A stretch of 63,839 nucleotides of DNA, the filler included, from Folioceros fuciformis (Eukaryota), in assembly GCA_049999805.1 (NCBI GenBank). It is 9 parts of 9 records of this genome, joined end to end, with 100 filler letters (N's around TTAATTAATTAA, not from the genome) between each part and the next. Parts side by side here need not be neighbours in the genome. Positions count along the whole stretch, not along the records: positions 12,009 to 17,145 come from JBNGIO010003639.1; 8 more parts are not named here. One strand, 5' to 3'. The notes beneath the pieces were generated by a model. That model was not told the DNA's origin, did not search any database, and saw only the letters and a list, made by a program, of their open reading frames with translations. How positions within the stretch are numbered: position 1 is the first letter of the stretch; every line of letters starts with the position of its first letter. Of this stretch, positions 1 to 63,839 are shown in pieces. The translations under genes were made by a program, and so were the position numbers.

Positions 1-1006
1 GCGCAAAGAGGCTTTCTCCAATAGGCTGCTGCCCTGTTGTTCGCCCCTGCGTTGTCCATGACACATACGCGGCCTCCCCGGTGTTTTTTAAAAATACACC
101 GTATATAAATATTTACTTAGAAAAATCAAATTATTAACACTCTTCTCAAAACTTGTGACTGATTTTTTTTCTAGCCATACAAGTTGGAAAACCTCCTCAT
201 TTTTCGGCGTATTCGTACCTCCGTATGTTGTGACTTAGGTGACGTGTTAAAAAAAATGGGAATGTTGTACATCAAGAAAGAATTCTCAAAAGGAGGATAG
301 TGCACAACATATCCACCTACAAATAGAGTTTTAGAGATCGTTGCATTTGATCTTCAAAATGCTTAGGGTTCATGATGTCTCATTGTCTACCATCACTGGA
401 AGTGCATAACCTCCATATCTTCAAAATTGCACTTTCTTCCAAAGCTTTGATAGATTATGGTTGCCCCACGCCTTTTCTGATGTTTGTGTTAGTGTCTTTA
501 TGCTATAACATAGAAATGGTGCACTTCCCATCTTCTAACAGCTCCTTACTCTTAGCTTTCATTCAAATCAAACCCAATGAGACAACATGAGTTTGTGATA
601 CATCCTTCTCCAACAAGCAAAATTCCTTGGCCTAGAACTTGGTAGGTCCCCTCAGGTAAGGCTCATGGTTCAATTCTTCATTTATAACAAGGCAGTTCCT
701 ACTACAAAGCAACATGGCTAAATTGGTAGTTCTACTTCATGTTCATGCATCTGACGATGATAATGTTCAACTCACAAAACTCCTAATTAATTGCCATGAC
801 TTACATAGAAGATGGTTGCAATCTTCGGGAAAATGGAGGAAGGGGAAGAAACATGACGGCATCTTTCTTTAGTAAAATGGAGGAAGGGAAAGAAATATGA
901 ATGCATNNNNNNNNNNNNNNNNNNNNNNNNNNNNNNNNNNNNNNNNNNNNNNNNNNNNNNNNNNNNNNNNNNNNNNNNNNNNNNNNNNNNNNNNNNNNNN
1001 NNNNNN

Positions 1007-1185
1007 AAAATGTACAACTTAGAAAATATTTTTCATAATTTCTACTTAGAGACCATTACTTATTATACAAAGGGTAGGTTAGACCCTAGAACATCCATGA
1101 AAAAATGTACAACTTAGAAAATATTTTTCATAATTTCTACTTAGAGACCATTACTTATTATACAAAGGGTAGGTTAGACCCTAGA
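1007..1185. repeat. Tandem duplication, 95-bp period, next to an assembly gap
   Basis: aaaatgtacaacttagaaaatatttttc...ggttagaccctaga occurs at 1007-1090 and again at about 1102-1185. Confidence 0.85.
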
Positions 1186-1777
1186 CCCAATAAACTATCG
1201 TAAAAGTCCTACTATCTAGATTAGCTAGAACTAACAATTCAAGTATCCTTCAATCAAACTCAAGGCCTCCTCTCTATTGGTTTTAGATTTTCGTTTCGTT
1301 CCGTTCTAAGCTTATGACAAACAAGGGTTCACATGGGATGCAATTTGGGGCAATTAGCACATCAATGCATTCTAGCTTTTTGGATGCTAAAGAACATTAT
1401 TTTTGACAACATCTTCAAAGAGATATGCGTATACTCTATTAGTGCAGACCAAAATATCTCTCAATAATATAAAATATAAAATATGAAATGACTTCTCATG
1501 TATATCATGTCTCCTCAGATAATATATATACATTTTTTTTTTCTTTGAGTAGGGAGAAAAGAGGACTGGAGGCAATCAGTAGAGGTAACTGCAAGCAAAA
1601 ACTACTTTAGTTTTTGGGCATGGACGAGCGAGAAGATCCATTACAACAAAGGGAAACTGCTGCTCTGCAGACGAGCAGCTTCCCAGATCCCTTTAAGCGG
1701 TCCTGCCAGAGTTCAACTTCAAGCCGCTGCACTTGATACTCATGGTCTGCGAGAAGATCTTGGGCTTGATCACAAAA

Positions 1778-3466
1778 TCATGAAAAGAGAGAATTGAGAA
1801 CCGACGCGAGCCTGACGCCCCCCTGAGCAAGTCGCTTGTTCACAATGGGTAACCGGGAGTAGTAATACTCGTCTGGTGCACATGCATCTTGTAAGAATCC
1901 ATTTGTGACTCACTGACAATAAAAGCTGACTGCAGTAGGGCTAGCCTAGTTACTCGCAAATGTACCTTGCAAGATGGAGCCTGGGGTGGCGTTTCTGTAG
2001 GCATATTTGCAAGCCAGCGAAATGCTCTCGGACGCGTATCTGTAAGAAACAACACCAGTGAAAATTTAAATCCATCCGCCTCACGAAGGAAACCCACAAT
2101 GACGCAGGCCCGAAAACAAAGCTTGGCTTACGTATCTGGGCATGAGACGCTATCTCCTTCGCACTGAGACCAGTTAACGACATCATCCCTCCAGTCCCCC
2201 TTCACATTGCACAATCAAGGCAGAGGTTGTTGTGAGCATAAACGCTTGCCCCATCGTGGCTGCACAAAATCTCATGTTGTGTTCTTACAGTGATGTTCTG
2301 ATGGAGAGCCTCAGCCATTTGCAAAATGTCTGCATCGTAGTACTGTGTCTTGATACTGTTGATGATCTCAGAATCCCAAATCTGCGAAGAAAACGAAGAG
2401 ACATCAGGAATCAACTCATGCAGGCCAACAAAACATCCTACAGGCATTTTCAGTGCACAGGAGGGGAATTACATGATGCAGATTGTACTTGCGTGTATAC
2501 CAGTGAACGATTATTGAATTGCCTCCCGCATCTGAAGTGAACCCGACATGCAATGGCTGCAGGAAGGAGGCTTCTGTTTGAGTGACTTCTGGCAGTACCG
2601 AGTTTCCCTTTACCGCTTTACTGACAACATGGAGAACCCTAGCTGTCAGGAGCATCACCAATAGAGTCCTTTGTCAGCTCACCTGATGAATGTCACCCAT
2701 GTAGTGCGCTAAAAAGAGCAAAGCTTCTGTGAGATTGTCTGCAACAGAAGACAGAAAAAAAAAAAAAACAACTGTAAGACTCAGAAACTGCGGGGGACTG
2801 GAGCAGCTGTCAATTATGGCCTCAACAGAGAACATACACTGCGTTGATCCAACATCTTGGATACTGCGAAAGGAGCCGGTCGGCCTCAACCGTGGTGGTG
2901 CATAACCCGTGAGCTGTGTAGTGTAGTTGTTGATAGCACCAGCTACACACGCGTCTTGAACCCCATTTTCATTATGACAGTCCCCTGCCAAGAAGCACGA
3001 GGAAAGAATCAGAGACTCAACAGAGAAGAACTGGGGCTGAAGGACCACCAACATTTGCCAAAAACAGCGAATATATCCCGATCTGGTACCACGTACGTCC
3101 ATAGTTGTAGTTACAGAGAAAGTCAGGGGTGTCAATGTAGTGCAGAGGAGAAGTCCATTGGTACTTCCATTGCCATTTGATGTCATCCGGCCATGTGCAA
3201 AGACTCGTCAGACTGCCTTGAGCATACTCCGGCAGCAACGATATCACTGCCTTGAGTGCAGATGTTGAGAGCAGAGACTGCAGGAAGAAGCTGGGCCAAA
3301 TTCATGAACGCTAGAAACAAAACTTGAAACCAAAACCAGGCGAGGTGATCACCTCTGCAAGCAGACACGTTATGTGGTGTCCGTCTGCACCCCAGGCCTG
3401 AGAGGCTGGAGCATGAAGCAGCAGCAGAGTACACCCGACAATGGCAGACACCAAGAACCCTTTCAT
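1778..3466 (-). CDS. ENDO: S1/P1 nuclease (bifunctional endonuclease, BFN1/ENDO family), multi-exon, signal peptide
   Basis: Signal peptide MKGFLVSAIVGCTLLLLHAPASQA is followed by WGADGH. Later exons encode WPDDIK, WTSPLHYIDTPD, CVAGAINNYTTQL, NLTEALLFLAHYMGDIHQ/PLHVGFTSDAGGN, NLHH and RLAQGGVRLASVLNSLFS*. GT-AG introns; exon 1 3353-3466, exon 2 3097-3277; stop at 1778-1780. Confidence 0.95.
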
Positions 3467-4384
3467 GCTGGTGATTTGTCCACTGGCTTTGGAAGTTGCT
3501 GCTTTCAATTCAAGGCAGGAACTTCTCGTAGAAATGATTCAAAATGGATGGGAGTTGGAGGACTGCTGCCACAGCACCGTATCACACCGAAAAGCGAATA
3601 TTATGGGACATTTCGAGTTTGCCGACACTTGGAGTATTTGTGTGTTCGACTTGCGTAGAGAGGAGATTTGTTAGTGATCAGAATACTCGATAATATTCAG
3701 CCGCTAGATGGCGGGCCAGAACACATTCCGGAGTTCTCAAGTTTGCTTGACTAGGATTATGGTGTTCCTCCGACTCGCGAGGAAACGGGTCGCGAGAGCT
3801 GGCATGTTTGAGCGATGAGCAGGCAACAAATGGTTAGAAGCGTGCACAAGGTAAATCCGGCTGTCAATTCCTAGGGTTGCTGAACTAAAGCCAGGCGGAT
3901 GAGTTTATGCACAGCTCTCATTTGGCATGACCACGACCTGCCAACTCCAACCGTTCATGTATGTGTAACAACAATAAGTGTCCAAGATACGATGCGGTTG
4001 AAGGTATATCACAACGCATAGAGTTTTTTTTTCGCCCATTGCTAACCAGCTTTTAGAGGCTATCTTTGGATATATTTCATCAATAGTTGCGCAAGGGTGA
4101 TTGTCATTAAAGCAAACACTGCAAACAAAAGACCAGCTTTTCTTTTCTTCCATGCTTCTCAAAGAGTATGCAGCAGCAGGTTTCTCAAGGCTACGTCAAG
4201 CCTTTTAGGCCAAGTAAGGCCATGAAGGCTAGACCGGCAAAGCCAAAAAGAAGAAGAAGGCTTGCCTTTCCAAACTTTATGAAACAACCTAGTGTGAGCG
4301 AGCCTATGTGGCCGGGCAATGCATCAGCACGTTAGCAAGATGCATCACCAATAATCGCAAGCGCCACTATGATCGGCATGCATG

Positions 4385-4525
4385 CGCACTAAGCGCTTCA
4401 TGAATTGATTGCTTCATAAATTAACTGCTTCATAAAGAATTAAAAGTCATGGACCATGAGCATGTCATGAAGAGTTGAAGCCATGGCACTATGAGCGCTT
4501 CATGAAGAATTGAAGCCATGGCACA
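4385..4525. repeat. Degenerate tandem repeat (~35 bp)
   Basis: Recurrent (g)cactatgagcgcttcatgaagaattgaagccatg-like units. Confidence 0.6.
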
Positions 4526-6288
4526 ACGATCCACTAAATGATGAAGATGCCTTCATTGTGAAACCATGTTTGCTCTAGGATTTCAATTTTTGACCAAAAA
4601 CATTTGTGAGATGTATTGCAACAATCATAAAAGTTATGTTGAGAAAAGTGCTTCTTTCAAAGCAAATGAGACAAGGAGCATATTGAAACTCACTTTGTGC
4701 AAACTATCATGAAAGTAGTAAATGAGAATAACAATGCATTTTTGAGACGCTCTAGAATGACATCCCACATTCTTGCACGGGACATAACATGGCATACCTT
4801 AAAGGTTAGAGGTGACAAACTCCTTTGTTTTTCCACAACATAGCACACTAACCTATAGGGTGTATGCACGAACCATGGTACAACACAAAAAATATAGTTC
4901 CTAATGGAACGAGCGTGAGAAAACATGAAGACAAGGCCTAGGATTGAAAAGTAAAGAGTGTTGAGCCAATGTGAACGTTAATAAATCAATTGGCTTAACA
5001 ACCATTACAAATATCATTATTATTTCCTAAGTGTGCTTTAATAACTTTAACACATGTGTAAGGAGCTTTAAGTTATATTTTGTTCATAGGTTTGTGTATG
5101 CAACGTTGGATGACTCATATCATGGACCTCTCATAAATTGTTGACCCTCATATTGTGTTTGGTATTCTTTCTTCCTGTTTTGCGCAACGACCTGGTTACC
5201 TCACTAAAACTATTGCACCTTCTCTAGTTTTCTTACCAAGTCTCAAGAGGTTCGCCAATCAAGTTATGCAGGCTCTTGAGGACATCGTAGGTCATGGCAC
5301 CTTCGAGTGTGTTGTCGGTGATTTGGCTTGGAAGCAAGATTCCTTGCCAGTCGCCTTTGGAGAGGTTGGTGTTTTGGCCATGGAGGCCTTTGCCTTAGTT
5401 GCCTTTCTCAAAAGCTAGGCCCTCTCTAATCCAATTTTGGCCTCTCATTTTTTGCTACAAGATTCCCCTCTTCTTGAAGGTTTTACATCAAGCGTTGAGA
5501 GGGCGTTTTCCCTCTACAAATATCTCTTAAGCCGAGGTATTTTCTATGATTGAAAAAGAGATGGAAAGTCCCATCTACTCCAAAGATTGGAGGAACAACC
5601 CCATTAGGGCCAAAGGCAAAAAGAGGTACTCTCCCATTCGAATATCATTTTCAAAAACTACCTACTGCTCCCAAAATGTCATGATGTGGAATAATAAAAG
5701 GCCTACCTACCACCAATGCCGAAGAAGCTGTTTAGGTAAGCAAGAGATTTTACCTTTGGAGACTATGTTATGTGAAATGCACAGCCCAGTATGCACAGCA
5801 AGCCCATAAAGGCCACACCATGATGCTTACACGTTTGTAAGTCCTTTCTCGTATGTGGCATATGTAGACTCGGTATACCGCACTATTCTTTGGCATTAGT
5901 AAAATATAGTGACATTGAGCCTAAGAGGCCCGATCAGTATTCATGGCATCTTGGGCCCAAACATTATTAATGGCATGGTGTCCCAAGATGTGTGAAATGT
6001 GTAGCTCGAGGTGTAGCATAGCAGGCCCACAATGCAAACCATGCTAAACACCTAAGCAAAGAAACCTTGACAACGATTAGTTGTCACGATGTTAGAGTCA
6101 CATTTTTTGTCACAATATCCTGTCTCGGTATCGCTGATCCTAACTGTAACAATTGCCACAAATGTGTTACAAATAACCTTTTTTTTGTTACACTACATCT
6201 TAATATGGATACCAAACATGTACTAGCGTGAGGTGTATGCGTGGGCATGCCATTTGTGCATATGCTTCGTTGTCCTATTTGCACATGT

Positions 6289-6548
6289 GCTTATCCTTCC
6301 CATCTACATATATATTGAAGCATCCTATCCTTCCTGTCTACATATATGCTGAAGCATCTTATCCTTCCCGTCTACATATATGCTGAAGTATTCTATCCTT
6401 TTTGTCTACATACCTGCTAAAGCATCCCATCTATGCATATGCTTAGGCGATTGCAAGCACACAAAAAAATGTCTATGCATATGCTTAGGCAACCGCAAGT
6501 GCACAACAAAATGTGTGTGTATATGCTTAGGCAACGTCAAGCGCACCA
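6289..6548. repeat. Adjacent tandem arrays, 34-bp unit x4 then 42-bp unit x3
   Basis: tatcctt at 6292, 6326, 6360 and 6394; atatgcttaggc-containing units start at 6431, 6473 and about 6515. Confidence 0.8.
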
Positions 6549-6861
6549 CTTTCATTGTGAATTGCATCACCCGCGATGCTCGTCTCTACACCTGCTTACG
6601 CATCCGTGGGCACATATTTTTCTTTTAAGAACAAAGCTTTGAAAACGTGATTTAAAACCTAGAGTTGAAATCAAGGGTCTAGAAACCTTGCCTCTCGGGT
6701 ATGGAATCGCAGGTGCAGGAAGATTAGATCGAACATGGGATAGCGACGGGAACACAAACTAATGTTGCTATGTCACATATGTGCATATGAAGGTAGGGGA
6801 CATCGAGTTGAACGTTCGCACGGGTCTAACTATATTTGCCTTAATGGCCATCGAGTATCAA

Positions 6862-6948
6862 TAGGACTACAAGATATTCCTTGATCGTAATGGGACTGCA
6901 AGATATTCCTCGATCCTCATGGGACTACAAGATTTTCCTTGATCGTAA
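6862..6948. repeat. Tandem repeat, 29-bp unit x3
   Basis: ggactacaagatattccttgatcgtaat-like units at 6864, 6893 and 6922. Confidence 0.85.
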
Positions 6949-7789
6949 ATCTATATCATGGGAACCTAATCAACTAGTGCAAGCTATCTATTGCAACTTG
7001 GTTTGAGAAGGAGTATTCCATGACTAACTTAAAGGGATTGTTTTCTATAATTGAAAAAGAGATGGAAAGTCCTATCTACTCCAAAGATTGGAGGAACAAC
7101 CCAAGTAGTGCCAAAGGCTAAAAGGGATATTAGCTCCTTTGAACATCACTCTTAAAAACGATGCTCTCCAATAGGACAATGTGCCGGATGGAACCTGTAT
7201 CGACAACAGCAACCCCACAACTGCATGTAGAGAGAGAAAAAGCAAAGGAGCGGGCCAAACCTAAACAAAATCTCATAATGGTGGCGAAAGTTGCTGATGC
7301 GATTTGAAATGCCTCGATGCAAGGTCGAGCCAAAAGCCAAGAGCGAATACGAGCCCAAGAAGACCTAGGGATGGATGAGTATGAAAGAAGGGCTCTTAAG
7401 GCTTGGCTATATTACTTTTCTATAAGGGTGGCTTGAAGACCCCTCAACCCTTCCCTAGAAACGAAGGTGAAAAGAGGTAAAGCCTAACGTGCTATTAATG
7501 GTATTGGGACACCATGCCATTAATACTGTTTGGGCCCAAGATGCCATAAAAACTATTCGGTCCTCCTGGGCTACGTGTCACTATATTTTATCAATACCAC
7601 ATTAACACTACAAACCAACGATATAGTCTACATACATTGTATACAAGAAAGGATGTATAAAGGATGTATAAACATAGGCCGTGTATGAGAAGAATGCGTA
7701 AACGTATAAACATCATGGTGTATATACACAAAGATCTCGTGTTGACCGTGTTTCTAAAATTGATGGCCTATGTTCCTTTAAAATTCTTT

Positions 7790-7935
7790 GTTTATGTTCC
7801 TCCTACTTTCATGGCTATTTTCCTTCCTACTTTTATGGCTCGTATTCCTCCTACTTTCATGGCTCGTATTCCTCCAACTTTCATGGCTCGTATTCCTCCA
7901 ACTTTCATGGCCCATGTTCCTCCAAAATTCCCTAC
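7790..7935. repeat. Tandem repeat, 24-bp unit (~6 copies)
   Basis: ttcctcc(t/a)actttcatggctcgta repeated; it produces the repetitive ORFs (PPTFMARI, HESWRNTS). Confidence 0.9.
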
Positions 7936-8679
7936 TACACTCACCACGTGACGTAGGTTGGAAGAGAGACCTTTTTGACCTTTTCTCCTTAGTCATATTC
8001 ATGAGATGTGTACTTGGCCGCCTTGCCGCTCATGACTAATCTATGACATCTTACTCGGGTTGCAAATCATCACTCTCTATTTTCGCCTCTTCTTCGTGGT
8101 TTGCATCATGGTCTTCATGTATGTGGTCTTCATGTCCTTCACTTTCTAACTCTTCATTCTCACCACCCACCTTTGGCTCTGGGTCCATTGCCACCACATC
8201 CAGCTCATTGTTAACAACTGCAAGAATGGACATACCTATACGTGGTGTGGCCCTTTTCGCACACAACACTTTAAGCAAACCTTTGTGGTTAAGGGTCCCA
8301 ACAATAGATGCAGCTCCCTCCCTACAACAATATGGTGGCTGTGGGAGGTTCCCACTATCTCCCACAAAGTTCTCCGCCCACAACCCATGGAGAGTGGCTG
8401 CCATGCGGGAGATGGGATCGGGTCTCGTCTCCTCTTGCGGCTTGGCAGGTTGCTGGGAGTCTACAATCTCCTGTACCATATTTTGTGAGTCCAGGAGTAT
8501 TCTCCCCTTCGTATGCCTTCCCAAAACTCTTCCACAGTTGTATTCTTCCCACACTGCAATCCCATTCTCTCCAATGTGCCGCTGATCAAGGTGCTCTCTT
8601 CCCTCAAGCGTGCATGCACACCATTCCAGCCCAATGGTCCCCCTCCCTGCATGATGATTCGCCCCATCGATCTTCGTAG

Positions 8680-9002
8680 ATTCACGTCTTACAGCTACCC
8701 ATGCCCATATAGATAGGTTAGGGGGTTCACGTCCTACAAGTGCTCATATAGATTGGTTTGGGGGTTCACGTCTTGTAATTGACCATACACATTGGTTTGA
8801 GGGCCTTCAAAGCGTTGTGTAAAGTGCTTGCATTTGAATGCAAATAAAAGCCATGTCTAAAGTGCTTGCATCTCATTGCAAATAAAAACCACATCTAAAG
8901 TGCTTGCATCTCACCGCAAATGGAAACCACATCTAAACTGCCTGCATCTCACTAGAAATGAAAACCATGTCTATAGTGCTTGCATCTCACCGCAAATGAA
9001 AA
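8680..9002. repeat. Two tandem arrays (~39-bp x3, then 38-bp x5)
   Basis: ttcacgtc...catatagattggtttgggg units, then aaagtgcttgcatctcaccgcaaatgaaaaccacatct-like units at 8821, 8859, 8897, 8935 and 8973. Confidence 0.85.
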
Positions 9003-9244
9003 CGACCAATAGAAGTTTCCAAGTTTGTCAATGAACACAAACCACTCTATCTGCTTAGACCTCATCAAGCCTAAGCATATGCTCAGACGGGACGCCTAAC
9101 CAAATGCACTTCATGGTAGGAATGTTGACCCAATTTCAACTTGCAACAATATGATATGTAGGTCTCATCACAAACTGTTTTCTCAATAGCTTCCCTTACT
9201 CCTCATGATAGACCAAATGAGCTTCTGTACTTCATGTAGGCATC

Positions 9245-10095
9245 AAGTTGCTAGTCTCATAAGCTATTAGGTTGCTAGGCTTCTACGCTCACAAGCTACT
9301 AGGTTGCTAGTCTTACAAGCTGCTAGGTTGCTAGTCTCACAAGCTGCTAGGCTACTTGTCTCATAAGCTGCTAGGTTGCTAGGCTACTACGCTCACAAGC
9401 TACTAGGCTGCTAGTGTTACAAGCTACTAGGTTGTTAGCTATAGTCTCATAGCCTGCTAGTCTCACAGGTTGCTGGGCTGCTAGCCTACTAGGCTATTAG
9501 GCTACTAAGCTCACAAGATGCTAGGTTGCTAGGCTCACAGGTTGCTAGTCTCACAAGCTACTATTTTCATATCTTGCTAGTCTCACAGGCTACTACGCTC
9601 ACGAGTTGCTAGGTTGTTCGCCTCACATGTTGCTAGGCTGCTAGGCTTACAAGCTGTTAAGTTGTTAGGCTACTAGGCTCACAAGCTATCAGTCTCAGGT
9701 TGTTAGGCTCACAAGATGCTAGGTTGCTAGGCTCACAAGCTACTAGGTTGTTCGGCTACGAGGCTCACGGGTTGCTATGCTCACAAGCTGTTAGTCTTAA
9801 GCTGCTAAGCTTACAAGCTGTCAGTCTCAACTTGCTAGTCTCACAAGCTGTTAGTCTCAAGCTGCTAATCTCACAAGTTGTTATGCTGCTAGTCTCATAG
9901 CTTGCTAGACTCACAAGCTGCTAGGCTGCTAGTCTCACAAGCTGTTAGTCTCAAGCTGCTAGACTCACAAGTTGTTAGGTTGCTAGTCTCATAGCTTGTC
10001 AGACTCACAAGTTGCTATTCTCATAGCTTGCTAGGCTCACAAGGTGCTACGCTCACAGCCGACTAGGCTCATAGCTCAGAGGCTGTGAGGCTCAC
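9245..10095. repeat. Modular minisatellite built from ~8-nt words (GCTAGGTT/GCTAGTCT/CACAAGCT/ACTAGGCT)
   Basis: About 850 bp of shuffled 8-mers, e.g. gctagtctcacaagctgctaggtt. Confidence 0.9.
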
Positions 10096-11908
10096 GAGGA
10101 AGACCATATATAGCAATTACTCGCATGCAAGCTCATAAATAGCAATCGCTCACCTACCAATATCACATATAACAATTACTCATGGGCAAGCTCACAACTA
10201 GCAATCGCTCATATACTAATATCATTTAAGGTGTTTTCAAGGAGCAACTAAAAGAACTATCTGTTGCTCTTTGATCTCTTCAAAGATGAAGCCTCATTTG
10301 TCTTGCTCTATACAATCTTCACCCTTGATGACTTCAACTCTTTGGCATAACCCAAACCTAGCTTAATAGCTAGGCGTTGAGCTTCAAGTTCTTGTCATTT
10401 AGTTCGATATGAGATCATGAGATTGCAGAATTTTTCCTTGCACATAAAGAGAGGTTGAGGCTTGCCTACATGAGGGAAGAAGAGTCCACACCCAGTTCTA
10501 TGAGAACCAAGTACATCTTATGTTATAGGAAACATACTTCTAAAAACTTTGAAAAGAAACAAAGAGGAGAAATATCTTACTTAACCCAAGCTTCAATCTA
10601 GGCATAGATTATCCAAAACCAACCGTCATCATCCACTTGCTTGTGCTACAATGCCAATATTACTGCTTCTATAACAAATCCAGAAACATGGTTAGACTGA
10701 AAGGACAATCCTACCCATGAGTGTTTCAAGTTAGCTTGAAAACCTCATAGCCCTAGTATTAGCACTGGCCCAAGCTGAGCCCAAGATTTAGCATGCGCAT
10801 ATAGATGGAAAGAAGTTGAAACCTAAGATGAGAATGGTAGAGAGTGTTCATACTTGTAAGTCCAACAACAACATCAGTGGAGAAAAAGAAGGCCACAAGA
10901 GTCTGCACTTTAAACTTGATGATAGATTTTTGAAAAGAATCTTTATGCACAAGTCGTTTGCATTGCAGAAGTAACCTTGAGCACGAGGTGCCTCATAAAG
11001 TGAGGCCACAATATTGGTTTTGTGAGATCTGGTAAGCAATATCCCCTTTGAACAATGATGAGGTTTTTGGTTTGTTCTAGCACTCGAAGAAGGAAAGAGC
11101 ATATGTTGAGAATAAAGTCACTATATTAAATTTAAGAAATTGATGAAGAAAAAAAAAGTTATGAAAGAGGAACGATTCCTCAGTAGACAAGTATTTTGAG
11201 ATAAACTTTGTGAACAATTTGCAACAATCCAAAAGACTGGTGTAGGCAATAAAAAACGGATAGGTAGTTGCTATAAAGTTGCTTGTAGGAGTTAGCTATA
11301 CATTGTTTTGATAGTTCACTAATAAAGAGCTTTGCGAGAGAAAGCAAAACAATTGAGCATAAAGTGGTTTGTAAAGCTGATGGTAAACTAAACTTTTAAA
11401 TCAAAGCCCTTGTGTCGCGAAATTGCAGCAACGTGTTTTGCTACTTGTAAGGAGTCTACAATGGTGTGATACAAGATGTAGTTAAAATGATATTATGAAA
11501 CTTGTAACTATCAAAAGAATTGGTTTGTGCGGATTGAAGGGAAAAGTGTATGAACATATATATACATTGTCTTTGAGTAATGAACATCTTATTAGAAATA
11601 GCTAGTGTCCTTGGGGGAGGTGATGACCCCTAGAATGCATGTGTTTTACCATTCATACTAAGGGAGAAGGGACATTCAAAGTTTTGTTCCCTTTGTTAAT
11701 CTTATGTGAAGTGAGCCACCGAAGAGTGGACCTTGCTCCGCACGACTGAGAGGAAGCACCCAAGGGGATGCATCGATGTGTGTGCGTCCTATTTCTATGA
11801 CAGGTGCACTCATCAGCAGCTCACACACCTCCTATCTACCTACACACCAAGACTGAGCATTCAGCTCATCTTCCTAGTATCCTCAGATGTTGCCCACTGG
11901 CTGGCAGT

Positions 11909-12008
11909 NNNNNNNNNNNNNNNNNNNNNNNNNNNNNNNNNNNNNNNNNNNNTTAATTAATTAANNNNNNNNNNNNNNNNNNNNNNNNNNNNNNNNNNNN
12001 NNNNNNNN
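11909..12008. other. Artificial contig-joining spacer (44N-TTAATTAATTAA-44N); same spacer at 17146, 21632, 30694, 37627, 51343, 55041, 62396
   Basis: Identical 100-nt structure eight times; the 12-mer puts stops in all six frames. Confidence 0.97.
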
Positions 12009-12845
12009 AATCAGACGAGGAGAAGGGAGAAAAGAAGGAAAAGAAGAAGGTCAAGGACAAGAAGAAGGAGAAGGAGGAATCAGACGAGGAGAAGGGAGAA
12101 AAGAAGGAAAAGAAGAAGGACAAGGACAAGAAGAAGGAGAAGGAGAAATCAGACGTGGAGAAAGGAGAAAAGAAGAAGGACAAGGACAAGAAGGAGGAGA
12201 AGGAGAAATCAGACACGGAGAACGGAGAGAAGAAGGACAAGGACAAGAAGAGAAAGGAGAAATCAGACGAGGAAAAGGAAAACAAGGAGGAGAAGAGTTC
12301 AAAGANNNNNNNNNNNNNNNNNNNNNNNNNNNNNNNNNNNNNNNNNNNNNNNNNNNNNNNNNNNNNNNNNNNNNNNNNNNNNNNNNNNNNNNNNNNNNNN
12401 NNNNNAGAAGAGTTCAAAGAAGGAGAAGGAGAAGGTGAAAAAAGATAAGAAAAAGAAGAAAGCGTCCGACAAAGTGAGAGAGAAAATTGCGAAGCTGGAG
12501 GCTAAGATTGAACGGATCCTGGCCAAGAAAGAAGACTATGCACAGAGACTGCAGGCTGCCTTGGAGAAAGAGGCCCGAGAAGAAGCTGAAGCAAAGGAGG
12601 CCAAAGAGAGGACGAGTTTGGAGCAGGAGAAAGAGGCAGCTGCTGCCCCTTCAGCTCCAGCTGCAGCTCTGGCTGTGGAGGATGCGAGTTCCGTGGAGTA
12701 TCGTATTGGACAGTCGGTGGTGACCGGAGTGGCGGGAACAGACATTGTGAAGAGAAATAGTGTCGAATCGGAAACCGACCACGTCCAGAGCACCAGCAGG
12801 TCGACGGATGGAGTAGAGGCCCATCCAGCCCCCGCCACCTCCTAG
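12009..12845 (+). CDS. Lys/Glu/Asp-rich repetitive protein with C-terminal coiled coil, 5'-partial
   Basis: 54-69-bp repeats encode ESDEEKGEKKEKKKDKDKKKEKE-like units, followed by KVREKIAKLEAKIERILAKKEDYAQRLQAALEKE. Stop at 12843-12845; 100-N gap at 12306-12405. Confidence 0.75.
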   Translation, partial: NQTRRREKRRKRRRSRTRRRRRRNQTRRREKRRKRRRTRTRRRRRRNQTWRKEKRRRTRTRRRRRRNQTRRTERRRTRTRRERRNQTRKRKTRRRRVQRXXXXXXXXXXXXXXXXXXXXXXXXXXXXXXXXXXKSSKKEKEKVKKDKKKKKASDKVREKIAKLEAKIERILAKKEDYAQRLQAALEKEAREEAEAKEAKERTSLEQEKEAAAAPSAPAAALAVEDASSVEYRIGQSVVTGVAGTDIVKRNSVESETDHVQSTSRSTDGVEAHPAPATS

Positions 12846-13641
12846 TTGGGACTCGTACTGTAGGACAAGCATGTCTGCCTGTTGAGTTTAGAAGGTACAT
12901 AGCTGTAAGTGTATGAACCACTCCGCAAAGTGTGTCTTAAGTTATGGCCATTTGCATTCCATGCCATGCCAGGCTGTAGGAGGAATGTACATACTGTGGA
13001 AGTGGTGCCCATGTGTCTTGGTTGGCGGATGTCAGCTTTGCCCCGTTCTCTGTAGCCCAGCTGTGGCTCCCGTGGAACCAGGTATCCAGCTTCACGCCTG
13101 TGGATCCACGTTACCCCATGGTGACCAAGTCCGGCCAATGAGGCATAGATTCTACTTGCTTATCATCCTTGTATGTACGCAGTAGGAACTCGGGAGCAAG
13201 GCCGTTCTTTCTGTCACTCAGTGTGGTGGGCCACTGACCCCGCGGGCCCATCTGTCCTATTTTCAAATCTTTTTGTTGCTGTCCAAGTGTGGCAAGGGTG
13301 TTGGCCCCGCCACGGTACCGTCTCTTTGGCCTTGTTTGAATTCCTGCCTATCGGCTCTTTCCCCCGCGCTTTCCCTCTTCTCATTTTGTTTTTTTTTATT
13401 TTCAGGTCATGAACCGAGTCCACGCTTGTGATCTTTAGTCTCTGCTTCTGTTCTCGAGCTGCAAGGTGCTGTCTTGCTGATTGCGGCGACACAGCTGCGC
13501 CGGCGCCTGCGCCCGCGCGCGCATCTTGCATTTTGTTTCCGGAAGGAAGTCGCCTGGCGATGGCGGATTAGCGGGGAGAGGGAGAGCCAGGGAGGAGAGC
13601 AAAATCACGGGGGTTAGGAGGTGAAGGGAAGGCGGACGAAG

Positions 13642-16260
13642 ATGCCAGGGAGCGTGCGAGTGTCTGTGCTGGAGGTGCTGGACCTGCCCCTGTCGCTGGT
13701 GGGGAGGACGGTGCAGGTGCGGGTGACCATGGGAATGAAAGAGTACAAGACGAAACCGGTCCGGGCGCAGGGGGGAAAAACCCCGCCCTGGAATGCCGAC
13801 TTCGCCTTTCCCGTCTTGAATCTGCGCGACAAGCTGGAGGTGCTCATCGTGGGCAACCGCGGCGAAACCATGACCAAGGCCGAGATCGAGGTGTCCACCA
13901 TCGTGCAGAAAGGCTACCGCGACGAGTTCGTGCCTCTCCAAGGGGGAGGTCGCATCCATCTCAAGCTCTCCTTCGTCCTCAGCGAGGAGGAGCGCCGTCG
14001 AATCGAGGCCATGCGGCTCAGCAAGAAGCAGCACCCGTCACCTCCTCCGCCGAACCGCCCGGAGCCCGAGCTGGAGGGACCGGCGCCAGCGGCTCCGGTC
14101 TCGGTTTCGCTACCGGGTCGGCTGCCGGTGACGCTCCCGCGGATGCCCCCGCCTCCTCCTTCGCTCACCATCACGGAGATCGTGGACGAAGATAAGGAGA
14201 ACGAGGGCAATGGGGGCCGGCCGGGCAGGCGCGTGCCCAAGGGGCTCACCAGGAGAGAGCACAGCCAAGATGGTGGAGTTGTGAGAGCTGCCGGGAAGGC
14301 GGCAGTTGCCGCTGTGGGAGGCTGTGTGGAAGCTTGTCCTAGGACGGTGGACACGGAAACAGGCGAGGTGAAAGACGATGAGAGCAAGGTACAGGGCGAT
14401 GATGTTGCTAGGACAGCGGATGGAGAGGTGGCGGCTCCCGCAACGCCGCCGCAGCAAGAGGCTGCGGTTTCGGAAATGGAGCCGGAAGGAGTGGGTACTG
14501 TGGATGGGGCCGGAGAGGAGGGAGGGGACGTGAATGGGGCGGAAGATACGGCGGAGGTACAGGATTTCCTGGAGCACGAGATGGGTGAGAGTTGGATGGA
14601 CGATTGGATCCGGGATGAGCCTGGAGTGGTCAAGGGGGCCGAGTCGGGCGTGGAAGGTAAGGGGCAGGAAGGGGCAGAGAGAAGGGTAAAGGTGATTGGA
14701 GGTATAGGAGTAGCGAGAGAGAGTGGTAGGAGCAAGGTAGGTGCGGGAGAGGGTGTAGAGGAAGAAGGCACCAGGTTAGTGGGGGAGAAGTGGCATGCGG
14801 CCTCTGACTTGGTCCAGGTAGAGAGGGGTGGGTTGGAGGATTCTGATGCAGATGATGACTCGGTCTCGTTCGAGGATCGGATTGATGCGGTGCAGAGAAG
14901 ATGGCTCATGTACGCCGACACCATGGCTGGGCAACAGGGAGAAGCGCAGTCGAAGGATGTTGGGATGCTGGACCAGGAACAGGTGAAGGCAGTGGTTAAG
15001 GGCAAAGCAAGAGCTGTCCAGGAAGTAAAGGGAGAGAAAGCAGATGTAGATTCTGAGGTCCGAGTATCGAGTGAGGCGGGGAGAGAACGAGGGGATGAAG
15101 CTTTTGATGAGCTTCGAGGAATTGACGAAGGCAGGAGGCGAGAGGGAGGGGGGGGTGGTGAAATTTCTGAGGTCCAAGAAAGAAAGGAGTGTAGGAGGGA
15201 AGCAGCAGATCATGGCCTTGTTGTACGCGAAGGAAGTAATTCAAGGCTTGGAGTCCCTGCGTTCCCGGAATCAAATGTGACGAGGATTGATGCCCCTGAG
15301 TCTCGAAACTCAAAGCAAGCGGCGGATGGTGATGATGCTCAGTTTCCAGATTCGAAAACGGCAAAGGTTGCTGAAGCAGAAGATGCTCTTGAGTTTCGGG
15401 ATGCAATTCGACCACGGGTTGAAGACTCACAGAATGCTGTTCCTGAGTTTCCGGGTTCCAAAGAAGTGAGGGCTGGAGGTGCACAGGATGTTTCTGAGAT
15501 TCGAGAAACGCATCAACCTAGGGTTGAAGGTGCAGATGATGATGCTTCCAAGTTTCGAGAAAGAAAAGAGGCCGTAATTGAAGGAACTGATGATGTTCTT
15601 CAGTTTCGAGGGATAGGTGAAGCAAGGAAGAACAATGCGGATGACGGGCTCAAGTGCCTAGAAACGAATCAAACACAGTTGGTGAGGGAAATTCCTGTCC
15701 AGATCCTGGCTCGTGGAGCAAAAACAGTCAATGAACAACAACAGGCTGTGTCGGACGCATACTCCGTGCCAGTGCCAGTGAGAGCGGATGGAGACAGAGA
15801 CGGAAGAGGGAGTGGTTCTTACAACGACGGCCCCACCACGGTTGACAAGCGCATGGTGGAGGAGACTCCCACCGTCACCAGAGAATCAGCTGAGGATGGA
15901 CTCTCCTCAGCCACGACCAAATCTGCACTGGAGCTTGCTGCCTTGCCCGCGAAGCTGCAGCAGGACGAGCGATCCTCCAAGCCAGCCTCCCCGAAAGCCA
16001 AGGGTGAGGCTCGGCAGCATTCTAAAGTGGGAGGCATCGTCGCTCACTTCCTTGGTGGATTCGCCATCGTCGCAGGAGCAGCCGCAGTTCTCTGGTCCGT
16101 AGGATCCAGGAAATACCACGTCGTTGCGGAAGGGGAATCGTTCCACACTTTCGCTCCTCCCAACTCCTCTTCCCTCCAAAACTCCGCTTTCTGCAAGCTC
16201 AATCCCGGCGTGTGCGAGTCTGCCAAAGTGTACTCCGGCCAGCGCCTCCGGCTTGCTTGA
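13642..16260 (+). CDS. Intronless 872-aa protein: N-terminal C2 domain, Pro-rich and acidic disordered linker, single transmembrane helix, C-terminal LysM-like domain
   Basis: C2-like N-terminus MPGSVRVSVLEVLDLP...PPWNADFAFPV...VPLQGGGRIHLKLSFV. Hydrophobic stretch VGGIVAHFLGGFAIVAGAAAVLWSVG (16027-16104). Tail YHVVAEGES...LNPGVCESAKVYSGQRLRLA*. The ORF is uninterrupted. Confidence 0.85.
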   Translation: MPGSVRVSVLEVLDLPLSLVGRTVQVRVTMGMKEYKTKPVRAQGGKTPPWNADFAFPVLNLRDKLEVLIVGNRGETMTKAEIEVSTIVQKGYRDEFVPLQGGGRIHLKLSFVLSEEERRRIEAMRLSKKQHPSPPPPNRPEPELEGPAPAAPVSVSLPGRLPVTLPRMPPPPPSLTITEIVDEDKENEGNGGRPGRRVPKGLTRREHSQDGGVVRAAGKAAVAAVGGCVEACPRTVDTETGEVKDDESKVQGDDVARTADGEVAAPATPPQQEAAVSEMEPEGVGTVDGAGEEGGDVNGAEDTAEVQDFLEHEMGESWMDDWIRDEPGVVKGAESGVEGKGQEGAERRVKVIGGIGVARESGRSKVGAGEGVEEEGTRLVGEKWHAASDLVQVERGGLEDSDADDDSVSFEDRIDAVQRRWLMYADTMAGQQGEAQSKDVGMLDQEQVKAVVKGKARAVQEVKGEKADVDSEVRVSSEAGRERGDEAFDELRGIDEGRRREGGGGGEISEVQERKECRREAADHGLVVREGSNSRLGVPAFPESNVTRIDAPESRNSKQAADGDDAQFPDSKTAKVAEAEDALEFRDAIRPRVEDSQNAVPEFPGSKEVRAGGAQDVSEIRETHQPRVEGADDDASKFRERKEAVIEGTDDVLQFRGIGEARKNNADDGLKCLETNQTQLVREIPVQILARGAKTVNEQQQAVSDAYSVPVPVRADGDRDGRGSGSYNDGPTTVDKRMVEETPTVTRESAEDGLSSATTKSALELAALPAKLQQDERSSKPASPKAKGEARQHSKVGGIVAHFLGGFAIVAGAAAVLWSVGSRKYHVVAEGESFHTFAPPNSSSLQNSAFCKLNPGVCESAKVYSGQRLRLA

Positions 16261-18049
16261 ATTCACCCTTCTCTACATTCCCCCGGCTTTTCCCCCCGAT
16301 ATTGAGAATGCTTGCGAAAATGGCTTCTCCGAATTCTAGGGGACATGAGTCTGTTCAGCTCGGCTACAACCTCATCTTCCCACGTTGCCCTACCCTGAGT
16401 AGCATCACAGGGAAGCGAGGTTTCACCGACACCCCGTTTGAGTCATCTCGTACCTGCGCTTTCTGGCGATGTCTCCGGCATTCTACTACCGAGACTTCTT
16501 CAAAGCTTGCTGACTTGGTGCCTCGTCTCTGATCACGAACAAGTCGGTGGCGTTGTTCTGTCGGTGATGTTTCTTGCTTGACTTCACAGTAAGCAACGAG
16601 AGCTGAAAAGACGCGCAGCAGCTTGCTTCAGCTTACGAAGCGTTTCTAAATGTGGAGGGAGAAAGGCATGGGTGTGGTCGTAACGCTTCAAAGCGGGGAA
16701 GCAGATAGGTGTTGATGTGGTCATGGCAAGTAATGGCCTGCGTACTGCTGGAGCCGACGGCGGGTTCGTGCCGACGCGTGGCAGCGCTGTTGTCGTGAAT
16801 TCGACGTGGCACTACCCGATCAAGCTCCCGAGCTCAGATTTGCCGCGTCGAGTTCATCCGCGTTCGCCTGCCTGCTTATATTGTGGTGAAGGGCCGCATT
16901 AGGAGTAGCGAGCACAGTCTTCTCTTGCGCGCGACGCTTTGTTCTCGTTGCGGTGGGAAGGCTAGATCTGCCGGATTTCCAAGACAGTTTGCAAGTTTTC
17001 AAGCGCCTTCTACATGTAAGAGCTGGGAGTGTTTGGACGGGAATGCATTGAATGATTATGGAAGGGAGGTGAAAGATAGAGCTGTTTGGAAGCGTTGTAG
17101 GCTGAGGTTAGCCGGTCGAGCTGCAGATCCGGTGCAGCATTGGAGNNNNNNNNNNNNNNNNNNNNNNNNNNNNNNNNNNNNNNNNNNNNTTAATTAATTA
17201 ANNNNNNNNNNNNNNNNNNNNNNNNNNNNNNNNNNNNNNNNNNNNTAGCCGACAGGCTATGAAGGAGGCGAGGCCAGCCACCCGTGGAAGCTAGGATGAA
17301 TGTTTGCCCATGTGGCTCCCCGAAAATGGGAACAGAGATGAGGATGTCCATATGGCGTCGGCCAGAATAGGCCTGAGGTGGGCCCGATTTGGGCAGCCGA
17401 TGCAGGGGAAAGGTTACGGAAATCGATAGACCAGACTCGATGACGAGGCGGAGGATTGAGGACGGCGAGGGGCCTGGCTTGCGGCAAGTAGTTGACTTGC
17501 GGCGAGGACCAGAGAAGGGAGGATCTGGCCAGCTGTGGATTGGGGCGCAGCCCTGGCTGCAAATGCAGCCCACTGTTGTCACACTGTGCGGCTTAAATTG
17601 TCTAGTGCAATGCCTTTACGGCGAGAGAGAGGTGCGGCAAGTGGGGAGCACAGCAGTGCAGTGCAGTGCAGGTGACGTGAGGTGGAACACGACTCCCATG
17701 AGTGTAGGGCATGGGAAAGGAAGGGAAAAGGGCAGGGAAAACGGTGGGGTAGATGGGAGAGGGAGAGAGTGGCGGCCCCTTCGGCCCCCGATTTCGCCTC
17801 GCGGGAAGAATCAAATCTCCGGAAAAGGAGTGCGACAAGTTGGGCTAACCGGGAAGAGGGCCCGGGCAGCGCATGTCCAGGCTCTACCCAGAGAGATTCT
17901 CGCCTACAAAAGCTGGCGGCGGGGCGCCCAGAGCAAGGCTTGCCCAGCAGAAGTAGCTCCTGGCTCCGCTTGCCTTGGTTGCTGCCCGGGCCGAGGACAC
18001 TTAGAGAGGAGGGAAGAAGGGGAGCAGAGCAGCGCAGCGCAGGAGTAGC

Positions 18050-18445
18050 ATGGCTTCCAGGGAGATGGCCGTGCAGCCTTCGCCCTCGCCTACCGCGGAG
18101 GAGATGGAGAGCGGGTCGAGGGTGGCTATGAAGGAGCGCGGCCCGCCCACCACCTACCTGCAGCGACGCCTCAATGTGTTCCGGATCCGGAGNNNNNNNN
18201 NNCGCTACCCCGTGTCTCTGCTGGGTGTGCTGCTGCTCTACGCGGGTATCGAGCTGGCCATGACGGTGCGGGACATGAACTCGCGCAAGGACATTTTCAT
18301 CGTGCTCGTCATCACCTCGGTGGCCCTGCAGTGGAACAATGCAGCTTACGGCTTTCTCTGCGGATTGGCCGTGGCTCTGGTGTTCAAGGCCAGGGCCATC
18401 AAGCTCAAGGCTCTGTTGCATCCTTTCATCAGGACTGCATCCTGA
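18050..18445 (+). CDS. MOT1: Molybdate transporter (MOT1/MOT2, SULTR5 family); middle of gene missing in a 10-N gap
   Basis: C-terminal YPVSLLGVLLLYAGIELAMTVRDMNSRKDIFIVLVITSVAL...AAYGFLCG matches the MOT1-family signature (LLLFAGIELAM..RDMNS). Gap at 18193-18202. Confidence 0.85.
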   Translation: MASREMAVQPSPSPTAEEMESGSRVAMKERGPPTTYLQRRLNVFRIRXXXXRYPVSLLGVLLLYAGIELAMTVRDMNSRKDIFIVLVITSVALQWNNAAYGFLCGLAVALVFKARAIKLKALLHPFIRTAS

Positions 18446-21400
18446 TCGCCCGATGCCTTCTCGGCCCGAAAGATTTCGAAACGCGGCTCTACAACACCTG
18501 GATTTTTTTTGGTAACACCTATGGTTTACCAAAATATCGTGTTAAATGTTTGCTGTAGATAACACCGGAACGTAGATATGTACTTGTGCGCAAGTCCTCA
18601 CCTCGAAGACTGCATACTCGTGAAAAACGTAAACTAGTTAAATATTAACTATGAATACCTAACTTCCTAATATATTAGCACGCAAGCTCTATGCTCGCTG
18701 AATAAATATCTTTATTGTTAACTTCTATCTCTATATATAAGGTTTAGGGTTTAATATATATTGGCATACATTAATACTTATCACCATATATTAATTTTGG
18801 TCCATATCAAAAAAATTATTCATATATTTTTTAAATATATTAAATATTTATATCTATAATGATCATTGATTCAGTTTTATATATGATTATCATACGTTTT
18901 ATAATATTTAATCTTGTGATGATCTTTTTATTGAGTACTTTATACGCTAGCCTATGATATGTGCTAGTGTTATTTGCTAGTGATATTAGATTCTTGTTAT
19001 TTTAAAGCTACAAGATCTAGAAATACAACTACTTGTCTTCAAAAACCGAAAGCATTTGAGAAGGACAAGGAGAATCTCATTAGCTAAACTAGCTTTAGAG
19101 AGTTTCACTGAGTGTCTGATTATCTTACCCCATCCAAAGTAATCTTCCTGGTCCAACTTTGCATTTGGACTTATCTACAAAATTACACAACACATGTCAT
19201 AAGTTATGAACATAGTCCCACTTATCTTGTGGGATTATTCTTCTGCATTAATATCCCTCCTATATCTTATTTAATTCAAATCTAAAGTTGCACATTCGTG
19301 AGTAAATCACTTATAATAGAGATAACAGATAAGGTAGTGTGGGACATATACTGCAGGGAAGCAAGTTGAGTCAAAATCATGTACATTAATGTTTACACTA
19401 TTACAATATTACTATGCATATATATAGTCAATACTAATGCAGCATGTGCCAACGGGTTCAGAACACGCGCTACCTACTCTACCAAGGACTGTAGCTTTTA
19501 TCTCTTGCCCTGGACGAGGACTTTCTTCTTCGATCGATGCAAGGCTCCCACGTACTTCACCACACGGACACAGAATTCCAGCTGTCCGGAGACGTTTCAC
19601 TTTGTTACAGAGTGTCCCAACACGCAAGTGCATCAGCAAGATGACCGCATTTTACGTACGTGCACTTGGACTAACGTGCTCGGGGCAAGTACATTTGATT
19701 CGTAGCACTATGGTCTCACAACTGCAGCTTGAATGAGTTGTCTGAGACCACAGACTCTACTCTGAGTGTCTACCCATCAACAAGCGCTCCTTCTTCTATG
19801 GCTGCTAAGCCCCCACTTTCTTTCAGCACTACCGTGAAGGTACCAGATCCTGCTCTTCTGATATGCTTCCTTGCATCAGCCATGTTGCAATACTCCGTAC
19901 CAGAGCGCGGTAGAATTGTTGACAGTAATATCCGACTACAATCCCGTCAGCATGAATCTGCACGGCTTTCTCCAACTGTTGGCCGCTCCTTACAGTGTCA
20001 TGCTTCTCTGGCTGCAGGCGGTGCCGCAGAGTTGATGAGTGCAGCTACACAAGCCGCGCAACGCTTACGCATTCTCGCATTTCACTGCTCGGATGTAACC
20101 AAAGTTACGCTGGTCGGCTGGACTGGCTTCAGAACAACTTGGGTACCTGCCATGTTGTACTGCCTTTACGTCTTGCATTTGCCAGTCTCAAGGTCAGCAA
20201 AACCTCGTTGACGGCCAAAAAGCGTTCTCCAGCAAAGATGAGAGGCCAAAAGGCTTTCCAACGGAACTAAGAAGGCGATAACACGACAGGACTGAAGAAA
20301 TTCGCTGCATTTACACTGTCTTTGACCAAACTGCACAGATGCTTGTCAGGGTTGAGTTTATATTCGACGATCGGAGTCTGGGTACGTACGTGGCGCATTT
20401 ATAAAAAGGGTATGTGCAAGCAAAACCTATAGCATAACCGAAACTGGATCCAGACCCTAAATGACCAGCTACCACGATATCCGATGGCAGATGTGGTAAA
20501 AGAATTGATCTCACATTTCAAGCAAACAGGTCACACAAAGGTCCGCTGCAAGGAACTTAACAGATGTTCTGCTACCGTGAGTTTCTCCAGCAACTCTGAC
20601 ATCTCATCTGGCAAGGGCTGCAAACCGTCAATTATCAAGACAGAGACGGTGTGCAAACGCACTAACCGGGGACACGCTAGCTCTCTACGCATGAGTGCCA
20701 ATCAAAAGCGCAAAATTGGAAGAAGCCATTGAAGCACAGCACAGAAACCACCACAAGGCCGAGCCTCACCGCCCTTCCACCATGATAGATCTTCCGCGCT
20801 CGTGCAGATTGGCAGCGTTATAAATAAGAAACATGAGCTCCTCCAGCCGCAGGTAACCTGAGCAGGATGCCACGTACAATAATGCGGTGCAGTTGCGAGT
20901 GTGCAAGTGCGCCGGGGGATCCCGATCTCTTCCAGGCTAATGCTCCCACAGCAACCAAGAAGCGAATTCCGTCCTTATTCCCCCCTGGAGCGTTGAAGAG
21001 CAATTGGATTGTGTCCTCCATGTCCTCCTCGGATAGACCGTGGGAAACTTGTCGTCCTCATGATCATCTTGAAGCGCACCTTCTGGCTTCAGAGTGGAGC
21101 GTCGATCAAGAAGGAACGGTAACACCTGGCAGAGATGACGCCAACACATACAACGCAACTGTCATGTTTTTCTTTTTTAACTGTGAAAGGTGAATCGCTT
21201 CTAAAGAAAATCAGCCCAACGAACATAGAACGTCAGCGAACGGGCCCCGCCTCGCGCGGCCTGTTGGGGAAGAAGGAACGAGCCGCCGCGGTTCCGAAGG
21301 TGATGCAGAGGGCGACCCCAGGTTGCGAAGCAGTGACTCCCCGGATATGGGAAAGGCCATGCGGATGTCCGATAGTAGTACGCGACGCCGGTCCCACAAG

Positions 21401-23125
21401 TCGCGCGCCTGCCGTTGCCAGTGCTGGGACCGGGTACCCGGACAGGGACCAGGGCCAATAGCAAGAGAGGAAAGGGAAAAGAGGCCGACAGTGATGACGG
21501 GATGGAAAGATTCTGGACAGGGCGGCCAAGATTGGCGCACGTCGGCAGATGGACTGTCCCTCTGTCAAGTTCTTGACTTCTGGTAGGTGCAGGGTCCCAG
21601 GGATAGATAAATGCAATAATATCTATCCCTGNNNNNNNNNNNNNNNNNNNNNNNNNNNNNNNNNNNNNNNNNNNNTTAATTAATTAANNNNNNNNNNNNN
21701 NNNNNNNNNNNNNNNNNNNNNNNNNNNNNNNCCGCCTGTCCTGCGTCCCTGGCGTGGCTCTCATTTCATTCCACCAGGCTCAGCCCAGGCCCCAGCCCAG
21801 GCCGTGCCAAATTGCCTGCGCCATGCCCGCTCCATTCCCGCCTCTGTGCTTTCTGTAAATGCCCGCTGACGGTGCGGTGTTATTGCCCCGGCCGTGGTCC
21901 TCTCCTGCCGCCAGGACGCCTCTGATGTGATGGTGCAGGTCTGCGGGCCCTTTAATTCCGCCCCGCGCTTCGCAATTCGGCATCCCTGGATCCAGTCTGT
22001 GTAGCTCCTGTCGCCCGCGCCCGAGTTGCGCCATTCCCTATGGCTGTGCTGAGGCTGGATCTCGCCCTGGCCTGAGCTGGGAGCGAGGTCGCTGAGCTGC
22101 CTAGGACTTGGCCTTGTGCTTCCTCTTCTTCCTCCTCTTCGTCTTCTTGGAGCATGGGCGTGGCGGGGCTGATCCCCCTACCCCAGGCTGTACATAGCTT
22201 GCCGGGGAAGGGGGCCGCTGTACAGCATTAGCGTGGATAGGAGTAGGAAATTTTGGAGCGCTTCGGGTCGGGTCTGGTCGGGTTGCATCGCAGCGGCAGC
22301 GGTGGCGGTGGAAGGTCGGGAGCCGAAATTTCGTTGCCGCTTTTGTGTTGCTGCTGCCATGGTTGTGCTGCTGTGAGTTGCGGGCCAGCTGATTCCGGTG
22401 TTAAGCGGCCGAGTCTCTGCCTCTTTCTGCTTCCTGCCAGTTGTGGCCGGCTGATCATTGCGGGCCCGCTGGGTTGGGAGGAGGGAGNNNNNNNNNNNNN
22501 NNNNNNNNNNNNNNNNNNNNNNNNNNNNNNNNNNNNNNNNNNNNNNNNNNNNNNNNNNNNNNNNNNNNNNNNNNNNNNNNNNNNNNNTGGTAAATTTGGG
22601 GTCTAGATCCGCCCGGGGAGTGGACACGGGTTTTGGTGATTGATGCAGCGCCTGCTTCTTGCCGCCGCCTACCACGTTGGCTTGTTGGAGACGGTGTTTG
22701 TCGTGTCGGTGCTGTTCCAGCCTCTCCGGTAGGGCAGCTAACTGCGTCCCGGGCTGAGTGAGTGAGTGGTTGGTTATCTGCAGGCGGGAGGCGCTCCCCT
22801 CTGCCGGGCTTGCTTTGGTTCGTCGCTTTGGTCGTGCTGTCCTGCGGCAATGAAGGAATTCTGGGATAAGAACCACATCACCACAGGCAGCAGATCCGCT
22901 TGCAGTGCGTGGAACTAGCAGGAGTAGCTCTGCAGCTCGTCCTCGCCCGCTTGTGTACATAGCTTTGTGCAACTACCCTAGCAACCTTTCTGCAATTTGA
23001 CGCCCTCACCAGTGGCTCTCACGCCGCGCACGGTCGGCAATACTTGCCTGTAGTTCTAGGTCACGCGGATAGTGGAGGTAGTAGGATTTCCAAGCCCGTG
23101 TGTTGTATATTAAAAGTTGCTGGCG

Positions 23126-26309
<3,184 letters not shown>

Positions 26310-26934
26310 TAATGGAGTGGAAGGGAGCCTATTCATGCGATCGGGGGTGTTTTACCCAAATCGTCTGTACCCAAGCTTCTTATGTATAGTGGTAGTTTCT
26401 TTGTTTATAGTGGTGTCTTTTTGCGGTTCTCGGGAGAAAAGACAAATGTTTGCTCCAGGTAGTGACAGCGACAACAAGTCGAACTAGCTGTTATTTTTCC
26501 GGTCTGGAGGGGGATGAGTCCTTTCATTGGGTATGCTCATCTCGTGCTCCCAATTCTTGCTAGGAGCTAGCCTGTTACTGCCCTCACTGAAAGACACTCT
26601 GCGTCCACTTTATTCAGTAGACGTTTAAGTACTTAAAAGAAAGAGTACCCTCCAGCACACAGGCTGCCCAGACCGGGCTTGAATTTTGCTATGGATGGCT
26701 GCTCCTTGTGCAAGTTATCCTCGTATGGGTGTCACTTCCAAGCTGTACCCCCGCTTGCTCGTCCCATAAACTAGTGAGAGGATAAAAGAACTGTGGAGAA
26801 GGTAGGCAACGAAGATACGATGACGTGCGTGCTCGAGATGTTTCTCAACAAATTCTAGAAATGGTACCGCTGGATGTGGAATGTACACACAAAATTGCAA
26901 TCTGTTGCTCGCTGGAAGAGATAATGCAGATTGA

Positions 26935-29766
<2,832 letters not shown>

Positions 29767-30793
29767 GCGTACCTCAGCCCGCCCGAATGAACCCTCTGAT
29801 ACTCGATCTCCCAACCCCCACAACGGTAGAGCTGCAGAAGGAAAATGACAGCTTTCCCCGCATGTTCTCCTGGTGCAGAGTACAATCCTACTGGTTCTAT
29901 CCGTCTAGCGCCGCTGCCTGCGTTCCGTAACGGGGTACACCTTCCCTGGGCGGTAATGGGAGCAGTGTCGGGAGCTGAGGCTGGGAGCGAAGATGGAACA
30001 GATGAGAAACAGGGGTACGAGTGGCAGCAACAGCACAAAGAAAAATATTGCCATACTGCGGTCTCGATGTCGCAGCCAATCAGTGGCAGACTGCGATGCA
30101 ATGGCCTTTGTTGCCCAAACCGAGAGCAGGCAGTGAGCGGCGACAAAACGAAGCTTTATAGCTCGGGACGTGGAGACCGGGGACATTCTGAGGCAGTGGT
30201 GTGCTCTGGGAAATCGAACCCACCGCCCTCATTTGACTCAACGCTACAGTCTCTCCTCTCCCCAGCCTCGTCGTTTCCCTTGTGTTGGCTTGAGAAACAC
30301 CGTCCCGCCCGGTTTGACGTCGGTCCGACCGGGGCTCGTGATCCCAACCCAACGCAACAACTATCACCCCAAAGTAAAACTACATATTCGGAAGGTCTCA
30401 ACCTCGTTATTCATTTTATTATGAAATAACAATATCACACAGGCTCCTTAACTTAGCTAACAATACTATTAGTATCATAATTTTTATTATCTATAATCAT
30501 AAAATATTTTTTATACTCTAAAAAATTAGGATTATAATGTTAAGCAATAGAACTAGGTTCGACTAGCAATAAATACATAATTAAATATTTTAATAGATTA
30601 AAAGATAAATTAAAAAACGTCTACATTGAGTTCACCCTAAGTCTATGTGAACCATAGTTATATATAGCTTTTCATATATGTATATATAGGTCTNNNNNNN
30701 NNNNNNNNNNNNNNNNNNNNNNNNNNNNNNNNNNNNNTTAATTAATTAANNNNNNNNNNNNNNNNNNNNNNNNNNNNNNNNNNNNNNNNNNNN

Positions 30794-32633
30794 CCCCAGA
30801 TGGATCGCAGTTCCGGGTCTCTGCGTTTGCCCATGATACCCTTTTCTTTTCCTCGGCAGAGGAGGCTTCTTTGAACGCTCTACTCCAGCAAGTCAAGGTA
30901 TTTGGGGAGTTGTCGAGTTGCAAGGTTAATTGGACTAAGACTCGCATGATGTGTTTTCACATGGAAGAGGAGCTTCCCCCATGCATTCGACACATTCGGC
31001 GGGTGACGCAAGGGTCTTCTCACAAGTATTTGGGACTTCCCTTCCATGAGGGAGACGAGAATGGTGAGATAGGCAAGTATTTGTGTCTCAGATTCATTCG
31101 TAAAGCAACGAGTTTGCAGCTGTTGGACCTTAACCTTGAGGGAAGGTTGGTGGTAATTAACCATATCCTCACAGCCTCTCTATGGTATTATTTGTTCTTG
31201 TGGGCCCCCTCCAAGATGGAGGTAAAACGGTTGCAACAGGTGTTGACTTCATTCTTGTAGAGACGCGCGGGGNNNNNNNNNNNNNNNNNNNNNNNNNNNN
31301 NNNNNNNNNNNNNNNNNNNNNNNNNNNNNNNNNNNNNNNNNNNNNNNNNNNNNNNNNNNNNNNNNNNNNNNNGAGGTCTATCGACAACATCCTTGCGGAT
31401 AAACCACTTCTTGATACGACAAAGTGCTCCCCTCTCTTCAAGTCAATCTGGAGTAGCTACTTAGAGGTTAAGCAATGCATTCTCCCTTGTTGCCCTTTGC
31501 AAGTTGATGATGTTCTGGGTATTCCTTTGCAAGGTTTCTCAAAGTTGTGGGCTCCAGAAGTTAGGGCTAGGGTGTATTGGTCACAAATCTTTGGATTGGC
31601 GTGTCAGAAAGAAGTTATTTAGCTTGGTCACCTATGGAACAGATCAGAGGCTCGCTGGAAGGAGGTGGAGGAAGTTAAGGGTGAATTTGGTTTAGGGACC
31701 AGACATATTCAGCACATCTTCTCACGGTTGCGAGAAGAATTAGAGGAGAAGGTTCATCAGGTGTTAAGGCAACAACCTATCCGAGGCGCCGAGGGGTGGT
31801 ATGCATATTCCATGGATAGTAAGGGAGCTGATTCTGATAAGGATGAATAGGAGGAAGTCCTCGAACTGGATAGGGCAGTCTGGCTTACGGGCACGGCTGA
31901 AAAAGAAGAACTGCGGTCATTCAAGGTCCTTTTACCCGAAGGACATTTGGAGGATAAGGGCAGGGATGACGGTGATACCCGAAGAGAGGAGCTTAGGTCC
32001 ATCACGGTCCTCTATAAGTCTGTTTGCGCAAGGCGGTGGTGTACCCAAGTCGAACGATCTAATGGGCCACAAACCTCAGGCAAGGCAGCAGCCCGATGTT
32101 GTTAGCGGCTGGCGGAAAATTGGGAGTTGGCTTTCAGACCTGATCTATACAATTGGCCTAGAAGGCCTAGGTGCAAGGCGGTCAACCTTCGGTCTTTCTT
32201 CAACTTCCCAACGGCGGACCTCTACCTATGGATGGTACGAGCGCAGAAACTCAAGCAACGGCAACCCATGGCTCCCAAGCTACAACTATCTGTGCGGAGG
32301 CAAAAGGAGGCTACCAAGCTGCTTTGGAAGTCAGTAGGAATTCCTCCCAAGGTTAGGACAACGGTTTGGTGTTTTTTTCAAGCTTGTTTGCCTAATGCAA
32401 ACCGGTGGGATGGCTTGTTGGCTGTTGCGAGGGAAGACCAGTGTCGACTGTGCACCTCTGGTGCCCCAAATAAAAGCCAACACACGTTCTTTCATTGCAG
32501 CTTTGCCCAAGAAATATGGAGTGAGGTGAGCTATTGGTTGCAAAGGATTCTCCCGGTCGCCAACCTCAGGATCACAAAACAAACTGCACTCGTCACCCCG
32601 CACTCGTCACTGGGACTATGGCCAAAGCCCTAG
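30794..32633 (+). mobile_element. Decayed L1-clade LINE ORF2 (RT C-terminus and zf-RVT)
   Basis: FAHDT (degenerate YADD), KYLGLP, GRLVVINHILTASLWYY, LWKSVGIPPKVRTTVW and CRLC...HTFFHCSFAQEIW, with internal stops and a gap. Confidence 0.85.
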
Positions 32634-32859
32634 TCGCAATGTCTACGTAGCACAATGCCCGCACCCACGGCACCATCCCAAGTGTATTTTATCACCTAGG
32701 ATGTTTTGTGCTGGATTAGGTAATACATTGCTCTTGATCTTCCTGCTAATCGATTGCTTTTGATCTTCCAGCTACCCATACCGAGCTCGTTTTGCGCCCT
32801 AGGAAGTCATGGCCAACTTGCTATGCTTTGTTTTTGACTTGCCGCGTTCTGACTCCCTC

Positions 32860-32990
32860 CGACCTATCGTGCTCTACCTCTGCCCTCCCACACTTTGTTT
32901 CTGACTTGCCACACTCAGTTTCCGACTTGCTGCACTCAATGTCCGACTTGCCACACTCAATGTCCAACCTGCTATGCCCAGTTTTTGATT
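32860..32990. repeat. Tandem repeat, 21-bp unit
   Basis: tccgacttgccacactcaatg-like units (ORF SDLPHSV/SDLLHSM). Confidence 0.75.
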
Positions 32991-33039
32991 TTCCTCGAGG
33001 GCACGTGGATCATTGCAACTGTTTAGTTGATCAAGAAAG

Positions 33040-33400
33040 GCGACCTAGACAAATGAAGGTATAGAGAGGTTGATCACAATGTATCAAGAGAAGTACTTTC
33101 AAGTGAAAAAAGGCAATATGGAGGTGAAGCATTGCCAAGAAATTTATATCTTGGTTCCCCTGTATTACACTTGGAGTGTTTGTTGGAAGCAGTGCAAGTA
33201 GAAGGTAGAGGCACTGAAGAAGAAATATAAACAAGATGGAAAAAAGGTGAAGCAAGCAACAACGCGAAACACCAAGTTCTTGGCCTTTCTTTGAGCAAAT
33301 GAACTCCTTCTTGGGCACAAATCCTAAAGTTTTGTGGTATTCCAGGTTTAGTTGATGTGGGGATTTTTGTAGTTGATAACACTTCTGCAGTTCATGAGAA
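33040..33400 (+). pseudogene. Decayed Myb/SANT-like DNA-binding ORF of a PIF/Harbinger transposon
   Basis: Residual KCK*KVEALKKKYKQ...SSWPFFEQMNSFLG resembles the trihelix/Myb_DNA-bind_4 ending; interrupted by stops; convergent with a Harbinger transposase. Confidence 0.6.
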
Positions 33401-34199
33401 CCCAACCACTCTAGATTTCATTGAACTTGAGGATGAAGACCTCAACCAAGATACTGCAACCTCCCTAGCCAAACTTGGTGGCAAGAACAGCACACCAACT
33501 CCAATTCCATCCTAAGGGTCAGTTGCAGATTCTTGAGCCGATGATGGGCAAACGACGTAAAATACTCCTCTATCAAAAAATAGACAATCTTGCTAGGGTG
33601 TCTGCACAACGGAGCTAGGGGAAAAGAAAGACCAAGAAGTTATCCTTTAATCGCAAGTCAGATTTTCGTGAAGGTATGCAAGCTTTTACTCAAAGTTATG
33701 TGCAGATTGAGGAAGCTAAGTTGCTTCATGCATGGGAGTTTGAGAGATAGAGATTTGAGTTCATGCAAAGTGTGGAACATGCTAAAGTTCTTCATGACTT
33801 ACAACGTCAGTAGATGCAAGCCAAAGTCCAACTGAAAATAGCAAAATTTTTTGCTAGTTCTCGAGCACTAACAAAACGGAGTAGGCTTACTTCATACTTT
33901 GATGATGACAAGTGATGTTGCATGTATGTTTTTGAGTTTGTAGAGCTCATTGTTTTTATGTGTTATTCTAAATGGACAAGATGGCTTCACATACAAGTGT
34001 AACAAACAATAGCTCTACAATTACCCAACATACAATGACTTTGTGAGTGCCCTTATCAGTTTTTGTACAACATATAAACAATTTGTTGTAATCTAGAACT
34101 CCAACAAGACTTGTCTTTATTCGTTGCCTACTCAACGAAGCTGCTTCTTTATAGCATTCTCTAGATAAAATGGCTAATGTTGCATGAGATAAGGGTCTA

Positions 34200-35270
34200 C
34201 ATTTTCCCACACATTAGCCACATCAGGCTCTTTGTGCATGATGCAAAAATTATGTAGCATTATGCAAGCTACTACAGTTTGCACCACATAAGGGAGAGCC
34301 ACATTTATATTCCTCAAAATCCGCTGACTGTTTTTCAAATTTCCATATTGAGTTTTTCAATTTTCACCCTTCCGTTGCGAAGACTTTTGTTGAACCTTCG
34401 TTTCCCGAATGAGCACAGTGTATCATATGGCTTCATAAGAAAAGACATAATTAGATAAGCATTATCACCAACAATGAAAGGCCGAACATTGGTGTTTCTA
34501 ATAAATATTGTTGGCTCTGTCAATATATCATGTCAATGCAATCTTGCCACACTATTTTTCCATAGCACAACGAAGTCATGGACACCTCCTGGAGCTATGC
34601 AACTTCCATCCAAAAAAGATTGATTATACTTACAGACTCCTTGAAGAATGACACTATGCGTATAAGGATGTGACCAATATGCAGCTGGAGTGTACTTGTT
34701 AGCAAGCCTAGTAGATAACTTGATAAGCGAACCATTGATTGCACCCACCATATTTGGAATTCCTGTAAATGCAAAAAGCTTATCTGTACATGCTAATTGT
34801 CTTTGGCGACTTAGTATGTTAATGAACTTTGAAACCAACTTCCTTGGATTACTAAGGATGCTAGTAATCAGCTTGGTGTGCTTTGTCACAATGGACGGTC
34901 TAATTGCATAAGTGTTAGCAACAACTTTAGGAGATGCTCCATAAGCTAGCTTGTGCAAGACCATGGCAACTCCAAGCTCAAGTTGCAGAGGTGGCGAATT
35001 AGACTTTTTTTGAATGTAAGGACACAATTCTTCCACCAAAAGCTTGAAAGTTGGGTATGCCATCCTATACTCCTTCCTCCATTGAACATCTAACTGTTCT
35101 TGCGGCATAAGGTACCAAGCATGCATATGTAATGAACTCCAAGTTGTATTTTGGTATGGAAACTTCCACCAAAATCTCAATGAAGAATGTTGCTTGATAT
35201 GCAAATCAAAGGATTAAGCTCCAACCAATGAAAGTACTAAAGGAATAACAAAAACATCCATCATTACTTA
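34200..35270 (-). mobile_element. PIF/Harbinger transposase (DDE_Tnp_4), decayed
   Basis: YRMAYPTFKLLVEEL, VAMVLHKLAYGAS, GIPNMVGAINGSLI (GAIDG with D->N), SVILQGVC, PGGVHD, IVGDNAY..LMKPY and FNKSL..GRVKIE; frameshifts present. Confidence 0.88.
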
Positions 35271-36162
35271 TCACACCATTGTCCCCATTGTAAGCTATAA
35301 AGCATAGCTAAGTAGGTCCATACATTCTACATAAGATTTTATGAGAAAACCAAATAACATATTAAACAACATGAAATTCATAATTGAATCCAAATGAAAA
35401 CAAGACACAACACAAGACTACGGCTAGCGCTAGGCACACGGTCAAAAAGAGGGGAAGGCAAGGCATGAGGAAAAGGAAAATGAAGATGACACGAGGAGAC
35501 GAGTCTATGTATATGAGAAAAGGAGGAGGGTTATTTTTTTATAGTAGGTTATTAAGATCATACCATCGCGGGTCATGGGACCACGGCTCGGCCACCACCC
35601 GGTACTGGGCCTTTCTGAGCAGTGCAGGATTTTATTTTGGATTAAGATACGGAAAAAGACCCGTTCATTACGGTGAGTTTACGCAGAACGCCGGGTTCCT
35701 ATGTGAACAGCCTTTCAATCATCGTCACCTCAGCACTGGAGCGTCGGTTGTACACGAAAGCAAACACAATCGGCTTCGACTGGATCATTCTTACAGATAA
35801 ACCAATCTATAGGCACAAGACCACAGTCTGAATACCAATCTGTATACAAACGGAAACGAATCTTGGTAGCCAGATTAGGGCTAGGTTAGTAGACCGGAAA
35901 GTGCGTAGCTCAAAGGGGGAAATTGGGGACCCGACACAACTCTGTACACTCGACATAGGGAAGGAAGAAACCCTCCACAACATCTTCGGGCTGCTGAGCC
36001 CGGAGGTGCCAAAGAACACAATACTGTGTACAGCACACTCCTATTCCTTACAAAAAGAAGAAGAAAAAAAAATGCATGGCGGTCACATTTATCACCGTAA
36101 ACACTTCCTCACTTCACGCCCAACTAGGGCTCTGAAAGTCTCCGCAGTTCAGATTCTACAAT

Positions 36163-37140
36163 CTACAGCTCCACTTCTTTACCGATGTAGGGCTTGGACG
36201 CGTACTCCTCTTCCTCCTTGGGGCTGTGGATGGTGACCATATCCGGCAACGGGGTCATGGGGCCCTGCTTGCCCTTCGGGTCCCAGTCCAACATGATCTT
36301 CACCTTGATTCCCAGCACTCCCTGCCGCAGCAGTACATGCCTTACTGCGCTATCGATATACTCATTCACAGGGCTGCCAGACGAAATCATATAACCGTCC
36401 TTGAACTTCATGGATTTGGCACGCTGTGCCCGCAGCTTCCCACTGACGATAACTTCGCAACCCTTGGCTCCACTCTCCATGATAAACCTCAACACGCCGT
36501 AACAGGCTCTGCGGACAGCCAGACCACCCAGCAACTTGTACCGCAAAGACTCGGCCTGGGCAATGGCACAGAGGCCACGGTTGTTCACCTTCTCGGCATA
36601 CAGTTCCACTGTATTTTCAGGGAAGCTAAACCTCTTCTGCACAGCGGAGGTAAGTTCCCTAATTCGTCGCCCCTTCTCACCGAGGACGTTCTGTGTCCGG
36701 GTAGCACGGATGATAATCTCCGTCCGCATAGGTGTCACGCGGACCTCGACGCCGGAGTAGCCGTCCTCAGCTAGCTCCCTCGTAAGCATCTCATTCAGCT
36801 CCGCAAAGAAGACACCATCGGCAACGAACTGTACACAATAGCAGGGCGTCAGTCACCATACTCCGCAGGTTGGTTCACACAGAGCCACGCCAGATTTCCA
36901 GAATCCAGAAAACTCCAACAGTCCCGAATTGACGAACCAATTCCAGCCACGCGTCTCTCAACCAGCACACCATCAGCAGGTACGAGCTCCATACCACAGA
37001 AAACCCAATGACACCCTCTAGTCGCAATGGCAACAGCCAACTGACTTCCCCTGCAAACAACGTAAGGCTTCCCGCATACAAGACCCTGGAACAAAGAGAC
37101 AGTTACATACCTTCCGCTTCTTGCTCATTTGTGTCGCCAT
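36163..37140 (-). CDS. RPS3: 40S ribosomal protein S3 (uS3), 231 aa, 2 coding exons
   Basis: Exon 1 37111-37140 [10 protein letters not shown]; exon 2 36163-36828 [33 protein letters not shown]...[16 protein letters not shown]. Confidence 0.98.
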
Positions 37141-37305
37141 GGTGGGCGCGTCAACTGATACGCTCCTCTCGATCTACCAGGGAAGTCGGAAGGATGACAG
37201 CCGGAGACAGATTTCGCCAGCTCGAGGCGCAGGAGGAACAGATGCACTTCGAGCTCTCCTACACGCGGATTACCGTATTTTCGATGTGCGGACAACGAAA
37301 CAGAG

Positions 37306-37317
37306 CCCTAACCCTAA
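37306..37317. promoter_or_regulatory. Telo-box-like motif upstream of RPS3
   Basis: ccctaaccctaa lies ~170 bp upstream of the ATG; telo-boxes (AAACCCTA) are typical of plant ribosomal-protein promoters. Confidence 0.5.
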
Positions 37318-37952
37318 GTGGGATGAGAGACTTCCATTATATAGGACTTTGATGGTGGATGGTTATTTTAGAATCGCACGCAAGCCCTAAATAGAATCTA
37401 TTTTTCTTAGTGCACCATTACTGTATCTGTTATTTTCGAGTACAGTGGGTGCTAGCTATGGAGGTGATGTGTAAAATTGACGGGGTCCATCAGGTTTTTT
37501 CCTTCCAGATTCTGTAACATTCCTTCGTATTACGGATTACTACTTTCTTAAGCGGGGTTCTAACTTTTAAAAGGTGGCGGGGTACATGACCACTGAGATC
37601 GCAGCCTCCAGCTTGAGGCCATGGCGNNNNNNNNNNNNNNNNNNNNNNNNNNNNNNNNNNNNNNNNNNNNTTAATTAATTAANNNNNNNNNNNNNNNNNN
37701 NNNNNNNNNNNNNNNNNNNNNNNNNNTAGGGTTGCGGGCTGCAGCCGAGGGTTGCCTCAAGAAGCAGCCGGACCTGTAGGTTGTTGCTGCTGGAGCTCGG
37801 GGCACCGGGTCAGGGAGCTCGCACAATGGGGGAGGGATGAGCTGGTCCTGGACGGTGGGAGAGCTCAGGAGCAGTGCAGACCTGAGCAGGAGGAGGAGGA
37901 AGAGGAGGAGGAGGAGCTGCTGCTGCCCGTGCTAAAAGTCGGGGACGGCGGG

Positions 37953-40900
37953 ATGGCGATATTCATGTCGGACGCTGAATTGCAGCGGGAGGGTACCGAC
38001 GTGGGAACCGTTGTGGCCAGGGCGGAGGCCTATATCGTCGATCTTCAGCGGGAGCTGGAGACGCAGAAGGCAAGAGCGGATGCGGCAGCAATCAATGTGG
38101 AACAGACGTGCGGGTTGATAGAGCGGAAGTTCCTGTCGCTCACTGAGCAGTACAGCCAGCTGGAGCAGCAGAAGGAGCAGACCACAGCCACGCTCGAACG
38201 GCGGTCTGGGGAGCTTGCGCTGGCCCAGGCGCAGACGCACCGGCTGGAGCTTGAAGCTGTGAGTTTGTCCAGTACGGGTTGGATCGTAGTGGAATTCGGA
38301 GCGGGCTGTGCCAGTGTGTGTAATATGCGGGGAGTGATGTTGGTGTGCGTGTCTGGTGCAGATAAAGCGGGATGCGGAGGTGGAGAGGTTATCCTTCGAG
38401 CTCTCGGAGTTGAGGAAGTCTAAGAGGGAGTTGCTGGATCTTGTGGATCACAAGAATTCGGAGTTGGACGAGAAGAATTCGTCCATCAAGTCCTACTTGG
38501 ATAAGATTGTGAGTGTTTTGAATGCATGCTTGTGTGGAGGTGTGAAGACGAGATCAGATGTGGGAGTACTTATTTGGATCGTGTTGCACCCTGTTGCTGC
38601 TGCTAGGTTGCCTTGACTGATGACCGGAGTACGCTTGAAAGCAAATTGCATGAGCATGAGGCAGAAGTTACTCGCCTTCGGGCTTCGCAGACGCGGTTGG
38701 CACAGGTTAATGTCATGTTGATACTCTGCCTGTTTGGCCTTGTCGTGTTTGTGGCTTTTGGTGTCGGCTAACTTTGTTGTCCTCTTGTGTAGGAGAAGGA
38801 ACTGTTGAGCCAGCACAATGCCTGGATCAATGACGAGCTATGTGTGAAGGTTGCTGCCTTGCTTGAAGAGAGGAGAACACGTGCAGAAACTGAATCAGAG
38901 CTTCGAACTAAGCTGGCAGAGGTAATTGTTCGTATTCGAAGTAAGATCTAAGAACATTTTCTTGTCTTGAGGACATGGGCCGGATAGGTGAATAAGCAAC
39001 CTGAGATTCTGTTGTCTGACAGGCTGAGAGGCGTGTAGAGGAACTCGGAGAAGCAGCACGGAGACATTCTGACCGGAACAAGGAACTGGAGGCCAAGCTT
39101 GCTGAGTTGAGGGAGGTAAATTCAGGAGCACCGAGTTGTTTGGCTGNNNNNNNNNNNNNNNNNNNNNNNNNNNNNNNNNNNNNNNNNNNNNNNNNNNNNN
39201 NNNNNNNNNNNNNNNNNNNNNNNNNNNNNNNNNNNNNNNNNNNNNNTGATTGAGCAACCACCTCCTTTGACAACCAGGACTTGAAATTTGCGAAGGAGGA
39301 TGCGTCAGCAAAAGTGGACCATCTTTCAAATGAAATTGCAACTGTACGTCATGGTGGTGTGTTGTATTCATTTGGTGCTGGGTGTTTCTGAGCTGAGTCT
39401 TCCCGTACCGAGTAGACCAATTCTAATACTTGGACTCACAGGCAACTAAGCTTGCTGATCTGTACAAGGAGAGTTCAGATGAATGGTCAAAAAAGTCTCA
39501 CGACCTTGAGGGTGTCATCACAGCACTCAAGGTGATCCCCCCTACGTACCCTCCTTGTCATTGTGGATTGGACCAGCAGGTTGCAACAAGTAGCGGCTTT
39601 ACATGTGTCATGCACTCTTTTGCAGGGATATCTGAATCAACTAGAAGTAGAGCACAATAACAAGCTGGATGAGGAGAGAAGGGCTCGGGAAGCTGCACAG
39701 AAGGTACGGTGGTCATACATGTTTGACAATACATTTTCTAGCATCCTGTGCATTTCTTTGACTTTGGTGAGTGACTGCTGTTACAGGAATCGGCTGACTA
39801 CAAGCAACAACTGGAAAAGGTTACCAGTAATGACGGCCGGATGAAAGAGGGTTATTTGGCGTTGACCACTGTGTCAACGTCTGTCCTGGATGTCACAAAG
39901 TTCGTACATGTCATTCGCACTACATACAAATCCTTCATCGTTTTGCTCTCAGTCCGACTTTGTTCAACGATGTATGACACCTCACTCTTTTTACAGTGAT
40001 AAGCAACTCTCTATGGAGCTTCACGAGGATGGATCACTGCTGCCGCCAGGGCTCCAACTCTCGGGGACTGCTCTAGCAGCTTCCCTCCTCCGAGATGGAT
40101 GGAGTGTAAGATATCCAATGGCGTTAAGATTGCATTGTGAAGTGATTGCTTAGTGAACGGAAGAAGGGAAGTGATTGCTTAATCAACTGAAGATGGGAAC
40201 ATTGACTCTGCACTTTTGGGCCACTTTTTTCCCCAGATAGCTACTATGTACAGTAAGTACCAGGAAGCAGTGGATAAATGGAGACATGAGAAACAGGCGA
40301 GACACTACTCAGAGGGCATCTTGCAAAAGGTACTATGGTATGGTGCATCCACCTCAGTTTCCAGGGAGAGAAGGTTATTCGGGTGTTCATCTTGACTCTG
40401 TCTCTCCTGGTGTGTAGGTTTTACATGAGATTGAGTCTAAAACTGACTTGATTCTTGATGAAAGAGGTATGTTCCGTCCAATTAGAAACCACGGAAAGCA
40501 GTTATACTGTGTTTGATGTGTGCTGTAGTCATGACCACAATTGTCACAGTTTATTGCTGGTGTGTTCAGCTGAGCATGAGAGGATGGTTCGGGCTTACAC
40601 AGTAATGGAGGGAAAGCTAAGGCAGTCCATGGCGGATCAAGTTTCACAGGACAACATCATTAAGGACCTCAAGGTGCTTGTTAAAGATCATTCAAGGTTT
40701 TTTTGCCCTTGAAATGGTGAAATTGGACGGTATCTCTGGTAAGCGTTGTGTCCTTGTACCATGATGCATGGGCCTGCTCTGAATTTTGGCGCTCTTGCAG
40801 GCTGAGCTCAGGAAGAAAGATCGAGATTTGAAAGGAGCAGGAAAGGAGCTCTCAGACCTTCAGACGCAGGTTTTTCACAGACCCAGATGGTGCCTTCTGG

Positions 40901-43900
40901 CCTCACATGTAATGCAAGATCTTACTGTCTCAGTCATACATTTTTGTTGTTGGTGTGTCCAGGTGTCTGTATTGCTGAAAGAGTGTGGTGACATTCAAAA
41001 ACGGTTTGGTGCTGGAGACGCGAACAATCAAAATGGGAATGCCGATGTGCATACTCCATTGGCTGGCTATGAACTGTCATATGCAGATGCTGTCATCTCC
41101 AGTAGGCTTGTAAGTCCAGGAATCGCACCAGTGTTCTTGCTACAGTCTAAACATAATGTCTGTGCGGACACCTTCCAAATAATTCTGCGAGCGTGCATGT
41201 ATTATGTACAGGTTACTTTTAAAGACATTAGGGGGATGGTGGAGCAGAACAGTCAGTTGCGAACTGTTGCTCGGAACCTAGCGCAGGAGAATGAAGAAAA
41301 GGAGGCATTCTTTAAGGTGCCTTTTTGTTTTTGGATCTATCTCCATCTTTTTAGATCTTATCAGATTTGCTGACTATTGATTCGGTTTATTGCAGGAATC
41401 TTTTGAGATAGAATTGCAGAAACGAACTGAGAAACTCGTTCAGAAAGTCTCTGAAACTGTGGAAAAGCTAGAGGAAGAGCAGCAATTAAGGGAGACATTG
41501 CAAGCAACAGTGCGTCATCCAATCAGTGTGCTTGTCTGGCTGCTACAGTTGCTATGATAGTAGTCTGCATCTAACTCAAGATTTGGTAATACTTGCAGAT
41601 CCGGATGTATAAAACACTGTTTGAAGAGACCAATGCCTCACGAAATTCCCAGCTATCTCCAACTTTGCCACTAGGTTGGTTAATGTAAATGAGTCAGACA
41701 CTGCTTTGGAATGGTGTCATTCCATCTGTGAAGACTAGAACAGCCGTTCTAGTGTCTCCCTGTCCTGATGGGAATGGCCATTTGATGATTTGCTTTAAAG
41801 TATTTTGAGAGTGCACCGGATTTCATGGATGATGGGGTATGCTTTGCAGGTGACGGAGGAGAAGATATGAGAAAAGTGCTCAACAACAACCAAGTAAGGC
41901 CTTTGGTTGTAGTTCTGGAACGTGGAAAGACTTCCAATTCGTAACCTTTTGTCCGTTTGGTCAGGCCGGATGTTGAGCTGGCTTTTTGCGTTGAACAGGT
42001 TGAGATTCAGAAGCTGCGAAATGAAAGTGCTGCACGTATAAAGGCTCTTGAAACAGAGCTGGAAGTTGCAAAGTAATCCCATGTGGTGTTATCTTCTGTT
42101 TTTTAATTCCATAGCTATCCCACGTGACTTGTGGGTATGGAGTGTGAAGAATTGTACATCCCTTTCCTGGAAAGGAAGAAATGTAACCAGGATGGGCCCT
42201 TGTAACAGGCAACAAGTCATCAACTCCCGTGTTGAACAAGCCAGAGCGGATGGAGCTGGTTCATTTGCAAAGGAGCAATTAGAGTCTCAAATGAGAGATT
42301 TTGAAAATCAGGTAGGTGGTCTCTACTGTTGGAACAGGTTTACTTGACAATTTCCGAGGGTAGTCAACAACTTGTGAGGGTAGTCAACACAGACCTTCAT
42401 TGCGAGGGCAGTCAACAATTTGCGCAATGATTTGCATCCTTGCGAGGGTAGTTCTAGACCTTCAATGGCTATGTCTTGGTCCTGCAGCGGAAGGAGTTGG
42501 AGTCACTGCTTCGAAGGAATATGGAGTATTCTCAGACAATTACGGACTATCAACGGAAATTGCGGGAGAGTGCCCAGACTGTGCAAGCTGCAGAAGAAAA
42601 TGCCCGAAAACTGTCTATCGAAGTATGCAACCAAGATCTTGTATGTTTGTGGATGCATGAGGTGGTCTGGCATTCCTGAAATAGATGGTCTTCTAGGTCT
42701 CTGTATTGGAGCGTGAGAAGGATCTGCTAGCTGATGCTGAGAAACGGGCTTCGGATGAGGTGGCCTCACTGTCGGATCGTGTTCATCGTCTACAGGTTCA
42801 AACTTTTCCCTTAGTTGAAGAAGGTTTTCCTTTATTTTAGGGTGATTTGAACCTCCTATTAAGCATTGTTCTTTCCTGCAGGCAACCTTGGATACTGTGG
42901 AGAGCGTGAAGTCTTTTCAGGAAGTATGTGGACCATCCTATAGGTCTTACAGCATGTCAGAGAAGTCGTTGAGTACAACACATTATGTATGTGGAATTCC
43001 TGAACTTACGTTCTTGGATTCAATGCAGAATATGAGAGTTGAAGAGGTGAAGCGCCTAGAAACAGAGTTGAACCGTATGCAGGTGTGCAGAGAACAACTA
43101 TTTGGCTGCATTGCAGTGTTCTGTATGTTTTAATACTGCGAAGGTACTATGTTGTGCGGTTTTATCAAATATGTTCTTTTGTTTCAGAAAGAGTGGGCTG
43201 AAGCAAGGCGAGACCTGGAGGCAGAGAGGTTACGCATTGGTAGTCTGACATCTCAGAGAGATCTATCAGTGAATCAGGCTTTGGACAGGGTGGATTCAGT
43301 TCGAAAAGAGCTCACGGATGCTCTCAAAGCTCTTTCCACAGCTGAAACACGAGCTCAGGTTGCAGAGGTAAGACTTTGGTACCAAGGCTGTAATTGTACT
43401 GAGTTCCTGGTGTTGAATTTCTGCCAGCTGTAAGGCTGAAATTGTTCTGTGATGGCAGGCCCGCTGTATTAATCTGGAGGCCGGTTTAAAGAAGGCAGAG
43501 GAAAAGGTTGTTACATTTGGAAAGCATGTATCTTACAAGTGGTGAACATGTCCTGGAACAATCTTTTTTGACTTGTCGTTTTCATCACAGATTGCTGCTT
43601 TCGTTCGAGGTAAACCATATGAAGCTGATGAAATGGCTTCAAGCACTGATGAGGAAGTGAGTGCCTGTAACAGCTTGTGCTCTTTTGCTGCACATTGTCC
43701 TTGTGAGGGAAAGAAGATCAGACTGGTTTCCTGTTCCTAATTTCTCCCGAACAGATGGTTGTCTCTTTACAACAAGCAAGGGATGAGCTGGAAAAAATAA
43801 AGGAGGACTTGATTGCCTCGCGAGGTCATACTGAGCAGGTATTTGAAAAACTGAACAAAAGAGTCGCACCTGTGTTTAGCCCTGTCCTTTAACGGGCAGT

Positions 43901-46900
43901 AACACGGCATCATGGCCCTGCAGTACAAGAGGATTGCAACTGCCAATGAAGAAGCATTGAAGCAAATGGAAGAAGCCCATACAAGCTTCAAGGAAGAAGT
44001 ATGTCCATATCTTGAAGTGGTTTTCGTCCATAGTGTGCTGGATGTCAAGGCACTTGAATTGGTGGTTTATACCTTGCAGGCTGAAAGAGTTAAAGCAGCC
44101 CTAGAGTCACAGATCTCAAGCTTGAGGAGGAAGCTTTCGGATCTGGAAGCTGATACGTCAGAGAGAGATAAAGTAGCTGCGCTGGCAGTGGAAGAAAAAG
44201 AGGTGATGCTGAGGAGTGCTCTCAACGAGCTGTCATCATTAAAGGGCTTGGCCAACATGAAACAGTGAGTATCCGGTAGTTGAACATTTTCATGTTGCAT
44301 CCTGTTTCATTTTCTAACGTATCTGCTGTACGTGGTTGGGATTGCAGAGCTGCGCTTGATGAAGCTGAGGAGAGGATTGATATTCTGAAGAGAGATGTGG
44401 AGAAATTACACCACCAGTGGCGCGAGGCACAGAACAACTATGAGAGACAGGTACAGCAGGGAGGTCATCAATTTTTACAAGCTGCAATATCTGTGATTTG
44501 GTCAGCTCGTGTCTTTGCATCTGGATCAGCTTACTTCTTCTCAGCGGGGGGGAAGGGTATTCTAGAGGTAGGGGATGTAACGCAGGACACCTGGACATGC
44601 ACGTGCTTGTGTAGGTTCTTCTCCAAGCTGATACCATCAGAGAACTTACCTTGGCATCTGAGAAACTAATGCATTTTGAGGACGAAGTACGGCAGTTACG
44701 AGGAAGAGCAGAGACAGCAGAATCGGGTCTTGTAAGTTTTTAGCCTGTTGGGGATGAATTATGCTAATTTGAAGTAAGCTGGTCTGAAGAGACATGGCCC
44801 TTCTGTGAAGGCATCTTCGAAAGTTTCTTGGGCGATGCAACAAGAGTCGCTTGTGTCCTTGAAGAGCGACATGGAGAACAAACTGAAAGAATTGCATGAG
44901 CAGGTGATGAATAAGCAGGTTCCCAGGCTGTCTTTCCGGACTTTATGCTTCTGGAATGTGCCAAAGAGCTAGATTGCCCACAAACTGGTGTATTGCCCAC
45001 TATAACCACAAACTGGTGTACTGCCCACAGAATCAACTGCTGCTAGACCGACTTGAAGCAAGGCATGTCATTGCAGCGGAACAGGCGCACAAGAAATCTG
45101 AGGGATCTGGAGAGACACATCTTCGTGAGACTCAAACAGAACCTGATCTTCAAAGTGTTATCCGCTTTCTTCGTCGGTCAAAGGAAATGGTACAAAGGAA
45201 CCCTTGATGTTGTTTTCATCTGAGTGCAAACTCATGGACATTGACGACCTCAGGTTGGAAATCTGTTTGCAGTCTGATACTGAGCTTTCCCTTATGAAGC
45301 AAGAACGCCTTCGACTGCAAAAACAGGTAGCTGTGTGGTGGTGCTCTTCCACACATTCCTCCAGCTTTACAGTTCAACCTTTCAAGTTTTTCTTGTGACC
45401 AGGGTAGTTATCTGATGATCGACTGAGATCTTTTCTGTGGAAATGCAGCTTGATGCAGCACTGCGAGCAGCAGAGGATGCTCAAACTACTTTGCGTCGGG
45501 AGCGAGAAAATGCACGATCTAACTTGCACACTGATCAGGATCTGAAGAGTCTGCAGGCCCAGGTATGTATGGTCATGTAATTGTTTCAATATCGATCCTG
45601 GTATGTTGGCCTAGAAAATCCAGCATTGATCTGGAATTGGATGGCAGGTGAAGGAGTTAGACCTGTTGCGGGAAAGCAATGCACAGCTTCGTGAAGAAAA
45701 CCATAAGAGTTTTGAAGACAGCAAGGTCAGTTGTGTATGTGCGGTTGTATCACAGCAGTCCTGGAGCTGCTTTGTTCTGGGGTTAGGTTTATAAGATATT
45801 ACTTCATGAACAGGATTCAAGGGGAAAAGCGGGAAAGGCTCAAGCAGAACTTGAGGTAGTACAGAAACAGCTACGGGACCGAGAGGTTGACTTGGAGGCT
45901 GCTGGAAAAGACCTTGAAGTCCAGAAAGCTGAAGCTCAGCGATGGCAACACAGAGTGTCACAGGTTTGATTGCCTAACGAGCTGTGTCATCAAGCATGGG
46001 CTTCCAAGTTCCTGATGGCAATATCCTTGGATTTTTCAGCTGTTGGAGAAGTATCGGTCTGTTGATGTAGAAGATTACCAGCGAGTTAAGGCGCAGCTTT
46101 CAGAACTTCAGGTAACTGTTGGACTTCATTACCCACTCGTTCACTCTATGAGCTCACAAAAGTTGAGCTTTATGAACATTATGAGCTGCAAGACTTGTCG
46201 ACCCTTACATGGATCTGACTTTGAAAATTTAAACTCGCAGGCTCAATTGTTGGAACTAAGGGAATATAGCAACAAGCTCCAGGAAAAAATTTCAAGCTAT
46301 GAGCAGGATATCACATCGAAGCAATCAAAAATTGCTGAACTTGAGAGGAAGGTGCAGGAACTTACACAATCTGAGGTGCGTTGTTGTTTCTGCATCATAA
46401 TGTAGTATCCTTTCCCCGTATTTCCTAGGAAACTCAGGTAGAACGATCAATCCCTGTGTAGGCTACTTTCAAAGCTGAACTTGAGAAGTTTAAGAGGCAT
46501 GCGGCATTCTTGAAGGTATTTCAATTTCTTCTATTTTTGAATGCTGATTTGTCATGGTAGTACAGAAACTTGTTCATCTCTTTTGTAGGTCAGGTGTTTG
46601 GAGAACTAAATGAATGTCTACCCACCAAGTCTGTGAATCTCTTTCTTCTTGGATTCACCTTGTCAGTGGGTTATTGCAGAGAAAGACTGATATGCTGACG
46701 AGAGAGAAAGATGATCTGAGCAAAGAAAGTGAAAACCTTTCAAAGCAGGTTGAAGAGCTGAAGGCAAATGCAGGTTGGTCTGGTTCTATGCAGTATCTAA
46801 ATACTGTTTTGCTGCCTGGCCTGTACGTTGATCGCCAATAATTCTCACCAGTTACCTGCTTAGGTAGAAAAGCTGGTGAAGGTACCCGAGTAGAGGGCTC

Positions 46901-49900
46901 TCAAAGGCAAGAGGGGGCCGCACGACAAGAAGTATCTACCCGGCAAGAGCAAACAGATATCCTAATGAGAGAACAGGATGTCAGGATTCAGGTCTGTGCG
47001 TTTTAGAGGATATGTTATCTTAGGTGATTTTAAGTTCTGTTCTCGGAAAGTGTCCTGTGTGGCTCTCAACCATTAGTCCTTCTGCAGAGCCTGGAAAGGA
47101 CTCTTGAACGGGAGAGAGATGAGTTAAGGAAGGAGAGGCTCAGGAGGCAGAAAGACCACAGGGCCTTTAATGAGATAGCAGATAAAGCTGTGCAGGTTCA
47201 ACTGATCTCACTTTCCGACTGTGTGCACGTTCTTTTGCTTGGATGTTGGCTTCTGCAAATCCTGTTGCCTCATTGCTGTGTCACAACCGCAACTGCTCTC
47301 TGATGAATAATATCGTTCTGTGTGGTCTGACTTCTTAATTTTGGGCACTGATATAGGAAAAGAAACGTTTCCTTGATGAATACCATTCTTTCAAGCAAGA
47401 TTTGGAGGTGAGCAAGTCTTAATGCTGTTGGCAACGGTTGGCTAGGTAGGGTTTGCACTGGTTCTCCATTGGACTTGCCGGGGTAATAGCTTATCTGTTT
47501 TGCAGCAAAATGGGATGAGAGGCCCTGGCTTGCACGAACCTATCACCCAGATAGCTGTCGAGGACAAGGCTCAGTTGTATGAAGCTGCAGTGGGTCCGCT
47601 TGCAAGTCTGGCTTCGGGTGTTTCATTGGATGCAACTCTTCTGCAAGTTGCACCTTCGACCCCTGCTCTTGCTGCGACCAGTCAGACGCAGAGTGCAGGA
47701 GCAGACTCTTCTGTGCCTGTGGTGTCGGTACAACTGTCGCCACCTTCAAGTTCTGCAGTAGCTGTGCCAGCTGAGCCAATAGCAACCGCAGCTTCGACTA
47801 TGTTACCTTCTGGTGCTCCTGTAACACAAGGAGAAGTTGGTGCACCTGTAGAGTTTGCATCCTTCAACTCTTCAGTTCCTGGAGAGTCTGATGCTGGTAT
47901 TCCTGTAGCTCCCACTAGCATGCTGCCTGCGGAGTCTCAGCCACTACTCTCAGAGGCATCCGTGCCCGGTTCTGGTATCTCAACAGCTGTTTCCCCCATA
48001 ACGTCGTCACCTTTAGTGCCTGGTAGTGTAATCCCAGCTGTATCTGGGCCGCGTCCAGGTGCAAAGCAGTTCGTACACCCTCCAAAACCTGGTGGCCGGG
48101 GTGCTGGGTCTATTGCTCCAGTTCTCCCATCAGCTGGCCAGAGTAAGGAAGACTTGGACCTGAGGATTCAGCAGCTGCGTGCTCATCTACTAGAAAAGGA
48201 GGTTAGTCGTGTGAAGTTCGTCTGCATTGGAGATTTGATGATAGTTCATACATTATTCTGAGGAGAGTCCAGGCTTCTTACGTGTTATCTATGCTTATAT
48301 CTTGGCATTCTCTGAAATATTTTTGTATAAGCTCGTGCAGAAGGCGCAAGCCCAAGCTCGTAAGATGACACGCAAGCTAGTGCGGCCAAGAATTGAGCCT
48401 GAAGTTCAGGCAGAACAGCCTGAGTTGGTGACAGAAGGGCAAGTCGAGACAGCAGAAATGGATAGTTATAGTCCAGACAGGAGGACTGTCGTTAGTGTTC
48501 AAGATGCATCAGAGGCTCCTCTGACAGGTTCAGAGTATGCTGGTGCTGATTCACTTCTAGAACCCACAGCTGTCGATGAAACAACTGTGGCATCTCAACT
48601 GCTAGGAGTGGGACAATCTGTAGCCCGCAAGCGAACTGCTTCGATGGCTGATGCAGTTCCACAGAGTGGCTTGGTCGATGAATATGGCTTGCCCGCAGAA
48701 ACGGTGCCTGCGTTCAAGAGGGCAAAGCCTGATGAAGCAATGGAGCTTCCCTCTGCCCGCCCTGAGGCCCCTAGTCCCTCTACCCACACAGAGGCCCCTA
48801 CTACTACAAGTGGCAGTCGGGAGGACTCATTACAGACTGTCAGGGAGGATGTGGTTCAACCACTTTCGGTAGAGGCAGCACCAACCATGCCAGACACCCC
48901 GGTGGAGGTCAATATTTTCTGTGTTACAGAGACCGCGAGCATCCAGATAGAGAGTAATACTGAGGTGGAGAGAGACAGACCTGTCTCTGATTTGGGAGAC
49001 ATTCCTGCCCTGAAGAAACAGCGTACTGTGTGGCGGCAGCCAGTGGCAACTGGAGATGATGGCAATCAGGATCGCCCTTTTGCAGAGCCGATACTGGCAA
49101 TCTCTGAAGAAGCTTTTTTGGCAGTGTCAGGAGAGAGAGAACATGCAAAACCTGATGCAGGTCTGGAGCCTGTCGTTCCTGCTGAAGTAGAAAATGCTAT
49201 GGGAAAAGGAAATCAAACGCCTGGCAGAAATGGAAATCCTTATGGAGGCAGTCAGGAACTGGTGTTGGGTGTGCCGATGAAAGATAATCAGCCTGATGAA
49301 GGGCAGATAGGTACAGTTTTATCAACTATGCATCCCGTTAATGGTTCTTCTACAGATACAGTAGCTAACGTGAGCTGTCTCAACCCTACAGGTGCAGGAG
49401 GTGACCTTCAGTTGATTGTTGCTCTAACTGCAGACCCATCTTTCAAACCTCAAGATAGAGAGCTCGAAGAAAGTGCATTATTGGAAGGGAAAGTTGCTTT
49501 ATCAGATGTTGGTGCATATGTGACTCAAGATACAGAGAAGGAAGGAGGCGCGGACAGAGATGAAGATGCAGAAGACGGGGAGTTACTGACTGATGCAGAG
49601 GGTATAGCCGAGGGTTCTCATGGTTTGGTTTCTGGGGGACGAGAAACAGGAGATGGGGATGTACCATCAGGAAGTGAAGCTGGCAACCTTCCGGTGATAA
49701 CGGACAGCTCCGGTAAAGTCCCAAACCCGGCCTCTGCTCCGTCTATGACCGCAGAAGCAGGCCAGGTGTCTCTGTTAGGAGAGCAGACGGATTTGCAAAG
49801 GCAGGCAAGGCAAGTCCCAAGGGGGGGTAGTACAACTATAAACCTTGCAGAGCGTGCAAGACAGAGGGCCGAGATTCGGAGAAAGCAAAATGTCTCACCT

Positions 49901-50338
49901 CCGTCACCAGGACCACCGGGAGGTCGTGGACGTGGCAGCAAGGTATAGCTCATGCAACTCTAGCCGCTTATGAACTAGGCCAGTTTTCCTCGACCATATT
50001 GTATGTACATGGGTGTGTGATATCTGTGTCACCGATATTGAAATGTTTCCTCCTTTTTGGCGAACAGAGGGGCAGTGGACCTGGTAGAGGGCGGGTGATC
50101 TCAACCGGTGTTCGGAACCAAGGTCCATCAGGTATTCAAGTAGATCTGCTAACGTTGCCCTCTATTATTTGTTTTTCCGCAGGTTACGCAGGTCACTGAC
50201 GATCAAATTACATTACCCATGGTTGCAGAAGGTGCACAAGGTGGTGCTGCCCATGGTACACAAGCCGATGCTGCGCAGACCTCCTCAGCAGCGCCCAACA
50301 CGCATGAGGCTGTGAAAGATGAGCATGCCCAGGAATGA
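37953..50338 (+). CDS. NUA: NUCLEAR PORE ANCHOR (TPR/Mlp1 homologue), dozens of short exons
   Basis: N-terminus MAIFMSDAELQ...QKARADAAAINVEQTCGLIERKFLSL, KRDAEVERLSFELSELRKSKRELL, LYKESSDEWSKKSHDLEGVI, SGTALAASLLRDGWS, VTFKDIRGMVEQNSQLR, QWREAQNNYERQV and DLQSVIRFLRRSKE. Last exon ends AQE* at 50336-50338. Confidence 0.95.
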
Positions 50339-52649
50339 TGAATTACCCGTCGTGTCTGTAATTTATCGTTCAGCATGAAGTAGTTTGTTATGCAGTCGAG
50401 AGATGCTACTTCATCGATTCTGGCAAGCTCAACCGTGGTGTATAATTTTGTATGACCCGATTTCTAATGACCAATTTCGCGATGTATACATGAGGTCGCC
50501 CCTTTCGGGCATATCATTCTGGAATTGTCCCTGGATCTTGGACAAGTTGGGGGTGCGAAAGGTTTGTGACAAAATCATGAAGTCTGAGGGACAGTAGACC
50601 CAGCTGCGAAGGGATTATTGCTATGGCTAGTTTTCACTTGCTCGGACCCTGGGAGGTGAACCTCACCCCAGATTGGAGGGATTGCCATCCATATGGGTTT
50701 TTGAATTTCTGCGTATACCTTACGCCTTCCTTTCCTTAGAATTCAAAGGTGTGTGACATGACATTCCAGTGGCCAAGAAACAAATCGTTTCTCCAGTTAC
50801 GGGGAATAGCGGCAATGGCAGCTTCTTCCTACTTGCAGCCGGAAGTGCGAACATACCCAAATCACACGCATTTTGGGTTGTCCAGGAATATCAGATTACG
50901 ACTGTAGAATTCGAGGATGATTCTAACTCCTGCTTTCAAAGGACTTTGTTGTTTCTCTTCCCTCTTTATTATCTGTTCTAGAATGGGGCTGGGCAGTTGG
51001 GCCCAACGCGAATTGCAATTGCACCAGGGCTCCAGGGCTTCAACCTTCCGCGGTGAGAGAAACATGTCGGTCTAGAAAATACTACTCATAACTAATGGCT
51101 GTGTCGTCCCACAGATAAGGAGGAAGTATGATATGTGTATCACAATGGGAGGAAGTGTAGGAGTAAGAATATCATACTAAAATAGATCTTGGTTATGGAA
51201 TACCAATATGGATACCCTTGCTATCGGCCCTGCCGATGAAATATTAATACAAACATGTAAAAGTTGGCTTCGTTGGAGTGGTAAGTGTTGGTCATATAGT
51301 GATAACTTTTGGCCTTAAAGGTGGTACCTTTCGGCTATCACANNNNNNNNNNNNNNNNNNNNNNNNNNNNNNNNNNNNNNNNNNNNTTAATTAATTAANN
51401 NNNNNNNNNNNNNNNNNNNNNNNNNNNNNNNNNNNNNNNNNNGTCCTAGTGCTTCAGCCTTGCCACAACTAATGGCCATGTCTTCCCACTATCTAGAAAA
51501 CTTGTTGGAGCTTGATCCTTTGGATACAGACTTCACAGTCTCTAACATGGTGGCCGTCACAAGCCTTCAAGATGCTCTTCAAGTTGGCGATGGCTTCAGG
51601 TCTTGAGATCCTATCACAACTCAAGTGCAAGAGGCATTATAGTGACTTCAGCCAACATCAAGTAGGCATATTCCCACAAGCCTTATTGACCAATCAATCA
51701 TCACTTGGACTCCGCATGCTCCAAGAATTGATGAAATATATCTAGTTTATGGCACTATTCATTCGGGTACCTTTACTTAAACATTAATTTAGATCATCAA
51801 CAAAAAAACTACAACTTTCTTCACAAATACAGACAAACTACAACAAACACTCAACTCCATTAGATCAAAAGCTATTCAAATANNNNNNNNNNNNNNNNNN
51901 NNNNNNNNNNNNNNNNNNNNNNNNNNNNNNNNNNNNNNNNNNNNNNNNNNNNNNNNNNNNNNNNNNNNNNNNNNNNNNNNNNTGATGAGAGATTGAATTA
52001 TCTTATTCAAGAGATATATTTAATCTCTAAAACTATTGAGAAACTAACTATTAAAGAAGTTGATACTTTTTTTGTCTGGAACAATACAGATACTTGCAAA
52101 AGAACGATGAAGAAATGCAGCATATGCTCACGTGTTACTCACAAAGTCATTATGAGGATTCTGCGTCAAGCACTATCTAGCTATCTTCATTGATAATAAA
52201 CATCACCTGCAATGTTTGAGGAGCAAGTAATTGACGAAGTTACAAATTCAAACATAGACACAAAAACTTAAGAAATGGCTTGCAAAAGAAAGAGCTAAAT
52301 GGGAAGAGAGTGGAAGAGAAAGACTTCTGAATTTGCACATATAATTATGATTCATGGAGAAAGATAGATTCAATGAAGGATATGACGTTTGGCAAATTCG
52401 TGTCAAAGGAGTAATGCGATAATGTGACTTATGGGATATCGTTAGCCCTGTTATCGAATGTCCCCTTTGGAATCAGGATTCTAAAGAAAAATGGGACAAC
52501 AAGGATCAAAAGCTCAAGATATTATAATAAGGATGGAGGTGGCATCGGGAAGGCCTTAGCTCGGTGGCTCAATGGAGGCAATGAGCCTCCCACGAGGGGG
52601 GCTCAACTGTTGGCACATGGTTGGCAATGGTCAGTTTGTGTGCTAATAA

Positions 52650-54160
52650 ACAGAATGTGCGGGGGCTAAACGCAGTGTTGACGGAATCTAATTCTCTTGA
52701 CGCTTGCCGGACAAAAGCCGTGGCAGAGAAAGACTCGCAGGTACGGACACCTGAGGTGGACTATGCTCATGAACGGGTACGGGCGGACACTTCTCAAGAA
52801 TATGCCTCGGGTTCAGCAAAAGAGGGCACAGGTTTACAGCTCGGTCCTCTGGCGGATGTTCTCATCGAAACGAGATATTTTCAAAAGGAGGAAGACAATC
52901 TTGCTGCCAATTTGGTCGCGGGGCGGCTTCTATCTTGAGGTCCTCCTACCATGGGGGAATTGGAGGACTGGGTGGCACAAGTAATGGGATGCCCTCCAAC
53001 ATGTCTTCTTGAAAGCAAATGGTTCTTTCCAGATTAATTGTGACGAGGCAGTTGGAGATCAGGCCCTCTTATAAACAACGATGTCATTTCGAGGATCCAT
53101 CCTGGTGCTGGTGGAGGCCTGGTCTCTTGGGAATACAATCACGCAATCTAAAATCAAGCGGCACTTTTTATGGGTGGGTCTTCCAGCCTTGCTTGTTCAA
53201 CTCATCCCAATGATCCGCAAGATGTTGGGGATTATTGGCAGGGTGGTGGAGGTTCCTAAGTGAAGGATTGCTAGAGGAGCCACATGGTGAAGGAGGAGAG
53301 GAGGAAGCAAGGAGGAGAAGAGGAAGCAAGGTCACACTCTCAGTGTCTCATTGCAAGGGAGCTCAAGGGGGTATTTATACCCTCTAGAAGAGCTCCCAAG
53401 GAAGCTTCACAAGAAGCTGCGCAAGAAGCTTCCTACAGATTAGATTAAGCTAATATAAACTAATGATACTTAACTAGACACCAATCTTAGACTAAACACA
53501 TTAGTCTAAGCACATTGGGCTTTAATAATACTACACTAAGGTGGATTCTCACTTCTTCAATAGCAGCAAGCCACCACGCATTGGTGTGAGAGTTGATAGC
53601 CTCCTAGCTTTGCCGGAAGGTGTTGTCATACGTAATTCGGAGGACCCCTCTAAATGTTTCACTCAGCTTTTTGATTACCACGATTTGCCTATCAGGTGCG
53701 GAGTGTGTGGCGTGCAAAACCATCTTAAGCAGGTTTGTCCACTTCGTGCTGGAAAGGGAAGTGAGAGTGATAAAGCAGAGAAGGTGCCTGCGAGCCCATT
53801 GCCTGGTTTAAAGGGTGCTCTTAAGAAGTCTTGGAGGACTAACCTTGGAGCCCAACAGTGGGCAAGCAAAGTCCAAAAAGATTTCTTCTCGAGGAGCGCT
53901 GGTGTAAACAGCACGCAGGTCAAAACGTGTGTGCTCTTGAGGAAGAAGGTGGATAAAACATATTTCTATTGGATGCCGAAGGGGGGGAGCTCAGGGCCTT
54001 GCCTACACGCTCCTTCCAGATAGGGGCATCGATTGGGGATCAGCTTCCGGCTCTCTGGAATCCAATTAAGTTGAAAGTTATGGACATGTTGCAGGCGGGC
54101 GTGAGGTTTGACGAGCAAGCTGTGAGAATGTCTCTTCTAGATGCAAGACACAGTATGGTG
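52650..54160 (+). mobile_element. Decayed L1 LINE ORF1 (DUF4283-like plus CCHC zinc knuckle), interrupted by a solo LTR
   Basis: LWVGLPALLVQL...IGRVVEVPK|VDSHF..PRIGVRVD...FDYHDLPIRCGVCGVQNHLKQVCP; the frame is restored when 53261-53535 and one TSD copy are removed. Confidence 0.8.
53261..53535 (-). mobile_element. Solo LTR (275 bp) with 5-bp TSD CTAAG
   Basis: Starts TGAAG and ends CTACA (TG..CA); CTAAG at 53256-53260 and 53536-53540; internal gtatttatac (TATA on the minus strand). Confidence 0.88.
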
Positions 54161-55040
54161 TGTCACAGACTGGATGATAGCTCTTCTATCTTACATGTTG
54201 TGGAGTGATTTCTTGCACCCAAGAACCACCCAAGGGACCATACATTCCCCTATTGTCGTTGCAGTCCTATGGTTCGCTCCCAAGAGAGTGAACTAGTGCC
54301 AAGGAACACTACCTATCACACTTCTACCTATCAGCCGGTCTATAGTCTGTCCATACACTCACAACAAAAAGGCTAGAAGCCTAGCCTACCCCCTAAGTCA
54401 GCTCGCCCAACTCACACTCCTATTCTTCAGTCCATCAGCTCTTCAAGATTCCCACTTTAGTCCCTTCCTCTTCACTTCAGTCCTCCACCCTCCACTTCAA
54501 CACACATTCCTGCACTTCAGCAGCTCACTCTTCACTTCTATGCATTTCACTCCAACTCTTCCTCTTTTTCTTCAGCCACCCCCTGGAAATTGGGACACAA
54601 TGGCTTCACTCCCTACAGCCTCCAAGCATAGTGTGGACACTAGGACTGGATAACCCTCCAGCTCACGGTCTTGTTCCTTCACTTCAGCCAGCCTGCAAAT
54701 CATTCAGCCCTTGCGGATCCGGCCACACGGATCTTTGACAGTCTTGGGATCTCCACGTTCCCCTAGTGGCAAGGGGAATCAGGACCTCGGTTCGGTCTCA
54801 ACCGGCTCAGCACCCTAAGCCAGGAGTTCCGCCCACAAGGTCCGGGGACATCACACCGTAGACCACCCCCTCTCAATGGCCAGCCTCTCCTCTTGTACTC
54901 CTAACCCTCATCTCTCTCTCTGACTTAAACCATCCTACATCCGGTTCTGACCTAAACCTAACCTAGGTCTGACCTAAACCTCATCTAGGCCTAACCTAGA
55001 CCTAATCTAGGCCTGACCTAGACCTAATCCAGGCCTGACC
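54161..55040 (-). mobile_element. 3' end of an LTR retrotransposon (probably Gypsy): 3' LTR 54161-54855 with polypurine tract
   Basis: The minus strand reads GAGAGGGGGTGGT-ctacgg-TGTGATGTCCCC ... GTGACA (TG..CA, 695 bp). No TSD match because the other end lies beyond the contig end; cctaacctag-type repeats at 54945-55040. Confidence 0.7.
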
Positions 55041-55140
55041 NNNNNNNNNNNNNNNNNNNNNNNNNNNNNNNNNNNNNNNNNNNNTTAATTAATTAANNNN
55101 NNNNNNNNNNNNNNNNNNNNNNNNNNNNNNNNNNNNNNNN

Positions 55141-55263
55141 AGTAGGATGAGGAAGCGGAAAAGGCCGATCTGGAAGCCAGGGCGGCAAGCCGCTGCTCTC
55201 CCCCGTTGCCGATGTGCTTGCCCTCCCCGCTCCGCCCGCAGCCGTTGCCGTTAGCGTTGCCAT
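55141..55263 (-). CDS. Possible 5' end of a gene truncated by the contig end, unknown product
   Basis: GC-rich ORF MATLTATAAGGAGRASTSATGESSGLPPWLPDRPFPLPHPT runs into the spacer and is preceded by a promoter-like region. Confidence 0.4.
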
Positions 55264-55865
55264 GCTTGCGCAGGGAGCCTCGCGCAAGTCGCCCTCCGCC
55301 ACATGAACGGGGTGAGCAGCAATCCCTGAGGAGTCGTTGCTTTAGATCCAACGGTCTACCCAGGTCGCTGAGACCTAGCTGGCTCACTGTCCCCTGCCTA
55401 TTTGTTTTATCAAACAGCCCGCCTCCTTTCTTTATGCGTTACCGACCTTCATCACTCACCTTTTGCCAATGCCCACATTTTCACGTGGACTGCTCTTTCA
55501 CCGCTCTTCCTCTCACCATACCATTTTGCCATCTCGACGTATCCATGACGCCATATAGAAAAAACGCGCTCTTCCCAATCGCCTGCTTTAGCCGTGGAAC
55601 TGCCCTCCTTCAAAATCGCCTCTCTTGTTTTTCCTCATCCTCTTCGCCTTCTCACTCGGTACACCATGTCTAGCTATTAAAATTTTACCTCACTACTATA
55701 TATAGCCAGCGCCAGCCGGCCCTACGTCTTTCTTCACCAACATTTCATCCAAATGTACACAACACAACCACAAACGACATAAACTATCCTAACACCTCCG
55801 ACCTCTAAAAACACAAATTCTTTCATACTAGTTCATACTAGTTTGTTAGTTTGTTTTAGGTTTGT

Positions 55866-55892
55866 TAAACCCTAAACCCTAAACCCTAAACC
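55866..55892. repeat. Interstitial telomeric repeats / telo-box cluster (TAAACCC)3+
   Basis: taaaccctaaaccctaaaccctaaacc. Confidence 0.8.
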
Positions 55893-58800
55893 AATGACGG
55901 TTTTCGAGGTTGAGTCTGTTCGACATGAGTGCCCTTAGGAGGAAAAAGAAAAAANNNNNNNNNNNNNNNNNNNNNNNNNNNNNNNNNNNNNNNNNNNNNN
56001 NNNNNNNNNNNNNNNNNNNNNNNNNNNNNNNNNNNNNNNNNNNNNNNNNNNNNNGAAAAATATTATTTTGAAGAACTAAGCTTGTTTCTAGTATGAATAC
56101 AAATATATTTGATTTTAAACTTTACCCAATTGAGGTTTTTGGACAACAAAGTCATTATTACGCGTAGTAGTTTAGATACAAGGGTTTAGAATTTCTATAG
56201 AATTAGAATATGCTTAGCTTCTAGTGAGCAAATAAACCTTTCCCACTTGTTAGGTTTAAGATTACTCTTGCTTTTGGAGTTTAATTGAACTTGTTTTAAA
56301 CACTCTATGACACTCTAATATGTTCAATCACTTTATGCTCTTGATTTGCGCATTGTGCTAGAATGAGATAAGTATACTTCATACTTGAAGTTAGATCTAA
56401 GCCAAACATCTCAAAATATTTCGAAACACACTAAAGGCTGTTCTGTATTTGGTGAAGATTTTTATTATGAAAAGAACAATGAAAACTAGTTAAGATGAGC
56501 TCTTCTTTATAGTACAAAGATGCAAAATCTAAAAAGGTTGAAAATAGTATAAAAAATTCTCAGAATTTTTTTTAAAATTATGTAAAATATTTTATTAAGC
56601 AATAGTATGGAAAAGAACATTTTTTTGAATTTATTTTAATATTATTTCCATTTTTTTTACCATCACTAATATTAGTTATTTAGTCTGAAACGTACATTTG
56701 TGTGTGCATTAAGATGGGGTGCCTAAAGGGAGGGATACCTTACATGGGTTCCCAAAGGAAAAATATCATTGGTGCAAGTAGCTAGGTTTACCATGGATGA
56801 GCACTTAAGATGGAGAGCTTAAACCGAAGAACGCCCTTGGTATGAATAACTAGATTCACTATGGTATAAATTGTTCGGTACCAAAGTCCCATTACGAAAA
56901 TCCATCTTAGTGGACTACAATAGACTTTCCCTAAGACTCATTGTCAAATCCTGCGAGTGAGTTCATTTGTCCTCTAATCAGTAATTTGTGTGGAGGGAAA
57001 AATAATCAAATCCTAGGACTGAATTCATTGACCGTATTACTCAAGCAGTTGTCAATCTGAAGTTTGAATCTCATTGCCTTCCTGATGATTATTTGTCACC
57101 ATGTACTTCCTAGTGCTAAATCTACCTCCTTCGTGGATGATACTCCAGCTCCCCTTCTTGAACTCGACATCAACACAGGCATGCTCTGAAACAGTGGCAA
57201 CGGCGCTCCTCTGTTGCATCTAACAATCAGGGACATCGTCGAGATGGAACTAATCCGGCCTACAGAGTAATTCAAGCAAGTGGTCTGCGCTGTAAGGTAC
57301 ATGGGTTCCATGCTTTACTCTGGATCCTCATCAGATTGCAAGTAGGACAGTCCACAATATTCGTGGCAATGCTGTGATCAGTGTGGACGTGTGGTACACT
57401 TTTCCAGACTGCTGGGTATGCAGGCAAAGGAAAAGGTGGTCGCTGAAATGAAAGCTGTGGCAGAATTTATTTCTTGCGACACCATTTTCGAATCGATTCA
57501 GTGCAGTTTGTTGGCAGGTCCTCTGTGTTGGAGACGACCACTCTTGCGGGGCAAGAAGCAGCTGGCTTCCTCCTTTCACTTACGACATGGTTGTTCTTGA
57601 TTGATTGCAACGATCACTCGAGAAGTAACAAGTGGGTCATCAAGCGCCTCTCATGTAGACTGGAGGACAATGCTTTAGGTGCCCGAGCTTGCACAAGAGC
57701 TTAAGCTGTTGGAGCAGACAGCTGCTGTTTCCAAGGTGTAACTCCCTCTCCCTCTGTCCGCCCTACATTCATCATTCTAGACATAGATCCGCTCCGCTGT
57801 CACAGACTGGCTCATTTTCGTCTTCATACTTTCATCCTGTGGAGCATGCAGGAAATTTGGGAACTGCGACAGGAGAGGGATGGGTGGGAAGATGTACCTC
57901 ACATCGCTTGGAATGGGCTCCAAGGTATATCAATCTATCCTAAACGGATAGTGTCAGTTTCAAAGCTATCTTTTAAATACATGATTCAAGTGCCTGGTGA
58001 ATCTTTGTTGCGGAAACCAAATGCCCTAGCTGCTCTAAGTGGCCCATCAGATTCAGTGGCTATCCGATGGAAGAACTTGGGAAAATGTGCACGGAATTGT
58101 GAAATCTAATTCTTCCTCTTCTGACGTAAAGATCTGGCAATAAAAAGTTGTCCTTAAGTTTCACAAGACCTGAGATCAGCTCATGACGACAGGATATCAA
58201 AATGTTCAGTTCGCTCACCAGGTGGAGGCAGTCCCCCCTCCTCCTTCTCCTCTTTCTTTCCTCCTGTCCGCTTTCCTTTGCCTCCAAGTTTAGCTCTTAC
58301 TGTTAGGATTCGAAGTCCCTAAACATTTCACCACTGCCGGAAACGTACAGGTAGGGAGGTTACCAATAATGCGAATGTGACAAATATTTGCTACTATTCA
58401 CCGGACAAGAAGAGCTACAGGACAACCGAAGATTGTATGCCACGTGACCTGATCAGTGAGCAGTAAGAATCGGATGGTCTGGACAGCAACCCATGGCGAA
58501 GACTTTTGCCCCCCAGCGCTGGAGCTGCTCCCCACCCTCCCACTGGACTGAAAATTAGACATAGGCAGAATCGCCGAGGTGAGTATGTCCAAGATATCCC
58601 ATGCAAAATTTGCCACCCGGCTGAAACCTCTACCATGTAAGACAAACAACCATTGCTCCATGACTCAGAAGGAACATGACTCAGAAGGAAGTCCGATTCG
58701 TTATCAGTGGATGACCATCTTGTTTCACCCGCTTTCTACCGTCTCCTGGCGCACGATCTTCACACGGTGATCGCACACTCCGTCATTCTTCCTAGGTACG

Positions 58801-59449
58801 GAGGATTTGCGTCTTCCTGCATAACACTGCTGAACTATGGAAGCCCTGAGCCTGCCTCGCTTGATGCTGTAGACCACATGATTGCAACAAGAGACAACAT
58901 AGAGAAACGTCAACCCAGTAAAAAATGGGAAATATGAGACTCAATGAATGATAAACAATCCAGGCAGATCACTTTTGAGCACCGGCTGCATCTTTCTTCG
59001 TCTTCCTCACGGTCTACCTAACCACTGCACCCACCATGTGCAAACCGATGCACACTCTACCAATCCGAGTGTCTCCCTTTCCAAATCCTGACGTGATCTG
59101 GATTTAACTATGGCAGTCACTGCGCACGAATGGATCTTCGTTACCAACAGAGGTGTGCTACTCCGAGTGTTCATGAGACCATACGGCAAAGCTGACTTCT
59201 CAGAGCTAGCTTCTTCCTTCATCAACACTGGCTTTTTTGACCAATCTCTGTGAGCGGTACGTGGCTCCCTTCCTGCTTCAAAATGTCATTCGCGATCTCT
59301 ACGTTGAACACAAGATCATGTTCGTTGTGTCCCACCACGAATGTATAATTGTACCTTCTTTGTCACTTCCATGCCCACCGCTCCAGGTTTCCTATTAGCT
59401 CTCTGTCCTGTCCACAGCGGTTCACATACCTGCGCGTGCATGGGCATTC

Positions 59450-59935
59450 GTATGGCAAACCACAGGGGACACAGCACTCTGGACACTTTTTGTTTGGAAG
59501 AGGTCCATCAGCACATATGCGGATGCTTGCTGAAGCTCCATTCAAAACACCGAGTTGCCCTCTCTACCCCCCCCCCGTAGCTTGTGCAGGCATCCAGCAA
59601 AATCCTCGGCCCCTCGACATCAATTCCGCCCGCACATGATGCGAGGATGTTCTGCGCCTCATCTAGATGGTCTGCACGCCCAAGTATTGCAATTAAGCCA
59701 CTATACTGCTTCACAGTAGGCTTGATACCATACCGTTCAACCATGGAAGCGCCTCTTACCCTCATTCACCAGTCCCTCGTGAGTTTGTGCTCCCACAAGT
59801 GTCATACTCACTGATGATAAGAGGCTAGTATTCAGGCTGAATACCGGCCAAAAACATCTCCTCAAGACCACCTAGCATCTTGTGACCCTCACGAGCACCA
59901 CACCCATACAGCAGAGCATTGAATTTGTTCAACCT
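59450..59935 (-). pseudogene. PLS-class PPR gene remnant (last PPR motifs plus E domain)
   Basis: FNALLYG...EEMFLAGIQPE*, HEGLVNEGKRRF and MVERYGIKPTVKQYSGLIAILGRADHLDEA..LLDAC, with stops and frameshifts. Confidence 0.8.
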
Positions 59936-60576
59936 ATTATTTGCTGTCTGATTGGTATCAATCTGAGAATGTCAATCTGATTCACGACTTGACAAGTGTC
60001 TACGGTCTTACTCTTTGGCAGGCTGCGTTTGTGGCGTGGCGATCTTGCCATTGTCGTCCATTTCATCTTCAGGAACTTTGAATCTTGGGAACTGAGTTGA
60101 ATTACTTCTGGTAAGTGTTCCTCTGTTCGACATGGTTCGGAGTGGAGGTGACTACGTGGTGCGTAGCTACCCGCACCATAACCACTCACCACTCACCAGG
60201 CGCCTCGCCACTCTCATCCACAAGTCGCACCACCCCTGGTGATTGGTGGGACCCTCTCGTCAGGTTCCTGCCTTGTTCGTTGTTCCTGGCCGTGTTAACC
60301 TTGACAACATGTTCTCAGAGGTCTTCGGTTAAATCGGCTGGGCAAGCACCTGTCTACCCTCCTGTTCCCTATCAGGGAAGGGAGGTTGATGTTCTTTGAG
60401 ACGTCGTGGCGTGCTAGCAAAGAACAGGTTGAACCAAAAAGGTGTACACCACACAGGCTCTGTTTGTTTGTACCCACAAAACTGGGCTACCCGCGCTCAG
60501 AATGAGGCTGGCATCTCTAACCTGGAAGAAATACAATGTTGGGAAATTTTGGTGTCGTGGGCGGATGTCTGTCTTA

Positions 60577-61750
60577 TCAAGACCTCTCTAACAAGCCTTT
60601 GACGTAAACCATGCCCTTCTCCATCAAAGCAAGCTCCTTCCGCAACAGGTCCACCTGTTCGTCATCCCCTTGCACAATGACATCGGTGGAGGACTCGTCA
60701 TCTGCAATGAGCATCTTCACCTTGATCTGCTCCTTTCTGGAGGCTCTTGTCCAGTAGTAGGCGCCCCTGTGTCGTCCACAGCAACAGGTGAGCAGCTTCT
60801 AAGCCTTGAGAGCAACAGCAGCGTGGGGAACGGGGAATGACTTACGCGAGAGGGCTGAGAGCAATCACGGAGTACCACTTCTCTCCAACATCAGGCACAG
60901 TGATGCTGAGCACCAGGGCAACGCTGGCCAGACTGACTGCAGTACAGAAGGTGAGGAAAGCTGCTTGCCCCCTGCTGGGCACCATGTTGCCCTCGAACCT
61001 GGAAGGGAGACCATGAAATCAATCAGTCACGTTGCCTGACATGTGCGACGGAAAGGAATGCACCATGAACATGCCCATTACATTATGTTAAAGGATTCTG
61101 TCACTCACACAACAGTCTCTCCTCTGTCAGTGACGGCAAAGTTGTTCCGGATGAAGAAGGAGGTGATCTCGCCTGCTATCTGGCTGGGAGCCTTCCCGCT
61201 TTCCACAGCAGGCCCAGGCACATTGAACGTCTTCTTCACCACCTGCACCCACAACCCAGCAGCATCCCAGGCAACATTCATCTCCCCGGAGCGTTGTCCT
61301 TCTGTCATTCCTCACTCACATCCAATCCAATCCAATCCAATCCAAAAGAAAACAAAACAGAGTTCCAACCTTGGACTTGGCGGACCGCTTGATGAGAGAC
61401 CACAACCCCGGCAGAGAGACGAGAAAGAGCCCCAAGGACGTGTAGTAGCTTGCTTGAGAGTACCCTCCCTCCTCCGCTATCAGAGGGTACACAAGAGGAG
61501 CCACGCTCAAAAGAGAGGTCACATTCGGCCCTGGAGACCTGGCTCCTCCGGCATGCCACCTGCTCTCAGGCTTCCCCTCCTCCTGCTCCTCCTGGTTTCT
61601 GACCATGGACATCACCCGCATTCTCTTCCTGCTCCTACTGCTCCTGCAGCTGGGCAGGGCCAGCCGGGGGCAGTCATAGCACCCAAAGGACAGCCCGCAT
61701 TGCGCTAAGCGAGCCATTCCCGCCCCAGCCACAGCCATAGTTCCCGCCAT
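60577..61750 (-). CDS. CCB1: Cofactor assembly of complex C subunit B, CCB1 (chloroplast; cytochrome b6 heme ci attachment), 4 exons, ~285 aa
   Basis: Exons 61370-61750, 61109-61242, 60846-60998 and 60577-60766. Transit peptide, then GYSQASYYTSLGLFLVSLPGLWSLIKRS, FEGNMVPSRGQAAFLTFCT, GAYYWTRASRKEQIKVKM and EKGMVYVKGLLERS*. Confidence 0.95.
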
Positions 61751-62156
61751 GCCTCCAGCCCCGCACAGACATTCCAGCTCAATCTTGAGTCATTTCTGAA
61801 AACCGCTTGGCAGCTCCTGAGACATACACCCGTCCTTCACATATATTATCGCAGCTTATCATCTTTCCACAATTCTCCATAATCTCATGCACAGGACAGG
61901 GCTACCTACATACTGTATATTGCAGAATGCCAAATCGCGAGTGACAAGACTGGGAGATTTTTTTCTGCGAACTGTGTTCTCAGCCAGCAGGGAAACAGGA
62001 GGGCCAGACGACATTGGTACATTCCTGCTGTTGGGCGACAATAGAAGAGGTAGAGGAGACGAGCTTCACACATTCTCGTCTCGGGGCGACACGGGAGGCA
62101 CTGGAAGTGCGTAGAGGAGGCGACAGCATCTCCCTGTCCCCCATCACATCTCCGGA

Positions 62157-62395
62157 ATGGGGCTGCCTGTTGCGAGCCGGGGCGATGGGGGCGGGGCGGA
62201 AGTGGTGGGCTTACAGCCGGTGGCGCTGATCGACCATGTGGCGCGAGTGGGCATGCCAGTTCTAGAGGCGGTGCCCGGGGAGCATGGGGGCAGCCTGCGC
62301 GTGAGTCGGGAGGAGCTGGAGCGCATTCTGGAGGGCGTGAGGGGCCAGGGAGAGCAGACGGTGCGCACGCTCGCGGGTGGGAGCGTGGCCAACAC
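62157..62395 (+). CDS. pfkB/ribokinase-family kinase, N-terminal part (3'-truncated by contig end)
   Basis: VVGLQPVALIDHVARV...VPGEHGGSLRV..EELERIL...LAGGSVAN, the pfkB N-terminal GGS-N motif as in plant nucleoside-kinase-like pfkB proteins. Confidence 0.85.
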
Positions 62396-63468
62396 NNNNN
62401 NNNNNNNNNNNNNNNNNNNNNNNNNNNNNNNNNNNNNNNTTAATTAATTAANNNNNNNNNNNNNNNNNNNNNNNNNNNNNNNNNNNNNNNNNNNNGATGG
62501 CCCTCAACATCTCCTCTTTATTGCAATCTAATTTTCTCATAAGTTCCCCGTGGTTGTCCTTGATATTCTTGCCATCGTTGTGCAGATTCTTCACATCGTT
62601 GTGCAGGTTCTTCATCACATATTCTATGCCTTCCAATCTTGTTCTTCATCACATATTCTATGCCTTCCAATCTTGTTCCACCCAAAAGATCAGAACGACA
62701 CCTTACAAAAGAAGAACTTGATGAAGTCACACTTGCAGAAGGATCTTTTGACTTTGAGCTCGTAATTGTTTCTTTTGATGTCATAAACAAACCATCACCT
62801 CCACCTAGACCTTTTTGCTTGCCATGTGTAAGATCATCCACCATTTTCGATATAGAATGACGTTGATCCTTGTGAAACTTATCATTCTCCAACACTATCT
62901 TGCTCAAGTCTTCTGTGTCCAAAAGTTCTACTATGGNNNNNNNNNNNNNNNNNNNNNNNNNNNNNNNNNNNNNNNNNNNNNNNNNNNNNNNNNNNNNNNN
63001 NNNNNNNNNNNNNNNNNNNNNNNNNNNNNNNNNNNNACCAATGTAACTCCCGGGCAACCTTTTGGTGAAGCACAAAAAGCTCTCAACTCGTCAAGGATGT
63101 GATGTTTCACAAATGCATTAGCCAAACTTGGACTTTGTTTTGATCTATTGAGTACGTCGACATAACCACCGATCATGTCTCCACCACTCAATTCTATGTC
63201 AACATAACCACCAATCATGTCTTCACCACTCAATTCTATCAAAATATCGATGTTGTTACAAGCCATTGAGATAAGATTATAACCAAACTTGTATTGATGA
63301 AGATTCATTCCAAGGTTGGGGTTAGAAAAGAGATGATTTCGTAAGGCCACCTACAACAAGGAAACACGATGAGTGAATGAAAGTAGCTACACTACATAGA
63401 TTAGCATCTTTAGCATATTCTTGAATGTGAGTACTTCATACAAAGAAGTAAAGCTTACTTGAAACCGT

Positions 63469-63662
63469 GGAAAAAAACCCTTAGTTAAAACCATTTGAAG
63501 AGAATCTTCACATTGCAATCGACGTCCAAAAAACTCATATTGCACTCCTTGCTTATCGTATCCGGAAAAAAACCCTTAGTTAAAACCATTCGAAGAGAAT
63601 CTTCACATTGCAATCGACGTCCAGAAAACTCATATTGCACTCCTTGCTTATCGTTTCCGGAT
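63469..63662. repeat. Tandem duplication, 95-bp unit x2
   Basis: ggaaaaaaacccttagttaaaaccatt.gaagagaatcttcacattgcaatcgacgtcca.aaaactcatattgcactccttgcttatcgt at 63469 and 63564. Confidence 0.9.
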
Positions 63663-63839
63663 AACCATTATAGAGCTTCCTTCTTGCCCAGTGGGGGACA
63701 AATTGCTATTGGAATGAAAAAGCCTTGTATTTGACCATCTTCTAGAGGGGCTTTATAGCACAATTCTAACTCCACTATAATATTTACCAAGCCTTGGGTT
63801 TTCAAGTTAGTGTACTTAGCATCATTAACAAATGTGGAA

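Follow-up and report, generated by a model that had tools for sequence, protein, structure and literature searches.

A C2–TM–LysM-like protein of Folioceros fuciformis belongs to a streptophyte-wide family in which the LysM appears to be optional

Introduction

Among plant proteins, PMI1 and PMIR carry an NT-C2 domain, have no transmembrane helix (TM), and in some cases end in a C-terminal LysM. The LysM-RLK and LysM-RLP receptors are defined by a signal peptide, an N-terminal ectodomain with multiple LysMs, and a kinase or GPI anchor. A ‘C2+LysM’ architecture was tabulated by Zhang et al. (2009, PMC2728734) for Chlamydomonas cr156645, a protein of 322 aa; the architecture was reported as lost in angiosperms and no function was assigned to it. 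PPASP has been proposed to reside in the plastid outer membrane, touching peptidoglycan, and it tracks the peptidoglycan pathway, moss and several angiosperms included (van Baren et al., 2016, PMC4815162). Chlamydomonas LMR1 (Cre09.g393765) is described as a LysM protein in envelope patches without peptidoglycan.

Here, we compare with these systems an open reading frame (ORF) of Folioceros fuciformis, located in a stretch of 63,839 nucleotides (the window) that consists of genomic pieces joined by N linkers.

Results

An uninterrupted ORF with a domain at either end

The features of the locus are:

13642..16260, + strand: ORF of 872 aa, translated without internal stops (C2, helix, disordered spacer, TM, LysM)
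13642..13980, + strand: C2 domain, aa 1-113 (Pfam PF00168, alignment to PDB 9bkw, family alignment)
13981..14025, + strand: conserved charged helix (predicted), EEERxxIxxMR, a family signature, adjoining the C2 on its C-terminal side
14026..16026, + strand: disordered spacer, aa 129-795, rich in Pro at first and in acidic residues and Gly further on (composition; no Pfam match)
16036..16101, + strand: single Gly/Ala-rich TM helix, aa 799-820 (KD 2.17, family alignment)
16111..16254, + strand: divergent LysM domain with a shortened first helix, aa 824-871 (orthologue profile, structure model)
16192..16215, + strand: Cys851 and Cys858, candidate disulfide within the LysM (paired presence or absence across orthologues)

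Positions 12438-17015 are spanned by a single assembled contig of run X1 with no differing letters; this run is possibly the window's own source and possibly DNA. Run X1 contained no splice joints over the ORF region and its cover extends into the flanking DNA; coverage from runs X2 and X3 was of no use. A frame or assembly artefact was rejected because the N- and C-terminal domains match the same orthologues in the same order. The gene neighbourhood was uninformative.

When the N-terminal 133 aa were searched alone, PF00168 matched residues 4-96 (E 4.2e-5, 24.1 bits, cut-off 22 bits); the same C2 fell below the cut-off in the whole-protein search. NT-C2 models had no match in the query at E<=10 (Pfam). 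Alignment to PDB 9bkw (E 9e-4) revealed that the query lacks the conserved calcium-binding Asp of C2 loops 1 and 3, which are likewise replaced in land-plant orthologues in the family alignment, and that its middle strands carry basic residues. The C2 domains of the Chlorokybus member match those of synaptotagmin and MCTP2 (E 1e-8 to 1e-11). We infer from its residue pattern that the charged segment behind the C2 is a helix; E117, R118, I121, M124, and R125 are invariant columns of the family alignment.

The spacer contains 28% Pro in residues 129-200 and 21-23% Asp plus Glu in residues 201-790. Its length varies from 169 to 1085 aa among the 21 family members measured and its sequence is unconserved; a linker motif common in the family was undetectable in the query, with 15 of 100 shuffles scoring equally high. 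Hydropathy, by which TMs and signal peptides were called, yielded one outstanding 19-mer in the query (799-817, KD 2.17; runner-up 1.26), and the family consensus of this TM is KQVLGGAxxxAGxxVLWP. The protein thus has a single TM near its C-terminus and no N-terminal signal, its N-terminus being the first C2 strand.

The C-terminal tail is a divergent LysM

The original prediction had proposed a layout of C2, disorder, TM, and LysM, the last of these from a pattern in the tail. The layout was borne out by Pfam, composition, hydropathy, and the orthologue profile, and the identity of the LysM held up through orthologues, profile, and model; the pattern match would not have sufficed. The query tail alone had no Pfam match at E<=10, missing the PF01476 gathering cut-off (20.9), and no LysM match among PDB sequences (phmmer) or in the ESM Atlas, and in a homologue search with residues 790-872 none of 47 candidates scored. 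Three orthologues reach the PF01476 cut-off directly (Klebsormidium 23.6, Chlorokybus 24.7, Selaginella 20.9), and in the tail alignment 7 of the 8 members have a PF01476 match at E<=1, the best at 1.1e-6. The query tail is linked to these: its alignment to the Selaginella tail scored 86, compared to a maximum of 37 over 2000 shuffles, and a profile of 8 orthologue tails built without the query finds its residues 822-871 at E 2.2e-14 in the protein set searched here. A profile of the family tail alignment retrieved 13 PDB sequences at E<=1, the nearest being the bacterial LysMs of SafA (E 4e-7), Kbp, and LytE.

Structure prediction from the single sequence (pLDDT 54) gave no meaningful Foldseek match and was replaced by an alignment-based model (pLDDT 86.8; E2-5 H12-15 H27-31 H33-38 E46-49), in which the beta-alpha-alpha-beta order expected of a LysM is predicted, although the first helix is short and one helix is additional. 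The top structural matches of this model are LysM domains, each weak alone (E>=0.065, Z<=4.6), including 4uz3 (prob 0.98, TM-score 0.62, E 0.065) and 4xcm (Z 4.6, rmsd 2.9, 43 aligned). From Chlorokybus to the lycophytes, tails share 25-51% identity with the query, in contrast to the unconserved spacer, and both loop motifs around the usual LysM binding groove are conserved. A conserved Pro cuts short the first helix, and the query departs from the GETL motif of the family. By profile and model, the query tail is a divergent LysM with a putative glycan ligand.

In all 8 tails that have a Cys after LNP, it is accompanied by a second Cys, which occupies one position in 5 algal tails and another in Riccia and the query; the Selaginella and Diphasiastrum tails miss both. 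Cys is scarce elsewhere in LysM-bearing family proteins (0-1.6%). We infer a disulfide bond between Cys851 and Cys858 from this pattern. The query tail also has one N-glycosylation sequon, which is unconserved (1 among intact tails).

The LysM was lost or eroded repeatedly

As judged from sequence, the gene is a member of an uncharacterised, streptophyte-wide family. The LysM is intact in 11 of the 125 family matches of at least 300 aa; proteins with an intact domain come from Chlorokybus, Klebsormidium, Riccia, Selaginella, and Diphasiastrum, together with two further algal-clade proteins. A Closterium model has a nearly intact C2-spacer-TM-LysM layout with an N-terminally clipped LysM. The domain is eroded in Chara and in gymnosperms (Ginkgo, conifers) and is missing from every moss, fern, and angiosperm match, with C2 and TM mostly kept; none of the 8 moss and 9 fern sequences retrieved carries it. 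For gymnosperms, the erosion is called from position and residual motifs because the scores are weak: pairwise comparisons of their tails with the query lacked significance, the observed scores being attained by 355, 1017, and 642 of 2000 shuffled sequences, and the Ginkgo tail matched the tail profile at E 0.14 only. The distribution shows a LysM that, by its sequence record, was ancestral and was lost or eroded several times, with C2 and TM retained. Angiosperms have kept the gene and lost only its LysM, a loss that had been predicted.

A metagenome scan with land-plant tails confirmed 8 of 162 pattern matches, all of them bacterial-looking LysM proteins with flanks devoid of a C2, and added no further plant loci. 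A broader alignment was too variable to seed a locus scan. Peptide searches for the Arabidopsis orthologue in supplements on tail-anchored proteins gave no match.

The family TM and its flanks

A hydrophobic segment lies within 80 aa of the C-terminus in 105 of the 125 family matches (at least 300 aa). Among the 90 members that lack the LysM but have a TM near the C-terminus, this TM has a mean KD of 2.0, and the mean net charge is -1.0 over the 12 aa before it and +2.9 over the 12 aa after it. Tail charge was +5 to +9 in all 8 ferns examined and neutral or acidic (0, 0, -2) in the 3 moss tails examined; other moss family proteins have no TM by hydropathy. The query TM is flanked by +2 on both sides. 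The C-terminal motif R-[RKH]-X, which is mitochondrial, occurs in just 1 of 76 angiosperm-type sequences.

Comparison with described systems

The query has the features of the C2+LysM class, and like it, cr156645 combines an N-terminal C2, a low-complexity linker, a flagged TM, and one LysM at the extreme C-terminus; the resemblance of cr156645 to the query family was judged by eye. The layout, thought at the outset to be undescribed among plant LysM classes, is therefore not new, having been catalogued in 2009; a prior description had been named in the original prediction as one outcome that would speak against it. The Selaginella orthologue of the query was not located in the supplement of that study (PMC2728734). 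Klebsormidium GAQ87986.1 and proteins of Riccia fluitans and R. sorocarpa are true orthologues with the same layout; their automatic database label, ‘LysM domain-containing protein’, conveys neither the C2-TM-LysM arrangement nor a function.

PPASP likewise has a TM followed by a C-terminal LysM. However, it is described (PMC4815162) as consisting of two domains, with its TM at the N-terminus and no C2, whereas the query TM lies at aa 799-820 behind C2 and spacer, and PPASP is defined by the presence of TM+LysM in all peptidoglycan-pathway embryophytes, unlike the query family, whose retrieved moss and fern sequences have no LysM. Synaptotagmin, extended-synaptotagmin, and MCTP tethers share with the query a TM anchor and a cytosolic C2, but the query has no SMP, is anchored C-terminally, and continues into a LysM beyond the membrane; land-plant members have one C2, without calcium ligands. 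Some PMI1/PMIR proteins likewise combine a LysM with a C2-type domain in a single polypeptide, whereas the query has a classical C2 (PF00168), no NT-C2 match, and a TM between the domains. With its single C-terminal LysM and no kinase (Pfam), the query lies outside LysM-RLK and LysM-RLP. LMR1 is a LysM protein at the chloroplast envelope of an alga without most peptidoglycan genes; it is described with two LysMs and without mention of a C2, and its likeness to the query is one of description.

Discussion

We tentatively favour the view that the query is a C-terminally anchored membrane tether or scaffold from early green plants, with the LysM as an optional module. Given that there is no signal peptide and that 800 residues precede the TM, the most plausible topology has C2 and spacer on the cytosolic side and the LysM beyond the membrane. 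A C2 without calcium ligands would bind constitutively, independently of calcium, to anionic lipids or to a partner protein, and might bridge a gap of variable width between the anchor membrane and either a second membrane or the cell cortex. The LysM could be an accessory module that positions the anchor or holds it in place by binding a glycan with GlcNAc on the other side of the membrane; where peptidoglycan is present it may be this ligand, with the core job of the family being independent of it. Tethering activity is read from the layout by analogy. We counted in its favour the prevalence of the C-terminal TM (105/125) versus the intact LysM (11/125), the free length of the spacer, the spread of intact LysMs from streptophyte algae to lycophytes, the missing calcium ligands, the basic C-flank of LysM-less members, the envelope patches of LMR1, and the bacterial LysMs nearest to the tail profile.

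In reviews, moderate hydrophobicity together with a basic C-flank is assigned to proteins of the outer membrane of plastids or mitochondria, and a flank that is neutral or acidic to those of the ER. The basic C-flank of the family thus points to an organelle outer membrane, which we predict as the most likely anchor membrane when set against ER, Golgi, or plasma membrane. By our own judgement, a plastid envelope location is possible and a serious candidate, a position in the ER, Golgi, or plasma membrane is a somewhat fainter prospect, and a mitochondrial or peroxisomal one is improbable. Counted against our favoured view were the neutral or acidic moss tails, the moss proteins without a TM, the scarcity of R-[RKH]-X, the +2 / +2 flanks of the query, and the Cys pair. 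Of the tail-anchored plastid outer-envelope tether initially predicted, the single C-terminal TM stands, but the 50-55 aa that follow it exceed the limit of about 30 aa in the strict definition; most LysM-less members lie within this limit (median tail 8 aa).

A dedicated plastid peptidoglycan tether, in which the LysM reaches from an outer-envelope TM to grip peptidoglycan, with the C2 connecting the plastid wall to another membrane or the cortex, would require LysM-less lineages to use another anchor, such as PPASP. The domain is indeed intact among streptophyte algae, liverworts, and lycophytes, for which the peptidoglycan toolkit has been reported, and missing from angiosperm matches; the nearest solved relatives of the tail are bacterial-type LysMs, LysM-less members keep a basic C-flank, and PPASP (TM+LysM) has already been proposed for the same role (PMC4815162). 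However, the expected co-occurrence of LysM and peptidoglycan, although matched by the angiosperm loss, fails in part. Mosses have 10/10 peptidoglycan genes and ferns are reported to show antibiotic phenotypes, yet neither group carries the LysM among its sequences; the domain is eroded in Ginkgo and conifers, though gymnosperms are reported to retain peptidoglycan genes; and Chlamydomonas, with 3/10 genes, has a C2-TM-LysM protein, its homology to the family being judged by eye. Moreover, it is PPASP that tracks the pathway, with three copies in Physcomitrella, and not the query family. Moss peptidoglycan without the LysM and the Chlamydomonas protein weaken the case for a dedicated tether, which we now consider unlikely, and from sequence the family resembles an all-purpose membrane tether more than it does a clamp dedicated to the bacterial-type wall of the chloroplast. 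We give a similarly small chance to a broader scheme of plastid linkers resembling the nuclear LINC, in which a cytosolic C2 (query family) or calponin-homology-like domain (Selaginella SmLysMn6) would be joined through a long spacer and an outer-envelope TM to a peptidoglycan-gripping LysM, the LysM being shed by lineage and the cytosolic half persisting as a plastid contact-site tether in all land plants, including Arabidopsis relatives. If true, the plastid wall of non-seed green plants would be coupled both to the cytoskeleton and to membranes elsewhere in the cell.

Oxidative folding is more typical of the secretory pathway, and the co-varying Cys pair points to a secretory lumen. The query could accordingly be pictured as a type II secretory or plasma-membrane protein, its LysM disulfide-folded in the ER lumen and its C2 on the inner leaflet or an adjacent membrane, acting as a wall-membrane linker or kinase-less sensor whose ligand would be a glycan of the wall, an N-glycan core, or chitin or peptidoglycan from microbes. 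The sequon is compatible with this, as is the tail length, which by exceeding the tail-anchored limit would allow co-translational ER insertion. However, the Cys pattern amounts to only about two evolutionary events, the sequon is unconserved, a basic C-flank is unusual on the luminal side, and neither a kinase nor a signal peptide nor any further signalling module is present; a Marchantia study of LysM receptors was confined to the LYK, LYR, and LYP classes. The sensor reading found no positive support, and we regard a type II protein as improbable overall; if it were one, it would represent an unstudied kinase-free LysM class lost by most vascular plants.

Some eukaryotic LysMs have non-glycan roles, and the domain could also be a protein-interaction module or a decaying relic, or the hydrophobic segment could form a hairpin with both ends cytosolic. 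The Pro-shortened first helix, the deviation of the query from GETL, its failure in Pfam, and the repeated loss or erosion fit such a scenario; the conservation of the tail and its groove loop motifs from Chlorokybus to lycophytes, next to an unconserved spacer, argues against it, as does a hydrophobic stretch whose length suffices to cross a bilayer. We consider these possibilities quite doubtful.

The tether with an optional LysM, our preferred reading, bears on the host-side binders of plastid peptidoglycan and on plastid-to-membrane tethers. Given that the layout was catalogued in 2009, the surprise is limited. The family constitutes one uncharacterised gene lineage that extends from Chlorokybus to Brassicaceae and occurs naturally both with and without the LysM in tractable models (liverwort vs moss), so that the role of the LysM is directly testable by swaps. 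On common ancestry with the Chlamydomonas protein, we also noted a cluster in the ESM Atlas that comprises 123 C2 proteins, mostly from Chlorophyta where known; it gave 0.84 against the Selaginella protein and serves as a lead only.

A divergent LysM behind the transmembrane helix

The ORF at 13642-16260 (+) translates into 872 aa with no internal break, and the feature predicted in it is genuine: the tail behind its transmembrane (TM) helix is a divergent LysM, correctly recognised in the original prediction although Pfam overlooks it. Searched alone, the tail matched nothing in Pfam, PDB or Atlas, and its single-sequence model was poor; the assignment is settled through orthologues. In Selaginella the orthologue is laid out alike and its Pfam LysM score falls exactly at the cut-off, the Klebsormidium and Chlorokybus tails lie above it, and the query and Selaginella tails align with a score of 86 (maximum of 2000 shuffles, 37). 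The proposed profile check failed by direct Pfam search and succeeded with a profile of eight orthologue tails, query left out, which found residues 822-871 at E 2.2e-14. Structure prediction likewise bore the assignment out, as LysM domains head both the Foldseek and VIA-align lists for the alignment-based model (9 orthologues, pLDDT 86.8). Individual matches are weak (best E 0.065; best Z 4.6, rmsd 2.9, 43 aligned), which is expected for a tail of only 50 residues, and the short first helix is explained by a conserved Pro. The nearest solved sequences are the bacterial LysMs of SafA, Kbp, LytE and TsaP.

C2 domain, spacer and membrane topology

Pfam places the C2 domain at residues 4-96; a conserved charged helix follows directly, and the C2 of the query and its land-plant orthologues is missing the calcium-binding Asp residues. 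The spacer is rich in Pro at residues 129-200 (28%) and in Asp plus Glu at 201-790 (21-23%). Its length ranges from 169 to 1085 aa among the 21 family members measured, the behaviour expected of a distance-spanning linker. About five degenerate repeats of ~18 aa occupy spacer residues ~530-660 (window 15200-15650), where third-position GC falls from 0.8 to 0.34; they are probably a lineage-specific expansion. The spacer motif V[KR]xxIxx[FY]E is shared by 81 of the 125 members, from Klebsormidium through angiosperms (shuffle mean 0.14, maximum 2; for example, P0006 681-689, P0033 284-292 and P0084 205-213), and was not found in the query. Its spacing may resemble that of actin-binding motifs like the Xin repeat. 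A second conserved spacer motif, W-I-F-P...C-[IV]-T-T, characterises angiosperm-type members; it is present in 39/125 hits, and the top non-angiosperm hits all lack it.

A single hydrophobic segment stands out in the query (799-817); this TM is rich in Gly and Ala and of moderate hydrophobicity. Among LysM-less members that have a TM (n=90), mean flank charge is -1.0 before and +2.9 after it, and the median tail is 8 aa; fern tails carry +5 to +9 (n=8) and moss tails 0 to -2 (n=3). Two reviews connect such a pattern with the outer membranes of plastids or mitochondria, not with the ER. All eight tails with a Cys following LNP also contain a partner Cys, whose position differs between algae and bryophytes, while lycophyte tails are without both. 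This pairing, which rests on about two events, suggests a disulfide and a non-cytosolic LysM. Both lines of evidence give the same topology and conflict over the membrane.

Distribution of the LysM in the family

The C2 search returned 13 proteins of similar length and 205 cluster representatives (50% identity, E<=0.001), the best 150 of which were used. Family counts cover 125 hits of at least 300 aa, with anything shorter and three C2 proteins of generic type set aside. Organism names come from 30 representatives and the initial C2 search. A C-terminal hydrophobic segment is found in 105 of the 125 hits and an intact LysM in 11, eight of which seeded the profile.

State of the LysM in family members
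Intact C2-spacer-TM-LysM: Chlorokybus (two C2s), Klebsormidium
Intact C2-spacer-TM-LysM: two further proteins grouping with Closterium
Intact C2-spacer-TM-LysM: Riccia (2 species), Selaginella, one Diphasiastrum gene
LysM without first strand: one Closterium model
Eroded LysM: Chara; conifers
Eroded LysM: second Diphasiastrum gene (E 0.003)
Eroded LysM: Ginkgo (E 0.14, residual motifs still positioned)

Among the matches listed, no LysM was found in eight moss sequences (about six genes), nine fern sequences or any angiosperm-type hit; mosses or ferns may have a paralogue with a LysM that escaped this sample of representatives. One fern profile score (E 0.036) falls in the spacer, not C-terminal to the TM. 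The Calypogeia and Closterium NIES-67 models stop early and are uninformative on the tail. On the accepted plant phylogeny, the LysM would be ancestral, with about four or five independent losses or erosions. In the C2 tree (39 rows) the query groups with mosses and liverworts, inside neither (88/86, not starred), a weak hint at a hornwort-like bryophyte.

Among mosses (P0007, P0013, P0165), hydropathy shows no TM in one paralogue group, which has a short conserved segment at its end instead; another group retains the TM with a neutral tail. The conifer-type P0011 and P0012 continue for ~500 residues past the eroded tail to a RING-like Cys/His pattern, which may reflect read-through, fusion or an assembly chimera.

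Known architectures and possible function

The query belongs to an architecture already catalogued, yet unstudied. Zhang et al. 2009 (PMC2728734) describe 'C2+LysM' as an algal and non-seed-plant architecture lost in angiosperms, and their table entry for the Chlamydomonas protein includes a TM; a land-plant member may already be named in Figure 1 or in one of the supplements. No functional study of C2-LysM proteins was found in the literature searched, most subscription journals lying outside its scope. The present analysis adds a view across the family, in which land plants retain the gene and the LysM alone varies in presence. Judged by eye, SmLysMn6 of Selaginella (S3, PMC2728734) shares the layout of acidic spacer, TM and C-terminal LysM; its cytosolic head differs, appearing calponin-homology-like. 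This suggests a wider non-seed-plant class of cytosolic module, spacer, TM and LysM.

Tentatively, the protein most likely acts as a membrane tether that does not depend on calcium and carries the LysM as an accessory. A C2 without calcium-binding Asp would act independently of calcium, the variable spacer would bridge the distance between C2 and TM, and the LysM would be an accessory module on the non-cytosolic side. A linker of the secretory pathway or cell surface, over which the cysteine pair and the charge pattern bear differently, seems less likely, and a LysM that binds no glycan slightly less likely still.

A dedicated peptidoglycan tether is also less likely, as the LysM does not follow the peptidoglycan pathway. 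Streptophyte algae, bryophytes and lycophytes are credited with a peptidoglycan toolkit (PMC13519894), lycophytes and ferns reportedly respond to antibiotics with a phenotype and gymnosperms reportedly have the pathway genes (bioRxiv 10.1101/2022.01.05.475093), and Physcomitrella has 10/10 pathway genes (table S5, PMC4815162). The expected co-occurrence of LysM and peptidoglycan nevertheless breaks down: moss and fern hits are without the LysM, whereas Chlamydomonas, with 3/10 genes (same table), has a C2-TM-LysM protein (PMC2728734; homologous to the query family by eye only). PPASP, a different TM+LysM protein, is reported to track peptidoglycan, unlike the LysM of the query family. Another Chlamydomonas LysM protein, LMR1, is placed at envelope patches in bioRxiv 10.1101/2022.05.31.493820, making a plastid location compatible with the Chlamydomonas case.

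Genomic context

The gene lies entirely within piece 12406-17145 of the window, of which 12438-17015 is identical, in every letter, to one contig of sequencing run X1, a run that is probably of DNA and may be the one from which the window itself was assembled. Pieces are connected by 100-N gaps and 44N-TTAATTAATTAA-44N linkers, so adjacency across joins is not reliable. At 13380-13440, a polypyrimidine tract and an AG near 13406 precede a 9-codon upstream ORF, ~230 bases upstream of the start codon; these may mark the end of a 5' UTR intron and a uORF. Elsewhere, a ribosomal protein S3 reading frame runs through 229 codons without interruption (36166-36852, -), and a scan covering 41 of 166 ORFs gave the following.

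Other genes in the window
37728-49945, +, exons of a TPR/MLP nucleoporin-like gene
23327-29475, opposite strands, two protein-kinase exons
30796-32630, reverse-transcriptase fragments
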